Assembly (NCBI GenBank): GCA_951813325.1
Contig: OX638350.1
Coordinates: 1,901,954 to 1,965,953, forward strand
DNA: 64,000 nucleotides
DNA from: an uncultured Acidimicrobiales bacterium
GTDB taxonomy: Bacteria > Actinomycetota > Acidimicrobiia > Acidimicrobiales > Bin134
Direction: 5' to 3'
The position numbers and the translations under genes were made by a program. Under the pieces are notes generated by a model. That model saw nothing but the letters and a program-made list of their open reading frames with translations. It was not told the DNA's origin and did not search any database. This document shows positions 1-64,000 of the stretch, piece by piece; position 1 is the stretch's first letter, and the number at the start of each line of letters is the position of its first letter.

Positions 1-165
1 GCACCGGTGGGGCTCCTGCTGTCGACGGAGACACCGTCTGAGGAGTTGGCGGCCCGGGGCCGTCGACACCTGGAAGCAGCCCGCGTGCTCGGCCGCATTG
101 CCCTGGGACACTCCCCTGTACCGCCTGATTCCCGCGCCGATCCTGCCGATCCGAAGCCGGGTTGA
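1..165 (+). CDS. C-terminal fragment of an upstream gene (partial at window edge), unknown function
   Basis: Open frame 1 from the window edge to TGA at 163-165; no recognisable domain. Confidence 0.25.
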   Translation, partial: APVGLLLSTETPSEELAARGRRHLEAARVLGRIALGHSPVPPDSRADPADPKPG

Positions 166-168
166 ACA

Positions 169-669
169 ATGAGCGAGCGGCCCAAAGACGGTTTGGCCCG
201 ACCAGCCCGCCCCGATGAGATCGGCGCGGCGGCTGAATTGGCCCGGGAGGCCCGTCGCGAGGCCCTTGCGTACCGGGGTGGAAAGCGGTGGATGGCCACC
301 GAGGCCGCTCCTGAGCCGCTGGAGGAGTATCTCGCCGGGCTTGTCGCTGACCCGAACGCCGTTTTGGTGACCGGCATTTGGGCTGACTCGGTCGTAGGGT
401 ATGGATGGGCGCGGCGGATTGTCCGTCTGGACGGATCGCTGATCGCTCGGATCGAGGAACTGTTCGTCACCCCCGAGGCTCGGTCGGTCGGAGTGGGGGA
501 GTCGCTGTTTGACGCCCTGAAGCAGTGGGCCCGAGATCGAGACCTGGTGGCGATCGACGCCTTCGTGCTGCCGGGCCACCGCGAGGCCAAGAACTTCTTC
601 GAGACGTTCAAGATGACGGCCCATGCTCTGATCGTGCACACCGAGCTCGACCAAGACCGGCAAGCATGA
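169..669 (+). CDS. GNAT-family N-acetyltransferase-like protein
   Basis: ORF track; GNAT motif-A-like segment 'RSVGVGESLFDALKQWARD' and overall size/pattern. Confidence 0.5.
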   Translation: MSERPKDGLARPARPDEIGAAAELAREARREALAYRGGKRWMATEAAPEPLEEYLAGLVADPNAVLVTGIWADSVVGYGWARRIVRLDGSLIARIEELFVTPEARSVGVGESLFDALKQWARDRDLVAIDAFVLPGHREAKNFFETFKMTAHALIVHTELDQDRQA

Positions 670-705
670 GCGGGGATCGGCGGATATGAGCAGAGATCCA
701 AACCC

Positions 706-1116
706 ATGACCGGACCGGAACTGTGCGTGGGCGCCGTGGTGGTACACGACGGCGCCATACTGCTCATCCGCCGGGGTAGCCCGCCGGGGGAGGGGCTGTG
801 GTCGGTGCCCGGCGGTCGGGTGCAGCGGGGAGAAACTCTGGCCGAGGCTGCCCGCCGTGAGCTGCGAGAGGAGACCTCCTTGGACGGGGAGGTGGGCGAG
901 GCCGTGGGCTGGACCGAGCTCATCGGCCGACGGCGCCACTACGTGATAGTGGATTTCTGGGTGACCGTGGCACCCGACGCGCTACCAAGGGCGGGCACCG
1001 ATGCCTCCGATGCGGCGTGGGTGGCCATCGGCGATTTAGAGAACTGGGACTTGGTGGGCGGCCTGCATCAGTTTCTGACCGACCACCAGGTGATACCTAG
1101 AGAGAAGCCCGACTAG
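706..1116 (+). CDS. NUDIX hydrolase
   Basis: Nudix box '[24 protein letters not shown]' (GX5EX7REUXEEXGU). Confidence 0.8.
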
Positions 1117-2614
1117 GAGTCGGGGCGCCGGAACCCCGTCGGGGGCGCTTCGGAGGAGGGGTGGGCTCTATGCCGAACAGGGCGGCAATATGGGGAACGC
1201 GCTCGGACAGCTTTGTGACCTCGGCCAGCAGCTCCTTGTCAGGATTCTCCGGGACACCCTGAGGCTGCACGGTTCGGCGTACCGGCGAGAACGCCACGGC
1301 AGCCAGCACCGCGATCCAGCGCTTGGTCGGCGTGTCACTGGCCAAGGCCGCGTTGGCCGCCTCGGTCAGCCGGGTGACCATGTCTTGGGGAAGGGGCACG
1401 CCGGCCTTCGGGGGACGGGAACTGAGCCTCAGGGCCCGGATCATTCGGCCGTCGGCCAGCGTGGCGGCCACCTCGGCCAGCCATCCGGCGTGCTCCCGAT
1501 CGACCCGCTCGGCGAGTTTGGCGCGCAGCTCTTCGGCCATGGCCTTGGCCTCGTCGTCGCCGGCTCCGGCCTCGGCAGCCACCACCACCGATCGAAGATC
1601 GCGCAGATCGATCTCGTCGACCTCGGCCAGTGCGGCCTCGACTCGGTCTCGCCATTCTGCGGCTCGCACCCGGGAAAGGAGTTTGCCCGCCGCTACCAGA
1701 AAGTCGTCGCCTGCCTCTTTTGAATCGGATTTCTCTTGCTCTTCGGCTTTGGGGCTGTCTGTGTCGGTTTGGACGGGGTCCTTTTCGGCATTAGCGGCGT
1801 CTGATTGGGACTTGGCCGCGTCCCTTTCGGCATTGGCGGCGTCTGATTGGGACCTGGCCGCGTCCCTTTCGGCATTGGCGGCGTCTGATTGGGACTTGGC
1901 CGCGTCCCTTTCGGCATTGGCGGCGTCTGATTGGGACTTGGCCGCGTCCTTTTCGGCATTGGCGGCGTCTGATTGGGACTTGGCCGCGTCCCTTTCGGCA
2001 TTGGCGGCGTCTGATTGGGACTTGGCCGCGTCCCTTTCGGCTTTCGCGGCGTCGCGGGCCTTCTTGCGCTGGATTTGGAGGGTCTTTTCCACCGAGCTGA
2101 TGCCGTCTCGAACCATCTTCTCGGCCACGGGCTTCTGCTCCTCGGGCAGGCTGTCTATCAACGCCTGACGGTGAGTTCGGCCGGGGCGCAGGCGCTTGGC
2201 TTTGGGGCGGTCGTCCTCGCGGCGAGGCTCCTGGCGATCACGGTCCTTTTGATCGCCTCGGCCGCGGCGATCCTGACGGCCCCTTCGGTCGTCCCGATCT
2301 CGATCCCGGCTTCCTTGCCGGTTCTTGCGGTTGGACACCAGCTGGGTGGTGACCAGCGGTTGATCCCGACCGGAGCCCAAAATCTCCAGCGTCTCGGGCA
2401 TGGGGCGCTTCTTTTTGGATTCAAAGGCCTCGATGATCTCGATACCGTCGATGTGGAACTCGGCCTCAACGGTCAACTCGTCGCCCACGCTGGCATCGAA
2501 GGCGATCAGGTCGCCGCCCATCTCGCCCTTCGGCTCTCGCGCACCGGCGGCTCTCCACGTCCAAGAGCCGTCGGGCCGCTGGCTGGTCAGCTCAATCTCA
2601 ATCCTGCGAGACAC
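1097..2614 (-). CDS. Conserved actinobacterial hypothetical protein with Arg/Asp-rich low-complexity region and 14-aa tandem repeats ([14 protein letters not shown])n
   Basis: Long ORF; structured N- and C-terminal domains with a central repeat array; no enzyme motif recognised. Confidence 0.6.
1780..2040. repeat. Intragenic 42-nt tandem repeat, ~6 near-identical copies (encodes [14 protein letters not shown] units)
   Basis: Unit 'ggcattggcggcgtctgattgggacttggccgcgtccctttc' visibly reiterated with single-nt variants. Confidence 0.85.
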
Positions 2615-2665
2615 CGGCGGTCACGCTACCGCATCAGGGCCCGAGTGCAGAACTGCAAGAACCCT

Positions 2666-3037
2666 TCAGCACCCTCCGAGTTCGGCGGCTGCGGAATGCC
2701 CGAAGCCGCCGAGCTCGACGGCAACCGCCCCCGTGGCCGGGGTGAGGTTGGTGAACACACGGGGCTGCCAGGCAAAGCTGGCGTCCACCCGAAGTACAGG
2801 ACCGCCTCCGGTTTGGTCGACGCAACCGGACAGCTTCGTCCCGTCAATTCGGATGGCATTCACCGTGCTTCGGTCACACCCCTGGCTGCCGCAACCGTCG
2901 ATGAACTTTGCCGCGGCCCTCTCGGCCCGGTCAGCCGCCAGATTGCTGTTGGTGATCAACTCGGCGTGGTCACCCAACGAGCCGGCCGTCACGGCCACCG
3001 CCAGACCCAGAGACAGCAGAACGATGGCGGTGTGCAT
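2666..3037 (-). CDS. TadE/TadG-like pilus assembly protein (N-terminal hydrophobic segment)
   Basis: Small protein with N-terminal TM segment immediately downstream of the other tadE-like genes in the same operon. Confidence 0.45.
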   Translation of the reverse strand: MHTAIVLLSLGLAVAVTAGSLGDHAELITNSNLAADRAERAAAKFIDGCGSQGCDRSTVNAIRIDGTKLSGCVDQTGGGPVLRVDASFAWQPRVFTNLTPATGAVAVELGGFGHSAAAELGGC

Positions 3038-3041
3038 CCGC

Positions 3042-3461
3042 CTAGCCCACCGGCTCGACGCTGGCGGCGACTATCCGGGTGGCTTTGAGCAGCCGGCCCA
3101 GCTCAACCGGGCAAATGACGACTGCGGCCACCGAAGGCGAAAACCTGGGATCATGGGAAGGGCGGGGCTGGGAGACCAAGCTGACATTGAAGGCGGCGTC
3201 GGTTTGGCTGCATACCCCAGCGGTGGCGGCCAAGCCGGACTGCTCCACCGCGGCAACCGCCTCAGCCCACCGAACCCGGTCCGAAGGCTCGGCACTGGCC
3301 GCGGGGGACCGGGTCAGAGTCTTGGCCGCGTTCACCGCGGCTGCTTCGGCGAACGTGGAGGTGCGATAGCGAGCCGTGCCCAGCGTCCCGGCGGCGTCGA
3401 GCACAACCACACCGAGCAGCAACCCGGGCAAAACCAACAGGAACGCGATGGCGTCGCTCAT
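3042..3461 (-). CDS. TadE/TadG-like Flp pilus assembly protein
   Basis: N-terminal hydrophobic helix 'AFLLVLPGLLLGVVVL'; position within the tad operon. Confidence 0.5.
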   Translation of the reverse strand: MSDAIAFLLVLPGLLLGVVVLDAAGTLGTARYRTSTFAEAAAVNAAKTLTRSPAASAEPSDRVRWAEAVAAVEQSGLAATAGVCSQTDAAFNVSLVSQPRPSHDPRFSPSVAAVVICPVELGRLLKATRIVAASVEPVG

Positions 3462-3471
3462 GGGAGTGCCA

Positions 3472-3873
3472 TCAACACGAGCTGGGGATGCTGAGTGCCG
3501 CTGCGCCGGCGGCCGATCGGCAGGCGACAGAGGTGGTGTGCAACGCCGATACCCGGGTATCCGACACCGCAGCGGTAACCGATACGATCAAGTTGCAGGC
3601 GTCGGCTCTCACCTCGACCGCCACCGGCTGCACCGCTAGATGCTGGATCTGGCTCAGCGCCGCTCGAGCCGCAGCCGCCTCGGCCTCTGATGGGGGAGGG
3701 GACTGGCACCGCCATCCCACCGCAGCAGCAGCCTGCGCGGCCGCGGCCGCGGCTGACTGGGCCGCAGCGTCCGCCGACAATCGAGTGATGTGGCGAACGT
3801 ACAGTCCGGTGATCAAAGCCAATAGGAGCATCAGCAGCATCGCAGTGCGCAGCACCACGAGAGAGGTGGCCAT
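3472..3873 (-). CDS. TadE-like Flp pilus assembly protein
   Basis: N-terminal hydrophobic helix then Ala-rich region; position right after the pilin-like gene in the tad operon. Confidence 0.5.
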   Translation of the reverse strand: MATSLVVLRTAMLLMLLLALITGLYVRHITRLSADAAAQSAAAAAAQAAAAVGWRCQSPPPSEAEAAAARAALSQIQHLAVQPVAVEVRADACNLIVSVTAAVSDTRVSALHTTSVACRSAAGAAALSIPSSC

Positions 3874-3879
3874 GGGCGG

Positions 3880-4047
3880 CTAGTGGTGTGTCGTGGGTTT
3901 AGCGCCGTGGATTGCGACGGCAGCGGCGTTCCTCGCAAGGCGCACTGACGCAGCCATACTTCCAGCGTACGGCAAGGAGGGGCAACGCCGCGAGGGGCGT
4001 CGATGCCTAGCAGGACACGCGCGAATAAACCCACGACACACCACTAG
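3880..4047. mobile_element. MITE-like element copy 1 (~160 bp, 22-bp perfect TIR ctagtggtgtgtcgtgggttta/taaacccacgacacaccactag, flanked by CTAG)
   Basis: Near-identical copies at 31131-31298 (same orientation, 1 mismatch) and 41901-42068 (inverted); terminal inverted repeats read directly. Confidence 0.8.
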
Positions 4048-4244
4048 CCGCAAGTACTCGTGCTCACTGTCCAGCTGCCCCCCACTGCCTCGCACAGCGT
4101 CTCGCTGGTGATCCGGGATTTGTCGATGTTGTCCCCTGTTTCAGGGGCGTTGTCGCTGAGTTGGGCGTAGACGATGATGGCCACGATGGCAGCAGCGGCG
4201 ATGCCAACCACGATCAAGATCATCTGGACGATTGCTGATTGCAT
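4044..4244 (-). CDS. Small hydrophobic membrane protein, candidate atypical Flp-type pilin
   Basis: 66 aa, TM helix, good RBS (gaggaag) right after tadC; lacks the canonical G/xxxxEY prepilin motif, so the pilin call is positional. Confidence 0.4.
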   Translation of the reverse strand: MQSAIVQMILIVVGIAAAAIVAIIVYAQLSDNAPETGDNIDKSRITSETLCEAVGGSWTVSTSTCG

Positions 4245-4277
4245 GTTTGTTCTTCCTCGGAGAAGCTGCCGATGGCC

Positions 4278-5030
4278 TCAGATCACGAAGATCACGGCAG
4301 CCATGACGACGAGACCAGCGATTCCAGCCACCAGAGTGACTGTGGTTCCGATAGCCCGGCTGAGCTGGTCGATCGCCAGGCGTCTTTCGGACTCCAAGGT
4401 CCGAACTGATCGGGACAGGGACTTGTCCAGCAAGTCCGATGACGCGGCTCCGGCCCTTTCGGCGGCCACCACCGACGCCAGCAGCGGCGCGGCGGGGGAA
4501 CCGGCGATGGCCTCGGTGACCGCGGGCAGCGGGTCTCGTCCAGCGTCCAGGGCCGCCCCAATGGCGCCCTGAGCCACGGAGAAAGCCTGGCCCGATACCT
4601 TCAGCGCGGCGTTGACCGCAGCGGCGTTGATGGGTTGGCCCGCCGAGGTCAACAGCCTCAGCTTCCGCATCCACTCGAGCATCTTCTGGTCCCGCTCACT
4701 GCGGTAGGCCGTGGCGACAAACGCCTGAATGGCGGCTGGCACCAGCCGGGGAAGCCACGTTCCGGCTATCACCGCCAGGGCCAATCCCGCGGCCCTCCCG
4801 GACATTGAAAGCCCCGTCAAACCACCGATAGCTGCCCCTGCGCCGGCCAGAAGCCAGCCTGTCAAAGAAATCCGACTGGGCGGCCATCCCATCGCAGCAG
4901 CTTGAATCGCGGTCCGGCTGTTGGTCTTGGGCGGGGTGAGCAGTAGAACGGCCACCACAGCCACCCCCGAAAACCCGGACAGCAAGATCATCGCCCCATC
5001 CGCCACGCGGGGGCCAGCACTCGGGCGCAC
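4278..5030 (-). CDS. tadC: Tad pilus assembly membrane protein TadC (T2SS-F domain)
   Basis: Polytopic membrane protein with GspF-like cytoplasmic domain; operon position. Confidence 0.7.
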   Translation of the reverse strand: MRPSAGPRVADGAMILLSGFSGVAVVAVLLLTPPKTNSRTAIQAAAMGWPPSRISLTGWLLAGAGAAIGGLTGLSMSGRAAGLALAVIAGTWLPRLVPAAIQAFVATAYRSERDQKMLEWMRKLRLLTSAGQPINAAAVNAALKVSGQAFSVAQGAIGAALDAGRDPLPAVTEAIAGSPAAPLLASVVAAERAGAASSDLLDKSLSRSVRTLESERRLAIDQLSRAIGTTVTLVAGIAGLVVMAAVIFVI

Positions 5031-5803
5031 AGCGCGGCGGTCAGCACCGCGACAAGAAGCATCAATTGCTGCCCCACCGGCGACGTCAGCCAGCGCCCCA
5101 CGTCTTTGGCAGCAAATCCGGCAATGGCCAGCATGCCGACGGCCATTGCCACAGTGACCGCGACTTGGGGCATGAGCGCGGCCACGTAGCGGTGGAAGTG
5201 GCGGGCAGTCTCGGCCGCCTCGGTGGCTTCATCAGCCAGCACGCCGGCCAAGCCCACCCACTGCGAACCACCCCGGAATGCCTCAGCCAGCACGGTGGCC
5301 AGCATCTCGGCAATCGGCCGCCCGATAGTGGCGGAAAAGCGGTTGGCCGCCTCCACAAGGCCGCCGGTCTCGCATTCAGAGGCCATCAGCCGGGCAGCGG
5401 CCCCGACCCGGCCGGGAATCAACGGGGCGGCTTGACGTACAGCTTCCACCACGGTGGGGGCCACCAATGCCTGGTTGGCCAATCCGTTGGTCAGCTGGGC
5501 AAGTTCGTCAGCCTCCCGCAGACTGCGAGAAGACCGGATCTGAACCGCCATGGCCCACACGCCTACGCCGCTCAGTACCATCACAGCCACACCGGTGGTC
5601 GCTCCCACCAGCACGAGCCCCGCGGTGAATACCGAAGCCGCCACAACGGCGGCCAGAAGCGGGCCGGCTGGAAGTGAGCGTCGCTGGGCCAGAACCAGGC
5701 TGCCCATCAGTAGAACTGAGGGACTCCCGGCCGACGTCGGCCACCAGACGATGGCCATCAATGCGAGCCCAGCGGCCAAGGCCACCGCGACCTGCGCACT
5801 CAC
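4988..5803 (-). CDS. tadB: Tad pilus assembly membrane protein TadB (T2SS-F domain)
   Basis: T2SS-F-like membrane protein; GTG start overlaps tadA stop (GTGA). Confidence 0.65.
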   Translation of the reverse strand: MSAQVAVALAAGLALMAIVWWPTSAGSPSVLLMGSLVLAQRRSLPAGPLLAAVVAASVFTAGLVLVGATTGVAVMVLSGVGVWAMAVQIRSSRSLREADELAQLTNGLANQALVAPTVVEAVRQAAPLIPGRVGAAARLMASECETGGLVEAANRFSATIGRPIAEMLATVLAEAFRGGSQWVGLAGVLADEATEAAETARHFHRYVAALMPQVAVTVAMAVGMLAIAGFAAKDVGRWLTSPVGQQLMLLVAVLTAALCARVLAPAWRMGR

Positions 5804-7428
5804 AGGATCCTCGCTGAAGAGGCCGCGCCCGATGAGAACGAAGCTGTCGACCCCCTGTCGGCGATCGCGTGCAGGTCCTCAGCTGAACAGGGATCGATCC
5901 CTACCGATTGGTACAACCGCTCGACCTGGCCGACTGGCCGGCTCATGGGAGTGGCCCACCGCTGGCCGGGGCGAAGCGTCCACAGGCACTCGGTGTCGAT
6001 GGTGTCATTGCGGTCGTCGTAGCTGACGATCTGGGTGACATCGGAGATCACCCGCTCTCCGTGCTCGTTGCGGCCCAGCCACACCAGCAGATGGACGGCG
6101 ATAGCGGTCTGCTGGCGGGCGAACCGGGGATCAGCACCCTCGCTGCACGCGTATGACAGCAGTTTGGCCAGCACCCCGGTCCCAGGCTGGCTGTGCAGGG
6201 TGACCAGGCAGCCGTTGAGCCCGCTGCTCATGGCGTCGAGCAGCGCGAGGGTGCCTTCGCCCCTGGTTTCGCCGATAACCAGCTTGGAGGAGTTGGCCCG
6301 CTTGGCGTCGCGGATGTGGTCGCTCATGGTGAGCTTGCCCACGCCGTCGTTGTTGGCATCCCGGGTGAGGCGCTCGTAGCTGTTGAAGTGGATGCCGTAC
6401 TGGGCCAACCGGAGCTCGGGGGTGTCCTCGATGGTGTCGATCCTCTCCGAGCCATCGACGGAGGCCAAGAGGGCCTGGCAGAGCGTCGTCTTGCCGCCCC
6501 CCATGGCCGCGGCAACCACGATGTTGGCCCGGATCGGTCCCGACACCGCTCCGAGGAGGATCTTCTGCAAACGCGGCCCGGCCACATGGAGGTCGTTCAA
6601 GGTGGCCTTTCCGGCCATATTCGACCTGAGCACCATGGTAGGCGGATGGCACATGAACGCCTCGGCATGGAGCCGCCACCGGTCGCCGAGTCGGATGTCC
6701 AGGCGACTGTCGAGCACATCGAATCGTTGAGGCTGTCCGCCGGAGAAGCTGGCCAGGTGCCGGGCTGTCTCGATCAGCTCGTCGTTGGACGAGAACGGTG
6801 AGTTGCGACGCTCCCGCTGACCCTCCGCTCGGTGGACGATCATGCACTCTCCCCCTCGAATCTGAAACTCCTCAACCCCGGTTTCATCCAGCAGGTCGGC
6901 TAGTCGGGTTTGAGCAGCTTGCGATGCCGACCACAGATGGGTCTCGCGGTCGAGCGGATCGAGCCGGCGGGGCGCGACCGCGGTCCACGCCAGCCTGCGC
7001 CCGAGCCGGTGCAGTCGGCGAAGGTGGTTTCGAGCCGGTTCGGGCGGCACCCAGAGGGTGAAGACCCTTTGGCGGCGCGAGCGTCCCGTGTCCGGCTGGT
7101 CGTCCGACACGACCACCGACACAATCGGGGTCGAGCGGCGCGATCCGGTGTCCATCCGCAGCAAGGAGCGCACGTCGGTGCTGTCGGAGATGGTGATCCA
7201 TAGCACCGCAGCGGCTGATGCGACCGCCGATTCCAGACGGAGCTCCGGCTCGTCGTCGCGCATAGACAGCACCGTGGGATGGCCGGCGGCCGACGCCTGG
7301 TCTACCTCAGCGGGAGAAGTGGCCAAGACCACGCCAGGGGCAGTGCTGGAGATCCCGTCCAACACCCCGTTCATCACCTGCTCAACAGCCTTGGCGTCGA
7401 GCCAGCGGTCTCCAATAGCCAAAAGCAT
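5800..7428 (-). CDS. tadA: Tad secretion ATPase TadA/CpaF with ~150-aa N-terminal extension
   Basis: Walker A 'AAAMGGGKTTLCQAL', VirB11/CpaF-like C-terminal half; start chosen at the ATG (7428) that overlaps the upstream gene stop (ATGA). The ORF track shows a longer 612-aa frame. Confidence 0.85.
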   Translation of the reverse strand: MLLAIGDRWLDAKAVEQVMNGVLDGISSTAPGVVLATSPAEVDQASAAGHPTVLSMRDDEPELRLESAVASAAAVLWITISDSTDVRSLLRMDTGSRRSTPIVSVVVSDDQPDTGRSRRQRVFTLWVPPEPARNHLRRLHRLGRRLAWTAVAPRRLDPLDRETHLWSASQAAQTRLADLLDETGVEEFQIRGGECMIVHRAEGQRERRNSPFSSNDELIETARHLASFSGGQPQRFDVLDSRLDIRLGDRWRLHAEAFMCHPPTMVLRSNMAGKATLNDLHVAGPRLQKILLGAVSGPIRANIVVAAAMGGGKTTLCQALLASVDGSERIDTIEDTPELRLAQYGIHFNSYERLTRDANNDGVGKLTMSDHIRDAKRANSSKLVIGETRGEGTLALLDAMSSGLNGCLVTLHSQPGTGVLAKLLSYACSEGADPRFARQQTAIAVHLLVWLGRNEHGERVISDVTQIVSYDDRNDTIDTECLWTLRPGQRWATPMSRPVGQVERLYQSVGIDPCSAEDLHAIADRGSTASFSSGAASSARIL

Positions 7429-8132
7429 CAGCTGGCCGTCGGGTCTTCGCGATCGCCGACAAGGGCGCCAGCGGTAGATCTGGGGTCGCATGGGGGCCAA
7501 CCGGCAGGCGGCGACTCCCAAATCCACCACTGCTGATCTGACAGCACGGCGGCCAGTTCGGAGCCGGCCTCTACGGTCACACTCGCTGTGGCGCCTTCGC
7601 CGGCCACCGACACCAAAGTCACAAGAGCGGCCGCACATCCCCCGGGCGAGGGAGAGAATACGGCTCGGTCACCTGCGACTGGACCGGGATCAGACCACAT
7701 CTCATCGCTCACCGTGACACTCATCAGCGTTGTCGTGCGGCGGTCATCACCGCTTTGGCGGCTGCGCAGCATCATGGGAGAGATCAGGGTTCCCTCGGGC
7801 ACGTCAACGGCCGCCACGGTTTCGGCCAGATCTAATGGATGGACAAAAAGAGCTGCCAAGTGGGCGGGAATGTGGACAACGGAGTGACCGCCCGGTGGAT
7901 GTCCCTCAGGCCAACGCTGGGCCGCGGCCACCACGGGCACTTCCACCGCAGCATCGCCGCCGCGGGACAACGCAGCAATCGCCGCGGCGGTGGCGACCAA
8001 GACTATGGCCGCGGCCAGCAAGCGCCACCGCAAGCTCACCGGCCAGGAGGTGGGCGACCACTGTTCGCTGCTGGGGCGGCTCACCACAGGGTTGCCTGCG
8101 GGCCGAGATACCCAGTCGGCTCGCGGAACCAA
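7428..8132 (-). CDS. CpaB/RcpC-like Flp pilus assembly protein (N-terminal TM, SAF-like domain)
   Basis: TM anchor 'LLAAAIVLVATAAAIAAL' followed by a soluble domain; translationally coupled to tadA. Confidence 0.45.
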   Translation of the reverse strand: MVPRADWVSRPAGNPVVSRPSSEQWSPTSWPVSLRWRLLAAAIVLVATAAAIAALSRGGDAAVEVPVVAAAQRWPEGHPPGGHSVVHIPAHLAALFVHPLDLAETVAAVDVPEGTLISPMMLRSRQSGDDRRTTTLMSVTVSDEMWSDPGPVAGDRAVFSPSPGGCAAALVTLVSVAGEGATASVTVEAGSELAAVLSDQQWWIWESPPAGWPPCDPRSTAGALVGDREDPTAS

Positions 8133-9424
8133 GACAGGTCAGAGGCGAGCACCTCGGTGTGCCGGCCACCCTGCCCAGAGGTGTACTTGACCTGCAACTG
8201 CCATTCCCAGAAGCCGCGGCGAGGGATCGCCCAGCGGCATCTTCCGTAGCGGTCCTCCCAGTCGGCGGTCAAAGAGAGCACCCTGTCGGCCGGAATGGTC
8301 CACGGTGGCAGATCAGCGGGCGAGCACCAGACAACCGGGGGGTCTGTGCGGGGAAAGGCCGCTTGGAACCACTGTTTGCGCTGCACGTCCAACCGATCCC
8401 ACAATGCGGCGGCTTGCTGAGCAGGTCCGGCGGCCGCCGAACTGCCGGGAGATCGGAGTTTGGCCAGATCAGAAGGCTCGTAGGGGAGCAGCTCTCGGAA
8501 CAACACGCCCACGGCTTTCGCCGTCCACCGGCAACCGCTCGCCGCGGCATCCACCACGTCGAGCGACTGCCCCGGCCGCTGAGCAATCCAATGTCGGACC
8601 GGGCTGCCAGCCGCCGAGGCCGCCGTCAAGAAGATCTGCCCTCCGGGAGTCTCCGGGTGGTGGTAGCCCGTGAACCCGCGTTCATAGGGAACGATCGACT
8701 CCCATCGCAGACTGCTCAGCAGCCTCTGGCGGGTGGCATCGCTCCACGCGGTGGTGCACACCTTGGGCTCGGGATTCGGATCGGACTCCCAAGGGCAGTT
8801 GCCGGGAATGCGGTCGGTCATGCACGGGGGCAGACAACCGCCGTTGGCGCACGGATTGGAGACGGGGGTGGGCTTGGGTTTCGGGGTGGCAGATGGCGTC
8901 GATTCCGGGGTCGGGGTTGCCGGGGTCGGGGTTGCCGGAGTCGAAGTCGGAGTCGAAGTCGGAGTCGCCGGGGGAGGGCTCTGTTGGCGGTGGTCGTGGT
9001 TGACGGGCACCCGCCGTTGCCCCGACCACCGGTAGTTGATATTCCGATGGCCGTTCCATCTGGTCCAAGTGCCTGGGCCAGTAGGCCGGGGCGTGCTGTC
9101 GTGGGGTCCGTGGGCGCAGTTGTCCGTATTCCGGCACCGACTCTTCGCCGCCGTGGCAATCACGGTTATTCCGCACTGGTCAATGATCTCCACCGTGCAG
9201 TTTGCAGGCACGCGGGCGCGGTAGTGGGTCCAGTAGTTGACGTGGGTCCACGTCTCTGTGCATCCCCGCACGCCGGAAGGGCACCTCCCAGCCCCGCTGG
9301 CGGGAACATCCGTGGTTTTGTCGTGGGCCAGAGCGGGCCGGGAGTCGGGGACCGAAAGCGCAATGCCGACAATGAGCAACACGGCAAGCGCCATCCCGAT
9401 CGCCGTCCGCAGTACCGCCGTCAT
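8081..9424 (-). CDS. Secreted Cys-rich protein with Pro/Thr-rich linker; unknown function, tad-operon associated
   Basis: Internal start at ATG 9424 (MTAVLRTAIGMALAVLLIVGIALS signal/TM) overlapping the upstream stop (ATGA); PT-repeat linker; many Cys. Confidence 0.5.
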   Translation of the reverse strand: MTAVLRTAIGMALAVLLIVGIALSVPDSRPALAHDKTTDVPASGAGRCPSGVRGCTETWTHVNYWTHYRARVPANCTVEIIDQCGITVIATAAKSRCRNTDNCAHGPHDSTPRPTGPGTWTRWNGHRNINYRWSGQRRVPVNHDHRQQSPPPATPTSTPTSTPATPTPATPTPESTPSATPKPKPTPVSNPCANGGCLPPCMTDRIPGNCPWESDPNPEPKVCTTAWSDATRQRLLSSLRWESIVPYERGFTGYHHPETPGGQIFLTAASAAGSPVRHWIAQRPGQSLDVVDAAASGCRWTAKAVGVLFRELLPYEPSDLAKLRSPGSSAAAGPAQQAAALWDRLDVQRKQWFQAAFPRTDPPVVWCSPADLPPWTIPADRVLSLTADWEDRYGRCRWAIPRRGFWEWQLQVKYTSGQGGRHTEVLASDLSWFREPTGYLGPQATLW

Positions 9425-10536
9425 CGGATCGCCTCGAAAGCCCGATAGCCACAGCCGGTGGCTGAATCGCTGGGCGGACGGCTTTCCCGTCCGGTCTGGC
9501 GGGCCCACACATAGCCCAAGAACGCGTGATAGCAGTCGTGGGGGCTGTCGGGGAGGCCGATACCGGCGCTCTCCGCGGCGTGAGCCTCCACGATTCCGAT
9601 GAGGGGTTCCCAGCACGAGGGAAGCGGGTTGCCGGATTCTTCCGAGTCGGTCGGATACCTCGGGTTGGGGTTGGCGGCCACAACCTCTGCGCAGCGATGC
9701 GCCAGCCAACCCGGCGGGCGGGGTGCTGCCGGGTCGTAGCCGACCGACGGGCACACGGCCAAGGGGCGGGCACGGGCATCTCCCTGGAGGGAGTGGGCCG
9801 TTACTGCATCGGCCACGCAGGCCACACCGTCATCGGTCCACCAGTACCGGGCAAAGATCTCGAAGAGGTGGGCGAGTCCGCCCAGACAGGAGTACACGCT
9901 TTGGGCGGACACTGCCCCGTACACCGCATCAGACGTGCTGAGAGCTGGTTCGACGTGGCGGCGAGCGCACCGCTGCACCCAGGAGCGGGATTCTGGGGTG
10001 TTCTCGATGTTCCCGTCCCAATGCCCCTGGAGATCCCTGACTTCATCCAGAGCCGGGTGGTCGACTGGCACCTTGAGGATGACGACTTTGCGGTTGCCGT
10101 CCCAGGTATACACATCGTCGCCGAACTGGTGGAACGTGCTGTTTTGGGCAGCCTCCAGGAGCGAGGCCGCTTCTGCCGGGACCACTTTGTCGGCCTCAGC
10201 GGACACGGCCTTCGGGGTCGCAGGCGGCGGCACGGGCGCAACGCCAGAGCCATTCCGATTTGCCCCAGCATTTGCCAGTGGAACCTCAACGGCATCTGGG
10301 ACCGCGGCCAACGAGGTGGCCGGGACAGGTGTGAGGGCAAGAGTCGGTTCGGATCGGTTGGCGGGCAGCCCCGCGGCGCCGGGCAGACGTGTGCCCGGGT
10401 CGACGGAGAACTCGCGGGGCACACCGCTGGGTGCAGTATTCGGCTCCGAACTCGACCCATTGGAGGCAGGACCGCAGCCCGTGTTGATCAGCAAGAGTGG
10501 GACAACCAAGAATTTGGCTCGCCAAAGGGCACCCAT
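9421..10536 (-). CDS. Putative secreted/lipoprotein, Cys-rich; unknown function, first gene of the tad operon
   Basis: Signal peptide 'FLVVPLLLINTGCG' with possible lipobox Cys; AT-rich promoter-like region upstream (10560-10680). Confidence 0.5.
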   Translation of the reverse strand: MGALWRAKFLVVPLLLINTGCGPASNGSSSEPNTAPSGVPREFSVDPGTRLPGAAGLPANRSEPTLALTPVPATSLAAVPDAVEVPLANAGANRNGSGVAPVPPPATPKAVSAEADKVVPAEAASLLEAAQNSTFHQFGDDVYTWDGNRKVVILKVPVDHPALDEVRDLQGHWDGNIENTPESRSWVQRCARRHVEPALSTSDAVYGAVSAQSVYSCLGGLAHLFEIFARYWWTDDGVACVADAVTAHSLQGDARARPLAVCPSVGYDPAAPRPPGWLAHRCAEVVAANPNPRYPTDSEESGNPLPSCWEPLIGIVEAHAAESAGIGLPDSPHDCYHAFLGYVWARQTGRESRPPSDSATGCGYRAFEAIR

Positions 10537-10674
10537 TTGCCCTCCGTTCGAAATGTCTCGATGGGGGCCTATGAGGCCGATAATCCTGGCTGCCGCACCA
10601 GTGGAGGTGACTTTACTTCATATCCACTCATATGTCTATAGCTAATTTTGATAATTATCATTCCCAACACCCAA

Positions 10675-10698
10675 GAAAAGCGTTGAGAATACATGAAC
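10675..10698. repeat. Left copy of an 18-bp direct repeat (aagcgttgagaatacatg) bounding a ~7.4-kb island
   Basis: Exact 18-nt match with 18089-18110; AT-rich motif in a high-GC background. Confidence 0.7.
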
Positions 10699-11216
10699 CG
10701 TGCTGTCGCTATCCCCGATGGGTTCCAGCGGGCTCAGCGGCTTCGGGATGTTCGTCGGTTTCGCCACTTTCTCACTGGTCATGGGGGTCGGCTCCATCAC
10801 GCGCCGACACTCAAACTAGTTAGAGCAACCGCCCCACTGCTCTGAAATCGCGGTCCTCACACCGTGGAGCGCGTCGTCTCTTGGGCGCGCAATACGGAAA
10901 TCTGCTGCCTGCTGCCTCTAGCTGAACAGCACCCAGGCGACCACGAGGAAGCTCGCCGCCTGGAACATCGTCTCTAAGTTGTCTAGCGCAAACCCGAGCA
11001 CCTGCATTTGCCTGCCTCTAGCGCTGGATGGGTGTTACAGCACCATTGTCCCCAACGCTGTGACAGTTCCCCGATGCCAGTGGCAGCGCCCTTCGAGGAC
11101 CGCGCCGCGGTCCAGAGGTGGATTTGGCGGCTGCTGGAATACTGCGTGCGACGTAGCGGGCACCCGCTGACGGCCTTGGTGAGGGGGTGCCCAGAGACGA
11201 GCAGGATTGACGGACC

Positions 11217-12706
11217 ATGGTCGAGTTGCGGGACTACCAGGTGAAGGCCATAGCCGACATCAACGCACTTTGGCCGTCTGCCAGATCGATCATCCTGCAG
11301 ATGGCGACCGGCGCCGGCAAGACGATCACGGCCTCGGCTTTGCTCAGGGGGAGTTCGAGTCCATTCCCAACCTTGTGGTCGGGTGGATGGTGCATACGGG
11401 CCACCTGCGGAAACAGGCAGCCGAGGCTTTAGATCTGCTCGGTGTGCAATGGGTTGACTGGTCCACTGTTCGTGCCTCACAGCGCCGTTGGGAACCAGGG
11501 CAAGCGCATTGCTTCGGCTCCACGATGTCCCTGCCGCCTGGCCCTGCCACCCGCGACGCATTGCTGATCGTGGACGAATGCCATCGCTCGGCGAGCGACA
11601 CCTACGCCAAGCAGATGAACCGGCGCGGCGGCAGGAACCGTCACCGCATATGGGGCCGGTGCCTGGGGCTGTCGGCGACTCCGGCCCGATACGGCTGGCC
11701 CGATGCAATCAGCCGCTCTCAGGGGTTGTTCGCGCGGCAGTGGGATGCGATGGTCTGCGGCCCGTCGCCCGCCGAACTGGTCGAGGCGGGCCACCTGGCC
11801 GACATTGTGGTGAAGTCCATAGACGAAGCGGGCGGCGACTGGGAGGTGCTGAGACCTGACCCGATGCGCGCCAGCGGGTTCTCGTCGGCATCGGAACAGA
11901 GATGGGAGCGCACGCTGTCGGTCGACGCGGCTGCGGCCATCATCAAGCGCGTGGAGCCGCGCCCGACCATTTGGTTCTGCGCGCCAACAGCGGCAGCAGC
12001 TCAAGTGGTGAAGCTGCTGGGGCGCAGCAGCGCCAAGATCCTCGCCGAAACGTCCTACAGCGAACGTCTGGACCTCTTCGACGCGTTCAGGGAAGGCAGC
12101 ATCGAGCACCTGGTGACCGTGCGGGCACTGCTGGAGGGTACCGATATCCCCGCAGCGAAGCGGATCGTCCAGCTAGCTCCGTCGCGCTCTCGGGTGCTGC
12201 TGTCTCAGGCGGCAGGCCGCGGAAGCCGACCGCCAGGCGTGATGGAGCTATGCGACTTCTCCCAAAGCTGGTCCCACATCGGAGCGCACCCGCTAGACGA
12301 CGTGCCATGGCACCTCTCCCTCGATCCGACTGCCGACTCTGAGCATGTCCATTCGGCCACAGCGCGCACCCGCACCTGCCCCACGCCAGGCTGCGGAACA
12401 GTCATATCGCCGCGCACGCAGCGCCTCTGCCCCACATGCAATTTTGAGGTAGTCCGCCGATGTACGGCGTGCTGGCAGCCCATGTCCGAGGACGCTGAGG
12501 ACGGCACTCACCGCCGCTGCCGCAAATGCGCCGCCGACGAGCGCTCCCTGCACACTGAATGGGCACGGCGCCACGGAACCGAGCCGCTGCCAGATCGCGA
12601 CATCACCGAGGATTCCGGCGGCGAGACGATCGCCGCTAGTTTGGAGGCCCTTGAATCTCTCCGAGCGGCGGCAGCGGTCCTTGAACAGCACACAGGACAG
12701 AGATGA
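11217..12706 (+). pseudogene. SF2 DEAD/DEAH-box helicase with C-terminal double Zn-ribbon, disrupted by a frameshift at a G5 run (~11346-11350)
   Basis: N-terminal motifs 'DYQ' and Walker A 'MATGAGKT' lie in frame 0 (ORF 11217-11432). DEAH 'DECH', 'SAT', 'QAAGRGSR' and a CxxC..CxxC tail lie in the frame of ORF 11207-12706. One extra G would restore ...ALLRGEFESIP... Confidence 0.7.
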
Positions 12707-12894
12707 CTCGCCAAACCGACTCTAAGAGAGGGGAGCAGCGCGTCTTGACCCAGGTCCGACTGCCGGTCGATCTTTGGGAGCAGCTCCGCTACGAGGCCGA
12801 CCAGCGGGACGTGTCGATGAATTTCCTGGTCGTGCGCGCCATCACCCGGTACCTGCCGACCTTGACCCCAGTGGAGGATTTCGTCGATGGCTGA
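12703..12894 (+). CDS. Ribbon-helix-helix (CopG/Arc/ParD-like) DNA-binding protein
   Basis: 'RVLTQVRLPVDLWEQLRYEADQRDVSMNFLVVRAI' RHH pattern; ATG overlaps helicase stop (ATGA). Confidence 0.5.
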   Translation: MTRQTDSKRGEQRVLTQVRLPVDLWEQLRYEADQRDVSMNFLVVRAITRYLPTLTPVEDFVDG

Positions 12895-12927
12895 CGTGCG
12901 CCGACACCGGGTGAATGCCGCGATCTG

Positions 12928-13113
12928 ATGCCCGGAGACCGCTTGGTGTCCCGCTGGCAGAACGGCAAGCGGGTGGCCATCCGAGAGAAGCGCAAAATCG
13001 TGGTGGCAGAGGTGAAGCCGTTGAACGGGAGGACACTCGTCGAACTGGACACAGGCGAGCAGTTCAACTGCCCGTCGGGGTTGATGTTCGGCGTGGACAG
13101 GGAAACGCCATGA
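12928..13113 (+). CDS. Small hypothetical protein
   Basis: ORF track only; basic N-terminus, no recognisable domain. Confidence 0.25.
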   Translation: MPGDRLVSRWQNGKRVAIREKRKIVVAEVKPLNGRTLVELDTGEQFNCPSGLMFGVDRETP

Positions 13114-13250
13114 GCAAACCGCTGGTCAGAGCATCCATCTCACGGGCGGCGCGCTGGTAGTTGAGCCCGAGGACGAGAACCCTCGCCGCCAGTACGCGGG
13201 AACACCACGAGGGAGGAATGCAGCCTTCGGCCAGTGGATGCTCGACACGT

Positions 13251-14711
13251 TCAGTATTTGTGCCATTGGTCGCCGTGAGGAGGTCGGGTACACCTTTTTT
13301 TGCTCTTGACGCCGATGTGCTGACAGCGGCCTGTGCTCGCCGCAGATGGTGGCGGTGCTATCGGCTTGATCTGGTCTGGCAAGTCGGAATCGAACGAATT
13401 GGGAGGCAGCGGGGGGACGCCGGCCATCTGCGACAGGCCAGCGCAATGGGACGCGCGGTATTCGATCCGGTCCGCCAGCTTCCGAATCACCTCGCTGCCA
13501 GCGAATTCAGCGGAAAGCGACTGGAGCGCCTGGTCTAAGGCAGATGGAGTCTGCCTGGCCATGTCCTCTGCCCTGGCAACGGCCTCCTCGCCGTCGCAAC
13601 CCATCGACTCCGCCGTCTCGTGCCATGCCGAATGCCTGTCGGCTTTGGCCACCGTGTACTTCTTCCCGATCTTCATGGCCAGCTTCGTCCTGTTGACCGA
13701 ATGCCAGTCAGGCTCGTAGGGGAGCACAGAGGTGATGTCGTACAGGGGGGCGAACCGCACCGTGCCCCCCCTCAACAGGAAAGAATAGTTCTTGGCGTGG
13801 GCATCGGTCCCGACGATGATCCAGTTGTAAATCAGAGCATCCAGGAACCTGTGGGCATCGCTGTCGGGTTGGGAGCTGTGCTTTCTGATCGACTCCGCGA
13901 TCTGTTGCGGCGAGGGGCCGCCGTCGCCTTGGTATTTGTCGTCGGGGTGGACCCCCAGTGCCTGGCACATGTCCTCTTGGTGGATTCTGGCCGTTTGCCC
14001 GTCCGCGCCAGCAAAGCGGTCGAAGCGACTGATGACGATGCTCTGGATCGGCCCGAAGCTGGCTATCTGGGTTTGAACCGCCAGCAGCCCCAGGTTCGAT
14101 GCTGTTTGCAGGCATACATGCTCATTCAACGCCTGGTCCGGCAAGTCCGGGTCATTCATCGTCGGCTTGATGATGTGCGTGCTCGGCTCCGCACCCATTG
14201 GAATTCCGTACTTCCCCCCAGAGAACACGACGGCCGTTTTCGCTTGAGCCCCAGAGAGGGAGAAACGCCCAAAGTTGCTGCTTTCTGGCCCGTGCCAAGT
14301 CGTTCTGTGGTCCCTGAGGCTCTTGATCAGAGTGACGAGCCGCTCCTCCGTCAGCCAGTCAACGCTGCCTCCTCGCCCCATCAGGCCACCGACTTCATCT
14401 GCTGAGCAGAACTGCACAGCGCCAGCGCAATCATGCCCCACTGGGCTGGCCAGTATCGCTATCGCGCTGCTGCCCTTGATGCCGAACTTGCGTCGCCACT
14501 CTCTCCGCACTTCCAGGTTGTCGGGCAACAGACCCTCCAGCCAGGAGTCAACATCGTGCTGGCCCGCCACAAGCGGAATGCTCACGGAGAGCGGGGTGGA
14601 GAGCGGGTCGGCCAGGTACTCGTCAAAGTAGGAGAACGTAGCTCGGCCCGCACGACCTCCGACTGCTGCGCCTGCGGGCTTGCCATGCACGATGACTTCA
14701 AGACGGGTCAT
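13251..14711 (-). CDS. hipA: HipA-family serine/threonine kinase toxin
   Basis: HipA N-terminal domain, 'SLSGAQAK' and catalytic 'GTDAHAKNYSFLL' motifs. Confidence 0.85.
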   Translation of the reverse strand: MTRLEVIVHGKPAGAAVGGRAGRATFSYFDEYLADPLSTPLSVSIPLVAGQHDVDSWLEGLLPDNLEVRREWRRKFGIKGSSAIAILASPVGHDCAGAVQFCSADEVGGLMGRGGSVDWLTEERLVTLIKSLRDHRTTWHGPESSNFGRFSLSGAQAKTAVVFSGGKYGIPMGAEPSTHIIKPTMNDPDLPDQALNEHVCLQTASNLGLLAVQTQIASFGPIQSIVISRFDRFAGADGQTARIHQEDMCQALGVHPDDKYQGDGGPSPQQIAESIRKHSSQPDSDAHRFLDALIYNWIIVGTDAHAKNYSFLLRGGTVRFAPLYDITSVLPYEPDWHSVNRTKLAMKIGKKYTVAKADRHSAWHETAESMGCDGEEAVARAEDMARQTPSALDQALQSLSAEFAGSEVIRKLADRIEYRASHCAGLSQMAGVPPLPPNSFDSDLPDQIKPIAPPPSAASTGRCQHIGVKSKKRCTRPPHGDQWHKY

Positions 14712-14997
14712 CTGGGCCCTTTGCGAATTGGTCCAGGTGGTCGTCCAGCTGGAACCCAGATCGGTCTATCGGGTGTATGGCTAGGTCGCAGTCAAGAGCC
14801 TTCAGCAGCTTCAGCAGCGTGGATGCCTTGAGGTCGGCCCTTGCAGACTCGACCGCGGAAATTTGCGGGCGGGAAACGCCGGACCTGTCTGACAGCTCTG
14901 CCTGATTCCACCCCAACTCCTTCCGCGCCTGCCTGAGGGCAGCGCCGAGCCGAGCCGCAGAACTAAGCCCAAGTTGCACACGACGAACAGGTGTCAT
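14698..14997 (-). CDS. hipB: HipB-like XRE-family HTH antitoxin
   Basis: HTH 'LRQARKELGWNQAELSDRSGVSRPQISAVE'; overlaps hipA start by 14 nt. Confidence 0.8.
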   Translation of the reverse strand: MTPVRRVQLGLSSAARLGAALRQARKELGWNQAELSDRSGVSRPQISAVESARADLKASTLLKLLKALDCDLAIHPIDRSGFQLDDHLDQFAKGPDDPS

Positions 14998-15197
14998 TGC
15001 TGTTCCTGCCCCCTTTGTCCCCTAAGGACTACATTTCACCATTCAACATGTTTTGTAGTCTGCACATTACAATACTGTCTGAACCGCAGAATGTAAAGAG
15101 AAAGCTACAACAGCGGCTTTGCCGCGCTCACCCTGTTCGTGCGAGATTGCCCGAGCCTGCTCTCTTGATTGCCCCGACAACAGCCGGGTACCCGCAA

Positions 15198-15380
15198 TCA
15201 CCTCGTCAGCCTCTTCCCGCTCAGCGCCAAAACCAGCCCGCACACGGCATTCTCCAAGCGGGCGTTAAATTCCTGGCCTTCTTCAGTTTCCTCGCCCTTC
15301 AACGGGATGTTGCAACTGTCCCGGTCCCACTGACCCACGATCACCTCTAGATCTTCAGGGTCTATTTTCAACTCGAACAT
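15198..15380 (-). CDS. Small acidic hypothetical protein (60 aa, MFELKIDPEDLEVIVGQWDRD...)
   Basis: Internal ATG of ORF 15198-15821 located in a lower-GC patch; speculative. Confidence 0.2.
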   Translation of the reverse strand: MFELKIDPEDLEVIVGQWDRDSCNIPLKGEETEEGQEFNARLENAVCGLVLALSGKRLTR

Positions 15381-15871
15381 TGTCCTCCTCCTTCGGTCAG
15401 GGCGGCTTCCCGCCATTGTCCCGACCGATCCCCCCACCACTCCGTCTCCCGACCCCTTTGCCGTCTCCGAGCCTCCGCCGCGGCTTTGCCCGCCGGACCA
15501 GATCGGCGTGGACGGCGACGGCGACGGGAAGATCGACGCCTGCCAGGACAGAGACGAAGAAACCGCCGAGCTGCTCGACGCCGGAGCGGGTCCCGGGACA
15601 CGACAGCGAGCACCCGCCATCCACCCCAGAGCCCGTCGAGCCCGGGAACCGCACCGTGTGGACCATAGACGCGGCGACGGGCGCGCCGGTCGTGTCGCGG
15701 CTGTCGCCGCAGGGCTCGACGATACTGGCGGGAACTCAGCCCGTCGACTACATACCCGCTGCCGACCCGGTGTGTTGCGTCTGACTTCGCGCGACGGTTT
15801 CCCGGTTTTTTCAGGCCGCATGTGGCAGGGTTGAGTCGCAGGCCAAGAATGTCGCCGTCGAGGCCGAGAGG

Positions 15872-17647
15872 GTGATGGGCTGCAGCAAGGAGATGTGGCA
15901 GATGTCGTGCCTGGCCCGCCAGGGCGACCTGGGCAGATTCTCCGAGCTGTCTCCTTCGCAGCGCCGCTCGGAGCTTGTCGACCCGCTGGTGGGGGACATG
16001 TTCGACGACCTCGTGTGCGAGGTGGACGAGCTTGTCGCCGAGGAGCGCGGGGCCAGCCTCGAAGCGGCGAGCAAGCTGGCGGACGCCGAGTCCGGTGCCG
16101 ACGACCGCGCTGACGCCGAGGCCGCGCTCAAGTCTGCTGCCGCCGAGGCGAAGAAGGCGGAATCGGACCTGGCGGAGATAATCGCTTTGAACGCCCGCGT
16201 AGCCGAGCACGAGGCGGACATCTGCAGGCTGGCCGAGGCCGAGCGGGCCGAAGATGAGCTGGCCGAGACAGCAGCCCGCAGAGAGCGGCGCAAGCGGGAA
16301 GCCGAGGAATTGGAGTAGTGCATCGAGGAGCGCACGGCGCTTCTGGCCGCGTCGGAGTCCGACGTGGAGAGGCTGGCCGAGGCCGAGCGCACAGCTGGCG
16401 AAGCCCATGCTTCCGCTGCCGCCGCCAGCGAGAAGGCTCTGCGGAGGGCTGCTGAGGCAGCGAGCCCTGCCGCGGCGGCCAAGCGGCGGCTGAAAGCGCT
16501 CGTGGCCGAAGACGGGTCTGAGTGCTGGGTGTGCGGGTCGGACCTGTCCGACGACCGCAAGGACGAGCTGGTGCGCGGGATGAAGCGGGACATCCTGGTG
16601 GCGAGGAAGCGGGACGAAGCGGCGAAAGCCGCCAGGCGCAGCGACCTCTCAGAAGCGGAGCGCGCCAGGTCTCGGAAGGAGCGGTCCGCACGCGATCTGG
16701 AGAGCGAGATCGCCGCAGCGGAGGCGAAGCTGGGCGCGCTGGCCGACGAGTCGGGCGAGGCGACTGTCGCATCCGAGCTGGCCGCGGGCGCGCCCGCGCT
16801 GCGCGAGAAGGTCTCGGCGATCCCCGAGGAGGTCCGGCGTGTGATCGGCGACGGGGGAGTGGACGACAAGGAACTAGAAGCGGCCCGCCGCCGCGCCGCT
16901 TCGGCCCAGCAGTGGGTGGGGCAGGCCAAGTCGGGGGTTTCGAAGGCGAGAGCTTCCGAGAAGTCCCTGCCCGCCCTGGGCGAGGCTGCGGACGAGGCCG
17001 GGGTGTCGGAGAAGGCGGCCGACCTGTTGAAGGACTTTCTGAGGCCCGCGGGGATACCCCACCTGCTGATGTCGCGCCGCACCGCCGAGATCGAGCGGAA
17101 AGTCAACGCAGTGCTCGCTTCGCTGAGGACGGCGGGGGAGGGACGGTCCCTGGAGATGCGGTTCCGCACGTCGATGCCGAACTCGGGGAACCCCGCGCTC
17201 GGCATCGAAGTCGATCTGGGCGACGACGGGTGGAGGGACTACGCGCAGATGTCGGGCGGGATGCGGGCGAGGGTGGACATCTCGCTGAGGGTCGGGCTGT
17301 CCCAGGCGGCCGGGGTCCGGTGCAGGATGTTGATCATCGACGAGGGCGCGGCCATGCTCGACGAGGAGGGAGTCGACTCGCTGCTGGAGGTGGTCAGGGT
17401 GCTCATCGACTCGGGTTTGGTGGACTTGGTGTTCCTGGTCACCCACGACGAGCGGTTGAAGGGGACTCTGCCTGCGACGGTGGAGGTCGGCACCGACGAG
17501 GGCGCGGCGGGCACGGCCGCCTGGTGGCCACGCACACGGAGGTCCCCCGCAGGAAGGCAGCAGCATGACGCGCAGCCGCCGCCCCGCGAAGTTCACCGCT
17601 CCCCGGCGCACAGAGCGCCGAATCTGTCGGTGGCGACAACGTGGTAG
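15872..17647 (+). pseudogene. SMC/SbcC/Rad50-like ATPase remnant: coiled-coil plus C-terminal ABC signature/Walker B/D-loop/H-loop only; N-terminal Walker A head absent; internal stop at 16316
   Basis: 'MSGGMRARVDISLRVGLSQAAGVRCRMLIIDEGAAMLD...VFLVTHDERL' in ORF 16364-17647; the upstream coiled-coil ORF 15872-16318 is separated by a TAG; no Walker A in any frame upstream. Confidence 0.55.
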
Positions 17648-18030
17648 AAGCTCCGCCACTTTCGACCATCTTGAGTCGCCACCTCGACTTCGAGCCCGCG
17701 GTCCAGCTTGAGGCCCTTGTCGTTCACGCGCACACCCCACTCCCCGTTGTCCAGCCGGGCGGTGGATCCATGCCAGAGGGCCATTCCAACACGGTAGATG
17801 CGGGCGCGGACCTCTTCGCCTGACGCCCTCTGAGCGACGCGTCGTGGACGCCGCCAGCAGCGCTGTGTCGAAGCAATCACAAGCACTCCGCTGTTATCCC
17901 AGGTCAGCGGCTCGCGCGCCGCCATCGTTTGACCGCTCGTGGACACCTGGTGGACAGGCTCCAAAACTGATGTGTGCTGCATCCTCACCTGAGTCGGCTG
18001 TAGTCCCCTGCTGCCGGGCTCTTCGCACAT
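17593..18030 (-). CDS. Hypothetical protein
   Basis: ORF track only. Confidence 0.25.
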   Translation of the reverse strand: MCEEPGSRGLQPTQVRMQHTSVLEPVHQVSTSGQTMAAREPLTWDNSGVLVIASTQRCWRRPRRVAQRASGEEVRARIYRVGMALWHGSTARLDNGEWGVRVNDKGLKLDRGLEVEVATQDGRKWRSFYHVVATDRFGALCAGER

Positions 18031-18088
18031 CCGAAACCGCGTTCAGAAGAGGAAAGGCCCGGGCCGCTGATGACTGCCGTAACGCCCG

Positions 18089-18110
18089 AGAGAAGCGTTG
18101 AGAATACATG
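18089..18110. repeat. Right copy of the 18-bp direct repeat (aagcgttgagaatacatg)
   Basis: Exact match to 10677-10694. Confidence 0.7.
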
Positions 18111-18208
18111 TTATGTAAAGTTAATGGGAAGTTTCATGGCGCAATCGGCTTCGTCTGGTGTCCGATCTCGTCGTAGTTGGCGAAATCTCACACCCTTGGC
18201 GAATCGTC

Positions 18209-18553
18209 TCAGACGAGTGTCGAGTTGTCGAATGTCGGCTCGTACTTGCACGACGAGTCGGCGTAGTAGATCACCACGTCGAACCCGAGCGCATGCGGCA
18301 ACACGAAAGACGGGCAACCGGCGTCTCCGGTGCGGATCAGGTGCTGGATGTCGTCGTCGATGATCTGGGCACAGTCAAAGGCGACGAACTCGCGAATTGT
18401 CACCGGGGGGTCGGCCGATGAGAGGTGTTCCACAAGAGGCTGGAACTCTTTAAGCTCTTCTGGTGGGACGTCCTCCATCGACTCAACCCATCCAACGGCT
18501 TCCCCAACGAGCCGCTGGCCGCCCTTGCAACCCCGGACCAAAAAGACGGCCAA
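18209..18553 (-). CDS. Hypothetical protein (acidic, Cys-containing)
   Basis: ORF track; lower-GC surroundings. Confidence 0.3.
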   Translation of the reverse strand: MAVFLVRGCKGGQRLVGEAVGWVESMEDVPPEELKEFQPLVEHLSSADPPVTIREFVAFDCAQIIDDDIQHLIRTGDAGCPSFVLPHALGFDVVIYYADSSCKYEPTFDNSTLV

Positions 18554-18617
18554 CTGATCCTCTCGCTATTTTGATACCGGCCATCATGGCCGATCTGTCG
18601 CGACACTCATACTGTTT

Positions 18618-19334
18618 GTGTTCTCCCGTCGGGGCGGGTCTGACCCGAGTCGCGACCGGCCTTTTGTGCCTTTCGGCGGAGTTCACCGACCCTTGGGAGG
18701 TTCTATGACACCGAGGGGGTATCCCGCAGAGTTCCGAAAGCGTGTGGTCGATCTGGTAGAGGCGGGCCGTCCGGTCGCCCAGGTCGCGGCGGAACTGGGG
18801 ATCAGCGATCAGTCGATCTACACGTGGCGGCGGCAGGCGCGTTTCGACGCCGGCGTTGAGCCGGGCATGAGCACGGAGGAGCATGCGGAGTCAGCGGCGC
18901 TGCGAAAGCGGGCTCGCGAGCTTGAGTGTGAGTTGGCGATTCACCGGCGGGCGACTGAGCTGTTGAAGGCCGATGTCGATTCAAAATGGTCCGCAGCCAT
19001 CCGAGTGATGGCCGCGGAAGGGCTTCCGATCGAGAAGGCATGTTCCGTGTTGGGAGTGTCGGTGTCTGGCTACTACAGCTGGCTGAGGCGCCCACCGTCG
19101 GCGCGATCGATCAGACATGCGTGGTTGAGTGAGGTGGTTGGGCAGGTCCACGCCAGCTCCCGTGAGACCAACGGGGCAAAGCGAGTTCACGCGGAGTTGA
19201 CCCCTGGCCTGGGGAGGGGCCGGAACGCCGACCTGGCTACCTACGATGACACAAATGGGGGTCAAACTGTCTCAAGAACGTGGCGAACCCCAGGACGCAT
19301 TCGCCAAGTGCCCGAGAGCGGACAATTTGGCTGA
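18618..19334 (+). mobile_element. IS3-family transposase remnant: OrfA (HTH) fused in-frame to the first ~65 aa of OrfB, DDE catalytic domain missing
   Basis: 'MTPRGYPAEFRKRVVDLVEAGRPVAQVAAELGISDQSIYTWRRQ' (IS3 OrfA) then 'CSVLGVSVSGYYSWLRR...GAKRVHAEL' (OrfB N-terminus), then unrelated tail and stop. Confidence 0.7.
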
Positions 19335-19460
19335 CCGGGTCTCGCCATCGCGCTTATCGACCTGTCGCCCTTGCATGACTGCTGCCGACGCGATCAGAGT
19401 TAGACTAGGCCCCGAATTCCGCTACCGTTGTCCGCTTGGCGGACAGATCATCGACAATTG

Positions 19461-20639
19461 ATGAAGACTCCCACCGACTACGACAACCCTGGCTACGCGC
19501 GAGCCCGTGCTCTCGAACCTAATATGGCCGAGAACTACGTCGCGCACACCATGATCGGCGACCCCCTGGCTGATGCAGCGGTCGAGGTTCTCGCCACACT
19601 GAAGCGTTCGGAATCCAGCCGGATTTTCTCGGCCTACATGAGCGTCCCCGACGGGAAAGAGCTTCCTGACGCGCCACCAGAGGTCCACGCGCTCATTGAC
19701 GATGTCATCACTCCACCAGACTGGCTCGATCTTCCCGCTTTGACTGCCGGCATTCACATGTTCCATCGGAATCGAAAGATGGTTGTGGCCGGGATGCTGG
19801 CCGGAGTTCTCGTGGAGGGCTTCTCCACCAACATCAGTGAGTCGTTCTTTATTACCGGCCGTCTGCGCGACCAGGGTGTGCGGCGCCTTCAGCAAAACAA
19901 CCGCCATATGGTGGATATCTTCCTTCCCGGCGGTATGGGCCCATACGGTGACGGGTGGAGGCTCTCCTTTCGGATCCGCCTCATCCATGCCCAGGTCAGG
20001 TACCTGCTCAAGAACTCAGAGGACTGGGACGTGGATGCTCTTGGCGTTCCTTTGAGCGCAGCCCATTGCGGCTACGCGATCACCGCGTTTTCCGCTCGGC
20101 TGCTCAAGCACATGAGGAGTCTGGGAGCAGTTTTCAGCGAGGAAGAGGCCGCGAGCTTCATGGCGACGTGGCGCTATTCGGGGCTTCTCATGGGGATTCC
20201 TGAGTCGATCCTCTTCCACGGCGAAGAAGACGCTCTGAAGCTCTACGAGATCGGCACCATGTGCGAGCCAGAGCCCGGCGCTTCCTCTGTCGTTCTGGCC
20301 AACTCGCTGGTCAACTCGGCGCCCCTCGTCGTTGGCATCAACGACTCTGCCAAGGGACAGAAACTCTCGCAGTACGTCTATAAGGTGTCGCGAGCGCTCA
20401 TCGGAGACACACTGGCCAATCAGTTGAACTATCCCAAGCAGTCCACCTTCGGCGTACTCCCTTGGTTCCGCGTACAGGCCAGGTACGACCGCTTCACTCT
20501 TCGGTTCTTCCCCAAGATGGCCCGCAAGAGCAACGTTTCCAACTTCACTACGCTTTTGTCAGGATCGTGGTTCCACGACGAGGGCATCACCTACCACTTG
20601 CCCGACCATGTCTACGCCGAGGAGTCCAGCGAATGGTGA
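19461..20639 (+). CDS. DUF2236 (MpaB/Lcp-like) oxygenase family protein
   Basis: Conserved 'FFITGRLRDQGVRRLQQNNRHMVDIFLPGGMGPYGDGWRLSFRIRLIHAQVR' block shared with its paralog at 23197-24366. Confidence 0.7.
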   Translation: MKTPTDYDNPGYARARALEPNMAENYVAHTMIGDPLADAAVEVLATLKRSESSRIFSAYMSVPDGKELPDAPPEVHALIDDVITPPDWLDLPALTAGIHMFHRNRKMVVAGMLAGVLVEGFSTNISESFFITGRLRDQGVRRLQQNNRHMVDIFLPGGMGPYGDGWRLSFRIRLIHAQVRYLLKNSEDWDVDALGVPLSAAHCGYAITAFSARLLKHMRSLGAVFSEEEAASFMATWRYSGLLMGIPESILFHGEEDALKLYEIGTMCEPEPGASSVVLANSLVNSAPLVVGINDSAKGQKLSQYVYKVSRALIGDTLANQLNYPKQSTFGVLPWFRVQARYDRFTLRFFPKMARKSNVSNFTTLLSGSWFHDEGITYHLPDHVYAEESSEW

Positions 20640-20707
20640 GCGCAATCTTCTCGGGGCGACCGACCCATTGGACCGGTCGCAAGGCGGGCTCGCACTAAGG
20701 TCAATTC

Positions 20708-23155
20708 ATGTTCCGCTGGCAGGCCCGCAGAATTCAGAAGTCTCCGAGACTTGCACTCGCGAGCATCATCGCTGTGACAATCCTTCTTCTCGCCGGTTTC
20801 CTCGTCCAGGAAGCCCCCGAGGTGCCCGACCCCCTTGGTGCCTTCCTACCGTCCGGCAGCGAGTTGGCTGTAGCCGTTGACGCCGTCCAGGAGAGCTTCC
20901 CGGCATCAGGTGACACCAGGACTGTCCAAGTTCTCGCCAAAGGGCGCATTCTCGACGCCGAGGCCATTCAGGAGATGAGGGAGCTTCAGGACAGGATTTT
21001 CAGCGATCCCGAAGTCGCTCCGTTCCTCGCCGACCATCCCGTGACGGGGTACGTCCAGATCATCGAGGGGGTACTGCTCTTACAGGGCCTCAACCCGGCC
21101 TCTGCTTCCGATGCCGATATTGGGGCAGCCCTCGACCTGATGGCCAGTTCGCCAGAACTTGCCGCCCCGAGCGATTTGTTCAACAGCATCGTCAACCGGG
21201 ATGCCGCCGGTGGGCAGTACTCCGGCCTTTCTCTGATCACCCTCAAATACACCGGCGACGACGTCGGTCTGCGAGACGCACAGCTGAGGATCCACGACAT
21301 AGCGGATGCTGCAAGCTCGACTTCATTGGAATTGGCGGTTGTCAGCACAGCGGGAAACGAAGACGAGATCAACGACGTCAACCGGGTAAGCACACCTGTG
21401 CTCACACTCGGCGCTCTGGCGCTGATCGCCCTTTTGCTCACAGCCTTCTACCGCACGCAGTCAGATGTCCACATCACGATGATTGGGCTAGGCATCACCC
21501 TGGCATGGACCCTCGGTGCTCAAGCATGGCTGTCGCCCGGTGGTGCGGGCATTCTCGACCCCGACAACATCTTCATTGCGATTGTGCTGGTCCTCCTCAT
21601 CAGCTTGAGTGTGGACTATGCGCTACAGATCACGAGCCGTTATCGAGAGGCGCTGGCGCTCGAAGCAGATGAGGACGCGCCCACCCGGTCCATCGGCCAC
21701 GCGGTCAGGGAATCGGGCGTGCCGGTACTGCTCGCGGCAGGCACGACCGCTGTCAGCCTCCTCATTAACCTCACCAGCAAGTTCAGGCCGATAGCCGAAT
21801 TCGGCATACTCGCCTCCATCGGAGTCATTTCGGGCTGGATCGTGATGACCACCTTCGTACCGGCTGCCCGGTTGCTGTTGGATCGCAAGCGCGCGGCCGA
21901 TGGCCGGGAGCTGATCACTAGGCCCGTCGCAGATACCGTCCCCGGTACCGCTGCGACCCTGTCCCGGACCGCAGCGGTGATTGTGCGCCGCCCGTGGTCG
22001 ATTTTGGGCGGCGCCGTCGTGGTGACGATCCTGGCTATCTTCGCGGCGACAAGCGTCGACACAACCACCACTCCCACTGATTTCCTCCCCCGCGACTCCG
22101 ACGCGCTCGAGAACATTACTTTCATCGAAGACAGCTTCGGAGCAGGCGCCTCCACGCTCACGGTTCTCATCGAGGCCGATCTCGACACTGCTCACTCCAC
22201 CCGTGATTTACTCGATTACTCTGCGTCCCTCTCCGCTCCCGAAACGCGCCCCGAGAGTATGGTGGGCCCTCCCATCAACTCAGCGGTGATGCTGCTCTCC
22301 GACTGGGCCGATGACAGCGGGCAACCGGGTGACAAGTACGACCCAGCCATCGCGGCGGCATTCGCCGATTTGAACTCCGGCTCATCGATACCTGACGACC
22401 GGGCCCTTAGTACCTGGACACTCCTGGAGGACATCGACCCCGCGAGCTTCGCATCGGTTGTCGATCTGCGTTCCGACGGCCCTGATCGCACCATTCTCCA
22501 GATCCCAGTGGCGGCCGACAGCGCCACGCTCCTTCCTCAGCTGCTCGACGAACTCGACGATCTATGGGGTGGCGATCCCGGGCAGACTACCGCAACAGGC
22601 GGCGACACTTTGGCCGCTCTAATCAACTCAGAGCTCGGTCGCAGCCAAACCCTGACCGTTCCCCTCACCATCGCTGCGGCCATGGCAATCCTATTGCTCT
22701 ACTTCGGCATCAGCGAACGCCGTCCCTCCCTTGGAGTGATCAGCGTTCTGCCCATAGCGATGGTGGTGTTTTGGCTGTTGGCCACCATGTGGGTATTTGG
22801 GATCTCATACAACTTGGCGACAGCCCTGGTGGTGGCACTGACGATCGGTATCGGTGTGGACTACACCATCCATCTCACGCACCGGTTCATCGAGGCTGAA
22901 AAGGAACTCCGTGATTCCTCCCTTGCGCTCAGGCGCGCTATGACGACGACGGGGGGAGCGCTCGTAGCAAGTGCTCTAACCACCGCCCTTGGACTCCTGG
23001 TCCTGCTCTTCTCCCCGCTCCGGCCGATTCAGGAACTGGGGGCACTCACCTCGGCCACCATCCTATTGACGCTCATTTCCACGTTCACCGTGCTGCCTCC
23101 GTTGCTGATCCTGTGGTCTAGGTACCACCACCGCAAGGCTGCGGCGTACCAATGA
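20708..23155 (+). CDS. MMPL-family RND-type membrane transporter
   Basis: 815 aa; two 6-TM bundles each followed by a large extracytoplasmic domain; MMPL-like sequence pattern. Confidence 0.8.
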   Translation: MFRWQARRIQKSPRLALASIIAVTILLLAGFLVQEAPEVPDPLGAFLPSGSELAVAVDAVQESFPASGDTRTVQVLAKGRILDAEAIQEMRELQDRIFSDPEVAPFLADHPVTGYVQIIEGVLLLQGLNPASASDADIGAALDLMASSPELAAPSDLFNSIVNRDAAGGQYSGLSLITLKYTGDDVGLRDAQLRIHDIADAASSTSLELAVVSTAGNEDEINDVNRVSTPVLTLGALALIALLLTAFYRTQSDVHITMIGLGITLAWTLGAQAWLSPGGAGILDPDNIFIAIVLVLLISLSVDYALQITSRYREALALEADEDAPTRSIGHAVRESGVPVLLAAGTTAVSLLINLTSKFRPIAEFGILASIGVISGWIVMTTFVPAARLLLDRKRAADGRELITRPVADTVPGTAATLSRTAAVIVRRPWSILGGAVVVTILAIFAATSVDTTTTPTDFLPRDSDALENITFIEDSFGAGASTLTVLIEADLDTAHSTRDLLDYSASLSAPETRPESMVGPPINSAVMLLSDWADDSGQPGDKYDPAIAAAFADLNSGSSIPDDRALSTWTLLEDIDPASFASVVDLRSDGPDRTILQIPVAADSATLLPQLLDELDDLWGGDPGQTTATGGDTLAALINSELGRSQTLTVPLTIAAAMAILLLYFGISERRPSLGVISVLPIAMVVFWLLATMWVFGISYNLATALVVALTIGIGVDYTIHLTHRFIEAEKELRDSSLALRRAMTTTGGALVASALTTALGLLVLLFSPLRPIQELGALTSATILLTLISTFTVLPPLLILWSRYHHRKAAAYQ

Positions 23156-23196
23156 CCCTGTTTCGGCACAACGCGTCCGCCCGAGACCTCAGCGGC

Positions 23197-24366
23197 TCAC
23201 CACGGAGTCGATGCTGTGTCCTTGACTGCGTCCGGCACGCGGTAGCTGATGCCGGTGTCATCGTACACCGATCGTTGCAGCAATCCAGCGAAGTTGTTGA
23301 AGTCATGCGATGAGGCTCCCGGCATGACTCTCGAGTAGAGGATCTTGGCCTTCCGCTGCGTCCGCACAAGTGCTAGGGCACCGAGTGTCGACTGTTTCGG
23401 ATAGCCGAGCCTGTCGGCCAACTCGTTTCCGATCAACGCTCGAGAGGTCCGGTACAGAGCGCTTACCAGCCTTTTCTGTTTTGCCGGTTCGGAGATCTCA
23501 AGCAGTTCGGGAACAGAGCCAATGAGCCCGTGGGCCACTTCAGCAGACGGCTTGTCAGGCAGCGGTTCCAACAGACTGGCAACCCCTCGCATGTTCATGG
23601 CGTCCTCTTCGGTCTCGCACAGCAACACCTCGGGCACACCGAACAGCCAGGAGACATACTGCCAGATGTGCATGAAGCCATCGCTCTCCTCCTCGGTCAG
23701 CGGAACCCCCAACTTGCGCACAGATTGGAGCTGTATGCCGGACAATGCGGTTGAAGCCAGCGCCAAGTGCGCCTTGTGAATTGGCGGTCCCTCCACTGGA
23801 ACATCCCATTCATTCGAATCGAGCAGCAACCGCCGCATCTGTGCATGGATCAACCGGATGCGAATCGTCAGCTTCCAACCGTCGCCCTGGCGATCCAACC
23901 CACCGGGCAAAGTCACCTCCACGAGGTGCCTGGTGGTCTGTTTGAGCCTGCGGAGGTTTCCTGCCGTACGCCCCGTGATCCAGAACGCTTTGCCTATTCC
24001 TCCTCCCAGTCCGGTGATGAGCGAGTCCAGCACAAGCCCAACGAAGAACAAATCCGAATACTTGTAGAAAACGCGGGAACCCGCCGCGGCCCTCTCCGGG
24101 TCGTACCCGAAAGGCGGCGGACGGCTGACTTCACTGAAGAACTCTCGCAGAGCATCCGGCGCCTCTCGCATCGTCTCCTCATCGCCATTCATCCCCGCCT
24201 CAATCAGACGATGTGACTGCCCTTGACTGAAATCGGCCAGAGCTGCCATGGCTGCATCCGCCGGAGGATCGCCAGCAAGGGTGTTCTCGACATAGGCCTC
24301 GGTGAGGTCTGGATCCACTGCCTTGGCTCTCTCATAGCCTTCGACGTACAAAGACGGCATCTCCAT
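23197..24366 (-). CDS. DUF2236 (MpaB/Lcp-like) oxygenase family protein, paralog of 19461-20639
   Basis: Shares 'WITGRTAGNLRRLKQTTRHLVEVTLPGGLDRQGDGWKLTIRIRLIHAQMR' and 'GYPKQST' blocks with the paralog. Confidence 0.7.
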   Translation of the reverse strand: MEMPSLYVEGYERAKAVDPDLTEAYVENTLAGDPPADAAMAALADFSQGQSHRLIEAGMNGDEETMREAPDALREFFSEVSRPPPFGYDPERAAAGSRVFYKYSDLFFVGLVLDSLITGLGGGIGKAFWITGRTAGNLRRLKQTTRHLVEVTLPGGLDRQGDGWKLTIRIRLIHAQMRRLLLDSNEWDVPVEGPPIHKAHLALASTALSGIQLQSVRKLGVPLTEEESDGFMHIWQYVSWLFGVPEVLLCETEEDAMNMRGVASLLEPLPDKPSAEVAHGLIGSVPELLEISEPAKQKRLVSALYRTSRALIGNELADRLGYPKQSTLGALALVRTQRKAKILYSRVMPGASSHDFNNFAGLLQRSVYDDTGISYRVPDAVKDTASTPW

Positions 24367-24490
24367 GAATCAGATCTTTCTGACAGATGTTGTTCTTCGC
24401 GCCCGATCACGAGGCACGATTCCAATGTTGGGACTCTCAACATTCTACAGCGATCCGGTGATCACTGCAGCTTAGAGCCACGTCGCGTGT

Positions 24491-25204
24491 TTACAGCGCG
24501 GCTCGGCCAGCGCTGAGGCCTCCGTCAACGTAGATGACTTGGCCGGTTACGTAGCGGGCGTCGTTGGAGGCCAAGAAACCCACCACATCGGCAATGTCTT
24601 CGGGGCGGCCAGTTCGGCCTAGGGGCACAGCGCGAGCCCGCAGCTCCCCCTTGTCGCCCTCGTAGTTCACCTGGGTGCCCTCGGTTTGGATCATTCCCGG
24701 GCCAACGGCGTTGGCCCGAATACCCCGAGAGGCCAACTCAAGGGCCGTCTGCTTGGTGAAGCTCTCCACTGCGGCTTTGGACGGCGGGTAGATGCCCACT
24801 CCCGGGGAGTTGGAATAGGCCGCATTCGACGAGAGGTTGACTATGGCCGAACCCGGCCCCATCAGCGGCGCCAATGCCTGCGTGCAGTTGAATACCCCCA
24901 TCACGTTCACCTCCAGCACTCGGCGCACATCGTGGGGCGTCATAGCGTCTAGCTTGGCGAAGATCCAGATGCCGGCGTTGTTCACCAGGACGTCCACATG
25001 ATCCAGCGACTGGGCCAGGGCGGCCACTGATTCGGGATCGGAAACATCGCACTGCCGCCATTGGCCGCCGAGCATTTCCGCGGTGGCCGCGGCGGTGTTC
25101 GGACTCTGATCCACCGCCACGATCTGGTGTCCATCGGCGGTCAGGCGCTTGGAGATCGCCCGCCCGAGCCCCTGTCCCGCACCGGTTACAACTGCTAATC
25201 CCAT
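24491..25204 (-). CDS. Short-chain dehydrogenase/reductase (SDR)
   Basis: 'VVTGAGQGLGRAIS' Rossmann motif, 'NNAGI', catalytic 'YPPSKAA'; start at the internal ATG (25204). Confidence 0.8.
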   Translation of the reverse strand: MGLAVVTGAGQGLGRAISKRLTADGHQIVAVDQSPNTAAATAEMLGGQWRQCDVSDPESVAALAQSLDHVDVLVNNAGIWIFAKLDAMTPHDVRRVLEVNVMGVFNCTQALAPLMGPGSAIVNLSSNAAYSNSPGVGIYPPSKAAVESFTKQTALELASRGIRANAVGPGMIQTEGTQVNYEGDKGELRARAVPLGRTGRPEDIADVVGFLASNDARYVTGQVIYVDGGLSAGRAAL

Positions 25205-25251
25205 CGAGCCAGCATGACAGATCGACTGCGGCAGGTTGATACGTTGCCGAC

Positions 25252-26466
25252 GTGCTCCACCACCGCCATCCCTACCGCTGGGTGATGCTGGGGGCACTGT
25301 GGCTGGTGTACTTCTCCTTCGGAATAGCGGTTTTCGGCATGACTCCGCTGGTGAACGTGATCCGAGAAGACTTGGATCTGAGCAAAGGGGCCATGGGAAC
25401 GATTCTGGGGGCTTGGCCTCTGGTGTTTCTCGTTGCGGCGATGCCAGCTGGAGCACTCGTCGATCGGCTCGGACTGCGCCGCTCTCTGGGAATCGCCACC
25501 GTGATCATCTCCGCCTCCGCGCTGTTGCGTCCGGTGGTCACCAACTTCATCGGCATGTTTGGCTCGGTGGCATTGTTTGGCCTCGGCGGGCCGCTGGTTT
25601 CGGTGGGGGCCCCAAAACTGATCAGCGTCTGGTTCGACGAGGAAGAGCGAGCGCTGGCCATGGGGATCACCATGTCTGCACCGGCCATCGGCGGAGTCTT
25701 GCCCCTGGTTACCGCCAACAGCCTCCTCATGCCGGCATTCGACCAGAGCTGGCGGGCGACGCTCATGGTTTACGCCCTCATCACCGTGGCGATCATCGCT
25801 GTCTGGTTGGTTGCTGCTTCCGCCGGAGAGAAGCTCGCTCCTGGAGTGGACCGCGATGCCAATCCCGACCACGGCTTCTCCGGTGCCAGGGGCCTGTTGC
25901 GCCATCGAGCCGTCCAGCTCATGCTGATCGTGGCCCTTGGCATGTTCTTCTTCAACCACGCCCTCAATGGATGGCTGCCAACCGTGATCGAAGACCGGGG
26001 ATTCTCCAGCTCAGCGGCGGGCTACCTCGCCGGTGCGGTCACTGCCCTCAGCATCGTCGGCGCGCTGCTGGGGCCGCGCCTGATCCCAGAAAGCAGCCGG
26101 ATTGCGGTTATGGCCGGGGTTTATGCCGTGTTCGCCGCCGCCTCCATTCTGCTGTATGTGGACGTCAAGGCAGCCACCTTGGCCGGGTTGGCCATAATCG
26201 GCATGAGCAGAGGGCTGGCTGTACCGATTGCCCTTGTGGTGATGATGCAGCTCCCCGGCGTTGCGCAGCGCAATATGGGAGCGGCCGGTGGATTGTTCTT
26301 CACAGTTGGTGAAGCCGGTGGCGTAACCGGACCGATCTTGTTCGGCGTTCTCGCCGACATCGGTGGTTTCGGTGCCGGGCTCGTGCTGCTTACTGGGGTA
26401 GCCGGCCTAACCGGAATCCTGACCCTGGGCCTTCGCTCGGCAATGGCCCGCGTGAGGGACTACTAG
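25252..26466 (+). CDS. MFS transporter
   Basis: 12 predicted TM helices; MFS-like loop motifs. Confidence 0.7.
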
Positions 26467-28733
26467 GCGCCCCGACCCTGGATGAGCTCCTGCAAGGCCT
26501 CGTCATCGCTCACCAGTTTGGTCACCACTGCCTCGTCGACGTCGGCGACGACGATCTCGCCCACCTCGTCGGACACCGACGCGAAGAAGCCCAGCTCCTT
26601 CATGCCCACGGCCTGGCGATAGTTGTCCTCGGTTGGTGTGAGGTATTGGATCGACACCGCGTTGTAGCGGCGGATGAGGTACAGGTGCATGAGGGCCATA
26701 AGCCGCTTGCGGCGCAGAGCGGGGCTGTGGGTGTTCTGGTCCCGCACGGAGAGGATGGCCCGGCCACGCCGGTCGTTCAGGACTCCGAAAACCACGTTGG
26801 CCAGGTCGTTCGTGCCGCTGTAGACCACCAACTCGAGGATCTCCGAACCGGCGGTGTAGGGCCGCAGCCGGACCTTCAACTCGGCGTCGACGCTGTTGTG
26901 GGCCGCCCAGCGCTCCAGCCAGGCCTCCAGCTCGCGGGTGGGAACCTCGGTCTGCACCAGGTGCTGGAACTGGGTTGAGCCCTTGCCCATGGCTCGGGTG
27001 GTGGCGGTGCGCCCCGAGCTGGCCATGAGCGCGGCGTCCAGGCGGGGTCCGCCCACCAGGGTTTGCGGTGTCCTGTAGGGAGAGTCCACCAGGCGGAACC
27101 TGCGCTGGAGCCGGGCCAGGGCCAGCATCCCGTCCTGTTGGAGGGACGCAGCGAACTCCTCCCCCGCCATGCCGTCCACCTGGTGGCCGCCGTAGGTGAT
27201 GAAGTTGAACACGAACCCCAGGCGCCCCAACTCGGCGGGGAATTGCCGCATCTCATCCTCGGTCATTCCGGTGGTGTCCCAGTTGAACGACGGCGACAGG
27301 TTGTAGGCCAGCATCTTGCCGGGATACACCGCGTGAACAGCCTCGGCGAACTCCCGGGCATCCTCCAGGTCGGCGGTCTTGGTCTCCATCCACAAGAGGT
27401 CGCAGTACGGGGCCACGGCCAAAGACTTGGCCACCGCATAGGGGATGCCTCCCTGCACCTGGTAGTACCCCTCAGTGGTGCGGGCCACCTCAGGATCCCA
27501 GGCCACGTCCAGGCCCATCTCGACAGCCCGTTCCCGGGCGGTGTCGGTGTCGACCGAGCGGGCGAAGCCGAGCCACTCGGCGGTGTGCATTCCGAAGCTC
27601 TCCCCCTCCGATGACCGCATCGCAATCTGGTCGGCTACCGCTTGGGCATAGGTGGCCAGCCCCGATGCCCGGTGCCATGCCTCGGCCAGCGCATCAGACA
27701 CCCGGTCTACCGCGTCGTCGGCCCGGGGATCCGGCGAGGAATGGTAGGTGACCGCCGTCTTCTCGATGATCTGGTTGACGCCGGTCTGATCGAGCCATCC
27801 CATGGCCCGCTTGTAGCGGCTCTCGGGCACCGCGTAGAGCAGGTGCCCGTTCACCCCCTCCACACCGACTTCGGCGAGCCGCCGCAAAACCGCCAGGTAG
27901 GCGTCCTTGTAGGAGGGGACCGACAGCTGGGTGGCGCCCATTATGAACGGCTGGTCGCGCTCGTCGGCGCCGCCGTCCAGCAAGTTGGCCGCCTCGGCGT
28001 CGGTGCGGGCCACGATGATGCCCGACACCCCCATCACGTCGAGCTGGAATCGAGCGGCGTTCAACCGCTTGATCTGCTCATCGCACGCCACCAGCACCTT
28101 TCCCCCTTGGTGGCCGCACTTTTTGACACCGGGCTTTTGGTCCTCGATGTGGTAGCCGGGAACCCCGGCCTCCACGAAGCGGCGGACCAGATTGCGAACG
28201 TGGGGATCGCCGCCGTGGCCGGTGTCGGCGTCGGCGATGATGCTGGGAGTGAAATCCACCTCCGGAATGAACTGGCGCTCCGATGGGCTCATCCGGGATC
28301 GGGCGAACCGCTGGTTGCGATCGGCGGTCAACAGTGCCCGCACCAGGCCGGCAGCCTCGTCGGGGACCATGCTCAACGGGTAGCTGGCCAAATCGGGGCC
28401 GGGATCCTCGTGCAAAGAGCCCTTGGCCGATGTGGCCCAGCCGCCCAGATAGATGCCCTCGATCCCCGCCCGCTTCATGGCCACGGCCTGGCCCGGCGAA
28501 TAGGGGCCGAACGTGGAAATGCACCGTCGCTGGTCGAACAGCTCCCGCAACCGGGTATAGAACCGCTCGGCCGCCATCCGGGCCACCGTGTAGTCCTGGT
28601 CGATCAGCCCGCGCTGCTCCACTACTTGGCGAGCCGAGTACAGGCGGGTCACCCCCTCGAAGCGGGGCGAGGCCATCCACGCGTGGGTGGATCGAACCTC
28701 GGCATCGAATGAACCGACAACGTTGGCGGCCAT
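26463..28733 (-). CDS. aceA: Isocitrate lyase, long (ICL2/AceAb-type) form
   Basis: 756 aa; ICL signature 'KKCGHQGGK', strong similarity pattern to mycobacterial ICL2. Confidence 0.85.
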
Positions 28734-28870
28734 GGTGATACCTCTTTGGTGATGCGAAAGCGGTTGACCGGGGACACTAGCAACCGCGCGGCGGCTAACT
28801 GCACCATTATTCGCGGGAATTGCGATCCTGCTTGAGAAAACAGGCTTTTGCGGCCCTACTCTGGCGGCGC

Positions 28871-31039
28871 GTGACCTACCAGACGTTTGGAAGTGTTGAG
28901 GTGGCCGGCCCTTTGGCCGAATTGGCCACCCGCCGGCTGGCGCCGGGCACCGGTGTGGACCCTGAAAGCTTTTGGGCGGCGTTTGCCGACATGGTCCACA
29001 GAACTCGGCCGCGAATTCAGGCCTGCCGCGACGTGCGGGACGACCTCCAAGCCCGCATCGACGCCTGGCACCAAGACCCCGAGAGCCAGCCCGAGGAGGC
29101 GGCCGCCTTTTTGCGGGCCATCGGCTATCTGGTCGACGAACCCGATCCGGTGCCGGTGGCCACCGCGGGGGTCGATCCCGAGATTGCCTCGCTGTCGGGG
29201 CCGCAGCTCGTGGTTCCGGTGGACAATGCCCGCTATGCCCTCAATGCGGCCAACGCCCGCTGGGGCAGCCTCTACGACGCCTTGTACGGCACCGACGCCA
29301 TCGACGAGTCCGAGGGCGCGGGGCGGGCCGGACCGTACAACCCGGTGCGGGGACAACGGGTGATCGACCGAGTCCGGGCCTTGTTGGACCGCCATTTTCC
29401 GCTGGCCTCAGGATCGCACGCCGACGCTGGGGCCTATGCGGTGTCCGACAGCGGATTGCGGGTGGAGCTGTCCGGCAACGCATCCAGCGGGCTAGCCGAT
29501 CCTGGGCAGTTCGCCGGCTACACCGGCGAGGCATCGGCCCCCGCCACCGTGCTGCTGCGCAAGCACGGACTCCACATGGAGCTGGCCATCGATCGCGGCC
29601 ACCGGATCGGCCGGAACGATCCCGCCGGAGTGGCCGACGTGATGATGGAGTCGGCTCTCACCACCATCATGGACTTGGAGGACTCGGTGGCCGCGGTGGA
29701 CGCCGACGACAAGACCTTGGCCTACAGCAACTGGCTGGGCCTGATGCAGGGCAACCTCGCGGCGTCTTTTGCCAAAGGCGGCCGGGCCACAACCCGTCGT
29801 TTGAACCCCGACACCGCGGCGATTTCCCCATCGGGGATGCCCATGACGGTGCGGCGGCGCAGCGTCATGCTGATCCGCAGCGTCGGCCTCCATATGGACA
29901 CCGACATCGTGCGGGTGGACGCCCAGCCCGTTCCCGAGACTCTCATCGATGTGGCGATGGCCGCCTGGTGCGCCATGCACGATCTCGTCGGAAGCGGCCC
30001 CCATCGAAACAGCCGTGCCGGGTCGGTCTACATCGTGATGCCGAAGCTGCACGGTCCCCGCGAGACCGCGCTGGTGAACGAGCTGTTCACGGCAATGGAG
30101 GACATTTTGGGAATGGCTCCCAACACGCTGAAGATGGGAATCATGGACGAGGAGCGCCGCACGTCGCTGAACTTGGCTGCCTGCATCGCCGAGGCCTCCG
30201 AGCGGGTGGTGTTCATCAACACCGGGTTCTTGGACCGCACCGGCGACGACATCCACACCAGCATGGACGCCGGCCCCATGATCCCCAAAGCGGAGATCAA
30301 GACCTCGGAGTGGCTGACCGCCTACGAACAGGCCAACGTGGCTGTCGGGCTGGCCTTGGGATTGCCGGGGCACGCGCAGATCGGCAAGGGCATGTGGGCC
30401 CGGCCCGACGACATGGCCGCCATGTTGGACGAGAAGATCGGCCATCCCCAAGCGGGGGCGTCCACCGCATGGGTCCCCTCCCCCACTGCGGCCACCCTTC
30501 ACTCGCTGCACTATCTCGAGACCGACGTGGCTGCTCGCCAGGCCGAGTTGGCGGCAACGCCATGCGACCGCGACGCCGCCGTGCAGGCCATGCTGACGCC
30601 GGCGGTGCTCCCGCCCGACCGCGAGCTGTCCCCCGCGGCGATCCAGCGGGAATTGGACAACAACGCCCAGGGCATTCTGGGCTACGTGACCCGGTGGGTG
30701 GGCCAAGGGGTGGGCTGCTCCAAGGTGCCCGACATCGACGACGTCGCCCTGATGGAAGACCGGGCCACGCTGAGGATCTCCTCCCAGCACATCGCCAACT
30801 GGCTCCACCACGGCCTGCTGTCCGAAGAGCAAGTTGTCGAGGCCATGCGGCGAATGGCCGCCGTGGTTGACGGCCAGAACGCCGACGACCCCGACTATGA
30901 CCCCATGAGCCGCGATTTCGCCGCCAGCATCCCGTTTCGCGCCGCCGTGGCCCTCGTGATCGAGGGCCGCGACCAGCCCAACGGCTACACCGAGCCCATC
31001 CTCACCGCGCACCGCCGCCGCCAGAAGGCTGCCGGCTAG
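28871..31039 (+). CDS. glcB: Malate synthase G
   Basis: '[24 protein letters not shown]' and overall GlcB pattern; likely GTG start ~28871 (the ORF track frame opens at 28820). Confidence 0.85.
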
Positions 31040-31130
31040 CAGAGCGCGCCAATGGGGAACACCACATGCCTTCCAGCCATTGGCTCCTCAACAGATTCGG
31101 CGATCCAGAGTTCACCTATCGGCCCGGGCC

Positions 31131-31298
31131 CTAGTGGTGTGTCGTGGGTTTAGCGCCGTGGATTGCGACGGCAGCGGCGTTCCTCGCAAGGCGCACCGAC
31201 GCAGCCATACTTCCAGCGTACGGCAAGGAGGGGCAACGCCGCGAGGGGCGTCGATGCCTAGCAGGACACGCGCGAATAAACCCACGACACACCACTAG
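31131..31298. mobile_element. MITE-like element copy 2 (same orientation as copy 1)
   Basis: One mismatch versus copy 1; CTAG at both ends; lies between convergent glcB and the flotillin gene. Confidence 0.8.
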
Positions 31299-31315
31299 TC
31301 GACGACCGGGATTTG

Positions 31316-32686
31316 TCAGTCCTCGCCTTTGACGGTGGCTTCATCATCGAGCTCACCGAGGTAGGCGGGCAGTTTGATTCCCACCTGAGCGGCCAAGTCG
31401 TGGATGGGGGGCAGGGAGCTGGCCAGGCCGGACAGGAAGTCAGCGGTGCTGCCGCCCTTGCCGGTGCTGCCGCTCCCCGAGTCCCATACCGTCACTTGGT
31501 CGATCTTCAGATTCGAGATGGCCTTGACCTGCTCGGCCACCAATGCCGGCATCTGCTCGGCGATCAACAGCAGGGCAGCCAGCTGGGGCTCGCCTCCAGC
31601 ATTGTCCACCATCGCCCCAAGGCCCTCGGCTCGGCGGCTCAGCAGAGCCAGCAACCCCAGCGCCTCGGCTTCCATGAGCAGGCGCTGACCGTCGGCCTCG
31701 CCGCCCTTTACCAGCCTGATCCGGTCGGCCTCGGCCTCGGCCAGAGTGCGGACCCGCTCCCGCTCCACTTCGGCGGGCACCACAATGTCGGCCTCCTGTG
31801 TGGCCTTGTCCCGGGAGGCCCGAGCCTGCTCGGCGCCGGCCTCGGCCGCGAATGAATCCTGGGCCGCTCGGGCTTGGGTGACTCGCTCGGCGGTGACGGC
31901 GGCCCGCTCAGCCTCGGCCTCCTGCTGGCGGCGCTCGCCGTCGGACTGGGCGATCACCACCTGAGATTCGTTCTCTCCCTCGGTGGCGGTGGCGTTGGCC
32001 TGGGCCACCTTGATACGCCGCTCCCGTTGGGCCTCGGCGGCCCCGATGTCGCCGTCGCGCTCCTGCTCGGCCACCTTGATCTTGGCCTCGTTGATGGCCC
32101 GGGCGGCCGCTTCCCGCCCCAACGCGTCGATATACCCCGACTCGTCGGTGATGTCCTGGATGTTCACGTTGATGAGCCGCAGCCCGACTTTGCGCAGCTC
32201 GATCTCCAGCGACTCGGTGATGTTGGTGATCAGCTTCTCCCGGTCGGCGTTGATCTCCTCGATGGGCATGGTGGCGATAACCACCCGCATCTGGCCGAAG
32301 ATGATGTCGCGGGCCAGGTTCTCGATTTCCACCAGGCTCAGCCCCAGCAGCCGTTCGGCGGCGTTCTGCATGACGCCGGGCTCGGTGGAGATCCCCACGG
32401 TGAACGTAGCCGGGGTATTCACCCTGATGTTCTGCTGGGAAAGCGCCCCTTGGAGCTTGATCTCGATGGGAATGGGGGTGAGATCCAAAAAGGCGTGGCC
32501 CTGGATGACCGGCCAAACCAGGGCGCCGCCGCCGTGGAGGCACCGGGCCGACTGGCCCTGCCCGCCTATCCGGCCGTAGATGACCAGCACGCGGTCGGAG
32601 GGGCAGCGCTTGTAGCGGGAAGAGATCCACAGCAGCGCGATGAGAAGTATGACAATGAGGCCGGCAACGAGGGCTATAACAGCCAT
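31316..32686 (-). CDS. Flotillin-like SPFH/band-7 protein
   Basis: N-terminal TM plus SPFH domain, long Ala/Glu-rich coiled coil. Confidence 0.8.
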   Translation of the reverse strand: MAVIALVAGLIVILLIALLWISSRYKRCPSDRVLVIYGRIGGQGQSARCLHGGGALVWPVIQGHAFLDLTPIPIEIKLQGALSQQNIRVNTPATFTVGISTEPGVMQNAAERLLGLSLVEIENLARDIIFGQMRVVIATMPIEEINADREKLITNITESLEIELRKVGLRLINVNIQDITDESGYIDALGREAAARAINEAKIKVAEQERDGDIGAAEAQRERRIKVAQANATATEGENESQVVIAQSDGERRQQEAEAERAAVTAERVTQARAAQDSFAAEAGAEQARASRDKATQEADIVVPAEVERERVRTLAEAEADRIRLVKGGEADGQRLLMEAEALGLLALLSRRAEGLGAMVDNAGGEPQLAALLLIAEQMPALVAEQVKAISNLKIDQVTVWDSGSGSTGKGGSTADFLSGLASSLPPIHDLAAQVGIKLPAYLGELDDEATVKGED

Positions 32687-32719
32687 TGGCGAGTCCTTTC
32701 GGGTCTATCTGGATATGGG

Positions 32720-33274
32720 TTACAGGGGTTTGACCAGGACGGTGGACCGATTCACCACCGACACCACGGTGACGCGGGTCTGAGCCGGCAGGTCGGCGTC
32801 CGAGCTGGTATAGGCGTCGACCACCCGGAGCCGCCCCTGGATGAGGATTTCGACTTTGCCGGGCATGGATCGGTTGGCCGGGATCGGCAGGTACACGGTG
32901 CCGATGATGCCGACCGCGCTCTGGTAGTCGACCGAGCCGCTCTCCTCCATCCGCGCGAATTTGTGCCACATGTAGGCCACGGCGAAGAACACCGCCAGCC
33001 CCACCGCGATGGCCACGATCACCGAGACCGGGGTGGAGCTGTCCGCCTCCTTCATCAAAACGCCGGTCCAGCCGAAGGCGAAGAAGAACGCCGTCAGGCT
33101 TCGCAGGGACAGAAATCCCGTTCCTGCTCCCTCGTCATCGAGGTCGATGTCGAGGTCGGATCCGACGCCGAAGCCCAAGAGCAGGAGCTGGAGAACGAGG
33201 AAGACGCCGGCGATGATGCCGATCAGATAGAACACCTGGAGGTCGCCGGTCAGGCCTTCCCACCAGTCGCCCAT
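32720..33274 (-). CDS. NfeD-family membrane protein (flotillin partner, C-terminal OB fold)
   Basis: TM helices plus C-terminal beta-rich domain; directly upstream of the flotillin gene. Confidence 0.65.
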   Translation of the reverse strand: MGDWWEGLTGDLQVFYLIGIIAGVFLVLQLLLLGFGVGSDLDIDLDDEGAGTGFLSLRSLTAFFFAFGWTGVLMKEADSSTPVSVIVAIAVGLAVFFAVAYMWHKFARMEESGSVDYQSAVGIIGTVYLPIPANRSMPGKVEILIQGRLRVVDAYTSSDADLPAQTRVTVVSVVNRSTVLVKPL

Positions 33275-33460
33275 CTATCGGTCCTCCCTGTCTTGTCTTC
33301 CTATGCGCAGTCCGACACTGGTACGGCGCTTCGAGCCTTCACAAGAGCCATCCTACCGGGTTCGCCGTCCATCTCCTCCTCGCCCCTTCTCCATGGCCTC
33401 TTGCTGGTGACATGGAGTTTGAATGACCACAGCCCGTGCTCGGCGTGGCAAAGTCTCCCC

Positions 33461-34591
33461 ATGGTCGAAGCCAAAGTTCGCTGGACCCACCAGTGGAAGG
33501 AGCTCTACGAGGAGGTCATCGACTCGGGGCTCTGCACCGGCTGCGCCGGCTGTGTGATCGCCTGTCCCCACGATGTGATCGGCTACAAGCACGAGCCCGG
33601 CCAGTACAAGCCCTTCCACCTCGAAGAGGATCTGGGCCTGTCCGACTGCATCCACGGCCAGAAGGGGTGCACCTCCTGCACCCGGGCGTGCCCCCGGTTT
33701 CGCACCTGGGAGGCCGAAGCCGACGAGCACCTGTTCGGCCGCATCCGCGCCGAGGACGAGGTGTCGGGCATCTACCGCGACATCTTGTTGGTGCGGGCCT
33801 CAGACGACTACGTCTACGAGGTGGGCCAAGACGGCGGACTGGTGTCGGCCATCTTGATCTGGTGTCTGGAGAACGAGGTGATCGACGGCGCCCTCACGTC
33901 ATTTCTGGAGAGGGGTGACGCCGACGGCTGGAAGGCGGTGCCCGGTCTGGCCGTCAATCGGGAGGAGGTGTTGCGGGGCGCAGGCAGCCGCTACACCTAC
34001 TCGGCCAATCCGCTGGCCTATCGGGAGGCCAAGGAGCAGGGACTGGAGCGCCTGGCCCTGGTGGGGATGAGCTGCCAGACCTCCATCGGCCCAGTGATGT
34101 GGAACCGCAAGGTGGGCAAGGTGGGCCGTCCCATAAAGCTGAACATCGGGCTGTTGTGCTCCAAGAGCTTCGACGACTCCATGTTCGAAGAGCTGTTCTG
34201 GGTGAAGTACGGGCTGCCCACCGACCAGATCGCCAAGATGAACATCAAGGGCGTGTTCCAGGTGTGGATGAAGAACGGCGACTACCACGAGATCAACCTC
34301 AAGGAGTGCCACGCCTGGACCCGGGAAGGCTGCACCCTCTGCCCCGACTTCGCCGCCGAGCACGCCGACATCTCCACCGGAGGCATCGGCGACGCCACCG
34401 ACTGGACCCTCACCGTGGTACGCACCGAGCTGGGCCGGGCTGTCATCAACGCCATGTTGGAAGACGGCGTGATCGAGGCCCGGCCGGGAGACGACGACCC
34501 CGGAGCAGTGGCCCTCATGCACAAGCTGGCCGCCAAGAGCCGCCAGCGCTGGCCCGACTGGGCCGAGAGCGCGGTCCGGGTGGGGGTCTGA
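33461..34591 (+). CDS. Coenzyme F420 hydrogenase/dehydrogenase beta-subunit family protein (FrhB/FdhB-like, 4Fe-4S)
   Basis: 'CTGCAGCVIACPHDVI' ferredoxin Cys cluster plus FrhB_FdhB-like N- and C-terminal blocks; internal ATG of the long ORF 31874-34591. Confidence 0.65.
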   Translation: MVEAKVRWTHQWKELYEEVIDSGLCTGCAGCVIACPHDVIGYKHEPGQYKPFHLEEDLGLSDCIHGQKGCTSCTRACPRFRTWEAEADEHLFGRIRAEDEVSGIYRDILLVRASDDYVYEVGQDGGLVSAILIWCLENEVIDGALTSFLERGDADGWKAVPGLAVNREEVLRGAGSRYTYSANPLAYREAKEQGLERLALVGMSCQTSIGPVMWNRKVGKVGRPIKLNIGLLCSKSFDDSMFEELFWVKYGLPTDQIAKMNIKGVFQVWMKNGDYHEINLKECHAWTREGCTLCPDFAAEHADISTGGIGDATDWTLTVVRTELGRAVINAMLEDGVIEARPGDDDPGAVALMHKLAAKSRQRWPDWAESAVRVGV

Positions 34592-34613
34592 GGGAGGCTC
34601 TGCGGCCTCTTGA

Positions 34614-35057
34614 TCACACCCCGGACAAATCCCGGATGCACTGGCGCAAAATCAGCTCCACCTCTTCGGGAAACCCGGCGTTGATGTCGCTGCGCAGGTC
34701 GTCGTCGAGCTCTTTGAATTCCTCGAATGTGAGCTCATCTTTGATCCTGTCGAAGCTGCACTTGCACACCGCAGCCAGATTTGCTTCCTCGCGCAGTCGC
34801 TCATCCAATCTCTCCGGATGCTCCTTGCCCACTTCCCAACAGCCACTGCGGTAGTTCCGCTCGGCTTGACCAACGTTTTCTTCTCTGATGTCCAGCTCTG
34901 GTATCTCAAAATCGGCGCGGTTGTCGTCATAGGAGGTGGGTGCGCCGGAATTGCCGCACGCGGCGGCCACCACTACCAGAGCAGCCACCACCGCCAGCAC
35001 ACGGGCCTTCGTCACGGCCCCAACGGTACCGCCCGATTCCCCTCGGTCGCGAACCAT
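34614..35057 (-). CDS. Putative lipoprotein
   Basis: Signal peptide 'VLAVVAALVVVAAACGN'. Confidence 0.45.
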   Translation of the reverse strand: MVRDRGESGGTVGAVTKARVLAVVAALVVVAAACGNSGAPTSYDDNRADFEIPELDIREENVGQAERNYRSGCWEVGKEHPERLDERLREEANLAAVCKCSFDRIKDELTFEEFKELDDDLRSDINAGFPEEVELILRQCIRDLSGV

Positions 35058-35065
35058 CCCCAGTC

Positions 35066-35734
35066 CTACGCCGAGTCGGCCAGCCCCAGCGCCCGGGCGA
35101 ACACTTCGTCGATCATGTCAGGGGTGAGCCGACCGGTGAACGTGTTCTGCTGGCTCACGTGGTACGAGCACACCACTGTGCGCCCGCCGGGTGCGGCTGC
35201 CTCCAGGCCATGGGCGAACTTCGGCCGGGGCCGCATCCCCAGCTCGGCGGCCACCGCCCCGTAGCCGATGGCCCCCAGAGCCACAAACACCCGGGCCCTG
35301 GTCAACAGGGCCAGCTCCCGCACCAAAAACGGGCGGCAGGCATCCCGCTCGGCTGGGGTCGGCTTGTTCTGGGGCGGGGCGCATCGCACCGGGGCGGTGA
35401 TGTACACATCGTTCAGTACCAGGCCGTCGTCCACATCGGTGGCCGTGGACTGGTTGGCCAGGCCCGTCCGGTGCAGCGAGGCATACAGGAAGTCGCCCGA
35501 CCGGTCGCCGGTGAACATGCGCCCGGTGCGGTTGGCCCCGTGGGCGGCCGGGGCCAGGCCCACCACCACGATGCGGGCCCCGGGGTCGCCGAACCCCGGC
35601 ACCGGCCGGCCCCAGTATGTCCAGTCCCGGTATGCTGCCCGCTTGACCGCGGCCACCTCCTCCCGCCAGGCCACCAGCCGGGGGCAGGCCCGACAGCCGA
35701 TAACATCGGCGGCCAACTCGTCAAATGAATCCAT
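35066..35734 (-). CDS. Uracil-DNA glycosylase family 5 (UdgB)
   Basis: 'GLAPAAHGANRTGRMFTGD' family-5 motif; start at the internal ATG. Confidence 0.75.
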   Translation of the reverse strand: MDSFDELAADVIGCRACPRLVAWREEVAAVKRAAYRDWTYWGRPVPGFGDPGARIVVVGLAPAAHGANRTGRMFTGDRSGDFLYASLHRTGLANQSTATDVDDGLVLNDVYITAPVRCAPPQNKPTPAERDACRPFLVRELALLTRARVFVALGAIGYGAVAAELGMRPRPKFAHGLEAAAPGGRTVVCSYHVSQQNTFTGRLTPDMIDEVFARALGLADSA

Positions 35735-35764
35735 CGCGGGCAAGCTAGAGGACGAGCGAAAGAG

Positions 35765-36430
35765 TTGCCTGCGAGTAAGAGAGCGATGGCTGGAAATCCC
35801 CGCAAACCCACCATGGTGTTGTTCGTGCGCCACGGTCAGACTCCCACCACCGGCGCGGTGCTGCCCGGGCGGGCGCCGGGGCTGCACCTCAGCGACCGGG
35901 GCCGGGAGCAGGCCGACCAGGCGGCGGCCCGCATCGCCGCTTTGGGCGCGGAGCGCATCGGAGCGGTGTACGCGTCTCCCATGGAGCGGGCCCGGGAGAC
36001 CGCCGCACCCATCGCCCGGGCCGTGGGACGGCGTGTGCGGGTGCTGGACAGCCTCAACGAGTGCGATTTCGGACAATGGACCGGACGCCGTCTCAGCGAC
36101 CTGCGCCGCCGCCGCGATTGGCGGCAGGTGCAACGCAGCCCCAGCAGCTTCCGCTTCCCCGATGGTGAGTCGTTCGCAGAAATGCAGACCAGGATTACCG
36201 GCGCGGCGCAGTCTCTGACCGCACGCCATCCCGGCTCAACGGTGGTGGCAGTGTCGCATGCCGACACCATCAAGGCCGCGGTGTCGCACGCCTCGGGCGC
36301 CCACTTGGACATGTTCCAGCGGATCGCGGTGTCGCCCTGCTCGATCACCGCCATCCTCTACAGCGTCGAAGGTCCGCTTGTGCTGGCCGTCAACAGCACC
36401 TCTGACCTCAAATCCCTGGTTCCATCATGA
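35765..36430 (+). CDS. Histidine phosphatase family protein (phosphoglycerate mutase-like)
   Basis: 'LVRHGQT' catalytic motif. Confidence 0.7.
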   Translation: MPASKRAMAGNPRKPTMVLFVRHGQTPTTGAVLPGRAPGLHLSDRGREQADQAAARIAALGAERIGAVYASPMERARETAAPIARAVGRRVRVLDSLNECDFGQWTGRRLSDLRRRRDWRQVQRSPSSFRFPDGESFAEMQTRITGAAQSLTARHPGSTVVAVSHADTIKAAVSHASGAHLDMFQRIAVSPCSITAILYSVEGPLVLAVNSTSDLKSLVPS

Positions 36431-36918
36431 GCGCCTCCTACGACCTCAACGACCTCGAGCACTTCACGGTGGGAACCATCGGCCCGACCGGCCAACGGGT
36501 TTTCTATCTCCAGGCAGGGGTCACCGGAACGCTGGTGTCGCTGAAGCTGGAGAAGCAGCAGGTGGCCGCGCTGGCCGAGTACCTGGCTGGGGCGCTCGGG
36601 GAGATCACCGACGATCCTGATGCCATCGTTCCTGAAGCCGATATCGGGCTGATCGAGCCGGTGGAAGCCGAGTGGACCGTGGGCGACATTGGCATCGGCT
36701 ACGACGCAGACGCCGATCTGATGCTGATCATGGCAACCGAGGCGCCGTCCCAAGACGACCCCGATGATCCAGCCACCGCCCGGTTCCACATCACCCGGGG
36801 CCAGGTTGCCGGGTTCGTGGCCCGGGCCCGAGAGGTAGTGGCCGCCGGTCGGCCGCCGTGCCGCTACTGCGGAGCCCCGCTCAACGACGACGGCACATGG
36901 TGCCCTTGCTCCAATTAG
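36427..36918 (+). CDS. DUF3090 domain protein
   Basis: Conserved actinobacterial family with C-terminal CxxC...CPC. Confidence 0.65.
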   Translation: MSASYDLNDLEHFTVGTIGPTGQRVFYLQAGVTGTLVSLKLEKQQVAALAEYLAGALGEITDDPDAIVPEADIGLIEPVEAEWTVGDIGIGYDADADLMLIMATEAPSQDDPDDPATARFHITRGQVAGFVARAREVVAAGRPPCRYCGAPLNDDGTWCPCSN

Positions 36919-36952
36919 CCGCGTGAGCACCTCCGAGCCCGACACCGGATCG

Positions 36953-37088
36953 CCGATACGAGCCATTCCCATGGTCGTTCCCCTGAAAACGTGAGCGCGA
37001 AAATGCCCCGAGGCGAGTCACCGATACGAGCCATTCCCATGGTCCTTCCCCTGAAAGCATGAGCGCGAAAGTGCCCCGAGGCGAGTCC
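36953..37088. repeat. 68-bp tandem duplication (2 copies, ~94% identical) spanning the start of the downstream gene
   Basis: ccgatacgagccattcccatggtc[g/c]ttcccctgaaa[ac/gc][g/a]tgagcgcgaaa[a/g]tgccccgaggcgagtc[a/c] repeated head-to-tail. Confidence 0.85.
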
Positions 37089-37814
37089 CCGTTCCGGGAG
37101 CGGCCCCCGCTTTGCGACAATCTGGCCGTCGATCTGCTGCAAGCAGGAGAGCTGGACGTACTGGGGAGGATGCCGTGGAGCTCCAATATGACTTTCTTGG
37201 TCGACGTTCACTCCCCCGACGCTTCCACCGTCCAGGGGGTGTACAAGCCAGTGCGGGGCGAGCGGCCCCTTTGGGACTTCCCAGCCGGGCTGCACAAGCG
37301 GGAGATCGCCGCCTTCGAGCTGTCGCTCGCGTTGGGCTGGAACCTGGTCCCGCCCACCGTCCTTCGGGATGGACCGCTGGGCGAGGGGTCGGTACAGCTC
37401 TACGTCCCCACCGACTACGACGAGCACTACTTCACCTTGCGGGAGGAGCCCGTCCACCATCGGTGGTTTCAGCGGCTGTGCGCGTTCGACTTCATCATCA
37501 ACAGCACCGACCGCAAGGGCGGCCACATCCTGCTCGGCGACGACGGGAGGCTCTACGCTATCGACAACGGGTTGTCATTCCACTGCGAGTTCAAGTTGCG
37601 CACCGTGATCTGGGAGTGGGCCGGCAATCGCCTGCCCGATGACCTGGCCGCCGACGTAGACCGACTGTTGGATGAGGGCCTGCCTCCCGGCGTGGCCAAC
37701 ATGCTGTCTTTGCTGGAACGAGACGCCCTGTTGACCCGGGCCGGCGCCCTGGTGGGCGAAGGCCGCTTCCCCACCGACCCCAGCGGCCGCCGCCACCCCT
37801 GGCCCTTGGTCTGA
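37059..37814 (+). CDS. SCO1664-family (PI3/4-kinase-like fold) protein
   Basis: 'IINSTDRKGGHILL...YAIDNGLSF' kinase-like motifs; conserved cluster with DUF3090 and the histidine phosphatase. Confidence 0.6.
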   Translation: MSAKVPRGESPFRERPPLCDNLAVDLLQAGELDVLGRMPWSSNMTFLVDVHSPDASTVQGVYKPVRGERPLWDFPAGLHKREIAAFELSLALGWNLVPPTVLRDGPLGEGSVQLYVPTDYDEHYFTLREEPVHHRWFQRLCAFDFIINSTDRKGGHILLGDDGRLYAIDNGLSFHCEFKLRTVIWEWAGNRLPDDLAADVDRLLDEGLPPGVANMLSLLERDALLTRAGALVGEGRFPTDPSGRRHPWPLV

Positions 37815-37821
37815 GACCGGC

Positions 37822-38784
37822 CTAGCTCCGGGCTTGCAGCGCCTCGATCAGCTTGGGGAGCACCTTGTGGACGTCGCCCACCACACCAAGATCGGCGATT
37901 CCGAAGATGGGGGCCTCGGCATCCTTGTTGATGGCAATGATGTTCTTGGAGCCCTTCATGCCCACCATGTGCTGGGTGGCTCCGGAGATGCCGCACGCCA
38001 CATAGACGTCGGGCTTGACCACCTTGCCGGTCTGGCCCACCTGGTGGGAGTAGGGAACCCAGCCCGCATCCACGATGGCTCGCGACGCGCCGGCCGCACC
38101 CCTGAGGAGTCTGGCCAAGTCCTCGATCATCGAGTACTTCCCGGCCTCGCCCAAGCCTCGCCCGCCGGAGACCACCACCCCGGCCTCGTCCAACTTGGGA
38201 CCGCTGGACTCCTCGGCGAAGCGGTCCACCACCCGGGCCGCCCCGGTTGCCCCCAAATCGGGCACCGGCAGGGCCGACACCGCCGCCGGTGCCCCGCCGG
38301 ACTCCTCGGCGGCGAACGACTTGGGGCGGACCAGGAACAGGCCGGCGCCCGAACCGCTGAACCGGGTGCTGACGTTGACCGTCCCGCCGAATACCGGCTC
38401 AGTCCCCACCAACGAGCCGTTGGCCTGCTCCAGTTCGACAATGTTGGTGATGACCGGCGCGCCCAGCTTGACCGAGAGCCGCCCAGCCACGTCGCGGCCG
38501 TCGTAGGTGGTGCCGAACAGCACTGCGTCGGGAGCGGCCCCGCCCTCGAGGGCCGCGGCTATGGCTGAGGCCACCGCCGGGCCGGCCAGACCGTCGCCCA
38601 GATCACCGGTGGCGTGGACCACGGTCGCCCCGTGGGCCCCGAGCTCGGCGGCCAGCGGCTCGCCGTCTGTGCCCACCACTGCTTCCACGGTGTCGGCCAG
38701 CTCTCGGGCCCTGGTCAACAACTCGAGGCTGATCGAGGCGACCTTGCCGCCCGAGGCTTCAGCAAACACCCAAATGGTTCCCAT
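37822..38784 (-). CDS. etfA: Electron transfer flavoprotein alpha subunit
   Basis: 'MGTIWVFAE...' start plus FAD-binding C-terminal domain; internal ATG start. Confidence 0.85.
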
Positions 38785-38792
38785 GGCGCCTC

Positions 38793-39572
38793 CTAAACGA
38801 TCCTCAGCTCTTCGAGCAGGGCGATGATGCGCTCGTGGGCGTCGCCCTCGTCGGTGATGATCTCGCCCGCCTCCCGCTCGGGTGCGGGGCTGACATCGGT
38901 AATCTGCTGGCCGCCGCCGGCCCAGCCCACCTGGTCGGCGCCGATGCCCAGATCGCCGATCCCCACCTGGTCCATGGGCTTGGACTTGGCTGCCATGATG
39001 CCCTTGAACGACGGGTAGCGGGGCTCGACCACCCCGGCGGTGACCGATACCACCGCGGGCATCGGGCATCGGACCTCGTCATAGCCGGCCTCGGTCTGGC
39101 GCTTCACGACCACCTCGCCGCCCTCGGCCTGGATCTCCTTGGCGAAGGTGACCGAGGGAAGCTCCAGCAGCTCGGCCACCTGCTCGGGAACCGTGCCGGT
39201 GTAGCCGTCGGACGACTCGGTGGCGGCCAAAATCAGATCCGCTTGGGCTCGGCCGATGGCCGCGGCCAGAACTCGGGCGGTGCCCAGGGCGTCGGTTCCG
39301 GCCAATGCCTCGTCGCTCACCAGTATGGCCTTGTCGGCCCCCATGGCCAGCGCGGAGCGCAGCCCGTTCACCTCTTCGTGAGGGGCCATCGACACCAGGG
39401 TCACCTCGCCCTCGCCGGCGGCATCGCGCAGCTGGAGGGCCATCTCCACCCCATAGGAGTCCGACTCGTCCATGATGAGCTTCATGTCCCGCTTGAGGGT
39501 GTTGGTCTCCGGATCGAGCTCCCCGGGATCGGCCGGATCGGGGATTTGCTTCACGCAGACGACAATGTCCAT
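38793..39572 (-). CDS. etfB: Electron transfer flavoprotein beta subunit
   Basis: 'MDIVVCVKQIPD' start; internal ATG start. Confidence 0.85.
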   Translation of the reverse strand: MDIVVCVKQIPDPADPGELDPETNTLKRDMKLIMDESDSYGVEMALQLRDAAGEGEVTLVSMAPHEEVNGLRSALAMGADKAILVSDEALAGTDALGTARVLAAAIGRAQADLILAATESSDGYTGTVPEQVAELLELPSVTFAKEIQAEGGEVVVKRQTEAGYDEVRCPMPAVVSVTAGVVEPRYPSFKGIMAAKSKPMDQVGIGDLGIGADQVGWAGGGQQITDVSPAPEREAGEIITDEGDAHERIIALLEELRIV

Positions 39573-39748
39573 AGCGCACAAGTCTCCCACCACGCTCCGG
39601 GCTCGCAAAACCAAACGAGGGGGAACTGAGGGCAATTGCCGACAGCCGCGTTTCTTTCCTCAAACAGGCAAGCGGTAGCGTAGAAAGCCTGAAAGTCCTG
39701 CTTCTCGTCAACCCCCACGCATCCTCGGTCACCGCCCGGACCCAGGTC

Positions 39749-40606
39749 GTGATTCAAAAGGCACTGTCAGCTGACCACGAGGTGACCCTCGCGGCCACCC
39801 ACCGGAGGGGACACGCCTCGCGCCTGGCCCACGGAGCGGTGGCCGATGGCTGCGACGTGGTGGCGGTGCTGGGCGGCGACGGCACGCTCAACGAGGCAGT
39901 CAACGGGCTGGCTGCCTCCAACGTTGCGCTGGCTCCGCTTCCCGGAGGGTCGACCAACGTGTTCGCCCGAACCATCGGTCTGCCCGACGACCCCGTAGAG
40001 GCGGCCGCCATGCTGCTGGAAACGCTGGCCGTCGGCAATATCCGGCGTGTGGGGCTGGGACAGGTGAACGGACGGTATTTCATCTTCCACACCGGGGTGG
40101 GATATGACGCCGCCGTGGTGCAACAGGTGGAGCGACGGGCCGGGCTGAAGCGATACGCCAACCACGCCCTGTTCGCCTTCGCAGCCGTGGACACTTGGAT
40201 GCGCCAATACGACCGGTCGCGCCCCCGGTTCACCGTCTATCACGCCGACGGCGAGGCGGTGACCGGCCAGTTCGCCATCTGCCTCAACACCGATCCCTAC
40301 ACCTATCTGGGGTCGCGCCCGTTCACCGTCATTCCCGAGACCACCTTGGATGGGCCCCTGTCCTTGGTGACCCTGCGGTCGCTGCGGGCCAACCGGCTCC
40401 TGCGGGTGGCGGCCAGCGCCCTCGGCTACGGCCCTCCGGTGACCGCTCACCGCCACGTCCACTCCCGCACCGAGGTGGCCAGCGCCGTGGTGGCCAGCGA
40501 CACCTCCTTCCCCTATCAACTCGACGGCGACTACCTCGGCGAAACCACCCGCCTAGAGTTCCACCACGCCCCCGACGCTCTCGCCCTCGCCCTGCCTGTC
40601 CTGTGA
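39749..40606 (+). CDS. Diacylglycerol kinase catalytic-domain lipid kinase (YegS-like)
   Basis: 'GGDGTLNEAVNGL...PLPGGSTNVFAR'; true start probably upstream. Confidence 0.7.
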   Translation: MIQKALSADHEVTLAATHRRGHASRLAHGAVADGCDVVAVLGGDGTLNEAVNGLAASNVALAPLPGGSTNVFARTIGLPDDPVEAAAMLLETLAVGNIRRVGLGQVNGRYFIFHTGVGYDAAVVQQVERRAGLKRYANHALFAFAAVDTWMRQYDRSRPRFTVYHADGEAVTGQFAICLNTDPYTYLGSRPFTVIPETTLDGPLSLVTLRSLRANRLLRVAASALGYGPPVTAHRHVHSRTEVASAVVASDTSFPYQLDGDYLGETTRLEFHHAPDALALALPVL

Positions 40607-40757
40607 ATCCTGCCGCCATCCAGGACTCTGCGGCATCGAGCCCAAGCCCGGCTCGGTGAGATCCGATGACGGGCACACCTGGCTCATGCTCTTCGAAACG
40701 CCGCTGGCCGACGGGCTGTTCGAGGCCCATTGGCGAGTGGCAGCAGTCAAGTGTCCC

Positions 40758-41471
40758 TCAGTCTTTTTCATGCAACACCGAACGAGCCACATCGGGCACG
40801 TCGGTGATCACCGCATCAACGCCCATAGCGGCCAGTTGGGCGATTTGGCCGGGGTCGTTGACGGTCCAGACGTTGACCTCGAGACCGGCGGCGTGGGCGG
40901 TGTCGATGAGGGTTCGGCTGGTGGAGGCAAAGTAGGGGTGGATGGCGGTGTGGCCGGCGGCGACAACCCGGCCCACCAGCAGATCGGAGGCCAGCACCTC
41001 GAAGGTCAGATACGCCGTTGCAATCCCGGGATCGATAGCCCGGATCCGGTTGAGGGCTTCCATGTCGAACGACGAGATGATCACCTCTTTTCCGATCTCA
41101 TCGATACCCCAGCCCAGAACCAGCCCGGCCACCGCGGCCGAAACCTGGTGCTCGGCGTCGTAGTCGGGATCCCCGGGCGCGCTCTTGATCTCGATGTTGA
41201 TCACAAACTCCCGGCCCACCGCCGGGTCCCGACACACGTCCATGACCTCGGCCAGTGTCGGAACCCAGTCGGGCAGCTCGTCATCCTGCATATCGACGAT
41301 GGCCCGACCGTCGGGCAGATGGGCGTCGTGGTGAACCACCAGCACGTCGTTGGCCGTACGCCTCACGTCCAGTTCCACGCCGTCGGCATTCAACCGCACC
41401 GCGGCACGGAACGCATCCAGGGTGTTTTCCCGCTCGGCCGCCGATGCCCCCCGATGGGCGATAACCCTCAC
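40758..41471 (-). CDS. Glycerophosphodiester phosphodiesterase
   Basis: 'VIAHRGAS...ENTL.AF...GVELDV' GDPD motifs. Confidence 0.8.
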   Translation of the reverse strand: MRVIAHRGASAAERENTLDAFRAAVRLNADGVELDVRRTANDVLVVHHDAHLPDGRAIVDMQDDELPDWVPTLAEVMDVCRDPAVGREFVINIEIKSAPGDPDYDAEHQVSAAVAGLVLGWGIDEIGKEVIISSFDMEALNRIRAIDPGIATAYLTFEVLASDLLVGRVVAAGHTAIHPYFASTSRTLIDTAHAAGLEVNVWTVNDPGQIAQLAAMGVDAVITDVPDVARSVLHEKD

Positions 41472-41598
41472 GGGACCAATCTTGCCTTTCCGCTTACAAG
41501 ACCCATACTCACAGGACTAACAGCATTATCAACAATAGACACATTCACCACTAGCCCCTCTTGCCACACCACTTGAGCACCTCTATCCTTATCCCCAC

Positions 41599-41904
41599 GT
41601 GATTTCCAAAAGCTTGCTAGAAAAACTCGAGAACGCGGCGGATGATTGGCGGTGCCAGGCGGCCTGCCGCGATACCGACCCAGATCTCTTCTTCCCCGTA
41701 GGCAGCACAGGCTTGGCTCTAGAGCAGATCGAGTCGGCCAAGGTGGTGTGCCAGACCTGCCTCGCCCTGGACGATTGCCTGGAGTTCGCCTTGGCCACCA
41801 ACCAGGACTCCGGCATCTGGGGCGGCACATCAGAAGAAGAGCGACGCATGCTCCGCCGCCGACGGGTGGCAGAGCAGCGCGAAGCCGCTATCATCTCGGC
41901 CTAG
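41599..41904 (+). CDS. whiB1: WhiB-family transcriptional regulator (WhiB1-like)
   Basis: 4-Cys cluster 'CQAAC...C..C' plus 'GIWGG' turn; convergent with pdtaS as in M. tuberculosis. Confidence 0.8.
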   Translation: MISKSLLEKLENAADDWRCQAACRDTDPDLFFPVGSTGLALEQIESAKVVCQTCLALDDCLEFALATNQDSGIWGGTSEEERRMLRRRRVAEQREAAIISA

Positions 41905-42068
41905 TGGTGTGTCGTGGGTTTATTCGCGCGTGTCCTGCTAGGCAGCGACGCCCCTCGCGGCGTTGCCCCTCCTTGCCGTACGCTGGAAGTATGGCTGCGT
42001 CGGTGCGCCTTGCGAGGAACGCCGCTGCCGTCGCAATCCACGGCGCTAAACCCACGACACACCACTAG
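41901..42068. mobile_element. MITE-like element copy 3 (inverted orientation)
   Basis: Reverse complement of copy 2; its terminal CTAGs supply the TAG stops of whiB1 (41902-41904) and pdtaS (42065-42067). Confidence 0.8.
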
Positions 42069-43552
42069 CTGCCGGTAGGGGCGCGGCCCCCAAGAAGAGG
42101 GATCGCCACCTCCACCACGGTCCCGGGGCGGGGCGGATCCCCCTCGCCGTCGCTCATAGTGATGCTCCCCCGAAGGTCGGCGCCCACCAGATTCCCTACG
42201 ATGGCGATTCCCAGCCCATTGGCGTTGTCCACGTTGAACCCGGGCGGCAGTCCAACCCCATCGTCGGTCACCCGCACCTCCAACCAGTCGCCGTCGTTGT
42301 CCAATTCGATCAGCACCTGCCCGCCGGGCGGCTCGGGATAGGCATGGTCCATGACGTTTTGCAGGCATTCGTTGAGCACCACTGCCAGGGGCGTGGCCAC
42401 ATCGGCAGCCAGTTCCCCGGCATCGCCGGTCACTTTGAACTCCACCGGCCGGTCGGGACCAGTCAGCCCCTCCTCCACCATCCGCACCAGCGACCGCACG
42501 ATCTCCACGAACGGCACGTCGCTGCTGGCGTCGCGCGACAAGATCTCGTGAACGATGGCGATCGCCCGAATGCGCCTCACCGACTCCTCGATGGCGTCCC
42601 GAGCCTCCGCGGCAACGGCCCGGCGACCTTGCAGGCGCAGCAGCGAGGACACCGTCTGAAGGTTGTTCTTCACCCGGTGGTGTATCTCGGCGATGGTGGC
42701 GTCCTTGGACATCAGCAGGCGATCCCGGCGGCGAAGCTCGGAGATGTCCCGCACCAACACCAACGCGCCGGTCAGCTCTCCCCTGCCGATCAGGGGCAGA
42801 CAGCGCAGCACCACCGTGCCCCGATCGCCGTGCTGGATCTCCTCGGTCTGGGGCAGTCGAGAGGCGAACGCGGCCCGGATGGCCCGCTGCTCCAGGCCGA
42901 TCTCCGCCAGTCGGCGGCCCTCCACGTCGCTGTGGAGACCGATGCGGTGCAGGGCCGAGGCGGCATTGGGAGAAATCAGCCGAACTCGGCCTGATGCGTC
43001 CAACAGCATCAAACCGTCGCCCACCCGGGGAGACTCCTCTGTCTCGATGTCATCCACTGGGAAGGGGTACTCCCCTTCGGCAATCATGGCCGCCAGCCGC
43101 CGGAACAGCTTGAAGTAGCTCATCTCCAACTCGCCGGGGTTGCGCTGGATATCGGGATCGAACTCCCGAGCCATCACCGCGATCACCTCCCCGTGACAGC
43201 TGACCGGCACGGTGAGCGTGCGGATGCGGGGTTGGTCGGCGTGGCCGATGCGCCCGCCGTCGATGATGCGGCCCTCCCGGTAGGCCACGTCCACGAGCGG
43301 ACGCTGGTCAGGGGTGAAGCGAGCCCCCACCAAGTTGTTGCGATGGACAGACCGAGCTGTGGTGGGCCGGATCTGCCCCGCAATGGCATAGCTCTCCGGA
43401 CTGCGAATCCTGCGGCCGGCGGGCACGTACAGGAGCAAGTCGGCAAAGGAAATGTCGGCCAGCGGGGCCCACGTCCGCATGAGCCTCTGGAGATGGTTCA
43501 GGCGCGACTTGGGAAGGCCGGGTGCCAATTCCTCCAGGCTCGCCATCGTCAA
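42065..43552 (-). CDS. pdtaS: PdtaS-type sensor histidine kinase (GAF/PAS plus HisKA_2)
   Basis: H-box 'EIHHRVKNNLQTVSSLLRLQ', C-terminal HATPase; synteny with whiB1. Confidence 0.8.
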   Translation of the reverse strand: MTMASLEELAPGLPKSRLNHLQRLMRTWAPLADISFADLLLYVPAGRRIRSPESYAIAGQIRPTTARSVHRNNLVGARFTPDQRPLVDVAYREGRIIDGGRIGHADQPRIRTLTVPVSCHGEVIAVMAREFDPDIQRNPGELEMSYFKLFRRLAAMIAEGEYPFPVDDIETEESPRVGDGLMLLDASGRVRLISPNAASALHRIGLHSDVEGRRLAEIGLEQRAIRAAFASRLPQTEEIQHGDRGTVVLRCLPLIGRGELTGALVLVRDISELRRRDRLLMSKDATIAEIHHRVKNNLQTVSSLLRLQGRRAVAAEARDAIEESVRRIRAIAIVHEILSRDASSDVPFVEIVRSLVRMVEEGLTGPDRPVEFKVTGDAGELAADVATPLAVVLNECLQNVMDHAYPEPPGGQVLIELDNDGDWLEVRVTDDGVGLPPGFNVDNANGLGIAIVGNLVGADLRGSITMSDGEGDPPRPGTVVEVAIPLLGGRAPTGS

Positions 43553-43613
43553 AGTCTACGGGGTTCGGATCTGCCCCTTGGAGGCTGATCCAAGGGGATA
43601 GCCAGGGAGCGGC

Positions 43614-43844
43614 TCAGCTTCCGAATCCGATGGAACGACCGGCTGATGAGGGGTCCAACTCCACATAGGCCACGCTGGAGGCCGGAACCCCCACCTCGCG
43701 CCCTCGATTGTCGGTCAGCCACAGCATTTCGCCAGAGGCCAGACCCGAGGTGATGGCCTTCTTCACCGTCCCCACATCAGATTCGGGATCCAATTCCACC
43801 TCGATCTCCTTTTGGCTTCGGATTACGCCGATTCGGACGTGCAT
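43614..43844 (-). CDS. DUF3107-family protein
   Basis: 76-aa conserved actinobacterial protein pattern. Confidence 0.55.
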   Translation of the reverse strand: MHVRIGVIRSQKEIEVELDPESDVGTVKKAITSGLASGEMLWLTDNRGREVGVPASSVAYVELDPSSAGRSIGFGS

Positions 43845-43870
43845 GCATTGTCTCCTTGGGGTCGAGCTTG

Positions 43871-44713
43871 CTAGTTGATTTTGAGCTCGGGGCTGTAGAT
43901 CCGCCGGGGCGGGGGGTTGTCCACCAGGTGGGCGGCCATCGCCGAGAATGCCCGGCCGGCCTCAGAGTCAGGGGCCTCTGCTGCGATGGGGCGGCCTTGG
44001 TCAGCCCCCTCACGGAGGGCGGGCAGCAGCGGCACCTGCCCGATCAGGGGCACCTCCAGCCGGTCGGCCAGCTCCTGTCCTCCCCCGGCGCCGAACAGCT
44101 CATACCGCTTGCCGTCGTCGCCGGTGAACCAGCTCATGTTCTCGATCACTCCGCGAACGGTGAGGTTTACCTTCTCGGCCATGAACGCGGCCCGCTGGGC
44201 CACCCGCTGGGCGGCGGGCTGGGGGGTGGTCACCACATACACCTCAGAGCGAGGCAGGAACTGGGCCAGAGAAATGGAGATGTCCCCGGTGCCCGGCGGC
44301 AGGTCCACCAACAAGAAGTCGGGGTCGTCCCAGGCCACATCGGTAAGGAACTGCTCCAGCGCCTTGTGGAGCATCGGACCCCGCCAGATCACAGCCTGGT
44401 CCTCCTCGGCGAAGAACCCCATGGAAATGCACCGCACACCGTGGGCCTCAGGGGGAACGATCATCTCGTCGACCATCTGCGGGAGCTGGTTGATCCCCAG
44501 CATTTTGGGGACGGAGAAGCCCCAAACGTCAGCGTCCACCACCGCGGCGCGATGCCCAGCCGCGGCGAGGGCCACTCCCAGGTTCACTGTGACCGACGAC
44601 TTGCCCACGCCGCCCTTGCCGGAGGCGATCAGCATCACCCGCGTCGAGGAGCCGGGATCGGCGAAGGAGATGGTCCGGCCCGGCGGTGCGGGTGTGTCGC
44701 CTGCGGGAGCCAT
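43871..44713 (-). CDS. mrp: Mrp/ApbC-family Fe-S cluster carrier ATPase
   Basis: Deviant Walker A 'SGKGGVGKSSVTVNLG' plus CxxC. Confidence 0.8.
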   Translation of the reverse strand: MAPAGDTPAPPGRTISFADPGSSTRVMLIASGKGGVGKSSVTVNLGVALAAAGHRAAVVDADVWGFSVPKMLGINQLPQMVDEMIVPPEAHGVRCISMGFFAEEDQAVIWRGPMLHKALEQFLTDVAWDDPDFLLVDLPPGTGDISISLAQFLPRSEVYVVTTPQPAAQRVAQRAAFMAEKVNLTVRGVIENMSWFTGDDGKRYELFGAGGGQELADRLEVPLIGQVPLLPALREGADQGRPIAAEAPDSEAGRAFSAMAAHLVDNPPPRRIYSPELKIN

Positions 44714-44752
44714 GCCGGTAGATTACGGCATCGACTCAGAAATCCCTGTGCC

Positions 44753-45904
44753 GTGACCGGTCGCCACTATCTCGACCATGCCTCTACCTCGCCCATCCGG
44801 CCGGAGGCGGTGGCGGCCATGGACCGCTGGTGGGCCGCGGGCCACGGCGACCCCTCCCGGATGCACACTGAGGCGATGGCGGCCCGCTACGAGATCGAGG
44901 AAGCCCGTCAACAGGTGGCCGACTGCTTCGGCGCCCGGTCCCGCGAGGTTGTTTTCACCAGCGGGGCCACCGAGTCGATCGCCGCCGCGGTTCGAGGGGC
45001 GTCTCACCGGGGCGCCCACCAGGTGCTCAGCGCGGTGGAGCACTCCGCAGTGCGCCTGTCGGCGCAACGGCTCGGGGGTCGAAGCTCCTCTGGCCAAAGA
45101 CATCAGAGCACCGTGGTCGGGGTGGACAGCACCGGGCGGGTGGACCCCGACGAGATGGCGGCGGCCATCCAAGCTGACACCGCCGCGGTCCACTGCCAGT
45201 GGGCCAACCACGAGGTGGGCACAGTGCAGCCGGTGGCCGAAGTGGTCGCCGCCTGCCGAGAGCGGTTCCCCGATGTGCTAATCCATGTGGACGCGGCGGC
45301 AGCCGCGGGCCGGGTCCCAATCGACTTTGCCGAGACCGGTGCTGATCTGATGTCGATCAGCGCCCACAAATTCGGCGGCCCTCCGGGCATCGGCGCCCTT
45401 TTGGTGCGCCGGGGACTGCGCCTAGTGCCGCTGCTGGAGGGCGGTGACCAAGAACGGGCCCGGCGGGCGGGACTGGAGAACGGCGCGGCCATCGCCGGTT
45501 TCGCCGCGGCCTGCGCGGTGCTTGATGACGACGGATCGGAACAAGAGGCCAGCCGAGCTCAAACTCAAACCAACACGCTCCGCGACCGGGCTCAACGCCT
45601 CGAGGGCGTCGTGCTCTACGGCCATCGCACCCATCGCCTGCCCCACCTGGTGTGCCTGGGCATCAGCGACGTGGAGCCCCAAGCCGTGTTGATCGCCCTG
45701 GATCGGGCCGGCGTGGCCGCCCACTCCGGCAGTTCCTGCGCCTCTGAGTCGCTGGAGCCGTCCCCGGTGCTAGAGGCCATGGGGCTCGACGCCCACCACT
45801 CGCTGCGTCTCTCGGTGGGCTGGTCCACTGTCGACGAAGACGTGGATGCCGCCGCCCAGGCCTTGGAAGAAGCGCTGGCTGACCTGCGGCGCCTGCGGGC
45901 TTAG
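44753..45904 (+). CDS. Cysteine desulfurase (class V aminotransferase)
   Basis: PLP-lysine motif 'SISAHKFGGP', catalytic Cys 'HSGSSCAS'; GTG start. Confidence 0.8.
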   Translation: MTGRHYLDHASTSPIRPEAVAAMDRWWAAGHGDPSRMHTEAMAARYEIEEARQQVADCFGARSREVVFTSGATESIAAAVRGASHRGAHQVLSAVEHSAVRLSAQRLGGRSSSGQRHQSTVVGVDSTGRVDPDEMAAAIQADTAAVHCQWANHEVGTVQPVAEVVAACRERFPDVLIHVDAAAAAGRVPIDFAETGADLMSISAHKFGGPPGIGALLVRRGLRLVPLLEGGDQERARRAGLENGAAIAGFAAACAVLDDDGSEQEASRAQTQTNTLRDRAQRLEGVVLYGHRTHRLPHLVCLGISDVEPQAVLIALDRAGVAAHSGSSCASESLEPSPVLEAMGLDAHHSLRLSVGWSTVDEDVDAAAQALEEALADLRRLRA

Positions 45905-46266
45905 CCCAGCCAGTCGAAGAAGTCAGTACCGGCCAACGCGTTGGACATGCCCTGCAATTCCTCCACATGCAAGAACTCGAAGCCGGCAGCTTCGGCGTAG
46001 TAGCGGTCGACATCGGTGTCGCCGATGTGGATATAGCGGGTGGCCTCAAACTGGTTCCGCACCTCGTCCAAATGGTGCTTGCCCCCAACGAAATCAACGT
46101 CGATCCCGTGGATGTCCCAGAGGCGCTGCTGATCGGAGCGCACCCGGTCAGAGCCGCTGCCCACCACATAGCCCCTGGCCTTGGCCTGCCGCATGGCCTC
46201 CAGCAAGATCGGCCCCGGCGGATCCCCGCACTCCAGCGTGCCATCGATGTCGAACGAGATCAGGAT
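45901..46266 (-). CDS. Small HAD-like hydrolase, non-canonical start
   Basis: HAD motif I 'FDIDGTL' lies just upstream of the ORF-track TTG start, with no ATG in frame after the preceding stop. Confidence 0.4.
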   Translation of the reverse strand: MLISFDIDGTLECGDPPGPILLEAMRQAKARGYVVGSGSDRVRSDQQRLWDIHGIDVDFVGGKHHLDEVRNQFEATRYIHIGDTDVDRYYAEAAGFEFLHVEELQGMSNALAGTDFFDWLG

Positions 46267-46280
46267 TTAGGCAGGTTAGT

Positions 46281-46355
46281 TGGCTCGGGAGGGAGGACTC
46301 GAACCCCCAATGACGGGACCAGAACCCGGTGTGTTGCCAATTACACCACTCCCGA
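46281..46355 (-). tRNA. tRNA-Gln (anticodon CTG, inferred)
   Basis: Cloverleaf folded by hand: acceptor TCGGGAG/CTCCCGA, D arm GTGT-AATTGGCA-ACAC, anticodon loop TTCTGGT, T-loop GGTTCGAGTCC, encoded CCA; sits beside gltX. Confidence 0.65.
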
Positions 46356-46584
46356 AGGCAGGGGCCAGTGTACTCCCCTGTTCTCACAGGGGGGCAACGC
46401 TTTCTTAGCACCGGATCAGCACGTCGCCCGTCGCTTCCACCAACCTGACGGTTTGGCTCAGATCAGGTGGACCAACCTCAGGGGGTCACGCCACTTGCTC
46501 TATTGACAACTTCGGCTCGCCTCTACGGGCTGTTTCGCAACCACAAGGCGCGAATGCGAGGCAACGAAAGGCTTCTGGCCAGGC

Positions 46585-47937
46585 TCAGAGCTGCGAGCGG
46601 GCGTCTCGCAGCCGGCGGAGCACCTCTTCGCGGCTGAGATGCTGCACCATGGGCTCGAACAGCGGGGGGCCTACTGATCGGCCGGTGACGGCGACTCGGA
46701 CGGGGGCCTGGGATTTGGAGCGGTTGACGCCGTTGGCCTCGCCCACTGCGAACACGGCGTCTTTGACTGATTCGGAGTCCCAGGGGCAGTCGGCCAGTGC
46801 GGCGATGGCGCCGTCGAGGATCTCGGCTGAGGCCCTGCCCCGGACCACTGCCTTGTCCCACGATGCCTCGTCCATGGGGGGGTCGGGGCAGAACAGCCAG
46901 TCCACTTGGCGCTCGATGTCCGACAGGGTGCGAAGTTTCTCCTGCACGAGCGGGGCCATGGCGGCGACGACTTCGGGGCGATAGCGCTCTGTCGGCCAGG
47001 GCATCTGGTCGGATTCCAGATAGGGGGTTAGGGCCTCCAGCAGCTCCTCCGGGCTCAGCTCCCGGATGTACACCCCGTTGAAGTGCTCCAGCTTGGCTCG
47101 GTCGAAAAAGGCCGGTGCCTTGTTCACGTCCTCCAACCGGAACTGCTCGATGATCTCGGCCATGGGCCGAATCTCCACCCCGTCGCGCGGCCCCCAGCCC
47201 AGAAGGGCTAGGTAGTTGGCCATCGCCGGAGCCAAGAATCCCCGCTGCTGGTAGCTCTCCAACGACACGTCGTCGCGACGCTTGGACAACTTCTTGCGCT
47301 GCTCGTTCACCAGCAGCGGCAGATGGGCATAGATCGGAGGCGTCGCGCTCAATGCCTCGGACACCAATACCGCCCGGGGGGTGCTCGACAGCAGGTCCTC
47401 GCCCCGGATGGCGTGGGTGATGGCCATGTCGGCATCGTCGGCCGCATTGGCCAGCACGAAGGTGGGCGAGCCGTCAGAGCGCCAGATCACGAAGTCGCCC
47501 AGTTGGGCGTGGTCCACGGCGACCTCGCCCCGGATCACGTCGTCGATCACCGTGGTCCCCTCCGGGGTCCGGAACCGCACTGCCCGACCGTCGGCCATCT
47601 CGGTGCCGGGAATCTCGTTGTCGTCAGCATCGCACAGATAGGCCCGGCCGTCTCCCAACAACTGCTGGACTGCCTCGCGGTGTCGCTCACGGCGCTCCGA
47701 CTGGTACAGCGGCCCCTCGTCGTAGTCGATGCCTAGCCACTCCAGGTATTCGAAGATGGCTTGGGTCAGCTCCGGGCGGTTGCGGCTCTCATCGGTGTCT
47801 TCGATCCGCAGCACCATGGTCCCGCCAGTGGAGCGGGCGTACAGCCAGTTGAACAGGGCCGTTCGCGCCGAGCCGACATGGAGGTAGCCGGTAGGCGACG
47901 GTGCGAACCGCACCCGCGGCTGGTGAGTCGGGCTCAC
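46585..47937 (-). CDS. gltX: Glutamyl-tRNA synthetase
   Basis: 'SPTGYLHVGSARTALFNWLYAR' HIGH-region and 'KLSKR' class I motifs. Confidence 0.9.
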   Translation of the reverse strand: MSPTHQPRVRFAPSPTGYLHVGSARTALFNWLYARSTGGTMVLRIEDTDESRNRPELTQAIFEYLEWLGIDYDEGPLYQSERRERHREAVQQLLGDGRAYLCDADDNEIPGTEMADGRAVRFRTPEGTTVIDDVIRGEVAVDHAQLGDFVIWRSDGSPTFVLANAADDADMAITHAIRGEDLLSSTPRAVLVSEALSATPPIYAHLPLLVNEQRKKLSKRRDDVSLESYQQRGFLAPAMANYLALLGWGPRDGVEIRPMAEIIEQFRLEDVNKAPAFFDRAKLEHFNGVYIRELSPEELLEALTPYLESDQMPWPTERYRPEVVAAMAPLVQEKLRTLSDIERQVDWLFCPDPPMDEASWDKAVVRGRASAEILDGAIAALADCPWDSESVKDAVFAVGEANGVNRSKSQAPVRVAVTGRSVGPPLFEPMVQHLSREEVLRRLRDARSQL

Positions 47938-48482
47938 TGGTGAGTCAGCAGCTTGGATCTGTCCGCGGCGCAGGCGGTCTCAACCTCGCTGGGCGCCATC
48001 CGCAGAACCGCTTCCGGAACCAGGCCCACCAGGTGCCGGGCCTCGGCATAATGGTGGGGATGGCTGACGCCGGCGAACAAATCCTTGCGCCAGCCCACCA
48101 GCATCTCGTCGGGAACAGGGGGAAGAAAGCCGAATACCCGGAAAGCCACCTCTAGATCGGCGGTCACCGGAGCCCGACCGAAGCAGGCCGCCCGCTTCAA
48201 AGCCACTCCCAAGCAGCCGGCAATGGCATCGGCGGCGTGCTCTCCCGGACCCAGCAGCAACTGGCCTTCAAATCGCCGGGCCAGCCGCAGGGCATACCCC
48301 TGATCGGGTCCGGGCACGCCCCGCCCGGCACCCGTGGGCTGCCCTTCAGTCAGCTCCGCCGGCCGGTCAGCCAACCATGGTTGGGGCCGCCGCGGCGGCG
48401 AGACGTAGTGGCGGTCGGCTACCGCGGTGTCGTTGGGGACATAGTCAGGCGCGGCCATCACTGTCCTCCGAATCTCTGACAT
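47934..48482 (-). CDS. Conserved hypothetical protein
   Basis: ORF track; start region tandemly duplicated. Confidence 0.4.
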   Translation of the reverse strand: MSEIRRTVMAAPDYVPNDTAVADRHYVSPPRRPQPWLADRPAELTEGQPTGAGRGVPGPDQGYALRLARRFEGQLLLGPGEHAADAIAGCLGVALKRAACFGRAPVTADLEVAFRVFGFLPPVPDEMLVGWRKDLFAGVSHPHHYAEARHLVGLVPEAVLRMAPSEVETACAADRSKLLTHQ

Positions 48483-48506
48483 AGTCAGGCGCGGCCATCA
48501 CTGTTC
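48443..48506. repeat. 26-bp unit 'acatagtcaggcgcggccatcactgt' duplicated with 38-bp period over the start codon of 47934-48482
   Basis: Two exact copies read directly. Confidence 0.8.
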
Positions 48507-50174
48507 TCAGCTTTCCTTGTCGCCGTGATCGCCGTGGAGCAGGCCGTAGACCAGGCTGTCCACCAAGGCCTGCCAGCTGGCTTCCACGATGTTGGCGGAC
48601 ACGCCGATTGTGGTCCAGACCCGGTCGCCGTTGGTGGAGTCGATGATCACCCGAGTCACCGCCGCGGTACCCGCGGCGGTGTCCAATACCCGCACCTTGT
48701 AGTCGATGAGACCGATCGACCGGAAGGCCGGATAGCGGTCGCCCAATGCCATCATCAGGGCCGCATGCAGGGCGTTGACCGGGCCGTTGCCCTCGCCGGT
48801 GGCCACTTTGCGCTCGCCCCCCACCTGGAGCTTCACGGTGGCCTCGGTGTCCATTTCCACCGCCACCTCGTTCCAGGCCCGGGCCCCGGTGCCCGACCGG
48901 TGCTCGGTGGACACCTTGAACGACTCCAGCTCAAAGAATGGCTGCGTCCACCCCGAAGCCCCCCGCATCAGCAGCTCCAAAGAGGCATCGGCCACCTCGA
49001 AGTGGTACCCGGCGTGCTCCAACTTCTTCAGGGTGTCCACGATCTCGCCGACAGCCTTGCCGTCGAGGTCGAGCCCCAATTCCCGGGCCTTTATCTCCAC
49101 CGTCGAGCGTCCGGCCATCTCCGACACCACGAATCGGGTGCCGTTGCCCACCGCGGCCGGATTGATGTGCTCGTAGGCGTCGGGGCGCCGGGCGATGGCG
49201 CTGATGTGGAGGCCGGCCTTGTGGGCGAAAGCCGACGAGCCCACATAGGCCTGCTGGGGATCGGGCGTGAAGTTCACCAACTCCGCCACGTGGTGCGACA
49301 CCGCGGTGAGCCGCTCCAACCGATCGGGGGGAACGGTCTGCACCCCCATCTTCAAGCTGAGGTTGGCGATGATGGGCACGAGGTTGCAGTTGCCGGTGCG
49401 CTCGCCGTAGCCGTTGATGGTGCCCTGCACCTGGATGGCTCCTCCCCGCACCCCGGCCAGGGCATTGGCCACTCCGCACCCGGTGTCGTCGTGGAGGTGG
49501 ACCCCCACCGGGGTGTCCAGGTAGTCCACCACCGCGCCCACGATGTCCTCCACCCGGGCAGGCAGCGAGCCCCCGTTGGTGTCGCACAGCACCAGCCGGT
49601 CGGCTCCGGCCACCGCAGCCGCTTCCAGCACCGCCAGGCTGTACTCAGAGTTGTCCTGGTAGCCGTCAAAGAAGTGCTCGGCGTCGAAGAACACCCGCAT
49701 GCCGTTATCCTTCAAGAACTTCACCGAGTCGGCCACCATGGCCACCCCTTCGTCCAGGGTGGTCCGTAGGGCCTCGAGGACGTGGTAGTCCCAGCACTTG
49801 CCCACAATGCACGCCACCTCGGTGCCCGAGGCCACCAGATTGGCCAGCGTGAGATCCACATCGGTTTGCCCCTTGACCCGGCGGGTGGAGCCGAAAGCCA
49901 CCAGGGTGCTCGTCTCCAAAGCGAGTTCGTCGCGGGCTCGGGAGAAAAACTCGTCGTCTTTGGGATTGGAACCGGGCCAGCCGCCCTCGATGTAGTGGAC
50001 GCCGAGAGAATCGAGCTGGCGGGCGATGCGCAGCTTGTCCTCCACCGTGAGGGATATCCCCTCGAGCTGGCTCCCGTCGCGAAGCGTGGTGTCGTAGATC
50101 TCCACCGAAGCGGGGAGGGGTCGCCTTTTCCCCGGGTCAGCAGGGCCGGCCGGCCCTGCCTCAGCGGTCGACAT
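48507..50174 (-). CDS. 2-isopropylmalate/citramalate synthase family protein (CimA/LeuA-like, second paralog)
   Basis: 'IYDTTLRDGSQ' plus TIM-barrel DRE-TIM motifs and LeuA-dimer-like C-terminus. Confidence 0.75.
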   Translation of the reverse strand: MSTAEAGPAGPADPGKRRPLPASVEIYDTTLRDGSQLEGISLTVEDKLRIARQLDSLGVHYIEGGWPGSNPKDDEFFSRARDELALETSTLVAFGSTRRVKGQTDVDLTLANLVASGTEVACIVGKCWDYHVLEALRTTLDEGVAMVADSVKFLKDNGMRVFFDAEHFFDGYQDNSEYSLAVLEAAAVAGADRLVLCDTNGGSLPARVEDIVGAVVDYLDTPVGVHLHDDTGCGVANALAGVRGGAIQVQGTINGYGERTGNCNLVPIIANLSLKMGVQTVPPDRLERLTAVSHHVAELVNFTPDPQQAYVGSSAFAHKAGLHISAIARRPDAYEHINPAAVGNGTRFVVSEMAGRSTVEIKARELGLDLDGKAVGEIVDTLKKLEHAGYHFEVADASLELLMRGASGWTQPFFELESFKVSTEHRSGTGARAWNEVAVEMDTEATVKLQVGGERKVATGEGNGPVNALHAALMMALGDRYPAFRSIGLIDYKVRVLDTAAGTAAVTRVIIDSTNGDRVWTTIGVSANIVEASWQALVDSLVYGLLHGDHGDKES

Positions 50175-51081
50175 GCTCGTTCCAGTGCCGGTACTGGGCT
50201 TGGCGGCCCCTCACCGCGTCCTGGAACACCTCTTGGATCTTGCGGGTGATCGGGCCGGGATCGCCGATCTCGCGGTCGTCCACCGATCGGATGGGAACCA
50301 CCTCGGCCGCAGTCCCCGACAAAAAGGCCTCGTCGGCCAGGTATAGATCGCTGCGCAAGAGGTTGTCGGCCACATACGGGATGCCCAGGTCGGAGGCCAT
50401 AGTGCGGATGGCGTCTTGGGTTATGCCCTCCAATGCCCCCACTGAGGTGGGCGGGGTGATGATGGTGCCGTCGCGCACCACGAACAGGTTCTCTCCGGTG
50501 CACTCGCTGACATAGCCCTGGGACGACAACAAGATGGCCTCGTCGTAGCCGGCCTTTACCGCCTGCACCTTGGCCAGCTGGCTGTTGATGTAGTGCCCGC
50601 AACCCTTGGCCGCAGTGGGCATCGAGTTGGGATCGTGGCGCTGCCAAGAGCTGACCATCAGCCGCACACCGCGGCTGACTCCCTCGTCGCCCAGGTAGGT
50701 GCCCCACGGCCACACCGCGATGGCCACGTTCACCGTACACGGCAAGGGGTTCAGCCCCATCTCGCCGTAGCCCAGATAGGCCAGCGGGCGGATGTAGCAG
50801 CTCTTCATGCCGTTCACCCGCACGGTCTGCTTGGTGGCGGCCACCAACTCTTCCACCGTGTAGGGAATATCGATCTGGAGGATCTTGGCGCTGGCGAACA
50901 GCCGGCGGATGTGGGGGGTTAGCCGGAACACCGCGGCGCCCTCGTCGGTCTCATATGCCCTGATGCCCTCGAAAACGCCGTTGCCATAGTGGAGCGTGTG
51001 GGTGAGCACGTGCACGGTGGCGTCGGCCCAATCCACCAGCTCGCCGTCCATCCACACCTTCTGAGTGGTCTCGATTGGCAT
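50161..51081 (-). CDS. ilvE: Branched-chain amino acid aminotransferase
   Basis: Class IV aminotransferase pattern; internal ATG start. Confidence 0.85.
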   Translation of the reverse strand: MPIETTQKVWMDGELVDWADATVHVLTHTLHYGNGVFEGIRAYETDEGAAVFRLTPHIRRLFASAKILQIDIPYTVEELVAATKQTVRVNGMKSCYIRPLAYLGYGEMGLNPLPCTVNVAIAVWPWGTYLGDEGVSRGVRLMVSSWQRHDPNSMPTAAKGCGHYINSQLAKVQAVKAGYDEAILLSSQGYVSECTGENLFVVRDGTIITPPTSVGALEGITQDAIRTMASDLGIPYVADNLLRSDLYLADEAFLSGTAAEVVPIRSVDDREIGDPGPITRKIQEVFQDAVRGRQAQYRHWNEHVDR

Positions 51082-51127
51082 CGTGCTCAGTTCCTTTCTG
51101 GAATCGCAGCTGTGCTCTTGACCGGGC

Positions 51128-52111
51128 TCACACTCGCTCAGCGATGGCGTCGCCGATGTCGGTGGTCGTCCCGTATTGGGTTGTCGGGTCGGCGCAGGCA
51201 GACCGAATCCGGTTGGCGGCTTCGGTTTCGCCCAGAAATTCAACCATCATGGCAGCCGACAAGATAGCGGCCGTGGGATTGGCCCGGCCGGTCCCCACAA
51301 TATCGGGCGCCGAGCCGTGCACCGGCTCGAACATCGACGGACCGGTGCGATCGGGGTTCAAGTTGGCCGAGGCGGCCAGCCCGATGCCGCCGGAGACCGC
51401 CCCACCCAAGTCGGTGAGAATGTCGCCGAACAGGTTGTCGGTCACGATCACGTCGAAGCCCTTGGGGTCTTCCACGAAGTAGATGCACGCGGCGTCCACA
51501 TGGTTGTAGGCCGTGGCCACATCGGGATACTCCTCGGCCACCTCGTTGAACGTCCGCTCCCAGAGGTCTCCGGCAAAAGTCAAGACGTTGGTCTTGTGCA
51601 CCAAGGTGAGGTGGCGGCCTGCACGGCTGCGGGCCAGCTCGAAGGCATAGCGGACACAGCGCTCCACCCCGAAGCGGGTGTTTACCGATCCCTGGGTGGC
51701 CACCTCCGCGGGGGTGTGGCGCCGAAGGAACCCGCCCTCACCCGCATAGGCGCCCTCGGTGTTCTCCCGGATCACCTCGAAATCATGAGATCCGTCGGGA
51801 GCGCGGAACGGCCGGCGGTTCACGTACAAGTCGAGCTCGAAGCGCATCCGCAGCAACAGCCCTCGCTCGATGACGCCGGGGGGCACGTCGGGACTCCCCA
51901 CCGCCCCCAGGTAGAGAGCGTCCAGCCCCCGCCACTCTTCCAGGATCTCGTCGGTCAAAACCGTGCCGTCGCGCTGGTAGCGGGCGCCCCCGAGGTCGTA
52001 TGAAACCGTGTCAAGCTCCACGCCGGCCGCGCCCATTGCTTTCAATCCCTCGGCGACAACCTCGGGGCCGATGCCGTCGCCGCCTATGACTCCGATGACG
52101 TGGTGTGACAT
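51128..52111 (-). CDS. leuB: 3-isopropylmalate dehydrogenase
   Basis: '[13 protein letters not shown]' plus isocitrate/IPMDH signature. Confidence 0.85.
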
Positions 52112-52203
52112 AGATCGCAGCCAGTGTGAACGCTGGACCCCATAGGAGTCAATGCAGATACCAATTCCGATGGGCAGATGCCAGAGCACTAAAATGACCT
52201 GCT

Positions 52204-52677
52204 ATGCCAGAAACCCATGAGCTGTCCCAGACGGCGCACGATCGGCTGAGGTCCGAGTTCGAGCAGCTCACCACGGTCGGACGGGTGGATATCGCCCGCA
52301 AGATCGAAGCAGCTCGCGAGTTGGGTGATCTGAGCGAGAACGGCGATTACCACGCGGCCAAAGACGAGCAGGGGAAGATGGAGACTCGAATCGCCCAGCT
52401 CAGCGCACTTCTGAACAACTGTCGGATCGTGGAAGCGGGCGACGGATCGTCGGTGGCCGTGGGCTCGGTGGTGACCGTGGCCCACGGCGGCGACCCCGAC
52501 GACGTCGAGACCTACCTGGTGGGATCGATCGAGGAGCGCCATGACGGCCTCGACGTGATCTCCCCGGCCTCGCCGATGGGGACAGCCATCATGGGGGCGA
52601 GGATCGGAGACACCCTGTCGTTTGAGAGTCCCGCCGGCGGGACGTTGACCGTCCAAATCGTGTCCCTTGAGCAATAG
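52204..52677 (+). CDS. greA: Transcription elongation factor GreA
   Basis: Coiled-coil N-terminus with 'DLSENGDY' acidic tip motif plus FKBP-like C-terminus. Confidence 0.85.
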   Translation: MPETHELSQTAHDRLRSEFEQLTTVGRVDIARKIEAARELGDLSENGDYHAAKDEQGKMETRIAQLSALLNNCRIVEAGDGSSVAVGSVVTVAHGGDPDDVETYLVGSIEERHDGLDVISPASPMGTAIMGARIGDTLSFESPAGGTLTVQIVSLEQ

Positions 52678-53575
52678 CGGGGCGCCGGTTGGCCCCAGCC
52701 TTCCGCCGGGAGAGTTCATCGATCTGCCCGGACGGGGTCAGCTGTTCGTGCGCCGGACCGTCGGACCCCCGGGATCACCCACGGTCGTCCTGCTGCACGG
52801 TTGGACGGTTACCGCCGATTTGAACTGGTATCCGGCCTTCGAGCCGCTGTCACAGCGGGCATCAGTCGTGGCGTTCGACCACCGGGGCCACGGCCAGGGC
52901 CTACCCACCCGGCGGTTCAAGTTCTCCGACTGCGCGTCCGACGTGCTGGCCGTGGCCGACGCCCTGGGCATCGACCGCTTCGTGTGCGCGGGCTACTCCA
53001 TGGGCGGCGCCATCGCCCAGCTGACCGCCCGGGCCGCGCCCGACCGGATCGCCGGCCTGGTCCTGGGGGCCACCTCCACCAGCTTTCGGGGCCGGGGACT
53101 GCGAGCCGTCCGCTTCGCGCTGCTTCCCGTGGTCGCCGCCGCCTCCCGTCTCGCCCCGGTCAAGCTGCGGTACTGGGGCTGGGAGCAGACCGTATTCAAC
53201 GTTATCGGCACCAACATCGGAAGGTGGGCGCAGACAGAGATCCTCAAGGGCGACCCCCAGGCGCTGCTGGACGCCGGCACCGAGTTGTTCAACTTCGACT
53301 CGTCGCCTTGGCTCGCCAATTTGTCCATGCCGATCGCCCAGGTGCGCACGGTCGGCGACCTGGTGGTGCCCGACGATCTCCAGCAGAATCTGACTGACGC
53401 CATCGATGACATGGGCGCCTACTCCTATCGGGGGGGCCACGCGTCGGTGGTTACCGACTTCGACAGCTTCTGGGACTGCATGAGCAAGGCTTTGGACTCG
53501 GTTGGGGTGCCCGCCCATTCCCAGCCGGAGAGCAGAGTTGCCCCCGACCAATCCCCGACAGAGGCCACCAGATAG
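52667..53575 (+). CDS. Alpha/beta-fold hydrolase
   Basis: Nucleophile elbow 'GYSMGG'. Confidence 0.65.
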
Positions 53576-53607
53576 CCTCAGTTCCACCACGAGAAATCGG
53601 AGCGCAA

Positions 53608-55008
53608 ATGGGCCGAACCCTCAGTGAGAAAGTCTGGGACCGCCACGTCGCACACCAAGCCGACGGCGAGCCCGATCTGCTGTATATCGATCTGCACCTC
53701 ATCCACGAGGTCACGTCGCCGCAGGCCTTCGACGGTCTCCGCATGAACGGCCGGCCGGTGCGTCGACCCGACCTCACCGTGGCCACCGAGGATCACAACG
53801 TCCCCACTGACGACATCTCCTGGCCCATCGCCGATCCTGTCTCACGCCAGCAGGTGGAGACGCTGCGGTCCAACTGCGAGGAGTTTGGCATCACCCTTTT
53901 CCCAATGGGCCGCCCCGGCCAGGGCATCGTGCACGTGATCGGACCGGAGATGGGCCTCACCCAGCCGGGCATGACCATCGTGTGCGGCGACAGCCACACC
54001 TCCACCCACGGGGCGTTCGGGGCGTTGGCCTTCGGCATCGGCACCAGCGAGGTGGAGCACGTGCTGGCCACCCAGACTCTGCCTCAGCAACGGCCCGGCA
54101 CCATGTCGGTAACCGTGGACGGCGCTCTGCCGGTGAGCTGCACCGCCAAAGACGTGATTCTGGCCATCATCGGGCGCATCGGCACCGGCGGGGGCATCGG
54201 CTCGGTCATCGAGTACCGGGGGTCGATCATCCGATCGCTGTCTGTGGAGGGGCGGATGACGGTGTGCAACATGTCCATCGAAGCCGGGGCCCGGGCCGGT
54301 TTGATCGCCCCCGACGACACCACCTTCGAGTACCTCGAGGGGCGGCCCTATGCCCCCACGGGAGCGGAGTGGGACGCCGCACTGGACGACTGGCGCAAGC
54401 TCTACAGCGACGGCAACGCCGCTTTCGACAAAGAGGTGGTGATCGACGGATCGGAGCTGGTGCCCCATGTCTCGTGGGGCACGAACCCATCTCAAGTGGC
54501 CCCTATCAACGGCACCGTGCCCCATCCCGACAGCTTTGCCGAGAGCAGCGGGCGGGAGTCGGCCGCCCGAGCCCTCGACTACATGGATCTGACGCCGGGT
54601 ACCCCGCTCAAAGAGGTCCCCGTGGACGCCGTGTTCATCGGCTCCTGCACCAACAGCCGCATCGAGGATCTGCGTATTGCCGCCACCGTGGTGGAGGGTC
54701 GCCGGGTGCGCCCCGGCGTCCGCACCTTCGTGGTCCCCGGCTCCGGCGCGGTCAAGGCCCAAGCCGAATCTGAAGGACTTCACGAGATTTTCAAGACCGC
54801 CGGGTTCGACTGGCGGGAACCGGGCTGCTCCATGTGTTTGGCCATGAACCCCGACAAGCTGGCCCCCGGCGAGCGGTGTGCCAGCACCTCCAACCGCAAC
54901 TTCGAAGGCCGCCAGGGCAAAGGGGGCCGAACCCACTTGGTATCGCCCGCGGTGGCCGCCGCCACCGCGGTGGCCGGCACCTTCGCCACTCCGGGGGATT
55001 TGTCATGA
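53608..55008 (+). CDS. leuC: 3-isopropylmalate dehydratase large subunit
   Basis: Aconitase-family Cys motifs 'GSCTNS', 'CGPC-like'. Confidence 0.9.
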
Positions 55009-55598
55009 AGCCGGTTCGGACTATCACCGCCACGGCACTGCCGTTGGACCGCAGCGACGTGGACACCGATCAAATCATCCCCAGCGACTGGCTCAAGCGG
55101 GTGGAGCGCACCGGTTTCGAACAGGGGTTGTTCTCGGAGTGGCGCGAAGATCCCGACTTTGTGCTGAACGATCCCCGCTTCGCTGAAGCCCGTATCCTGG
55201 TGGCCGGCCCCAACTTCGGCACCGGCTCCTCCCGGGAGCATGCGGTGTGGGCCATACAGCAGTACGGTTTCGAGGCGGTCATCTCCCCCCGCTTCGGCGA
55301 TATCTTCCGCAACAACTCCGCCAAGAACGGACTGGTGCCGGTACAGGTGAGTGAGCAGGTAGCCCGCTCCCTGCTGAAATGGGTGGCCAGCTATCCCGAC
55401 ATTGAGATCATCATTGATGTCGAAGAACTGATCGTTGTGTGCCCCGTCGCCGGCATCAAGGCCGACTTCCCTCTCGACCGCGCCGTTCAGCACCGTCTTC
55501 TGGGGGGCCTCGACGACATCGGCCTCACCCTGGCCCACTCCGACGCTATCGCCTCCTTCGAAGCCATCCGCCCCGATTGGATGCCGTCTTTGGCGTAG
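55005..55598 (+). CDS. leuD: 3-isopropylmalate dehydratase small subunit
   Basis: Aconitase swivel domain; ATGA overlap with leuC. Confidence 0.9.
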
Positions 55599-55613
55599 TG
55601 GCTCCTCGGCAAT

Positions 55614-56192
55614 TCAGGCCAGGCCGACGGCCAGGATGGTGCCCAAGATCGGCACTGCGAGCCCTATCAGCGTGAACACCGTGGTGCGCATCTGCTTGGC
55701 GAGCTGAAGCGCTATCTCACCCTGAAATTCCTTGTTCTCGGCGCGAAGCGTCTTGAACTCGGCGGTCATCTCGGTACGGATATTGGCGAACTCGGCATAG
55801 ACCTTGGCGAACTCGGCATGCACCTTGGCGAACTCGGCGTGCACCTTGGAGAATTTGCTGTTCATCTCGGTGCGGAGGCGGTCTTCGCCGGCTCTGACAT
55901 CGTCTTTGGTGGCGAGATCGTGCCAGTAAACGGGGGGCAGGCTCTCCATGAGGGTTCTGGCCTCCTCTTTTCCCAGCACCTCGCTCAAACGGTTTATGAG
56001 CACCACGCGCCGTTCCTCGCCGATTGGCTCACTCGCGGGCATTGCCAGCCTCCTCGGATGATCTTGTCTCTTGGAGGAGGACTGATCCACGTCCCCGAGT
56101 GGCTTGCCCAGCACTCTACCGTTCGCCTTCTTGCCCTGCAACAGCTTCGTGTCGGTAGTAGCTATCGTCAGGTTCAGCAGGGTACCGGGCAT
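55614..56192 (-). CDS. DUF1640-like coiled-coil membrane protein with 7-aa tandem repeats (AEFAKVH)
   Basis: 21-nt tandem repeats at ~55786-55860; C-terminal TM helix. Confidence 0.45.
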   Translation of the reverse strand: MPGTLLNLTIATTDTKLLQGKKANGRVLGKPLGDVDQSSSKRQDHPRRLAMPASEPIGEERRVVLINRLSEVLGKEEARTLMESLPPVYWHDLATKDDVRAGEDRLRTEMNSKFSKVHAEFAKVHAEFAKVYAEFANIRTEMTAEFKTLRAENKEFQGEIALQLAKQMRTTVFTLIGLAVPILGTILAVGLA

Positions 56193-56246
56193 GAATTTCT
56201 TTGCCGAATGGGAACCGGGCGGCGCTGTGCCGTCGTCATAAGGGCC

Positions 56247-58541
56247 ATGATGAAGCTCTTGAAAGCCGCCCTCGTTGCGCTGGCATTGCTAGCTGGGGCC
56301 TGCTCGTCCGATTCCGCTGATTCGCCGGGAATCACTGGGGGACCTTCGGGCCAACCAGCAGGAGAGGCCACCGGAGAGCAAGGCGGTGAGGCAGCTGGTG
56401 AGCCAGATGGCACGTCGGTACCGACGGTGGTGCTCGACGACATCGAGCTGTTGTCGGCGCTGCGGAGCTTTGGGGATTGCGCCATGCTGCTCGACTATCT
56501 GCGAACCGAGACCGTCGCCCGGGTGGGCCCCTACGGGCTTGATGACGGACCTCGCTTCGGCATTCCCGAGCGAATGATGGTGGAAGAACCCGAGATGATG
56601 GCCGACGATTCCGCGGCCCAGTCGGCCCCGACCGCCGGCAGCGACGGCGATTTCTCCAGCACCAACGTGCAGGTGGCCGGGGTGGACGAGCCCGACATCA
56701 TCAAAACCGACGGCAACCGCATCCTGGCCGTGGCCCAGGGCCGGCTCCACTACGTGGACGTATCCGGCGACCAGCCTCGGTACCTTGGCAGCGTCGATTT
56801 GGTGGGCGAGTCGGGCTCAGGCTGGGGCCAGGAGATCTTTATCCGGGGCGACCGGGCCATGGTGTTCTCCACCAGCTACGCCGACTGGCTGGAACCGGTG
56901 GCGGCCAGCGATCTTGAAGGCGACAACGTGATCGCCGAGGACATCATGTTCCGAGGCATCCCGGTGTCGCTGATCCAAGAGGTGGACCTGTCCAACCCGG
57001 CATCCATGGACGTGGTGTCCGAGCTTCGGGTGGAGGGCAACTACCTGAGCGCCCGGGCGGTGGGCGACGTGGTGTGGATGTCGATGTCCAGCCATCCCGC
57101 ACAGTTCCAGTTCGTGTACCCCAGCGGCCCCGCTGCCGAAGCCGCCGCCGAAGCAGCCAACAAGCAGATCGCGGCCACCGCCAACTTGGGCGCCTGGCTG
57201 CCGGCTTACCGCTTCGACGGTCCCGACGGCACCCGAGCCGGACTGCTGCTGGAGTGCGAACAGCTCTACACCCCCGCCGAGTTCGACGGCTTCACCGTGC
57301 TGTCGGTGCTGAGCTTCAACTTGGACGAGCCGCTGGGCACCGGCGACGCCGCCTCGGTGCTGGCTGATGGCCACACTCTCTACGGCTCCGGCCAATCGCT
57401 CTACCTGGCCTCCAGCACGCCGGTGTGGGCCGAGCCCGTGGACGACGGAGACTCAGTCAGCATCCCAGCACCGACGGAGTGGACCACCGTCGTACACAAG
57501 TTCTCGGTGTCGACCGACGGCCCGGCCCGCTACGAGGCCACCGGTACGGTGGAGGGCCACCTGCTCAACCAATTCTCCATGGACGAGCACAACGGCTACT
57601 TCCGAGTGGCCACCACCATAGGCGAGCCGTGGGACAGCGAAACCTCCGAGAGTCAGGTGGTGGTGCTTGAACAGCAGGGCCGGCGGCTCACCGAGGTGGG
57701 AAAGGTCGGCAACTTGGGCCGAGGCGAGCGCATCTTCTCGGTCCGTTTCGCCGGCGACACCGGCTATGTGGTCACCTTCCGCCAGGTCGACCCCCTCTAC
57801 GTGCTCGATCTTTCCGATCCCGTTGCGCCGACAGTGGCCGGCGAGCTGAAGATTCCCGGCTTCTCCACCTACCTGCACCCCATAGGCGATGGCCTGCTAA
57901 TCGGAGTGGGCCAAGACGCCGACGACACCGGCCGCACCCGCGGCACCAAGGTGTCGCTGTTCGACGTGAGCGACCCAGCCGACCCAACCGAGCTAGACGT
58001 GATCGTGTTCCCCAACGCCCACAGCGAAGCCGAATGGGACCACCGGGCCTTCCTCTACTGGGCCCCCGAGGAGATGGTGGCCATCCCCTTAACCCGCTAT
58101 GACTACGACGACAGCGAGGAGAGCTTTTTCGGTGCAGTGGCCCTACGGGTGAACCGCGACGGCGTGGCCGAGCTCGGCCGGGTGTCACACCGAGAGCAGC
58201 AGATCACCTTCGAGGGCTGCCGCCCGGTGGACACCGACGAGCTCGACCGAGCCTTCAGCGGCGAGAGCGAGATCCGTATCTGCCCCCTCGACGCCCCCGA
58301 CCGCTACGGCAATCAAGACTGCGAGCCCATGAAGCCGGAATGGGCTCGGGAAGAATGGCCCTCCATCGACATCGCCGACGACGAGAAACTGATCATCTGC
58401 TGGATCTGGACCCCACCCATCCAACGCCTACTGGTAATCGGCGAAACCCTCTGGACCATGTCCGAACACGCCCTCCAAGCGAATCACCTAACGACATTCG
58501 CCTACAAGGACCGGTTCACCCTCACTTCTTCTTCAAACTAA
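56247..58541 (+). CDS. Beta-propeller domain lipoprotein
   Basis: Lipobox 'LLAGACSS'; large beta-rich secreted domain; internal ATG of ORF 55818-58541. Confidence 0.6.
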   Translation: MMKLLKAALVALALLAGACSSDSADSPGITGGPSGQPAGEATGEQGGEAAGEPDGTSVPTVVLDDIELLSALRSFGDCAMLLDYLRTETVARVGPYGLDDGPRFGIPERMMVEEPEMMADDSAAQSAPTAGSDGDFSSTNVQVAGVDEPDIIKTDGNRILAVAQGRLHYVDVSGDQPRYLGSVDLVGESGSGWGQEIFIRGDRAMVFSTSYADWLEPVAASDLEGDNVIAEDIMFRGIPVSLIQEVDLSNPASMDVVSELRVEGNYLSARAVGDVVWMSMSSHPAQFQFVYPSGPAAEAAAEAANKQIAATANLGAWLPAYRFDGPDGTRAGLLLECEQLYTPAEFDGFTVLSVLSFNLDEPLGTGDAASVLADGHTLYGSGQSLYLASSTPVWAEPVDDGDSVSIPAPTEWTTVVHKFSVSTDGPARYEATGTVEGHLLNQFSMDEHNGYFRVATTIGEPWDSETSESQVVVLEQQGRRLTEVGKVGNLGRGERIFSVRFAGDTGYVVTFRQVDPLYVLDLSDPVAPTVAGELKIPGFSTYLHPIGDGLLIGVGQDADDTGRTRGTKVSLFDVSDPADPTELDVIVFPNAHSEAEWDHRAFLYWAPEEMVAIPLTRYDYDDSEESFFGAVALRVNRDGVAELGRVSHREQQITFEGCRPVDTDELDRAFSGESEIRICPLDAPDRYGNQDCEPMKPEWAREEWPSIDIADDEKLIICWIWTPPIQRLLVIGETLWTMSEHALQANHLTTFAYKDRFTLTSSSN

Positions 58542-58738
58542 GAGAGGGGCCCAAGATAGGCGGGGCGGCGGGCCACAAAATTGGGTCGTGGTGGGGGGTG
58601 GCCCGGCTCAGGGCGCCCGCCGCCCGGAGCTTGTCGAGGACGGCGGGCTGGGCCGGGACAGGACCCGCCACCACGACCCCATCAAAACAGCCCGCCGCCC
58701 CGCCGGAGGCTGGTAACGACCGAATCCGCCAATAGAAG

Positions 58739-60448
58739 TCAGCCCAACCCCGCGCAAGCCCGGTTCAAAGCACTAACGATGGCCCGCATAGAGGCTGTCG
58801 TTATGTCGGTGTGGATACCGCACCCCCATAACTCCCGCCCGTCAACCAGCAGCTCGATGTAGGCCACCGCTTCGGCGTCGGTCCCCCCGCCCCGGGCGTG
58901 CTCGCTGTAGTCCACCACCTTGACCGGGGAGTCGATGATCTCGTTTAGCCCGCTCACAAAGGCATCCAGGGAACCAGCCCCCTCGCCGTGGACCACCACT
59001 TGGTCGTTGCCGGTGGTCAGCCGGGCCGTCACCACAGTGCGGTCGGCCCCCCGGGCGTTCTGGGCTGACTCGTAGCCGTTCAGCCGGTAGGGCTCGTCCA
59101 GGTCGAGGTACTCGGTGGCGAACTCGTTGTAGATCTGGTCGGCGGTGATCTCCTCGCCGGTCTCGTCGGCGATCTGCTGGATGACCCGGCTGAACTCGAT
59201 CTGCATGCGCCGGGGCAGGTCGAGCTGCACTTCATTTTGGAGCAGATACGACACTCCTCCCTTGCCCGACTGACTGTTCACCCGTACCACGTCCTGGTAG
59301 CTGCGGCCCACGTCTTTGGGGTCGATGGGGATATAGGGCACCTCGAACAGGGTCTGGCCCGTCTCCTCCATGGCCTCGAACCCCTTCTTGATGGCATCCT
59401 GATGAGACCCGGAGAAGGCGGTGTACACCAGATCGCCCACATACGGGTGGCGGGGGTGGATGGGAAGCTGGTTGCAGTCCTCGGCCACCCGGCGCAGCCC
59501 GTTGATGTCGGATATGTCCAGCTCGGGATCCACCCCCTGGCTGAACAGGTTCATGGCCAGGTTCACCACATCCACGTTGCCGGTGCGCTCCCCGTTGCCG
59601 AACAGGGTGCCCTCCACCCGGTCGGCGCCGGCCATGAGCCCGAACTCGGCCGCGGCCACCGCGGTCCCCCGGTCGTTGTGGGGGTGCAGGCTCAACACGA
59701 TCCGGTCCCGGCGGGCCAGGTTGCGGTGCATCCACTCGATCATGTCGCCGTAGATGTTGGCGGTGGACATCTCCACGGTGGCCGGCAGGTTGATGATCAC
59801 CGGCTTGTCATGGCCGTCGGCCAAGATATCGGTCACCTCGTCGCACACCCGCTTGGCAAACGGCAGCTCGGTGCCGGTGAACGACTCGGGCGAGTACTCG
59901 TAGAACACCTCCGTGGCAGGAACCTGCGACTCCAGCGACCGGCACCACTCCGATGCCTGGGTGGCGATCTTGGTGATCCCGTCCATGTCGAGACCGAACA
60001 CCACCCGGCGCTGGACGGTAGAAGTGGAGTTGTACAGGTGGACGATGGCGTCGGCCGCCCCGTCGATGGCCTCGTAGGTGCGCTCGATGAGCTCCCTGCG
60101 GGCCTGGGTGAGCACCTGGATGCGGACATCGGAGGGGATGGCCTTCTGCTCGATGATCTCCCGCACGAACCCGAAGTCGGTCTCCGACGCCGAGGGGAAG
60201 CCCACCTCGATCTCTTTGAATCCGGCCTCCACCAGCGCGGTGAACATCTTCCACTTCCGCTCGGAGTTCATGGGCTCGATAAGGGCCTGGTTGCCGTCCC
60301 GCAGGTCTACCGAGCACCACCGGGGGGCACCGGTCAGCACCGCGTTGGGCCAGGTCCGGTCAACCAGCTCGATCGGCTCGAACGGCTGGTACTTGTGGAT
60401 CGGCATTCCCGACGGCTGTTGGGGGTGTAGTCCGGTTTTCATGGGCAT
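58739..60448 (-). CDS. leuA: 2-isopropylmalate synthase (actinobacterial long form)
   Basis: 'CSVDLRDGNQ' plus full-length LeuA pattern. Confidence 0.9.
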   Translation of the reverse strand: MPMKTGLHPQQPSGMPIHKYQPFEPIELVDRTWPNAVLTGAPRWCSVDLRDGNQALIEPMNSERKWKMFTALVEAGFKEIEVGFPSASETDFGFVREIIEQKAIPSDVRIQVLTQARRELIERTYEAIDGAADAIVHLYNSTSTVQRRVVFGLDMDGITKIATQASEWCRSLESQVPATEVFYEYSPESFTGTELPFAKRVCDEVTDILADGHDKPVIINLPATVEMSTANIYGDMIEWMHRNLARRDRIVLSLHPHNDRGTAVAAAEFGLMAGADRVEGTLFGNGERTGNVDVVNLAMNLFSQGVDPELDISDINGLRRVAEDCNQLPIHPRHPYVGDLVYTAFSGSHQDAIKKGFEAMEETGQTLFEVPYIPIDPKDVGRSYQDVVRVNSQSGKGGVSYLLQNEVQLDLPRRMQIEFSRVIQQIADETGEEITADQIYNEFATEYLDLDEPYRLNGYESAQNARGADRTVVTARLTTGNDQVVVHGEGAGSLDAFVSGLNEIIDSPVKVVDYSEHARGGGTDAEAVAYIELLVDGRELWGCGIHTDITTASMRAIVSALNRACAGLG

Positions 60449-60473
60449 GGCCTCTATTGGAATTGACTCACGA

Positions 60474-60568
60474 AAAAACCCCCTGCCCTTGCGGGTTCAG
60501 GGGGTCGGGGCGAGCACCTCTGGGTGCTCGCCCTACAAGAGCAGCAGGTGGGTGTGGATGCGGCTCAT
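60474..60568 (-). promoter_or_regulatory. leuA transcription attenuator: 11-aa Leu-rich leader peptide (MSRIHTHLLLL), 10-bp hairpin, then a Rho-independent terminator with T6
   Basis: Leader ORF atgagccgcatccacacccacctgctgctcttgtag (60568 to 60533), hairpin ggcgagcacc-caga-ggtgctcgcc, terminator ccccctg..cagggggtttttt ending ~25 nt before the leuA start. Confidence 0.6.
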
Positions 60569-60622
60569 CGGGTTAATCCTACGCAGAGTTCATAGCAGTT
60601 ACAAAACACCGGGCCGTATCGA

Positions 60623-62203
60623 TCAAGCCTCAGCCCGGGCCAGTCCCAGATAGCGGGCGGCCTGCACGCCGTCGAGGGCCACCAGGGCATCGGCCACTGC
60701 TTTGGGCACCGGCTGGGACGTGGCGATCACCATAGAGGCCCCCTCTCCGGAGGGCGACTGGCCCACGTCCATGTCGTCGATGTTGATACCGGCGTTGCCC
60801 AGCAGGGTGCCCACCGCGCCGATCACGCCGGGACGGTCTTCGTTGGCGAGCAAGATCATGTGCTGGGCGGGCGGCATGTGCAGGCTGTGGTCATCGGCCA
60901 GCACCAGTACCGGCTCTTGGCGCGCCCCGGTCAGCCGCCCACCGAGGCTGTGTCCTCCGCCCCGCACCGTGAGCAGGTTCACGTGGTCTTTCGAGGTGGG
61001 CGTGCTGATCGCCCGCACTTCCATCCCCCGCTCGGTGGCCATTGTCAGGGCGTTCACATAGCTGACCTGCATGTCCGACACCGCGCTCAGCAAGCCCTTG
61101 ACCACCGACATCACCGCCACCGTGTTGTCGGGCTTGCCGATCTCGCCGATGAGCTCCACTTCCAATACCTCGGGCAGGCGGTCGCACAGGTTCCCGAACA
61201 GGCGTCCGAGCTGTTCGGCCAGCGGCAGATAGGGCCGCAGCACGTCGGGAACGTTCTTGGCCGGAACGTTCACCGCGGCGGGCACGAACTCCCCGGCCAA
61301 CGCCAACAGCACCTGCTCGGCAATGGCGTCGCCCGCCTTGCTCTGAGCCTCTTCGGTACTGGCCCCCAGATGGGGGGTGACCACCACCGAGTCGAGGTCG
61401 AACAGCGGCGATTCGGTGATGGGCTCGCCGTCGAACACGTCCAAGGCGGCGCCGGCGATACGCCCCGAGGCCACTGCTTCGGCCAAATCGGCCTCGTCCA
61501 CGATCCCGCCTCGCGACACGTTGACGATCCGCAAGTTGGGTTTGGCCAGCTCGAGCAGCTCGGAGTTGATCAGCCCAATGGTCTCGGGGGTGCGGGCCAC
61601 ATGGATGGTGATGAAGTCGGACTGGGCTATCAGCTCCTCCAGCGATACCAGCGCCATCACGCTGTGGAGGGCCACCTCCTCGGACACATAGGGATCGCTG
61701 GCAATCACGCGCATGGCGAAGCCCATCGCCCGTTCGGCCACCAGCCGGCCGATGCGGCCCAGCCCGATGATGCCCAGGGTCTTGTCGCTCAGCTCGATCC
61801 CCTCCCAGCGACCGCGCTCCCAGCGACCATCGGTCAGCGCGGCATGGGCCTGGGGAATGTTGCGAGCCTGGGACAAGATCAGGGCCATGGTGTGCTCGGC
61901 GGCCGAGATGATGTTGGACAAGGTGTCGTTCACCACCAGCACCCCGTGCTCGGTGGCGGTGTCCACGTCCACGTTGTCCAAGCCCACTCCGGCTCGGCCC
62001 ACGATCACCAGATCGCGGCCCGCGTCAAACACCTCGGCGGTCACTTGGGTGGCCGACCGGATGATCAGCCCGTGGACCCCCGAGACCGCCTCCAACAGCT
62101 CGCCCGGAGACATCCCGGTGCGGACCTCCACGTCATGGCCCGCGTGGCGGAGTTTGGCCACCCCGATGTCGGCGATCTTCTCTGCAACAAGGACCCTGGC
62201 CAT
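60623..62203 (-). CDS. serA: D-3-phosphoglycerate dehydrogenase (with ACT domain)
   Basis: NAD-binding 'GLGRIG', catalytic His/Glu, C-terminal ACT. Confidence 0.9.
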   Translation of the reverse strand: MARVLVAEKIADIGVAKLRHAGHDVEVRTGMSPGELLEAVSGVHGLIIRSATQVTAEVFDAGRDLVIVGRAGVGLDNVDVDTATEHGVLVVNDTLSNIISAAEHTMALILSQARNIPQAHAALTDGRWERGRWEGIELSDKTLGIIGLGRIGRLVAERAMGFAMRVIASDPYVSEEVALHSVMALVSLEELIAQSDFITIHVARTPETIGLINSELLELAKPNLRIVNVSRGGIVDEADLAEAVASGRIAGAALDVFDGEPITESPLFDLDSVVVTPHLGASTEEAQSKAGDAIAEQVLLALAGEFVPAAVNVPAKNVPDVLRPYLPLAEQLGRLFGNLCDRLPEVLEVELIGEIGKPDNTVAVMSVVKGLLSAVSDMQVSYVNALTMATERGMEVRAISTPTSKDHVNLLTVRGGGHSLGGRLTGARQEPVLVLADDHSLHMPPAQHMILLANEDRPGVIGAVGTLLGNAGINIDDMDVGQSPSGEGASMVIATSQPVPKAVADALVALDGVQAARYLGLARAEA

Positions 62204-62281
62204 CGGGCCTCACGATAGACCGCGCTCTGGGGCCAGGATGGGACCAATTTGCAACGGGAAAGTTAATTCCGGCGATGCCTC

Positions 62282-63988
62282 TCAGCGGCGTATGTCTAAA
62301 GCCGGTATGTCATCGGCCAGTTCAAAACCCAATATTTCCGCAAAGAAGGCCAATTCCGCCTCCAATGCGGCCACGATGTTCTCAGCCCGGCGGAATCCGT
62401 GCTGTTCGCCCTCGAATAGCAGGTAGGCCACGGGGATCGACCGCTGCTGGAGGGCGGCCACGATCATCTCAGCCTGGTTGGGGGGCACCACCACGTCTTC
62501 GGAGCCTTGGAGCACGATCATGGGGGCCTCGAAATCGTCCACGAAGTGGATAGGCGAACGGGCCCTGTACACCTCTTCGTCTTCGGGGAACAGCCCCACC
62601 AGGCTGTCCATGTAGCGGGCTTCGAACTTGTGGGTATCGATGGCCAGGGCGGCCAGATCGGCGATGCCGTAGCGGCTGGCCCCGGCCGCGAACACCTTGT
62701 GGAAGGCCAGCGCGCACAAGGTGGTGTAGCCGCCGGCGCTGGAGCCCCGGATGATGAGCCGGTCGCCGTCCACCTCTCCGGTGCGCACCAAGTGGCGGGC
62801 CGCGGCCACGCAGTCGTCCACGTCGCTCACCCCCCAAAGTCCCTGGAGCGCCTCCCGGTAGGCGGTGCCGTAGCCGGTGCTGCCCCGGTAGTTCACGTCC
62901 ACCACTGCGATTCCCCGGCTGGTCCAGTACTGGATGCCGAGCTGGAGCTGGCTGCGAGCCGCACCGGTGGGCCCGCCGTGGCCCAGAACTAGCAGCGGCG
63001 GGCGCTCGCCGGGCGGAGCTTGAACGGTGGGGTGAGTGGGCGGGTAATACAGCCCGTGGGCCTCGGCTCCATCTGTGGTGGGGAAGCTGATCGGTCGAGG
63101 ACTCGACAGATACGCCGGATCAACCGCAGCCCGACCTGGTGGGCGGATGACCTCGAACGACCCGTCGGCCACGTCGATGCGTACGGCAGTGGGCTCTTGG
63201 GACGGCGAGGCGGCAATGGCGCACACAGTATGGGGCCCGACAGGACGGACGCTGGCGTACGACGTCCAAGGCAGATCCAAGTGCTGGGGATCCGATCCGT
63301 CGGGGGGAACAGCCCAAAGCTCGGCCAGCGATCCCCGCATGGCCGCCACCACCACCGTGTTGTCGCCGCATACCGCGTAGCTGGGGTCGTCGAAAACCCA
63401 GGCCGGGCGGTGCATCTCGGCGTCGAGCTCTAGAACCGGAACGAGGTCGCCGCCGTCCAGCCAATAGAGGTTCCACCAGCCGTTGTGGTCGCTCACCACG
63501 TAGAGGCGGCCGTCGGGACCCCACTGGGGCTCCACGACCGAGCCGATGCCCGATATCGCGCACTGGCCGTCTACCCACAGCTCGGTGTGGTCCCAGGGCA
63601 TGTTGGGGTGGTTCCACTGCACCCACGCCAGCCGCTGGCCATCGGGGCTAGGTCGGGGCCAAGCGTAGAAGTCAGCCCTGGTGGCCACGATCTCGGGCTC
63701 GACCGATCCGTCGCCGCTCAGCCGCACGATTTGATTGGCCTCTTCCAAGATGCGGCCCTCTTGTTGGGCCGCCCGGGCCGCGTGGTGGTCTTCCCCAACG
63801 CACACCGTGGCATCGCCGAGGGCCCGACCGTCGGCGTAGCGCCAGCCGTGGGCGAAGGCGGGCTCGGGGGTTACCGGGCGGGCTGCACCGTCGGCCGACA
63901 CATGCCACAGGCGGCCGTCGGCGTCGTCGCAGGCGTAAACCCCGTCGGCGCCGTCGGGCCACCAGGCGCCGCCGCCGTAGCTGTGCAC
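62282..63988 (-). CDS. S9-family serine peptidase (prolyl oligopeptidase/DPP-like), N-terminus may extend past the window
   Basis: Beta-propeller N-terminal domain plus catalytic 'GSSAGG'. Confidence 0.7.
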   Translation of the reverse strand: MHSYGGGAWWPDGADGVYACDDADGRLWHVSADGAARPVTPEPAFAHGWRYADGRALGDATVCVGEDHHAARAAQQEGRILEEANQIVRLSGDGSVEPEIVATRADFYAWPRPSPDGQRLAWVQWNHPNMPWDHTELWVDGQCAISGIGSVVEPQWGPDGRLYVVSDHNGWWNLYWLDGGDLVPVLELDAEMHRPAWVFDDPSYAVCGDNTVVVAAMRGSLAELWAVPPDGSDPQHLDLPWTSYASVRPVGPHTVCAIAASPSQEPTAVRIDVADGSFEVIRPPGRAAVDPAYLSSPRPISFPTTDGAEAHGLYYPPTHPTVQAPPGERPPLLVLGHGGPTGAARSQLQLGIQYWTSRGIAVVDVNYRGSTGYGTAYREALQGLWGVSDVDDCVAAARHLVRTGEVDGDRLIIRGSSAGGYTTLCALAFHKVFAAGASRYGIADLAALAIDTHKFEARYMDSLVGLFPEDEEVYRARSPIHFVDDFEAPMIVLQGSEDVVVPPNQAEMIVAALQQRSIPVAYLLFEGEQHGFRRAENIVAALEAELAFFAEILGFELADDIPALDIRR

Positions 63989-64000
63989 CCGGGTCCGAAC

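Follow-up and report, generated by a model that had tools for sequence, protein, structure and literature searches.

The window, by which we mean the whole stretch of 64,000 nucleotides that was analysed, belongs to a sponge-associated Acidimicrobiia bacterium (Sva0996 / Ca. Poriferisocius group), and MPNQ bin134 is a symbiont of Aplysina aerophoba (PMC5649159). Part of the window is occupied by an array of genes which are all encoded on the minus strand, and between two small genes of this array lies a short repeat with two further full copies elsewhere in the window. The relevant features are:

2666-3037, minus strand: 123-aa gene, which closes the series of small genes in the array
3042-3461, minus strand: 139-aa gene with a TadE-like hydrophobic N-terminus, intact in the MITE-bearing alleles
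3472-3873, minus strand: 133-aa gene directly downstream of the repeat (ATG at 3873-3871), called 'tadE-like' in an earlier sequence-only reading of this DNA
3880-4047, reference orientation, plus strand: MITE copy A, missing from otherwise identical alleles
3880-3901, plus strand: left TIR of copy A, including the CTAG target copy at 3880-3883 with its TA at 3881-3882
3923-3995, no strand assigned: central core of copy A, homologous to the core of the Neisseria Correia element and of Burkholderiales MITEs
4026-4047, minus strand: right TIR of copy A, including the CTAG target copy at 4044-4047
4044-4244, minus strand: pilin-like gene of 66 aa (hydrophobic N-terminus), which has a GAGGAAG ribosome site of its own and ends with its stop in the right CTAG
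4278-4991, minus strand: TadC-like membrane protein with a T2SSF domain
4988-5803, minus strand: 271-aa membrane protein in the TadB position, a label that is positional only
5800-7428, minus strand: CpaF/TadA-like secretion ATPase with a T2SSE domain
31131-31298, plus strand: MITE copy B, between convergent malate synthase and Band_7 genes
41901-42068, minus strand: MITE copy C, between convergent genes for a WhiB-family protein and a PdtaS-like histidine kinase

Counting both CTAGs, copy A comprises 168 bp. Its ends form a perfect 22-bp inverted repeat, CTAGTGGTGTGTCGTGGGTTTA, with an end motif of the GTGGTGTGTCGTGGG-like type. A search of the window for this exact 22-mer gave six matches, which represent three pairs, compared to none expected from dinucleotide-preserving shuffles. 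The three full copies A, B and C differ at 1-2 positions (about 99% identity), and the sequences directly outside their CTAGs are unrelated. With regard to coding capacity, the element contains nothing but spurious ORFs of at most 72 aa that run through the hairpin. It thus combines the features by which a MITE is recognized: a size below about 600 bp, TIRs, dispersed copies with unrelated flanks, a duplication and no coding capacity for a transposase. We conclude that 3880-4047 is a non-autonomous cut-and-paste transposon (MITE) which encodes no protein, and that it represents a new CTAG-targeting family of sponge-associated Acidimicrobiia, related to Correia elements as judged from its core. 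The sequence-only reading had already taken the element for a MITE, and the perfect terminal repeats, the three copies of about 99% identity and the precise empty and filled sites described below confirm this. Identity with a known RNA family was rejected, since the Rfam scan of the window at gathering thresholds found only one tRNA, located elsewhere, and nothing at the element, and a relaxed scan of 3800-4130 delivered only plant miRNA-precursor hairpins far below threshold.

The family is not restricted to the window. Further copies with 95-99% identity were detected in at least seven other sponge-associated Acidimicrobiales genomes by an exact-TIR scan with one genome per species, and these genomes include Ca. 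Poriferisocius and Sva0996 group MAGs. A metagenome scan added 14 further contigs, and many of these break off within the repeat. Altogether, more than 20 MITE sites were found in other genomes and metagenomes, and every copy is flanked in the form C-TA...TA-G. All alleles that were recovered contain copies B and C, and a comparison of the window copies with those of other species revealed no orthologous contexts.

Besides intact copies, several reduced forms were observed. The 66-bp stretch L019:1830-1895 is a mini-element that consists of little beyond two TIRs, a deletion derivative. Solo ends of the MITE occur at L007:3931-3981 (identical to L028) and L008:1133-1192, one of which adjoins a vapBC pair, and the truncated remnant in L008 has diverged to 88% identity, unlike the intact copies. 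The apparent solo ends in L007/L028, L008, L023 and L029 were dismissed as truncated copies or chimeric contigs, and the single match to a viral contig (L032) as a chance 18-mer in AT-rich DNA. One metagenome contig (L041:4557-7371; ERZ15614278 NODE_797) departs from the window 9 nt past copy B (at 31122 and below) and carries a xanthine/uracil permease gene in place of the malate synthase gene; this difference is either a structural variant or a mis-join beside the repeat.

The history of copy A can be read from alleles of the same locus. Look-up of the 66-aa protein led to independent contigs from metagenomes that match the window with 99.5% identity in the flanks. Five of these (L011, L013-L016) possess an empty site with a single CTAG, reading TGCGGCTAGCCGCCCATGG, that is GCGG-CTAG-CCGCCCATG, and here the stop of the pilin-like gene and the start of the 133-aa gene are 6 nt apart. 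In contrast, two other alleles (L012, L017) are filled, with the element at the same place as in the window. Among the sponge samples, ERZ15614616 is an example with the filled site and ERZ15614278 one with the empty site. The difference between filled and empty site is exactly 164 bp, with CTAG on both sides instead of one CTAG. An assembly artefact was ruled out, because the filled site is found in the independent assemblies L012 and L017 and the empty site in five others. Compared to the empty alleles, three SNPs and a 12-nt indel are common to both MITE-bearing haplotypes, pointing toward a single insertion event with subsequent divergence. This divergence amounts to 0.33%, and the 133-, 139- and 123-aa ORFs are intact in both haplotypes. 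Copy A is thus a precise, recent and strain-polymorphic insertion into CTAG among strains that are about 99.5% identical, and the ancestral operon contained no spacer element. The indel itself is in frame and falls into a 443/447-aa gene upstream of the ATPase gene (alignment columns 1290-1301), where it was seen in the window and L012 and in none of the empty-site alleles.

Since the site is empty in contigs of 99.5% identity, copy A is no built-in part of the locus, and any regulatory effect that it has is a by-product of a recent insertion. This speaks against the sequence-only reading where it treated the element as an evolved regulator: in strains whose flanks are 99.5% identical, the two genes are separated by 6 nt and the element is missing. 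In the comparison with the loci of relatives which that reading had suggested, the arrangement without the element exists in close relatives (five alleles) and two others are filled.

To which kind of locus do these genes belong? For the ORF at 5800-7428, the best NCBIfam model is TIGR03819 (TadA family) and the best solved relative is the Tad pilus ATPase CpaF (E = 2e-25), whereas the ORF at 4988-5803 matched no Pfam or NCBIfam family. The four small ORFs of 66, 133, 139 and 123 aa all possess hydrophobic N-termini, and their ancestral spacing is 6, 10 and 4 nt. However, neither Flp, DUF4244 or TadE (PF07811) nor any other Pfam or NCBIfam profile was detected in the four proteins, even at E ≤ 10. 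A PDB sequence search with the 66-aa protein gave no relative, and the G/XXXXEY processing motif was not found in it. Measured against a Tad/Flp (type IVc) locus, the ATPase and platform proteins are present (T2SSE, and T2SSF in the TadC-like protein), but an Flp-type pilin and TadE/TadF minor pilins were recovered neither by profiles nor by the motif. The domain matches thus support a Tad-like locus with a CpaF-type ATPase and at least one T2SSF-type membrane protein, while the labels 'pilin' and 'tadE' are only positional guesses from size, position and hydrophobic N-termini. Of the gene names given before, the Tad-like character of the locus stands, and 'pilin-like' and 'tadE' find no Pfam or NCBIfam match even at the relaxed threshold mentioned above. 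We use 'operon' for this array based on spacing and strand only.

Other aspects of the sequence-only reading were accurate. The MITE does lie within the Tad-like array, which is tightly packed and co-directional. The right CTAG supplies the stop of the upstream gene, as the TAG of the 66-aa ORF is located at 4046-4044 inside it. Likewise, the left end was placed 7 nt from the start codon, and there are indeed 6 nt (3874-3879) between the left CTAG and the ATG of the 133-aa gene, so that the A of this ATG is the seventh base from the element.

In the neighborhood of the locus, two further observations were made. First, a 42-bp tandem repeat (6.6 copies, 96% identity) is located at 1778-2053 inside the ORF 1097-2614 on the minus strand. 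It encodes a 14-aa repeat in a 505-aa protein without family match, and blast alignments between alleles suggest that its copy number varies. Second, a helicase C-domain protein and, after it, a HipA-family kinase toxin gene are encoded nearby (11207-12706, plus strand; 13251-14711, minus strand), and the helicase C-domain protein near the Tad-like locus is reminiscent of the actinobacterial 'helicase/secretion neighbourhood'.

The position of copy A can be understood from the target. CTAG is rare in the window, which has 65% G+C: 52 instances were observed, in contrast to 87 expected from a Markov model or 205 from a zero-order model, and many of the surviving CTAGs are found at gene ends. 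Among about 22 independent sites of the element, the flanking CTAG provides the stop of the neighboring gene in eight others as well. Five other sites have the element 5-8 nt in front of a start codon, and one of these is located between the GlnD and NUDIX genes. At one site, between two ABC-transporter genes, the stop of the first gene is used and the element ends 7 nt before the start of the second. With respect to the downstream genes the orientation of the element is 7 to 3, a bias that is not significant. Copy C demonstrates the principle for convergent genes: the WhiB-family gene (41599-41904, plus strand) and the histidine-kinase gene (42065-43552, minus strand) each obtain their TAG stop from one CTAG, and both genes must have shared a single CTAG as overlapping stops before copy C was inserted. 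An unoccupied site of this kind is found at 26463-26466, where one CTAG serves as common stop of a convergent MFS transporter gene (25252-26466, plus strand) and an isocitrate-lyase-like gene (26463-28733, minus strand).

CTAG is palindromic, contains TAG on both strands and flanks the insert at either end after insertion, so that stop codons are never lost. Copy A was inserted precisely into the CTAG that holds the TAG stop of the 66-aa pilin-like gene; this gene has therefore kept its stop, and the 133-aa gene its ATG and the 6 nt preceding it. The position of copy A then follows from the choice of the target together with selection against intragenic hits, and no operon-specific explanation is needed.

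The relationship of the element to other mobile repeats was approached through its central part. When plasmid and chromid records were searched with a sensitive blastn, only weak matches (E 0.1-2) were obtained, of which all interpretable ones fall into small palindromic repeats. One of these is a Correia element of Neisseria gonorrhoeae (L044), which has 23 of 24 nt in common in GTACGGCAAGG.GGGGCAACGCCG, plus extended similarity. Others are unannotated elements of about 120 bp in Ralstonia (L046) and Eleftheria (L045), which align over about 73 nt with 74% identity. Local alignment with the Correia element reached a score of 45, compared to 16.9 ± 2.5 for 2000 dinucleotide shuffles, and with the Eleftheria element a score of 58, compared to 18.7 ± 2.7; none of the shuffles scored as high. 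In the reciprocal search, four elements matched only the three MITE copies in the window, with E values from 1e-5 to 7e-8 for three of the four and E = 0.007 for the Cupriavidus element (L047). The Eleftheria element in turn matches Ralstonia, Cupriavidus, Paraburkholderia, Massilia and Neisseria. In a five-way alignment, a core is common to the elements and the terminal repeats are unrelated. Accordingly, the core of the CREE (…CGCAGACAGTAC…GTACGGCAAGGCG.GGCAACGCCG…) was recovered as homologous (0 of 2000 shuffles reach the score), but the 26-bp Correia repeat TATAGTGGATTAACAAAAATCAGGAC, which defines the CREE sensu stricto at both ends, was not, as the TIR of our element, CTAGTGGTGTGTCGTGGGTTTA, has only GTGG in common with it. 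Strict identity with the Correia element was therefore rejected. Instead, the alignments indicate that the MITE is a distant relative of Correia elements, with a central part of about 75 nt that is homologous.

Several properties agree with this relationship. CREE (nemis) of Neisseria are, like the present element, small (about 105-157 bp), TA-flanked and non-coding inverted repeats that form long hairpins, and they are often found at gene junctions and co-transcribed. On the other hand, they carry the 26-bp Correia terminal repeats, of which only the GTGG near the tip is common to both. The element described here targets strictly CTAG and not simply TA, has about 20-30 extra nt per arm and lacks a detectable sigma-70-like promoter, and its host is a high-GC sponge symbiont of the Acidimicrobiia and not a betaproteobacterium. 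The MITEs of Burkholderiales (Ralstonia, Cupriavidus, Eleftheria, Paraburkholderia and Massilia) align over an internal region of about 73 nt with 74-76% identity, agree in their hairpin architecture and occur in several intergenic copies too, yet differ by their terminal repeats (AGAGCGGCTAACAAAAC), their shorter length of about 120 bp and the phylum of their hosts. As a separate observation, the core and part of the ends of these unannotated Burkholderiales MITEs resemble the Correia elements of Neisseria. From these similarities the Correia lineage seems wider than Neisseria, even within the Betaproteobacteria. Within the literature searched, there is no mention of an actinobacterial relative, and Correia is treated there as an element of Neisseria.

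The target and the duplication bear on the mobilizing enzyme as well. The element inserts into CTAG in every copy, and with its G...C ends a duplication of TA and one of CTAG look alike. We infer a transposase of the IS630/Tc1-mariner type, with duplication of TA within CTAG, and regard one of the IS5/IS427 group as less likely. A relaxed TIR search (up to five mismatches) for an autonomous IS in the window and 31 loci revealed only MITE-type pairs, none of ten large ORFs from the window encodes a transposase, and the exact-TIR matches of two collections contain no autonomous partner. Mobilization by an IS5-family (IS427-group) transposase with YTAG/CTAG targets and duplications of 2-4 bp is the less probable option. 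In its favor, TA and CTAG duplication account equally well for the empty and filled sites, and neither the window nor the fetched loci provided an autonomous partner that would decide for one type. IS5 duplicates 4 bp at CTAG-like sites, while IS1301 duplicates TA in AYTAG (ISfinder families). However, the relatives of the element among the Correia repeats are described as TA-duplicating and Tc1/IS630-like, and TA within CTAG is a documented target of IS630, which inserts there according to Tenzen & Ohtsubo as cited in PMC2170065. MITEs derived from IS630/Tc1-mariner elements (e.g. Nezha of cyanobacteria) and IS630 itself resemble our element in their insertion at TA within 5'-CTAG-3', in TIRs with a short duplication and in empty and filled sites of close relatives that show recent mobility. 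They differ in that a cognate IS630-family transposase with matching ends was not found for our element. Chunjie, a MITE of Geobacter uraniireducens, is different again, being A+T-rich, flanked by 9-bp direct repeats and unrelated in sequence.

Even if the insertion requires no regulatory explanation, it might have consequences for the transcript. The mRNA of the operon carries the reverse complement of copy A, as the reference orientation is on the plus strand. In the sense of this mRNA, copy A with its flanks is predicted to form a single long hairpin (-107.2 kcal/mol; z = -8.1 against dinucleotide shuffles), and the strongly structured insert of the sequence-only reading is thus confirmed as a very stable hairpin that is added to any read-through transcript. 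The flanks are complementary by chance (GCGG/CCGC), so that the basal helix becomes a perfect duplex of 26 bp in the predicted fold, which stops 2 nt short of the ATG of the 133-aa gene. Inside the element, a scan of 3400-4400 found neither a sigma-70-like promoter nor a U-tract terminator, and no TANNNT box placed for a leaderless transcript was visible by eye in the same interval. Constrained partition-function folding gave a cost of 15.7 kcal/mol for opening the region from -18 to +12 around the ATG of the 133-aa gene in the empty allele versus 28.1 kcal/mol with the MITE. If a ribosome is modelled on the pilin stop and the next 12 nt, the cost with the MITE drops to 9.3 kcal/mol, as the ribosome then encloses the 5' arm of the basal helix. 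Thus the model predicts little independent initiation on the 133-aa gene, while termination-coupled initiation remains.

From this, the following mechanism might be envisioned. A read-through mRNA would gain a hairpin of about 160 nt, and its base, the perfect duplex of 26 bp that reaches to within 2 nt of the ATG, would block independent loading of ribosomes on the 133-aa gene. Translation of this gene would then depend on ribosomes that terminate at the pilin stop and thereby melt the base of the stem. In addition, a duplex of 26 bp would be long enough for RNase III, and a cut would detach the pilin segment, capped by the hairpin, from the part of the mRNA that follows. On balance, the downstream small genes would probably be expressed at a lower level and more tightly coupled relative to the pilin-like gene, rather than transcription being terminated. 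Transcribed CREE hairpins, which have been studied best among MITE hairpins of this kind, are substrates of RNase III, which are cleaved or bound with a change in mRNA stability (PMC2649163; PMC10969869), and by analogy we propose that the hairpin of copy A may be processed in the same way. We infer the RBS-occlusion and RNase III steps from the folding model and this analogy; occlusion of the ribosome site, cleavage by RNase III and 3' protection of the pilin segment are plausible candidates for a post-transcriptional effect. The REP/BIME and ERIC repeats of enterobacteria are also repeated palindromes located in operons, where they shift the stability of upstream mRNA segments relative to downstream ones, although REPs are units of about 35 bp without the TIR/TSD structure of a transposon and their sequences are not similar to our element. 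On the basis of the model, an attenuator or processing effect of copy A is therefore plausible as a physical side-effect on translation or RNA processing.

Taken together, the best overall explanation, and in our judgement a probable one, is the insertion of a MITE into a CTAG stop with an incidental effect on the operon. One type of evidence does not fit easily. An orthologous MITE is found between the GlnD and NUDIX genes of two species, with identical site and orientation in both (L001:6164-6331 and L006:3134-3301). The two elements differ at 1.8% of positions (3/168; 98.2% identical), whereas the 4-fold sites of the flanking genes differ at 20.6% (112/543; Fisher p = 4e-11), and identity is not raised in the adjacent 300 nt. 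Since two copies in one genome (L001 and L009) differ more than the L001/L006 orthologues, homogenization within the genome is an unlikely reason. Furthermore, among 12 full copies, 10 of 44 unpaired columns are variable versus 6 of 116 paired ones (p = 0.002), and the pair is kept in five of the six paired-column changes, including one fully compensatory change from G:C to T:A. As far as these comparisons go, such strong conservation would not be predicted by a purely incidental and selectively neutral insertion. It might possibly result from selection on the hairpin, from repeated re-insertion at the same CTAG or from hairpin-templated repair.

Selection on the hairpin leads back to the idea of the sequence-only reading that the element is an adaptive module, kept because its hairpin sets a high ratio of pilin to minor pilins, by attenuation or by stabilization of the upstream mRNA. 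We consider this rather unlikely. The conservation just described, far beyond neutrality for the orthologous copy and with substitutions that avoid stems or compensate in them, would agree with it, as would the 12 kcal/mol by which the hairpin raises the opening cost of the RBS and the fact that Correia relatives modulate the fate of mRNA. The MITE haplotype has also persisted through 0.33% divergence with intact downstream ORFs, in several samples. However, five independent alleles of 99.5% identity have a 6-nt junction and no element, which means that the operon works or worked without it, and the placement follows from CTAG targeting. Moreover, the 7 to 3 orientation toward downstream genes is not a significant bias, and copies occur between convergent genes too, where regulation of an operon is impossible.

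A broader version of this thought would be a cross-phylum superfamily of Correia-like MITEs that combine different TIRs, and so different transposases, with one core of about 75 nt. Its hairpin would be selected by the host as a domesticated module at stop/start boundaries, which enforces translational coupling or creates RNase III sites, and the insertion in the tad locus would be newly recruited. This scenario seems unlikely to us.

A polar loss of function is very doubtful. Here the hairpin would abolish expression of the 133-, 139- and 123-aa genes and disable the Tad-like machine, as a first step in the decay of the locus. The ATG indeed lies 2 nt from a perfect 26-bp helix without a Shine-Dalgarno sequence, at an opening cost of 28 kcal/mol, and the native stop-start coupling distance of 6 nt is lost. 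Nevertheless, two MITE-bearing haplotypes that have diverged from each other still possess intact downstream ORFs, and according to the model the site becomes free when a ribosome terminates (9.3 kcal/mol). The same architecture is also found inside the pair of ABC-transporter genes, and it is kept across species upstream of the NUDIX gene. There the MITE is located 5 nt before the ATG, and 15 of 230 residues differ between the two species compared to 17% of the 4-fold sites of the gene itself. The NUDIX gene is thus still under purifying selection, indicating that such insertions are tolerated in the long term, and the persistence of this architecture argues against complete polarity.

Finally, an intrinsic (rho-independent) terminator that ends the pilin transcript is extremely improbable, despite a very stable GC-rich hairpin right after the stop codon, because the stem is far longer than those of terminator hairpins and is followed by CCGCCCAUGG, also given as CCGCCCAUGGCC, without the U-tract that mycobacterial (actinobacterial) RNA polymerase needs for intrinsic termination (PMC3993855). 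For the same reason, the attenuator of the sequence-only reading is unlikely in its transcriptional form, as the hairpin lacks a U-tract and no terminator-like site was found.

The insertion of a MITE into a CTAG stop, with an incidental effect on the operon, remains our preferred reading. An element that targets CTAG can be inserted at stop codons, including stops shared by convergent genes, and still leave the reading frames intact, which helps to explain the persistence of such elements in compact high-GC genomes. Furthermore, the homology of the core suggests that the Correia lineage spans Betaproteobacteria and Actinobacteriota, and since this core appears to be constrained, it bears on the question of how Correia elements originated and are mobilized. 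Near-isogenic strains with and without a 164-bp perfect hairpin at a stop/start junction of an uncultured symbiont, in turn, represent a natural experiment on MITEs and the expression of operons.

Follow-up and report, generated by a model that had tools for sequence, protein, structure and literature searches.

A matched lipoprotein and exported-protein cassette at the head of a divergent Tad-type operon in sponge-associated Acidimicrobiia

The first two genes of a divergent Tad-type operon, here called A and B, encode a predicted lipoprotein and a predicted exported protein that vary together. A and the N-terminal domain of B (B-N) are matched and exchangeable as one cassette, and the C-terminal domain of B that follows them (B-C) is constant. 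The operon lies on the minus strand of a 64,000-nt stretch of DNA (GCA_951813325.1 OX638350.1:1901954-1965953; hereafter the window, from whose first letter all positions are counted), and the host is a Candidatus Poriferisocius-type sponge symbiont of the class Acidimicrobiia. All sequences used derive from MAGs of uncultured organisms. The reading that we prefer, with a confidence somewhat short of even, is that A and B make up a two-part module at the outer face of the membrane in a divergent, secretin-less Tad/Flp (type IVc) operon, in which A would tether B and B-C would do the work.

The operon and its expression signals

The genes are tightly packed on the minus strand in the order A, B, C, TadA, TadB, TadC, Flp-like pilin and three pseudopilin-like genes. 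A sequence-only reading of the window had placed open reading frames A (9421-10536) and B (8081-9424) at the head of this series, and both were found there, on the minus strand, joined by the ATGA overlap that it gave for them (9421-9424). Two other junctions to which it assigned ATGA are of a different kind: C and TadA overlap by 1 nt (TGATG, 7426-7430), and TadA and TadB share GTGA (5800-5803). B and C overlap by 7 nt (GTGGTGA), the GTG start of C at 8087 being set by homology. Among species-level loci, the 4-nt A/B overlap is present in 14/14 class-1 loci, the 7-nt B/C overlap in 28/30, the 1-nt C/TadA overlap in 28/32 and the 4-nt TadA/TadB overlap in 31/32. No terminator-like site was found between A, B and C; the sole minus-strand site of this kind reported (3455-3442) is at the psp1/psp2 junction, far downstream of A-B-C. 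The conserved overlaps, together with the single conserved promoter and leader before A, bear out the view that A and B head a Tad-type operon. High-GC operons often contain short gene overlaps. Those seen here speak for co-transcription of the operon genes; the stoichiometric co-expression that had been proposed cannot be read from them.

The promoter-like site (10610-10638; TAGACA, 17 nt, TAAAGT) is the only sigma-70-like match on the minus strand within 2400-11300, and the pattern T(A/T)GACA ... TAnAGT is kept in loci of all cassette classes. It is followed by a 5' leader of ~75 nt (10537-10609) with two small hairpins, CUGGN...NCCAG and GGCC...GGCC, and then a GGAGGG ribosome-binding site, an arrangement kept across classes 1-4. 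RNAalifold gives 16 pairs in the leader, 4 of them with compensatory changes, and an Rfam search of it matched no family.

The GC3 of A and B (0.74-0.77) is like that of the adjoining genes, and the number of Cys is even in each of the operon's exported proteins. Both genes are under purifying selection, with a median dN/dS of 0.16-0.18 within class 1, where dS is near saturation; diversifying selection within this class left no sign (dN/dS ~0.17). The genes that flank the conserved operon vary from locus to locus. A charged protein of 505 aa with no Pfam match is encoded downstream in all loci (1097-2614 in the window, minus strand); its gene contains 6.6 copies of a 42-nt repeat (tandem repeat at 1778-2053), and its membership of the operon is uncertain. 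Upstream of A, a helicase gene (11217-12706) was considered as the ‘helicase neighbourhood’ of TIGR03819 and rejected: it is frameshifted and lies within a 7.4-kb island, edged by 30-nt direct repeats, that is missing from the other loci examined.

Tad-type machinery

Gene C (7428-8087, minus strand) encodes an N-terminal membrane anchor followed by an extracytoplasmic domain. Five of six members of its family match the SAF domain (PF08666; best E 0.0019, below the curated cut-off), while the window protein itself gives no match to SAF at E<=0.1, no detectable RcpC domain and nothing in Pfam or NCBIfam. The label ‘cpaB-like’ for C is tentative, its basis being these weak SAF (CpaB/RcpC-type) matches.

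The product of the next gene (5800-7428, minus strand), a TadA/CpaF-type ATPase, matches Pfam T2SSE as a secretion ATPase (E 9.7e-15, 54.5 bits, cut-off 24.9). The best NCBIfam match, TIGR03819, scores 131.7 bits, under the equivalog cut-off of 373, and identity to plasmid CpaF proteins is ~30%. An extra N-terminal region of ~170 aa is present, and residues 1-263 have no Pfam match. A TadB-like polytopic membrane protein (4988-5803, minus strand) is assigned by position, membrane character and conservation, with no Pfam match, and a TadC-like platform protein (4278-5030, minus strand, start codon uncertain) matches T2SSF (E 8e-6, 26.3 bits, cut-off 25.2).

The putative major pilin (4044-4244, minus strand) is a Flp-like protein of 66 aa with two C-terminal Cys and no leader peptide. 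In all loci its start codon stands immediately before QSAIVQMILIVVGIAAAAIV, and translation begins directly at MQSAIVQMILIV...; it has no Gly at -1, no EY, hence no G/xxxxEY motif, and no Flp Pfam match. The three pseudopilin-like genes (3472-3873, 3042-3461 and 2666-3037; 2666-3873 overall, minus strand) are kept in all loci and have hydrophobic TadE-like N-termini and no Pfam matches. No prepilin peptidase TadV/CpaA is encoded within the operon, and neither the window nor the related loci have a gene for a TadZ/CpaE ParA-like ATPase in the stretch from A to the pseudopilin genes; the latter absence agrees with the loss of cpaE reported in sponge-associated Acidimicrobiia (PMC12008989). The expected absence of the secretin and TadD is also confirmed, this being a monoderm actinobacterial class with neither gene at the locus.

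The products of A and B

The product of A (371 aa) begins MGALWRAKFLVVPLLLINTGC and has the signal peptide and lipobox of a bacterial lipoprotein, with lipidation predicted at Cys21. This cysteine is kept in >=90% of 26 homologues, in the contexts ...[AT]GC or A[AG]C, and lipobox-like motifs are present in the A-position proteins of all classes, as the signal/lipoprotein-like character earlier ascribed to A would have it. The lipobox is followed by a flexible, low-complexity linker of ~100 aa and then by a C-domain (residues ~120-371), all-helical in fold, in which 8 Cys are invariant. No entry in Pfam, NCBIfam or the PDB was matched by A.

B (447 aa, with 14 Cys and 20 Trp) carries the signal peptide, PT-rich linker and many Cys that had been noted in it. 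Residues 1-23 (9356-9424) are a predicted signal peptide or signal anchor, with a mean hydropathy of 2.9 over 15 residues and an AF2 helix at 3-23, and the sequence ALA|HD follows at residues 31-35. B-N (residues ~35-145; 8990-9322) is modelled as a Cys-/His-rich beta-sandwich. Next comes a Pro/Thr-rich linker with a 4-Cys mini-motif, NPCANGGCxPPCxTDxIxGNCPWE (8774-8989; residues 146-217; of these 72 residues, 21 are Pro and 13 are Thr), in whose coding region short tandem repeats occur at 8905-8967. B-C (residues 218-447; 8084-8773), ~230 aa long and Trp-rich, is defined by invariant columns with the motifs RWESIVPY...HHPEVPGG...GCxW...LLPY...CRWxIPRRGFWxW...SWFR. It is found in every related locus that reaches that far, and in a wider family of 36 representative clusters it is always C-terminal. 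The lipobox in A, the signal sequence in B, the linkers in both and the even Cys counts favour an extracytoplasmic location for the pair.

B matched no entry in Pfam, NCBIfam or the PDB, and the predicted fold of B-C had no PDB match. The latter is weak evidence because the model of B is of moderate quality (pLDDT 66) and the most conserved motif (residues 242-277) was modelled at low confidence. For one extracytoplasmic protein of the operon head, the fold is predicted with confidence and has no neighbour in the PDB. Pfam and NCBIfam were searched with all ten operon proteins, and A, B and C drew no match; when profiles of these three were run against PDB sequences, they returned low-complexity or chance matches only. 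An LPMO/CopC/PmoD-like copper site in B-N was rejected as a family feature, as the His varies across classes; the LPMO idea had come from a His right after the predicted signal cleavage and from weak PmoD/CrdA matches.

A matched cassette

A and B-N each fall into at least four classes, which correspond 1:1 between the two in ~30 loci, and B-C is constant throughout; the window carries class 1. Clustering by BLAST gave identical partitions for A and B-N, with class sizes of 13, 8, 8 and 1 after removal of two duplicated records (raw counts 15, 8, 8 and 1). Profile comparison shows classes 1 and 3 to be homologous (probability 96% for A, 95% for B-N) and class 2 to be unrelated to either in both A and B-N. 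On the TadABC tree, monophyly of class 2 or class 3 was recovered in 0/200 bootstraps, and a clade of mixed class has 99.5% support. Between clades, the similarity of class-3 A proteins is 72-82%, compared with ~57% expected from the class-1 trend. Because the classes conflict with the TadABC tree, A and B-N are taken to be an exchangeable cassette. Against the preferred reading, their co-variation can also stem from plain linkage inside a recombining block. A toxin-immunity reading was rejected: toxin domains are absent, the variable part lies at the N-terminus, and the partner is a lipoprotein encoded upstream. The cassette, which is the main feature of the locus, goes beyond the two-gene observation from which the work set out.

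Occurrence with and without tad genes

TadA of this type occurs in 33 species-representative genomes. A lipoprotein gene and B stand directly before C and TadA in 27/27 GTDB species-representative loci with enough upstream sequence, and no locus lacks B-C, C, TadA, TadB, TadC, the pilin or the pseudopilins where its contig extends far enough. In a distant clade (L040, L042, L043 and L044), with TadA 56% and B-C ~25% identical, the order B-C protein, C, TadA is kept, and three of the four loci (L040, L042 and L044) have a Cys-rich lipoprotein upstream. Co-occurrence with tad genes in other genomes, on which the proposed link to pili was staked, is thus found. A metagenome scan with a narrower B-C alignment returned four loci only, and the known distribution of the A/B family is taxonomically very narrow.

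The suggestion that A and B are lineage-specific pilus-associated components fits this strict co-occurrence; adhesin, tip and cell-wall channel, the roles offered with it, are candidates. The modules are, however, found outside pilus loci as well. Giant adhesin-like surface proteins of 1100-1500 aa that are not encoded near tad have B-C at their end (L041, L045-L047). At L047 a lipoprotein gene overlaps by 4 nt the gene for such a protein (1168 aa); at L041, L045 and L046 B-C proteins stand alone. At L005 an A-like gene precedes that of a giant FN3-like protein whose N-terminus resembles B-N (E 4e-12), and the ~12 kb of contig examined contain no tad genes. Because B-C and A/B-N occur without tad, the module could serve for surface display in general and simply share a transcript with the pilus genes. 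In its strongest form, with a general display or adhesin unit sharing the pilus promoter by chance and no mechanistic link, this account is distinctly improbable. The similar pairs at L005 and L047 and the lone B-C proteins speak for it, but the place at the operon head and the overlaps persist in ~30 species and in the clade with 56% TadA identity despite differing flanks, which would be unusual for an unrelated passenger.

Possible roles of A and B

In the preferred reading, A would carry a novel disulfide-rich helical domain on a lipid anchor and a flexible linker of ~100 residues. B, exported by Sec, would consist of an Ig/FN3-like N-domain, a Pro/Thr linker and the constant Trp-rich C-domain of ~230 aa. 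By binding B-N, as one half of a matched exchangeable pair, A would hold B at the cell surface. B-C would be the working end, acting with the constant parts of the system, be it the SAF/CpaB-like C, the pilus or the wall to be crossed. From this it would follow that B is a pilus-associated adhesin-like surface component, not a secretin substitute.

Replacement of RcpA, RcpB and TadD in function, with A, B and C as an envelope collar or wall-crossing scaffold that would fix the machine to peptidoglycan and lead the pilus through the wall, is unlikely. In tad/cpa loci the genes rcpC-rcpA-rcpB and cpaB-cpaC-cpaD lie upstream of the ATPase gene, and the positions of A, B and C mirror them; A would be a lipoprotein, as are TadD and CpaD, and B-C is unusually Trp-rich, a trait shared by many modules that bind walls or glycans. 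The class-4 A-position lipoprotein (L029) has a peptidoglycan-binding PASTA domain (E 1e-8, 35.3 bits, cut-off 23.2), and in L002 and L006 a small SLT-type lytic transglycosylase gene is directly upstream of A; this gene is missing from all remaining loci and from the window. How a pilus passes the thick monoderm wall is an open question (PMC6916266). A structural part is, however, unlikely to be swapped between unrelated classes, a collar domain is not expected at the end of giant adhesin-like proteins encoded elsewhere, and long flexible linkers suit tethers more than a rigid conduit. Secretin or TPR-lipoprotein (TadD) domains were not found in A and B, nor was any similarity to RcpB, and secretin or TadD substitutes by homology were rejected. 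PilY1 offers another precedent, being encoded in a pilus locus with a variable N-part and a conserved C-part. B has an analogous architecture, and in all loci B-C and the three pseudopilin-like genes are inherited together. In this view B-C would dock on a tip pseudopilin complex and present B-N, with A as a chaperone or holding partner before loading. This is very unlikely, as no sequence or fold similarity to PilY1/PilC was found (no Pfam match to the beta-propeller and no propeller among the fold matches, the B-C model being moderate), B adjoins C and TadA instead of the pseudopilins, its N-terminus is of the ordinary Sec type, and the B-C paralogues on giant proteins would all need loading on the same tip.

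The pairing itself invites a further idea, distinctly unlikely, in which a class-dependent lock-and-key pair of A and B-N would decide which cells or which host surface the leaderless-pilin Tad-like machine engages. Symbiont lineages would trade cassettes by recombination, for which the conserved leader on one side and B-C on the other could act as arms. The more specific version, that B-N on one cell, perhaps at or close to the pilus, binds the cognate A on another cell of like type and that class sets the specificity of pilus-mediated contact between symbionts, is decidedly improbable. The strict 1:1 pairing, the patchy spread of classes on the TadABC tree, the lesser divergence of cassettes than of backbone between clades and the long linkers on two probably extracytoplasmic partners are consistent with it. 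Set against these are the dN/dS of ~0.17 with no within-class diversifying signal, the giant proteins resembling ordinary adhesins that accompany the L005 and L047 pairs, and the simpler account of the pairing by binding in cis, with A anchoring B on the same cell. If true, the broader idea would amount to pilus-linked self or partner recognition in Gram-positive sponge symbionts not yet in culture, with components from protein families that have no known relatives. A matched, exchangeable cassette beside a constant domain gives concrete binding hypotheses to test, and offers a way to study how abundant sponge symbionts recognise their surroundings or become attached to them.

Comparison with known systems

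Among type IV filament machines, the Tad pili of monoderms are regarded as the simplest. Which components they use outside the membrane to cross the thick wall, to anchor in it or to bear adhesins is an open question (PMC6916266). In this lineage three extracytoplasmic proteins are always encoded before the ATPase gene, two of them from families with no known relatives. The constant place of A and B at the operon head and their matched, interchangeable versions suggest a new accessory part of Gram-positive pili, with a function that we infer. Among the closest known systems are the actinobacterial Tad/Flp (type IVc) loci, for example those of Bifidobacterium breve and Micrococcus luteus, and the neighbourhood of TIGR03819 (‘TadA family conjugal transfer-associated ATPase’). 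Like the window, they have in one operon a single ATPase of CpaF/TadA type, a pair of platform-like proteins in the membrane (putatively so in the window), a pilin of very small size and two or three minor pilins of TadE type, with no secretin (PMC6916266). In contrast to them, the window TadA is far under the family cut-off, only ~30% identical to CpaF and extended at its N-terminus; tadZ/cpaE is absent; and the pilin and pseudopilins have neither a leader peptide nor the G/xxxxEY Flp motif. The weakly SAF-like C and the A-B pair are additions at the front, reported as missing or unknown in monoderm Tad systems (PMC6916266).

With the diderm RcpC(CpaB)-RcpA-RcpB/TadD set, the window shares extracytoplasmic genes just upstream of the ATPase gene, one weakly SAF-like (C) and one for a predicted lipoprotein (A). 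RcpC is a periplasmic conduit ring in diderm Tad systems (PMC12307814). The window system lacks a secretin and operates without an outer membrane, neither A nor B matches a model for an Rcp protein or TadD and, unlike structural ring components, A and B-N are variable and swappable. PilY1/PilC of type IVa pili are, like B, large exported pilus-locus proteins with a variable N-terminal and a conserved C-terminal part; B differs in having no homology or fold match to them, another position in the locus and a cognate lipoprotein partner. The cohesin-dockerin system provides a functional analogy only, in which a scaffold tethered to membrane or wall pairs with a cognate domain at the end of varied cargo and specificity types exist. 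A and B have no sequence relationship to it and their binding is putative, but, in contrast to cohesin and dockerin, the genes of the two partners are adjacent and translationally coupled.

Organization of the operon

The lipoprotein gene A (9421-10536, 371 aa), the exported-protein gene B (8081-9424, 447 aa) and the SAF/CpaB-like gene C (7428-8087, 219 aa) head a single, tightly packed string of genes on the minus strand, running from ~10640 to 2666 of the window. They are followed on that strand by genes for a TadA/CpaF-type ATPase (5800-7428), a TadB-like protein (4988-5803), a TadC-like protein (4278-5030), a pilin-like protein of 66 aa (4044-4244) and three pseudopilin-like proteins (3472-3873, 3042-3461 and 2666-3037). 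The coordinates given in the sequence-only reading are correct. Of its successive ATGA overlaps, only that at A/B (9421-9424) is literally ATGA; C/TadA reads TGATG and TadA/TadB reads GTGA. The 4-nt A/B overlap occurs in 14/14 loci of class 1, the cassette class of the window. The 1-nt C/TadA overlap is kept in 28 of 32 related loci and the 4-nt TadA/TadB overlap in 31 of 32; B and C overlap by 7 nt (GTGGTGA, with the start of C set by homology), as in 28 of 30 related loci. The sole sigma-70-like site on the operon strand between 2400 and 11300 lies just 5' of A (10638-10610). No terminator-like site falls between A and B or between B and C; the one detected on the minus strand is far downstream (3455-3442).

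The region 10537-10640 (minus strand) contains promoter-like hexamers and a leader of ~75 nt common to all cassette classes (compare the related loci L001-L037). One of the two hairpins in the leader, CUGGN...NCCAG, shows compensatory changes, and the other is GGCC...GGCC. The GGAGGG/GGAAGGG ribosome-binding site could base-pair with a C-rich stretch, in which CCCCC becomes CCCUU in step with an extra A in the site. The conserved leader has no match in Rfam and may be a translational control element.

Immediately 5' of the promoter is a 7.4-kb segment of lower GC (10666-18110), probably an integrated island, with imperfect direct repeats of 30 nt at its two ends (10666-10695 and 18081-18110, 27/30). 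It contains a frameshifted ResIII/Helicase_C gene (11217-12706), genes for an RHH protein (12703-12894) and a HipA kinase (13251-14711), and further ORFs of no assigned identity. L001, L003 and L004 lack the segment, and in them the operon is directly abutted by the MPAB_Lcp_cat/MMPL/ICL genes (from 19428 onward in the window).

The two exported proteins

Cys21 of A is a lipobox cysteine, and the protein also contains a ~100-aa linker and eight other invariant cysteines. In B, ALA|HD comes after a hydrophobic N-terminus, and the protein has 14 cysteines, 20 tryptophans and a linker with 21 prolines and 13 threonines in 72 residues, so the signal or lipoprotein features, PT-rich linker and cysteines noticed from sequence are borne out. 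Cysteine counts are even in all exported proteins of the operon, A's lipid-modified residue set aside, which fits disulfide bonding.

The linker of B separates an N-domain (B-N, residues ~35-145) from a Trp-rich C-domain (B-C, residues 218-447). The predicted model of B is moderate, with a mean pLDDT of 66, poorer than that of A. B-C is modelled as mixed alpha/beta; the model has no fold match, and the most conserved stretch (RWESIVPY...HHPEVPGG...FLTAAS) is of low confidence. Across the wider B-C family the invariant positions are occupied by Trp, Cys, Gly, Pro and Phe, which look structural or ligand-binding rather than catalytic. In class 1, B-N (8990-9322, minus strand, residues 34-145) has a histidine right after the predicted signal cleavage (ALA|H) and conserved histidine motifs (WTHxNxWTH, GHGPH, NGH and HxH), a cluster that may be a metal site; the pattern is not kept in classes 2 and 3. 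Within class 1, and with dS near saturation, dN/dS is ~0.17 for A and for both halves of B, resembling C, TadB, TadC and the pseudopilins, with TadA at 0.08.

Distribution and co-inheritance

A search of 5.8 billion proteins returned 47 homologues of A and 40 of B, none with a Pfam domain, and both proteins fall outside every described family. Those homologues that bear names come from Candidatus Poriferisocius (Actinomycetota, class Acidimicrobiia) or from Acidimicrobiia MAGs. A scan with the TadA of the window, covering a single genome for each GTDB species, returned 33 loci with TadA 80-91% identical, those named being Acidimicrobiia, Poriferisocius or 'Sva0996'. By tblastn, B-C, C, TadA, TadB, TadC, the pilin, the three pseudopilins and a 505-aa gene were found wherever the contig extends. 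ORF extraction placed a lipoprotein-like gene directly 5' of B in 26/26 intact loci; in L008 both A and B were found by tblastn, with B interrupted. A lipoprotein with B thus accompanies the tad genes at 27 of the 27 loci with enough upstream sequence, the co-occurrence in other genomes on which the sequence-only reading depended.

The flanking genes differ: some loci have GatCAB or SLT to one side, others MPAB/MMPL/ICL. The conserved unit is the operon itself. The SLT gene encodes a small secreted SLT/SLT_3 lytic-transglycosylase-like protein. It lies directly 5' of A in L002:8282-8713 and L006:9501-9842, the most basal pair of Poriferisocius-type loci, and was not found in the remaining loci or the window. 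In every related locus the pseudopilin genes are followed by the gene for the 505-aa protein (1097-2614, minus strand, in the window). The protein is highly charged and has no family match, and its gene contains 6.6 copies of a 42-nt (14-aa) repeat at 1778-2053.

A matched, exchangeable cassette

Alignment of B revealed two N-terminal variants on one shared C-domain, and L003 has an upstream lipoprotein that bears no relation to A. When the proteins at the A position and the N-regions of B were clustered independently, the partitions were identical: class 1 has 15 loci, the window included, class 2 and class 3 have 8 each and class 4 has 1, or ~30 distinct loci paired 1:1 once two duplicated records are dropped. 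Profile comparison reveals distant homology between classes 1 and 3 in A (probability 96%, E 4e-9) as well as in B-N (probability 95%, E 2e-8), and class 2 is unrelated in A and B-N alike. A PASTA domain, which passes the Pfam cut-off with E 1e-8 in the class-4 lipoprotein (L029:6965-7885), is the sole recognisable domain among A-position proteins and points to peptidoglycan.

The classes do not follow the tree of the machine. In a neighbour-joining tree of TadA+TadB+TadC, class 1 forms a paraphyletic base, class 2 and class 3 both occur in two places, and neither of the latter is monophyletic in any of 200 bootstraps; a clade of six class-2 and two class-1 loci has 99.5% support. Cassette proteins from separated clades resemble each other more closely than expected from the class-1 trend (for class-3 A, 72-82% identity against ~57% expected), an excess to which rate differences between classes could contribute. 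All classes share the promoter and leader as 5' flank and B-C as 3' flank, and the simplest reading of the sequences is that the cassette has been replaced by recombination between these conserved flanks.

The modules apart

A B-C profile found 36 clusters only among 1.84 billion representative proteins (E<=1e-3). B-C sits at the extreme C-terminus in every case, in proteins of 124-1526 aa, some with cadherin-like or Calx-beta domains. In a distant clade of higher GC (TadA 56% identical, B-C ~25%), the order B-C protein, C, TadA is repeated in L040, L042, L043 and L044, and a Cys-rich lipoprotein lies 5' of the B-C protein in L040, L042 and L044. Squalene-synthase genes adjoin L040 and L042 and suggest membership of the sponge-associated UBA5794 group, which is reported to keep cpaB, cpaC and cpaF and to be without cpaE (PMC12008989).

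Family members away from tad are a short protein (L041) and Cys-rich proteins of 1100-1180 aa (L045:1775-5077, L046:7070-10615 and L047:5836-9342), the last overlapped by 4 nt by a lipoprotein gene (L047:4745-5839). At L005 a distant homologue of A precedes a 1481-aa FN3-like protein (L005:165-6253) whose N-terminus matches B-N (E 4e-12) and which lacks B-C; the ~12 kb of contig contain no tad gene, and SIR2_2 genes and an integrase adjoin. Giant Cys-rich surface proteins (1100-1481 aa) reuse either B-C or a B-N-like N-terminus, with a coupled lipoprotein gene 5' in L047 and L005. Since B-C and A/B-N occur separately, they are two separable units: the lipoprotein with its cognate N-domain is a portable pairing unit, and B-C is a constant C-terminal module with no conserved genomic partner but this Tad-type operon.

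Possible roles

We observe the architecture, the co-inheritance with the tad genes, the co-variation of A with B-N and the exchange of their cassette, and we infer binding, location and ligand. Our tentative proposal is that A tethers B, and that B-C acts with the pilus apparatus or the wall. A would be a membrane-tethered holder and B its cognate exported client, gripped via the N-domain. B-C would be the functional end, acting with the constant parts (C, filament or wall), and B a pilus-associated, adhesin-like surface component. A wall-anchoring collar or conduit would suit the gene position, the lipoprotein, the class-4 PASTA domain, the Trp richness and the SLT gene adjoining A in L002 and L006, but the variability of the cassette and the B-C paralogues on giant proteins make it unlikely. 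That A and B are an unrelated passenger pair is quite unlikely; a like pair is present away from tad, yet the position at the operon head persists across distant clades.

The 1:1 pairing and patchy class distribution would also be expected of a trans-acting lock-and-key recognition pair formed by A and B-N, an improbable reading given that no diversifying signal is seen within a class. Although B is analogous in architecture to PilY1, it lacks PilY1 homology and its locus position differs, so a PilY1-like tip adhesin is very improbable. Compared with these, tethering of B by A remains our preferred reading. As B carries a Sec signal of its own, there seems to be no need in a monoderm for the machine to act in a type II secretion-like way.

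Comparison with known Tad systems

The locus is a very divergent Tad-type system. Its ATPase, ~30% identical to annotated CpaF proteins, falls far under the curated cut-off of its best NCBIfam model, TIGR03819 (TadA family), yet passes Pfam T2SSE (E 1e-14); the TadC-like protein is a marginal T2SSF match. SAF-domain matches to C are weak (5/6 family members, best E 0.0019), so the label 'cpaB-like' is plausible but unproven. No tadZ/cpaE gene is present in the locus, and the N-terminal extension of TadA (6640-7428, minus strand, ~170-260 aa), which has no Pfam match, may take over a TadZ-like role. Leader peptides are missing from the pilin and all three pseudopilin-like proteins, both in the window and in L001-L040; translation of the pilin begins at M/V directly before QSAIVQMILIVVGIAAAAIV in all loci, with an in-frame stop a few codons 5' in some. 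There is neither Gly at -1 nor an EY motif. A type IV filament system with pilins independent of prepilin peptidase would be unusual.

In a full-text search, the genus name Candidatus Poriferisocius occurred only in two versions of one coral-microbiome study, with a single mention; the one paper found on sponge Acidimicrobiia and pili gives no more than a list of pilus genes (PMC12008989). Our functional assignments are inferred, the taxa uncultured and the distribution narrow. According to reviews, monoderm Tad machines are without RcpB, RcpC and TadD, and how they cross the wall is unexplained (PMC6916266); many actinobacterial systems stay 'generic' in systematic surveys (PMC6668835). The A/B module bears on this open question in monoderm pilus biology and on symbiont surface biology. 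The earlier observation of two Cys-rich secreted proteins at the head of a tad operon is confirmed; the interpretation attached to it is supported in part and is sharpened to a matched cassette. Monoderm type IVc (Tad/Flp) pili are alike in core functions and distantly related, and differ in having the pilin leader/Flp motif and TadZ that are missing here. The system is of a known kind, and what is new in it are two protein families and a matched cassette that can be exchanged.

Follow-up and report, generated by a model that had tools for sequence, protein, structure and literature searches.

Elements that exploit the Xer system

The dif site is where the host recombinases XerC and XerD resolve chromosome dimers at the replication terminus. 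Elements that exploit this system have been described mostly in Proteobacteria and as filamentous phages. Integrative mobile elements that exploit Xer (IMEXs) integrate at dif using the host XerC and XerD and encode no integrase (PMC5357621). In attP of TLC and in difGGI, the XerC arm and central region are perfect and the XerD arm diverges (PMC5357621). The gonococcal genetic island (GGI) of Neisseria spans 57 kb between dif and difGGI; this IMEX has no integrase gene and is maintained stably (PMC5357621). TLC-phi, a satellite phage of Vibrio cholerae and a TLC-type IMEX, is integrated by the host XerCD (PMC5357621).

The 7.4-kb island described here was analyzed within a 64-kb window, meaning the whole stretch of DNA under study. 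It is probably a decayed IMEX of the TLC or gonococcal-island type, located at the chromosomal dif. Like the GGI, it is a non-phage island at dif bounded by a consensus dif site and, in direct orientation, a dif-like site in which the XerC arm and central region are kept and the XerD arm is divergent (PMC5357621); no integrase was found in it either. Unlike the proteobacterial GGI, it resides in an uncultivated sponge-associated host of the Acidimicrobiia, and its Xer dependence is something we infer from sequence. The GGI carries a type IV secretion system; this decayed copy, of only 7.4 kb, carries hipBA, a helicase, and an SbcC-like remnant instead. The attP of TLC-phi is likewise close to dif on the XerC side and in the central region and highly divergent in the XerD arm (PMC5357621). 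TLC is, however, a filamentous satellite phage that encodes the Xer activation factor XafT, whereas no phage genes were detected in the island, and no XafT-like (DUF3653) domain was found in any scanned island protein.

As a remnant without recombination or transfer genes that keeps both att-like sites, the island also resembles a CIME, a decayed ICE or IME that has kept attL and attR, and the related islands described below have one end in common but are otherwise different, as decay or accretion would leave them (PMC5704250). CIMEs have integrase-bearing ancestors and need the integrase of an incoming element, whereas the recombinase here would presumably be the host's housekeeping XerCD. 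For LME-1 of Legionella, the published description reports an attachment site that proved, through conservation and GC skew, to be the chromosome dimer resolution site, as at this locus (PMC9765430); the host and the system are different ones. An IMEX at this locus would extend Xer-exploiting elements to the Actinomycetota, with toxin-antitoxin and defense-like cargo, and use of the host Xer enzymes would explain why an integrase-less island is cleanly bounded and polymorphic.

A candidate dif site at the right boundary of the island

The sequence AAGCGTTGAGAATACATG forms an exact 18-bp direct repeat with two copies in the 64-kb window, both on the plus strand, at 10678-10695 (left copy) and 18093-18110 (right copy), a copy-to-copy distance of 7415 bp. 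No third copy was found in the window even when three mismatches were allowed, and 100 shuffles of the window yielded no match (0 expected). The original prediction of an exact repeat that is very unlikely to arise by chance was thus correct, apart from left coordinates given one base too low; its figure of ~67% GC was not, the GC content of the window being 65.3%.

The 18-mer corresponds to the first two parts, XerC arm and central region, of a complete dif site at 18094-18121 (plus strand). This site consists of a XerC arm, AGCGTTGAGAA (18094-18104), a central region, TACATG (18105-18110), and a XerD arm, TTATGTAAAGT (18111-18121), the 11-6-11 layout of bacterial dif. Published dif seeds, from which identity was determined arm by arm and a consensus pattern was derived, were taken from PMC3025954. 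The XerD arm matches the seeds of Bacillus subtilis and Frankia alni at 10/11 positions each and that of Escherichia coli at 9/11; for the whole 28-bp site the identities are 19/28, 19/28, and 17/28, respectively. The sole match of the consensus pattern in 64 kb is 18101-18121, with none expected.

The site is also conserved. The 15 related loci first surveyed, from sponge-symbiont Acidimicrobiia, all have it, 14 of them as a single copy, and it is kept even though the adjoining protein is only 42 to 67% identical in these relatives. In total, it was found in every related locus surveyed and is single-copy wherever no island is present (counts refer to the loci only). GC skew switches from positive to negative at the site in the window (+0.018 on the left, -0.033 on the right), all 11 of the 4-kb bins from 20 to 64 kb being negative, and its sign changes at dif in 19/21 related loci where the site was located, as calculated from local sequence of at most 64 kb. 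A shift of GC skew at dif is expected, and Kono et al. predicted dif in 66/66 Actinobacteria (PMC3025954). A scan of 10 candidate ORFs in the window for XerC, XerD, and FtsK found no recombinases, all being housekeeping genes. Seed identity, the unique pattern match, conservation in relatives, and GC skew indicate that 18094-18121 is most likely the chromosomal dif site of this host. The site, and hence the replication terminus, is thereby located for an uncultivated sponge-symbiont clade (Ca. Poriferisocius and relatives).

What had been taken for a low-GC string of merely unusual kind near a promoter is instead a conserved housekeeping recombination site. The strongly conserved dif sequence does lie upstream of the tad promoter, by ~45 nt, and both copies of the 18-mer are upstream of minus-strand genes, so that a generic regulator or promoter motif placed by chance upstream of two transcription units, with no mobility involved, could be considered. 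It is the least probable of the readings and can practically be dismissed: the motif has only two copies in 64 kb, and of the 15 relatives first surveyed 14 have just one; the flanks of a single ancestral site are divided between the two copies in complementary halves; and the enclosed genes are absent from relatives. The empty-site comparisons given below refute such a motif without mobility.

A pseudo-dif and a recurrent junction at the left boundary

The left boundary is formed by a pseudo-dif at 10679-10706 (plus strand), which lies on the same strand as dif, in direct orientation, and the two bound the island. Its XerC arm (10679-10689) and central region (10690-10695) are identical to those of dif (11/11 and 6/6), whereas its degenerate XerD arm, AACCGTGCTGT (10696-10706), matches that of the host's own dif at 4/11 positions when compared by eye and those of the published seeds at only 3 to 4/11. 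By nhmmer, similarity to the conserved upstream region begins exactly at the border between the central region and the XerD arm (profile position 15). Homology stops at this border in three islands with unrelated internal DNA, namely, those of the window, L012, and L033, and the junction recurs within 2 nt in at least three such islands and in several species, islands of at least three species having it in common. The XerD arms of L012 and L033 are divergent too, and their central regions differ by 2 to 3 bases.

Because the repeat is half of a dif site, the island most likely integrated via host enzymes without an integrase of its own. A circular element may have recombined with dif via the host Xer enzymes through a dif-like attachment site of its own, whose XerC arm was good, whose 6-bp central region was identical, and whose XerD arm was poor. 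This would leave a hybrid, the pseudo-dif, at 10679-10706 on the tad side and the complete dif at 18094-18121 on the MPAB side, and the XerC arm and central region would appear as an 18-bp direct repeat because Xer recombination made both sites. The sequence comparisons show what the site is, that DNA was inserted, where exactly the junction lies, and that it recurs; catalysis by XerC and XerD, a circular intermediate, and the order in which strands were exchanged are what we infer here. An element using the host XerC/XerD would never have needed its own integrase, and the earlier claim that an integrase had been lost found no support, since the repeat coincides with dif's XerC arm and central region and IMEXs need none. 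Direct repeats of a dif half-site offer a simple signature for such islands in metagenome-assembled genomes.

The repeat also has an outward extension. With it, the similarity spans 30 nt (10666-10695 versus 18081-18110), of which 27/30 are identical and 3/3 mismatches are transitions; the portion past the XerC arm, 10666-10677 in the host-side flank and 18081-18092 in the element-side counterpart (both plus strand), is identical at 9/12 positions. This similarity past the XerC arm covers 12 nt in the window and ~20 nt in L012, reaching host-lineage-specific sequence. It is outside the textbook IMEX model and counts against the IMEX reading. A one-off event that is not site specific, such as homologous or illegitimate recombination or a local duplication at the terminus with the repeat as a by-product, draws on this passage of similarity beyond the 28-bp site into host-specific flank (window and L012) and on the terminus region being otherwise variable (IS remnants and rearrangement right of 20640). 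We regard it as very unlikely, given that the same junction, within 2 nt, is found in several species and in three or more islands whose internal DNA is unrelated, and that an empty and an occupied locus of one species differ precisely at the site.

Empty sites and related islands

The inserted DNA, 10696-18092, is absent from relatives with an empty site. In L027, the exact 18-mer occurs once and both flanks are ~79% identical to the flanks in the window; in L010, L011, and others, MPAB lies directly beside the tad operon. The pair from one species, L026 (empty) and L024 (occupied), is 96.2% identical up to dif and differs precisely there. The search for a relative with a single 18-mer at an empty site, proposed with the original prediction, was therefore positive (L027), and the predicted insertion of 7.4 kb with attL/attR-like ends is supported by these relatives. 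A dif and a dif-like site in direct orientation, no integrase found, and precise presence or absence at dif, three features of an IMEX, occur together at this locus.

Islands that share the dif-proximal end (80 to 88% identical) occupy this same junction at dif in at least five other contigs (L012, L024, L025, L028, and L029), and the end of this element family also adjoins a dif-like site in a host of 47% GC, L030. Homologs of a small dif-proximal protein are encoded next to dif in all six and mark the family. Fuller related islands also have genes for an SbcD-like nuclease and a DNA methyltransferase as well as a T2SSE-family ATPase operon. The copy in the window is probably a remnant that has kept just two genes of the ancestral element, the small one beside dif and the SbcC-like one, now truncated; for its hipBA, weakly RHH-like, and helicase genes, the related islands seen offer no counterpart.

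Six related islands were sampled over up to 12.6 kb without an integrase being found, and no recombinase was found in the L012 island or the sampled parts of L024, L028, and L029 (the far ends of L028 and L029 lie outside the sample). These results bear on an unlikely alternative, a classical integrative element with its own tyrosine or serine integrase, whose 18-bp att core overlapped the conserved site by chance and whose integrase was later deleted, leaving a CIME. The island is indeed decayed, and remnants that lack an integrase yet keep attL and attR have been described as CIMEs (PMC5704250). The distant relative L030, moreover, has a Resolvase-domain gene (serine recombinase) and a TrwC relaxase within 6 kb. 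Both genes, however, lie beyond the host dif and beyond a second dif-like site and probably belong to a neighboring element. The core also agrees base for base with a dif-type site's XerC arm and central region, and the homology break falls exactly on the XerD-arm border in three islands.

If integration was instead by a relaxase (HUH enzyme), the oriT-like nick site would be the hairpin TACAT-AAC-ATGTA with the TTCTCAAC that follows it, and a TrwC-type relaxase would have inserted the transferred strand there. The nic region of R388 presumably resembles GTATTCTC, which we count in favor of this mechanism, and the TrwC gene of L030 is ~1.7 kb from the site. TrwC can use a 17-bp oriT-like target for the integration of incoming DNA (PMC3264647). 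The mechanism is nonetheless highly improbable here: every related chromosome has the site, element-free ones included, and it lies at the switch of GC skew; its best match is dif and not oriT; the repeat has its sharp edge at the Xer central-region border and not 8 nt past the hairpin; and no relaxase was found in the Acidimicrobiia islands sampled.

Beyond the IMEX reading of the window island, a more speculative and rather doubtful proposal is that these islands form an undescribed cross-phylum IMEX family, ranging from the 65% GC Acidimicrobiia to the 47% GC host, of which the window holds a remnant and whose fuller members carry an SbcCD-like pair, the DNA methyltransferase, and the T2SSE-ATPase operon. 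The small all-beta protein, always beside the attachment site, could then be a new Xer activation or directionality factor, and the element-side copy would be re-matched to the dif flank of each host for 12 to 20 nt. Such re-matching past the XerC arm, if true, would be a behavior so far undescribed for IMEXs.

Gene content and decay of the island

The gene content was as originally described: a frameshifted SF2 helicase, an RHH protein, hipBA, an SMC-like fragment, and an IS3 remnant beyond the right repeat. The helicase gene (11207-12706, plus strand; Helicase_C, weak ResIII; PbeA-like in PADLOC) has its N-terminal Walker A part in another frame (ORF 11217-11432), and an intact version of 496 aa is present in contigs of the same species (L003-L005 and L007). 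It is followed by a gene (12703-12894, plus strand) whose small product matches RHH/CopG-like Pfam families weakly and below threshold. On the minus strand lie a HipA-family kinase toxin gene (13251-14711; HipA_C, 5e-51; Couple_hipA) and, upstream of it, a HipB-like HTH antitoxin gene (14698-14997; HTH_3, 3e-15). With HipA kinase domains, an upstream HTH gene, and ORFs overlapping by 14 nt, the pair is a HipBA type II toxin-antitoxin system. A low-GC patch (0.54) is found at ~15000-15400.

The SbcC/SMC-like ATPase remnant (15824-17647, plus strand) comprises ORFs 15872-16318 and 16364-17647, with an in-frame stop at 16316-16318, and is truncated at its 5′ end, ~96 N-terminal residues (Walker A) being gone. 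Its DNA is 84% identical to the intact 689-aa gene of L024, and residues 97-225 and 325-667 of the L029 homolog, which is intact, align with it. The truncation of this gene and the frameshifted helicase bear out the suggestion that the element has decayed. Beside the dif-proximal end is the gene for the small conserved protein (17593-18030, minus strand), whose conserved core of ~65 aa lies at ~17593-17790; domain and fold searches gave no assignable family or fold for it. No recombinase domain was detected in the main candidate ORFs of the window island or in six-frame translations of its two noncoding gaps.

Flanking host DNA

On the host XerC-arm side, the tad operon promoter (10610-10638, minus strand; -35 TAGACA, 17-nt spacer, -10 TAAAGT), identified by a promoter scan, was left intact, and both hexamers are kept in 13 relatives. 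The first gene of this tad/Flp-type pilus operon lies at 9421-10536 (minus strand). On the XerD-arm side, outside the island, an IS remnant (18186-19317) has inverted arms at 18186-18204 and 19299-19317 and includes an IS3-type OrfA ORF, an HTH-only remnant at 18618-19334, outside the right repeat. The TTCGCCAA repeated motifs of this remnant are also found in the empty-site relatives L009, L027, L031, and L032. Next is the MPAB/DUF2236 gene (19428-20639, plus strand), which directly adjoins dif in relatives, and then MMPL (20708-23155). Together with the IS remnants, a rearrangement to the right of 20640 makes the terminus region variable in other respects too.

Identification of the repeat as part of dif

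The exact 18-mer AAGCGTTGAGAATACATG occurs twice within the 64-kb window, at 10678-10695 and 18093-18110, and the window contains no third copy, even allowing three mismatches. The original prediction located the right copy correctly and the left copy one base too low; its view that a chance repeat is unlikely is borne out by 100 shuffles (window GC, 65.3%), which gave 0 matches to the 18-mer. Outward, the repeat extends with 27/30 nt identical and transitions as the only mismatches, and at its other edge the similarity ends sharply after ...CATG.

On the plus strand, the right copy and the following 11 bases read AGCGTTGAGAA/TACATG/TTATGTAAAGT (18094-18121), the 11-6-11 layout of dif, the XerC/XerD chromosome dimer resolution site. 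This site was compared with the published dif seeds given in Kono et al. (PMC3025954), here written as XerC arm, central region, and XerD arm: GGTGCGCATAA, TGTATA, and TTATGTTAAAT in Escherichia coli; ACTTCCTAGAA, TATATA, and TTATGTAAACT in Bacillus subtilis; and CACGCCGATAA, TGCACA, and TTATGTCAAGT in Frankia alni. The XerD arm of the window site agrees with those of B. subtilis and Frankia at 10/11 positions each and with that of E. coli at 9/11; over the whole site, identity to the B. subtilis, Frankia, and E. coli seeds is 19/28, 19/28, and 17/28, respectively. A degenerate pattern derived from the three seeds matched the window solely at 18101-18121, against an expectation of no match. 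The GC-skew shift point is the location of dif sites (PMC3025954). The skew to the left and right of the island measures +0.018 and −0.033, respectively, with all 11 of the 4-kb bins from 20 to 64 kb negative. Of the 21 related loci in which the site was located, 19 show the same positive-to-negative change there. The seed match, the unique pattern match, and the skew switch lead us to identify the conserved site as the predicted dif, by sequence match, conservation, and position. None of the 10 candidate open reading frames (ORFs) for xerC or xerD in the window encodes either recombinase, all being housekeeping genes.

A promoter scan placed the tad promoter near the site, on the minus strand (10638-10610; −35 TAGACA, −10 TAAAGT), and the promoter is conserved in relatives. 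The proximity of dif to this promoter looks like conserved synteny and not regulation; a first reading of the site as an operator or activator of the tad promoter was superseded by the dif match. Between the promoter and the start codon, a highly conserved 5′-leader block, GCCAGGGTTATCGGCCTCGCAGGCCCCCATCGAGA (10537-10600, minus strand), is present in the window and in all related loci. It holds a GGCC...GGCC hairpin and may be a regulatory leader; it has no Rfam match, and known RNA families within 10400-18400 gave only sub-threshold chance matches.

A single ancestral site in relatives

Homologues of the first tad-operon gene led to sponge-associated Acidimicrobiia, some named Candidatus Poriferisocius. 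In two of these loci (L010 and L011), the MPAB gene directly adjoins the tad operon, and a single site, ATAACTTTACATAAC(A/G)TGTATTCTCAACGTT, precedes the first tad gene by about 150 nt. The window's right copy retains the MPAB-side flank of this ancestral site and its left copy the tad-side flank, a division predicted by insertion into one ancestral site. Across 15 loci, comprising a scan of species-representative genomes and three relatives fetched earlier, a 27-nt site was present at the same place in 15/15 and was single-copy in 14/15. A metagenome scan yielded a further empty locus (L027), in which the exact 18-mer has one copy and each flank shares about 79% identity with its counterpart in the window, as well as an empty contig (L026) that is 96.2% identical, up to the site, to an occupied one (L024). 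Thus, the empty site with a single 18-mer that the original prediction had proposed to look for exists, and these empty sites refute the notion that the 18-mer is a generic regulatory motif. Among eight same-species metagenome contigs, about 99.4% identical to the window, both ends and both repeat copies were found in seven.

A degenerate second dif and the absence of an integrase

The 18-mer consists of 1 base, the XerC arm (11 bp), and the central region (6 bp), such that repeat homology ends exactly at the border where the central region gives way to the XerD arm. This border is the XerD cleavage point. The left copy is followed by AACCGTGCTGT, which shares 4/11 positions with the XerD arm of the window's own dif, and the two together (10679-10706) are, by their sequence, a putative pseudo-dif. 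In the attP of TLC-phi of Vibrio cholerae, the XerC side and central region are highly homologous and the XerD side is highly divergent, and difGGI of the 57-kb gonococcal genetic island (GGI) is described similarly (PMC5357621). The window pseudo-dif resembles both in keeping the XerC arm and central region next to a divergent XerD arm.

TLC-phi and GGI are integrative mobile elements that exploit Xer (IMEXs), which use host XerC/XerD without an integrase (PMC5357621). Pfam scans of the main candidate ORFs, and of the gaps 10690-11260 and 14980-15900 translated in six frames, detected no recombinase domain, a lack that is to be expected because IMEXs rely on the host enzymes and is not a sign of loss. 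The proposal that a dedicated integrase was once present and later lost is possible but unnecessary, and it fits poorly with a repeat that coincides base for base with a Xer half-site. Accordingly, what the original prediction observed stands, as does its interpretation as an inserted, decayed element, without the lost integrase. The island is likely a Xer-exploiting one that sits at dif and has decayed. Host XerCD would have integrated a circular element bearing a TLC/GGI-type attP, whose degenerate XerD arm may now limit excision, as reported for GGI. Under Xer-type excision, the empty-site junction would read ...CCCAAGAAAAGCGTTGAGAATACATG/TTATGTAAAGTTAATGG... and the circle junction ...GCCCGAGAGAAGCGTTGAGAATACATG/AACCGTGCTGTCGC....

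Other origins were rejected. There is no tRNA or tmRNA target nearby, the only tRNA of the window being tRNA-Gln at 46281; a plasmid origin found no megablast match in PLSDB; and the 18-mer is not in IMG/VR, against a phage origin. PHROGs matches in related islands were limited to the methyltransferase and the SbcD-like nuclease.

Recurrence of islands at dif

An 8.3-kb insert occupies the same position in a 4.0-Mb chromosome (L012) whose first tad-operon protein is 61% identical to that of the window. On the tad-side copy, the profile of the conserved upstream region starts to match at position 15 in the window and in L012 and at position 13 in a third island (L033), and the DNA at the tad-side end is unrelated among the three. 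The opposite end is homologous in six islands (window, L012, L024, L025, L028, and L029) and comprises a small conserved protein and then an SbcC-like ATPase, intact (683-690 aa) in L024, L028, and L029; the fuller islands also carry an SbcD-like nuclease, a DNA methyltransferase, and a T2SSE-family ATPase operon. These comparisons show that the intervening DNA was inserted at dif, with a precise and recurrent junction, and the recurrence of the same junction contradicts a one-off recombination event.

The same gene block ends beside a similar site in L030, a contig of 47% GC, in which a second dif-like site, its XerD arm degenerate, comes 4 nt after a full dif (12726-12785 region). Beyond the second site lie a nucleotidyltransferase, a TrwC relaxase, and a serine recombinase, which probably belong to a neighbouring element. 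Relaxase-mediated integration (PMC3264647), considered in view of the TrwC gene, was rejected, since it leaves unexplained the site at the skew switch of element-free chromosomes and the repeat edge fits the Xer central region. In the same contig, a 12-nt palindrome, TGAGAATACTCA (7264-7275), equivalent to the XerC arm end plus central region, recurs exactly inside the element's 295-aa gene.

In L012, the central region of the pseudo-dif, CACACG, is of the host type (compare TACACG in several empty relatives), and that of the full dif, TACATG, is as in element-side copies elsewhere. This arrangement hints at, but does not prove, exchange at the XerD-side border. Beyond the XerC arm, repeat similarity enters host-lineage-specific sequence, with 9/12 positions shared in the window and, in L012, about 20/21 (z = 6.2 versus shuffles); L024, L025, and L029 have a second CGTTGAG(A/G)A motif in its place. 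In L024 (9805-9830) and L029 (12572-12599), this motif lies 13 nt outside the XerC arm, making the element-side dif flank a series of tandem XerC-arm-like repeats. A suspicion, formed by eye, that the tad promoter had been copied whole to the dif-proximal end was dropped, as local alignments were not significant against shuffled controls beyond the site, with L012 against itself as the sole exception.

Gene content and decay of the island

The island carries the genes originally listed, namely a helicase with its Walker A segment in a separate frame, a small gene whose RHH-like matches are weak and sub-threshold, hipBA, and an SbcC/SMC-like gene with its 5′ end gone and an in-frame stop, together with a 145-aa ORF. 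The right repeat is followed by an IS3-type OrfA remnant, MPAB/DUF2236, and MMPL. Decay, also part of the original prediction, is evident from comparison with L024, L028, and L029, relative to which the window island lacks everything past the truncated SbcC-like gene. Next to the pseudo-dif are hipBA, the RHH-like gene, and the helicase gene, for which the other islands sampled have no counterparts; hipBA may add stability to the island. The small att-adjacent protein had no PDB match by sequence or fold at E < 0.1, and its AlphaFold model has a pLDDT of 58. The helicase (11217-11432 plus 11207-12706) is split in the window; among the same-species contigs, it is likewise split in L001 and L006, L002 has a truncated version, and L003, L004, L005, and L007 have it intact (496 aa), so the frameshift is polymorphic in the population; it could be a recent inactivation or an assembly error at a homopolymer.

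Other variation beside dif

The same-species contigs are 99.4% identical to the window up to position 20640. Past this point, 380-4040 of L001-L004 aligns with window 20640-24400 at only 75.8% identity and carries, in inverted order, a second MPAB gene and an MMPL gene. The region beside the terminus has thus been rearranged or replaced at the strain level.

A short repeat, (C/G)TGAGAnnnTTCGCCAA, occurs in four or five copies at about 22-nt spacing, some 40-160 nt away from dif's XerD arm, and is present in the window (18150-18250 and 19299-19317), L009 (9700-9800), L027 (3125-3200), and, upstream of dif, L031 and L032. In the window, the copies pair with an inverted arm and jointly bracket the OrfA remnant, and L009 has an IS30-like transposase at the corresponding place; in several lineages, insertion sequences have apparently settled next to dif. 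Three Ca. Poriferisocius loci (L015, L018, and L023) have, at about 20-110 nt beyond dif's XerD arm on its outer side, one or two copies each of ACATAAAGGGGTCACCC(C)CAGATG..CCAGGGGAACC. Each copy starts with ACATAA, also the end of the XerD arm, and the copies could represent a small repeat element or scars left by earlier Xer events.

What the first reader, a model, noticed from the sequence alone, without database searches (positions are those of the whole stretch)
11207..12894. Zn-ribbon SF2 helicase, frameshifted at a G5 run, translationally coupled to an RHH protein
The Q motif and Walker A (MATGAGKT) are in one frame. DECH, SAT, the Arg finger QAAGRGSR and a CxxC-rich C-terminal double zinc ribbon are in the +2 frame, with the switch at ctcagggggag (~11346). 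Adding one G gives a continuous ...ITASALLRGEFESIPNLVV... The stop overlaps the ATG of an RHH protein (ATGA). A helicase-RHH pairing inside a mobile island, next to hipBA, resembles anti-phage defence or conflict-system architectures. It is either inactivated or the product of a sequencing error.
Basis: seen in the sequence. Interest (0 to 1): 0.6.

Follow-up and report, generated by a model that had tools for sequence, protein, structure and literature searches.

The report
Frameshifted mobile-element RadD-like helicase pseudogene
This is a DNA helicase gene of the kind phages and plasmids carry, left in an Acidimicrobiales chromosome inside a decaying mobile-element remnant and truly broken by a one-base deletion in some strains; it is an ordinary finding, not a new defence system.

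Summary
Q motif and Walker A lie in the frame of ATG 11217. DECH, SAT, QAAGRGSR and eight conserved Cys lie in the -1 (= +2) frame, which ends at 12706. That stop overlaps the ATG of a 63-aa RHH-like ORF (ATGA).

Three details need correcting. The intact protein is 496 aa, not 540. The lost base is an A (CTCAGGAGGGAG to CTCAGG-GGGAG, Arg44), not a G from a G6 run. The frameshift is not an assembly error: an independent metagenome scaffold on a different haplotype carries the same deletion, linked to the same private R350Q change. Eight other assemblies of the same locus are intact.

The protein is a distant RadD-like, phage-type SF2 helicase (two RecA domains, two zinc ribbons, helical tail). 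Its close family occurs only in metagenomes, inside phage- or plasmid-like replication modules.

The helicase-RHH adjacency is not conserved across that family. No defence system is matched beyond generic helicase-core similarity.

The surrounding 7.4 kb is flanked by a 30-nt direct repeat. It also holds hipBA and a truncated SbcC-like gene, so it looks like a decaying mobile-element remnant.

Interest is low.

The parts
11217..11348 (+). Helicase codons 1-44 in the original frame. Q motif LRDYQ is at 11226-11240 and Walker A TGAGKT at 11307-11324.
   Evidence: Identical to residues 1-44 of the intact homologue P0001.
11346..11352 (+). Frameshift site AGGGGGA. One A is missing compared with AGGAGGGA in the intact alleles, so the deletion lies between 11348 and 11349.
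   Evidence: Searches show eight intact assemblies. Searches show the same deletion in the independent scaffold L095.
11217..11432 (+). The ORF actually open from the native start. It gives a 71-aa product (44 native residues plus 27 out-of-frame) ending at TAG 11430-11432.
   Evidence: This exact product is on record on three other contigs.
11349..12706 (+). Helicase codons 45-496 in the -1 frame. DECH is at 11573-11584, SAT at 11672-11680 and motif VI QAAGRGSR at 12206-12229. Gene callers start this piece at ATG 11387 (439 aa), which has no P-loop.
12377..12529 (+). Eight conserved zinc ligands: C388, C393, C405, C408, C416, C419, C435 (His in some members) and C438. This is enough for two zinc ribbons after RecA domain 2, as in RadD ZF1/ZF2.
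   Evidence: Family alignment. RadD domain map from PMC9049331. Weak alignment to RadD ZF2.
12703..12894 (+). 63-aa RHH-like ORF. Its ATG overlaps the helicase stop (ATGA), with AGGA about 7 nt upstream.
   Evidence: Homologues lie in L086 (70% identity, second gene downstream of the helicase) and in L087 (about 4 kb downstream).
12928..13113 (+). 61-aa ORF of unknown function that travels with the RHH ORF.
   Evidence: Homologues in L086 and L087. No Pfam, PADLOC, PHROG or NCBIfam hit.
13251..14997 (-). hipA (13251-14711, 486 aa) and hipB-like HTH (14698-14997, 99 aa), a toxin-antitoxin pair.
   Evidence: Pfam Couple_hipA, HipA_C and HTH_3/HTH_31 on the identical genes of L001. phrog_14837 at E 8e-46.
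15872..17647 (+). SbcC/Rad50-like gene remnant. Two ORFs in one frame are separated by a single stop at 16316-16318, and the N-terminal Walker A head is missing.
   Evidence: phrog_77 SbcC-like, E 9.5e-22, matching only profile positions 617-947 of 967.
10666..10695 (+). Left copy of a 30-nt direct repeat, AACACCCAAGAAAAGCGTTGAGAATACATG.
   Evidence: The 18-nt core occurs exactly twice in the window against 0 expected.
18081..18110 (+). Right copy of the 30-nt direct repeat (27 of 30 identical). Together with the left copy it brackets the 7.4-kb helicase-to-SbcC segment.

Best explanation
The gene encoded a 496-aa RadD-like, phage-type SF2 DNA helicase or translocase. Its layout is two RecA-like domains, then two zinc ribbons, then a helical tail.

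It belongs to a metagenome-only clade carried by large phage- or plasmid-like elements of Actinomycetota. There it sits among replication and recombination genes. By inference, the intact protein used ATP to move on or remodel DNA during replication or recombination of its element, with the zinc ribbons helping to hold DNA.

In this window the gene lies in a 7.4-kb relic of such an element. The relic is bracketed by a 30-nt direct repeat in the chromosome of an Acidimicrobiales bacterium. It also holds an RHH regulator-like ORF, a small ORF, hipBA and a truncated SbcC-like gene.

A one-base deletion (A of AGG-AGG-GAG) after codon 44 separates the P-loop from the rest of the enzyme. From the native start only a 71-aa fragment can be made. 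The downstream piece lacks Q motif and Walker A, so the enzyme is dead.

The deletion is a real allele that segregates in the natural population alongside intact alleles. This is recent pseudogenisation of a dispensable mobile-element gene.

Shown: the domain make-up, the lesion, its presence in independent assemblies, and the contexts of relatives. Inferred: the biochemical activity, the replication/recombination role, and loss of function.
For: Identity of the protein:
- Pfam ResIII and Helicase_C score above their cut-offs.
- phrog_16 'DNA helicase' matches residues 1-448 at E 7.3e-44.
- The best solved-structure match by sequence is E. coli RadD, at 4.7e-11 for the single sequence and 4.7e-26 for the family profile.
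- RadD is also the best match by fold: Foldseek 7r7j at E 8.5e-17 over 521-545 columns.
- BFVD top hits are phage SSL2-type helicases, down to E 4e-21.
- 849 phage records carry distant homologues, annotated 'DNA helicase' in most of the records listed.
- RadD has the same RD1-RD2-ZF1-ZF2-CTD layout (PMC9049331).

Family and contexts:
- About 30 members at 45-99% identity are all intact and come only from metagenome sources. All helicase motifs and 7-8 Cys are invariant.
- L086 holds a sliding-clamp-like gene and an endolysin-like gene.
- L087 holds long arrays of tiny ORFs.
- L088 is a 212-kb contig whose name carries a '_c' suffix (circular, if that suffix means so). It has WhiB, a methyltransferase, DnaA_C, DUF3846 and HNH.
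- L004 and L005 are 530-556-kb '_c' contigs with a D5 primase, DnaB, an RNA ligase and HipBA.
- L003 has RuvB nearby.

The lesion:
- Eight assemblies read AGGAGGGAG.
- The window and L095 read AGGGGGAG.
- L095 differs from the window by 15 SNPs, a 2-bp indel and a 12-bp indel, yet shares the private R350Q change. It adds G294D at a Gly conserved in at least 90% of the family.
- Over 16.6 kb compared with L001, this is the only frame-breaking indel inside a gene.

Evidence that the surroundings are a relic:
- A truncated, stop-interrupted SbcC-like gene.
- A transposase HTH-only ORF.
- The flanking 30-nt repeat.

Host: malate synthase G is 82% identical to that of an Acidimicrobiales MAG.
Against: - No biochemical or expression data exist for any member of the clade.
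- Similarity to RadD and to phage helicases is only 20-28% identity, so the exact activity (helicase, translocase or RecA accessory factor) is open.
- No integrase or other proof of mobility was found in the 7.4-kb segment, and a search for an empty site found nothing. The 'relic' status therefore rests on gene content and the repeat.
- Only one of the three other frameshift-bearing contigs was read base by base.
- Low-level -1 slippage of tRNA-Gly on G-GGG-G could in principle yield some full-length protein with Gly44. Three intact relatives have Gly at that position.
- The family was almost undetected in IMG/VR (one 28% hit), so the carrier elements are not proven to be phages.
Confidence: 0.8

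Rival explanations
1. The frameshift is a sequencing or assembly error, and the gene is intact in the organism.
For: - Eight other assemblies of the same locus, 99.4-99.7% identical, are intact.
- The lesion lies in a purine-rich low-complexity context.
- The window also has a private 2-bp deletion 263 bp upstream.
- No reads are available.
Against: - The exact 71-aa frameshift product is recorded on three other contigs.
- L095, a scaffold from another sample, has the identical deletion on a different haplotype: 15 SNPs apart, and without the window's 2-bp and 12-bp indels.
- Both frameshift alleles share a private linked SNP, R350Q, that is absent from all intact alleles compared.
- The lost base is an A, not a unit of a homopolymer.
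- All other in-gene indels in the 16.6 kb compared are multiples of three.
Confidence: 0.05
2. Helicase plus RHH, possibly with the 61-aa ORF and hipBA, is an anti-phage defence or conflict cassette that has been switched off in some strains.
For: - PADLOC PbeA models hit the helicase (E 1.4e-23 and 2.2e-20), and TIGR04095 dnd_restrict_1 gives 62 bits.
- The cassette sits in mobile DNA beside a HipBA toxin-antitoxin pair.
- A hipBA pair also lies 7 kb from a 49%-identical family member in L004.
- Presence/absence polymorphism of function is common for defence genes.
Against: - The PbeA hits cover only the helicase core (profile positions 251-417 and 553-617 of about 680). The N-terminal 250 residues of PbeA are absent.
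- The TIGR04095 score is 62 bits against a cut-off of 600.
- No PbeB, PbeC, PbeD or dnd partners, nor any other coherent system, appear among ten neighbouring proteins.
- The RHH ORF and the 61-aa ORF have no PADLOC hit.
- The helicase-RHH adjacency is absent from L003, L004, L005 and L088, and is interrupted in L086 and L087.
- Relatives sit beside replication genes.
Confidence: 0.07
3. The shift is programmed, through -1 ribosomal frameshifting or transcriptional slippage, or it is a reversible phase-variation switch. Full-length helicase would then still be made in a regulated way.
For: - tRNA-Gly on GGG (11349-11351) can re-pair with GGG at 11348-11350.
- The product would read LLRGEFES. 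Gly44 is natural in P0002, P0003 and P0004.
Against: - There is no X-XXY-YYZ slippery heptamer in the zero frame (read directly from the sequence).
- The 89 nt downstream fold no better than shuffled sequence (z = +0.61).
- All other family members shown (P0001-P0029 full length; P0030, 347 aa, covers only half the query), and eight near-identical alleles, have a single ORF.
- The G5 run arose by loss of an A, which slippage cannot restore.
- The frameshift lineage carries extra non-synonymous changes (R350Q, G294D), as expected under relaxed constraint.
Confidence: 0.03
4. It is the host's own chromosomal RadD (YejH) DNA-repair orthologue, which happens to be broken.
For: RadD is the top solved-structure match by sequence and by fold, with the same domain order. 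JGI names distant homologues 'DNA repair protein RadD'.
Against: - The NCBIfam RadD equivalog model scores 63.5 bits against a cut-off of 720.
- Identity to RadD is about 20%.
- Close relatives lie in phage- or plasmid-like contexts, not in conserved chromosomal neighbourhoods.
- The locus has lower third-position GC than the core genes of the window.
Confidence: 0.05

Closest known systems
E. coli RadD (YejH), PDB 6JDE / 7R7J
   Same: - An SF2 ATPase with two RecA-like domains followed by two tandem zinc-binding elements and a C-terminal domain.
- Best PDB match by sequence (profile E 4.7e-26) and by fold (Foldseek E 8.5e-17).
- The Q, I, II (DExH), III and VI motifs are conserved.
   Different: - Only about 20% identity, and far below the NCBIfam equivalog cut-off (63.5 versus 720 bits).
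- 496 aa against 586 aa, with a shorter, purely helical tail.
- Carried by mobile elements rather than being a chromosomal repair gene.
- The SSB-binding features of RadD were not examined.
Phage 'DNA helicase' family phrog_16 (SSL2/RadD-like SF2 helicases of temperate-phage replication modules, for example in mycobacteriophages, Klebsiella, Streptococcus and Xanthomonas phages)
   Same: - Strongest family match, E 7.3e-44 over residues 1-448.
- Homologues occur in 849 phage records.
- The BFVD structural top hits are these proteins.
- Relatives of the window gene sit in comparable replication-type gene neighbourhoods.
   Different: - At most 28% identity to any catalogued phage protein.
- The clade is essentially missing from IMG/VR and from the phage and plasmid collections.
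- Its carriers include 200-550-kb contigs named as circular, of unknown nature.
PbeA of the PbeABCD phosphorothioation-dependent defence system (PADLOC) and the DndFGH-type restriction helicase (TIGR04095)
   Same: They share the SF2 helicase core (PADLOC E 1.4e-23; TIGR04095 at 62 bits).
   Different: - Only the core aligns.
- The PbeA N-terminal region is missing.
- There are no PbeB, PbeC, PbeD or dnd genes nearby.
- The TIGR04095 score is ten-fold below its cut-off.
Archaeal and eukaryotic XPB / Rad25 (SSL2)
   Same: A DExH SF2 DNA translocase core. It ranks third and fourth by profile among PDB sequences (E 1.8e-13) and is a recurrent Foldseek hit.
   Different: It has no damage-recognition domain, RED motif or thumb insert that was identified here. 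It has zinc ribbons instead of the XPB C-terminal extension.

Membership tests
Superfamily 2 helicases (ResIII + Helicase_C) | Two RecA-like domains with the Q motif, Walker A (I), DExH (II), SAT (III) and the arginine-finger motif VI. | tested here: met
   - Pfam ResIII scores 52.3 bits (cut-off 22.5) and Helicase_C 38.9 bits (cut-off 23.5).
- The motifs are invariant in 29 family members.
- The AF2 model shows two alpha/beta domains.
- In the window itself the motifs are split between two frames.
RadD (YejH) equivalog | A score at or above the curated NCBIfam NF053632 cut-off of 720 bits. | tested here: not met
   63.5 bits.
RadD (YejH) equivalog | The architecture RD1-RD2-ZF1-ZF2-CTD. | tested here: met
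   - Eight conserved zinc ligands follow RD2.
- RadD is the top Foldseek hit, aligned over 521-545 columns.
- The RadD domain map comes from PMC9049331.
RadD (YejH) equivalog | SSB interaction and RecA-accessory activity. | not testable with these tools
   This needs biochemistry.
phrog_16 phage DNA helicase | A significant full-length match to the family profile. | tested here: met
   E 7.3e-44 and 151 bits, residues 1-448 against profile positions 270-659 of 986. The family profile is longer than the protein, so the match is to its core.
PbeABCD defence system (PbeA) | A full-length PbeA match that includes the N-terminal region. | tested here: not met
   Only profile positions 251-417 and 553-617 are matched.
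PbeABCD defence system (PbeA) | Partner genes pbeB, pbeC, pbeD and a dnd modification cluster in the neighbourhood. | tested here: not met
   A PADLOC scan of 12 neighbouring proteins found none.
DEAD-box RNA helicases | Motif II is D-E-A-D, with the other DEAD-box-specific motifs. | tested here: not met
   Motif II is DECH. DEAD-box structures rank far below RadD, XPB and the phage helicases.
Ribbon-helix-helix (CopG/Arc/MetJ) proteins, for the 63-aa ORF | A match to an RHH profile above its curated cut-off. | tested here: inconclusive
   - RHH_5 scores 20.6 bits against a cut-off of 26, at E 3.7e-4.
- phrog_582 Arc-like repressor matches at E 1.6e-4.
- The sequence pattern, a strand (TQVRLP) followed by two helices, fits an RHH.
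Programmed -1 ribosomal frameshift sites | A slippery heptamer X-XXY-YYZ, a downstream stimulatory structure, and conservation of the shift in relatives. | tested here: not met
   - No heptamer is present.
- The downstream fold has z = +0.61.
- Family members P0001-P0029 and eight near-identical alleles are unshifted.

The most novel reading that the evidence does not exclude
The 7.4-kb segment bracketed by the 30-nt direct repeat could be a self-contained mobile conflict cassette of a new type. It holds the RadD-like helicase, the RHH ORF, the 61-aa ORF, hipBA and the SbcC-like remnant. On this reading the helicase is kept polymorphic (on or off) in a host-associated Acidimicrobiales population. 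The helicase clade itself would mark a so far uncatalogued group of 200-550-kb circular extrachromosomal elements of Actinomycetota.
Probability: 0.07. Interest if true: 0.5.

Novelty: new member of a known kind. Interest (0 to 1): 0.15.

Why it matters
It matters mainly for annotation. The gene should be labelled a genuine frameshifted pseudogene of a mobile-element RadD-like helicase. It should be neither 'corrected' as a sequencing error nor listed as a defence candidate.

It is also a clean small example of a mobile-element relic decaying in a natural population. Intact and broken alleles coexist, and the broken lineage has begun to collect further amino-acid changes.

The only wider interest lies outside the window. 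The helicase clade is confined to metagenomes and occurs on very large contigs named as circular. Their nature (megaplasmid, giant phage or something else) is unknown.

Tried and rejected
- **G6-to-G5 homopolymer contraction.** Rejected. The intact alleles read AGGAGGGAG, so an A was lost.
- **Assembly error.** Rejected, because the same deletion occurs in an independent assembly on another haplotype with a linked SNP.
- **Programmed frameshift.** There is no slippery heptamer and no downstream structure.
- **Defence-system membership.** PADLOC was run on the helicase, the RHH ORF, the 61-aa ORF and ten neighbours. It gave only partial PbeA core hits, generic HTH hits, and weak SMC-like hits (mad3, LmuB).
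- **Conserved helicase-RHH pairing.** Not found across family contexts.
- **Relatives in IMG/VR.** Only one hit, at 28% identity.
- **Empty integration site.** A metagenome search for the left flank, one repeat and the right flank found nothing.
- **The window's own contig.** Looking up the window's 439-aa C-terminal product found no record.
- **Promoter and terminator scan of 10500-13400.** One weak minus-strand promoter-like site and no terminators, so it was uninformative.
Full report
**1. Observation**

The region was read and translated in all frames. From ATG 11217 the sequence encodes MVELRDYQVKAIADINALWPSARSIILQMATGAGKTITASALLR. This contains the Q motif and Walker A. The frame then runs out of sense and stops at TAG 11430-11432, giving a 71-aa product.

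The frame shared with 11207..12706 encodes the rest of an SF2 helicase:
- DECH at 11573-11584
- SAT at 11672-11680
- QAAGRGSR at 12206-12229
- a Cys-rich block at 12377-12529

It has Pfam ResIII (52.3 bits, cut-off 22.5) and Helicase_C (38.9 bits, cut-off 23.5).

The stop TGA at 12704-12706 overlaps the ATG at 12703-12705 of a 63-aa ORF. That ORF has weak but consistent ribbon-helix-helix signals: RHH_5 at 20.6 bits, below the cut-off of 26, and phrog_582 Arc-like repressor at E 1.6e-4.

**2. What exactly is broken**

A database search with the repaired protein found P0001, a 496-aa protein 99% identical to it. P0001 is encoded on two metagenome contigs, L001 and L002. These are 99.4-99.6% identical to window 4044-20640.

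There the site reads CTC AGG AGG GAG TTC (L-R-R-E-F). The window reads CTC AGG GGG AGT. The lost base is therefore an A lying between GG and GGG, and residue 44 was Arg. The G5 run is a product of the deletion, not a contracted G6.

Over the 16.6 kb shared with L001, the other indels are as follows:
- +12 bp, in frame
- -18 bp, in frame
- -2 bp, intergenic
- a pair at the ragged end of the alignment

The helicase lesion is thus the only frame-breaking indel inside a gene.

**3. Real mutation or error**

Looking up the exact RHH protein returned six places (seven contigs carry it), and four of them were new assemblies covering the site. With L001, L002 and one NCBI metagenome record, eight assemblies read AGGAGGGAG. 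On that evidence alone the window looked like an outlier.

However, the exact 71-aa frameshift product is itself on record on three other contigs. One of them is L095, a 14.3-kb scaffold from ENA ERZ23495298. It carries the same deletion but differs from the window at 15 SNPs. It also lacks the window's private 2-bp and 12-bp indels.

Within the coding sequence, the two frameshift alleles share one private substitution, R350Q, that is absent from all five distinct intact alleles compared (six loci; L090 is the same scaffold as L002). L095 additionally carries G294D, at a Gly conserved in at least 90% of the family.

An identical deletion linked to an identical SNP, on two different haplotypes from independent assemblies, is a heritable allele and not an assembly artefact. 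Intact and broken alleles occur in different samples whose scaffold names share the prefix LUOR22-1.

**4. What the protein is**

Matches found:
- The best family match is phrog_16 'DNA helicase', at E 7.3e-44 over residues 1-448.
- Distant homologues (at most 28% identity) occur in 849 phage records, and the records listed are mostly annotated 'DNA helicase'. They also occur in 93 plasmid records.
- Among solved structures the best match is E. coli RadD, by sequence (E 4.7e-11 for the single sequence, 4.7e-26 for the family profile).
- RadD is also the best match by fold. The AF2 model has pLDDT 73.7, and Foldseek gives 7r7j at E 8.5e-17 over 521-545 columns.
- Next in rank come SauUSI, XPB and the RIG-I-like helicases.
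- In the viral structure library the top hits are phage SSL2-type helicases, down to E 4e-21.

RadD consists of two RecA-like domains, two tandem zinc fingers and a C-terminal domain (PMC9049331). The family alignment here shows the same order, with eight conserved zinc ligands: C388, C393, C405, C408, C416, C419, C435 (Cys or His) and C438.

It is nevertheless not a RadD orthologue. The NCBIfam equivalog model gives 63.5 bits against a cut-off of 720.

**5. Where the family lives**

About 30 proteins at 45-99% identity were found (P0001-P0029 full length; P0030, 347 aa, covers half the query). All come only from metagenome sources and none carries a name. IMG/VR yielded only one hit, at 28% identity.

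| Locus | Context |
|---|---|
| L086 | Small ORFs, a sliding-clamp-like protein and an endolysin-like peptidase |
| L087 | About 60 tiny co-directional ORFs |
| L088 | 212-kb contig with a '_c' name suffix; WhiB, N6/N4 methyltransferase, Fic, DnaA_C, DUF3846, HNH |
| L004 / L005 | 530-556-kb '_c' contigs; D5-type primase, DnaB, RNA ligase, TnpB and (L004) HipBA |
| L003 | RuvB and a SocA/Panacea protein nearby |

These are replication or recombination neighbourhoods of mobile elements, not defence islands. Circularity of the '_c' contigs is read from their names only.

**6. The helicase-RHH pairing**

A tblastn search with the island proteins against these loci gave the following:
- In L086 the RHH homologue (70% identity) is the second gene after the helicase.
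- In L087 it lies about 4 kb downstream.
- In L003, L004, L005 and L088 there is none.
- The 61-aa ORF (12928-13113) co-occurs with the RHH ORF in L086 and L087.

The ATGA overlap in the window lineage is thus a local arrangement, not a conserved two-gene system.

PADLOC gave only helicase-core matches to PbeA (profile positions 251-417 and 553-617 of about 680). It gave nothing for the RHH ORF or the 61-aa ORF. For ten neighbours it gave only generic HTH hits, HipA-like hits (PDC-M03A) and weak SMC-like hits. The defence interpretation is not supported.

**7. The surroundings in the window**

The window is chromosomal DNA of an Acidimicrobiales bacterium. Its malate synthase G is 82% identical to that of an Acidimicrobiales MAG and 78% to that of 'Candidatus Poriferisocius'. 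Isocitrate lyase, MMPL and MFS genes lie nearby.

A Tad-like pilus operon, with T2SSE and T2SSF genes, lies upstream on the minus strand.

Downstream of the helicase lie:
- hipA and hipB (13251-14997, minus strand).
- An SbcC/Rad50-like gene. It lacks its N-terminal ATPase head and is interrupted by an in-frame stop at 16316-16318.
- An ORF with only a transposase HTH domain.

A 30-nt direct repeat (27 of 30 identical) lies at 10666-10695 and 18081-18110. Its 18-nt core occurs exactly twice in the window against 0 expected. The two copies bracket this 7.4-kb segment.

Third-position GC is lower here than in the core genes to the right. Together this looks like a decaying remnant of a mobile element. 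No integrase and no empty site were found.

**8. Mechanism**

Inferred from the fold and the contexts, the intact protein is an ATP-driven DNA translocase or helicase. It would act in replication or recombination of its element, with the zinc ribbons contributing to DNA binding, as proposed for RadD.

In the window allele, translation from the native start ends after 71 codons. The remaining ORF can start only at ATG 11387 and lacks Q motif, P-loop and the second beta strand, so no ATPase can form.

Rescue by -1 slippage on G-GGG-G is chemically possible and would give Gly44, which three intact relatives have. But several points speak against a programmed shift:
- There is no slippery heptamer.
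- The downstream RNA folds no better than shuffled sequence (z = +0.61).
- Family members P0001-P0029 and the eight near-identical alleles are unshifted.
- The frameshift lineage carries extra non-synonymous changes.

Because the RHH ORF starts inside the helicase stop, its translation may also be reduced in the broken allele. This last point is inference only.

**9. Verdict**

This is a genuine, recently arisen pseudogene allele of a mobile-element RadD-like helicase, inside a relic island. It is a new member of a known kind.

The 'sequencing error' option is rejected, and the defence hypothesis is not supported. Interest is low.

The only notable by-product is that this helicase clade is confined to uncatalogued, sometimes very large, circular-named metagenomic elements.

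Noticed in passing
window 10666-10695 and 18081-18110: A 30-nt direct repeat (27 of 30 identical, core AAGCGTTGAGAATACATG). It brackets the 7.4-kb helicase-to-SbcC segment, with AT-rich DNA just outside each copy. It could be an att-like scar or a repeated promoter or 5' end. The same two copies are present in L001 and L002.
   Followed up: partly
window 15872-17647: An SbcC/Rad50-like gene that is a pseudogene. Two ORFs in the same frame are separated by one stop (16316-16318), and the N-terminal Walker A head is missing. It matches only positions 617-947 of the 967-position phrog_77 profile. The window also has an in-frame 18-bp deletion at 16626 relative to L001 and L002.
   Followed up: partly
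L004, L005, L088 (ENA ERZ25072670 ctg256311, ERZ25067264 ctg835511, ERZ25071132 ctg817644): Family members sit on 212-kb and 530-556-kb contigs whose names are flagged circular ('_c'). These carry a D5 primase, DnaB, an RNA ligase, TnpB, WhiB, DnaA_C, DUF3846 and HipBA. They may be uncharacterised megaplasmids or giant phage-like elements of Actinomycetota.
   Followed up: no
window 1778-2053: A 42-nt tandem repeat, 6.6 copies at 96% identity. It lies inside a 505-aa minus-strand ORF (1097-2614) that has weak phage tail-fibre-like PHROG hits.
   Followed up: no
window 8905-8967: Short in-frame repeats of 15 nt and 12 nt in the 443-557-aa minus-strand ORF of the Tad-like operon. The window has one extra 12-bp unit relative to L001, L002 and L095.
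   Followed up: no
window 11086: A 2-bp (GC) deletion in the intergenic region 131 nt upstream of the helicase ATG. It is private to the window and absent even from the other frameshift allele, L095.
   Followed up: partly
window 4044-10536 (minus strand): A Tad/Flp-like pilus operon: a T2SSE ATPase at 5800-7638, a T2SSF protein at 4278-5030 and several small pilin-like ORFs. It lies immediately upstream of the island and has the same lowered third-position GC.
   Followed up: no
window 19428-24366; L001 18520-20475: Two MPAB_Lcp_cat oxygenase paralogues flank an MMPL transporter. Beyond window 20640 the otherwise 99%-identical contig L001 is arranged differently: it matches window 24369-22412 in reverse at 76% identity. 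This indicates a strain-level rearrangement.
   Followed up: no
window 12703-13113; L086 11682-12338; L087 15310-15850: The RHH-like ORF and the 61-aa ORF recur together in two phage- or plasmid-like relatives. They are adjacent in L087 and separated by one ORF in L086. They may therefore form a small conserved module of unknown function, independent of the helicase.
   Followed up: partly
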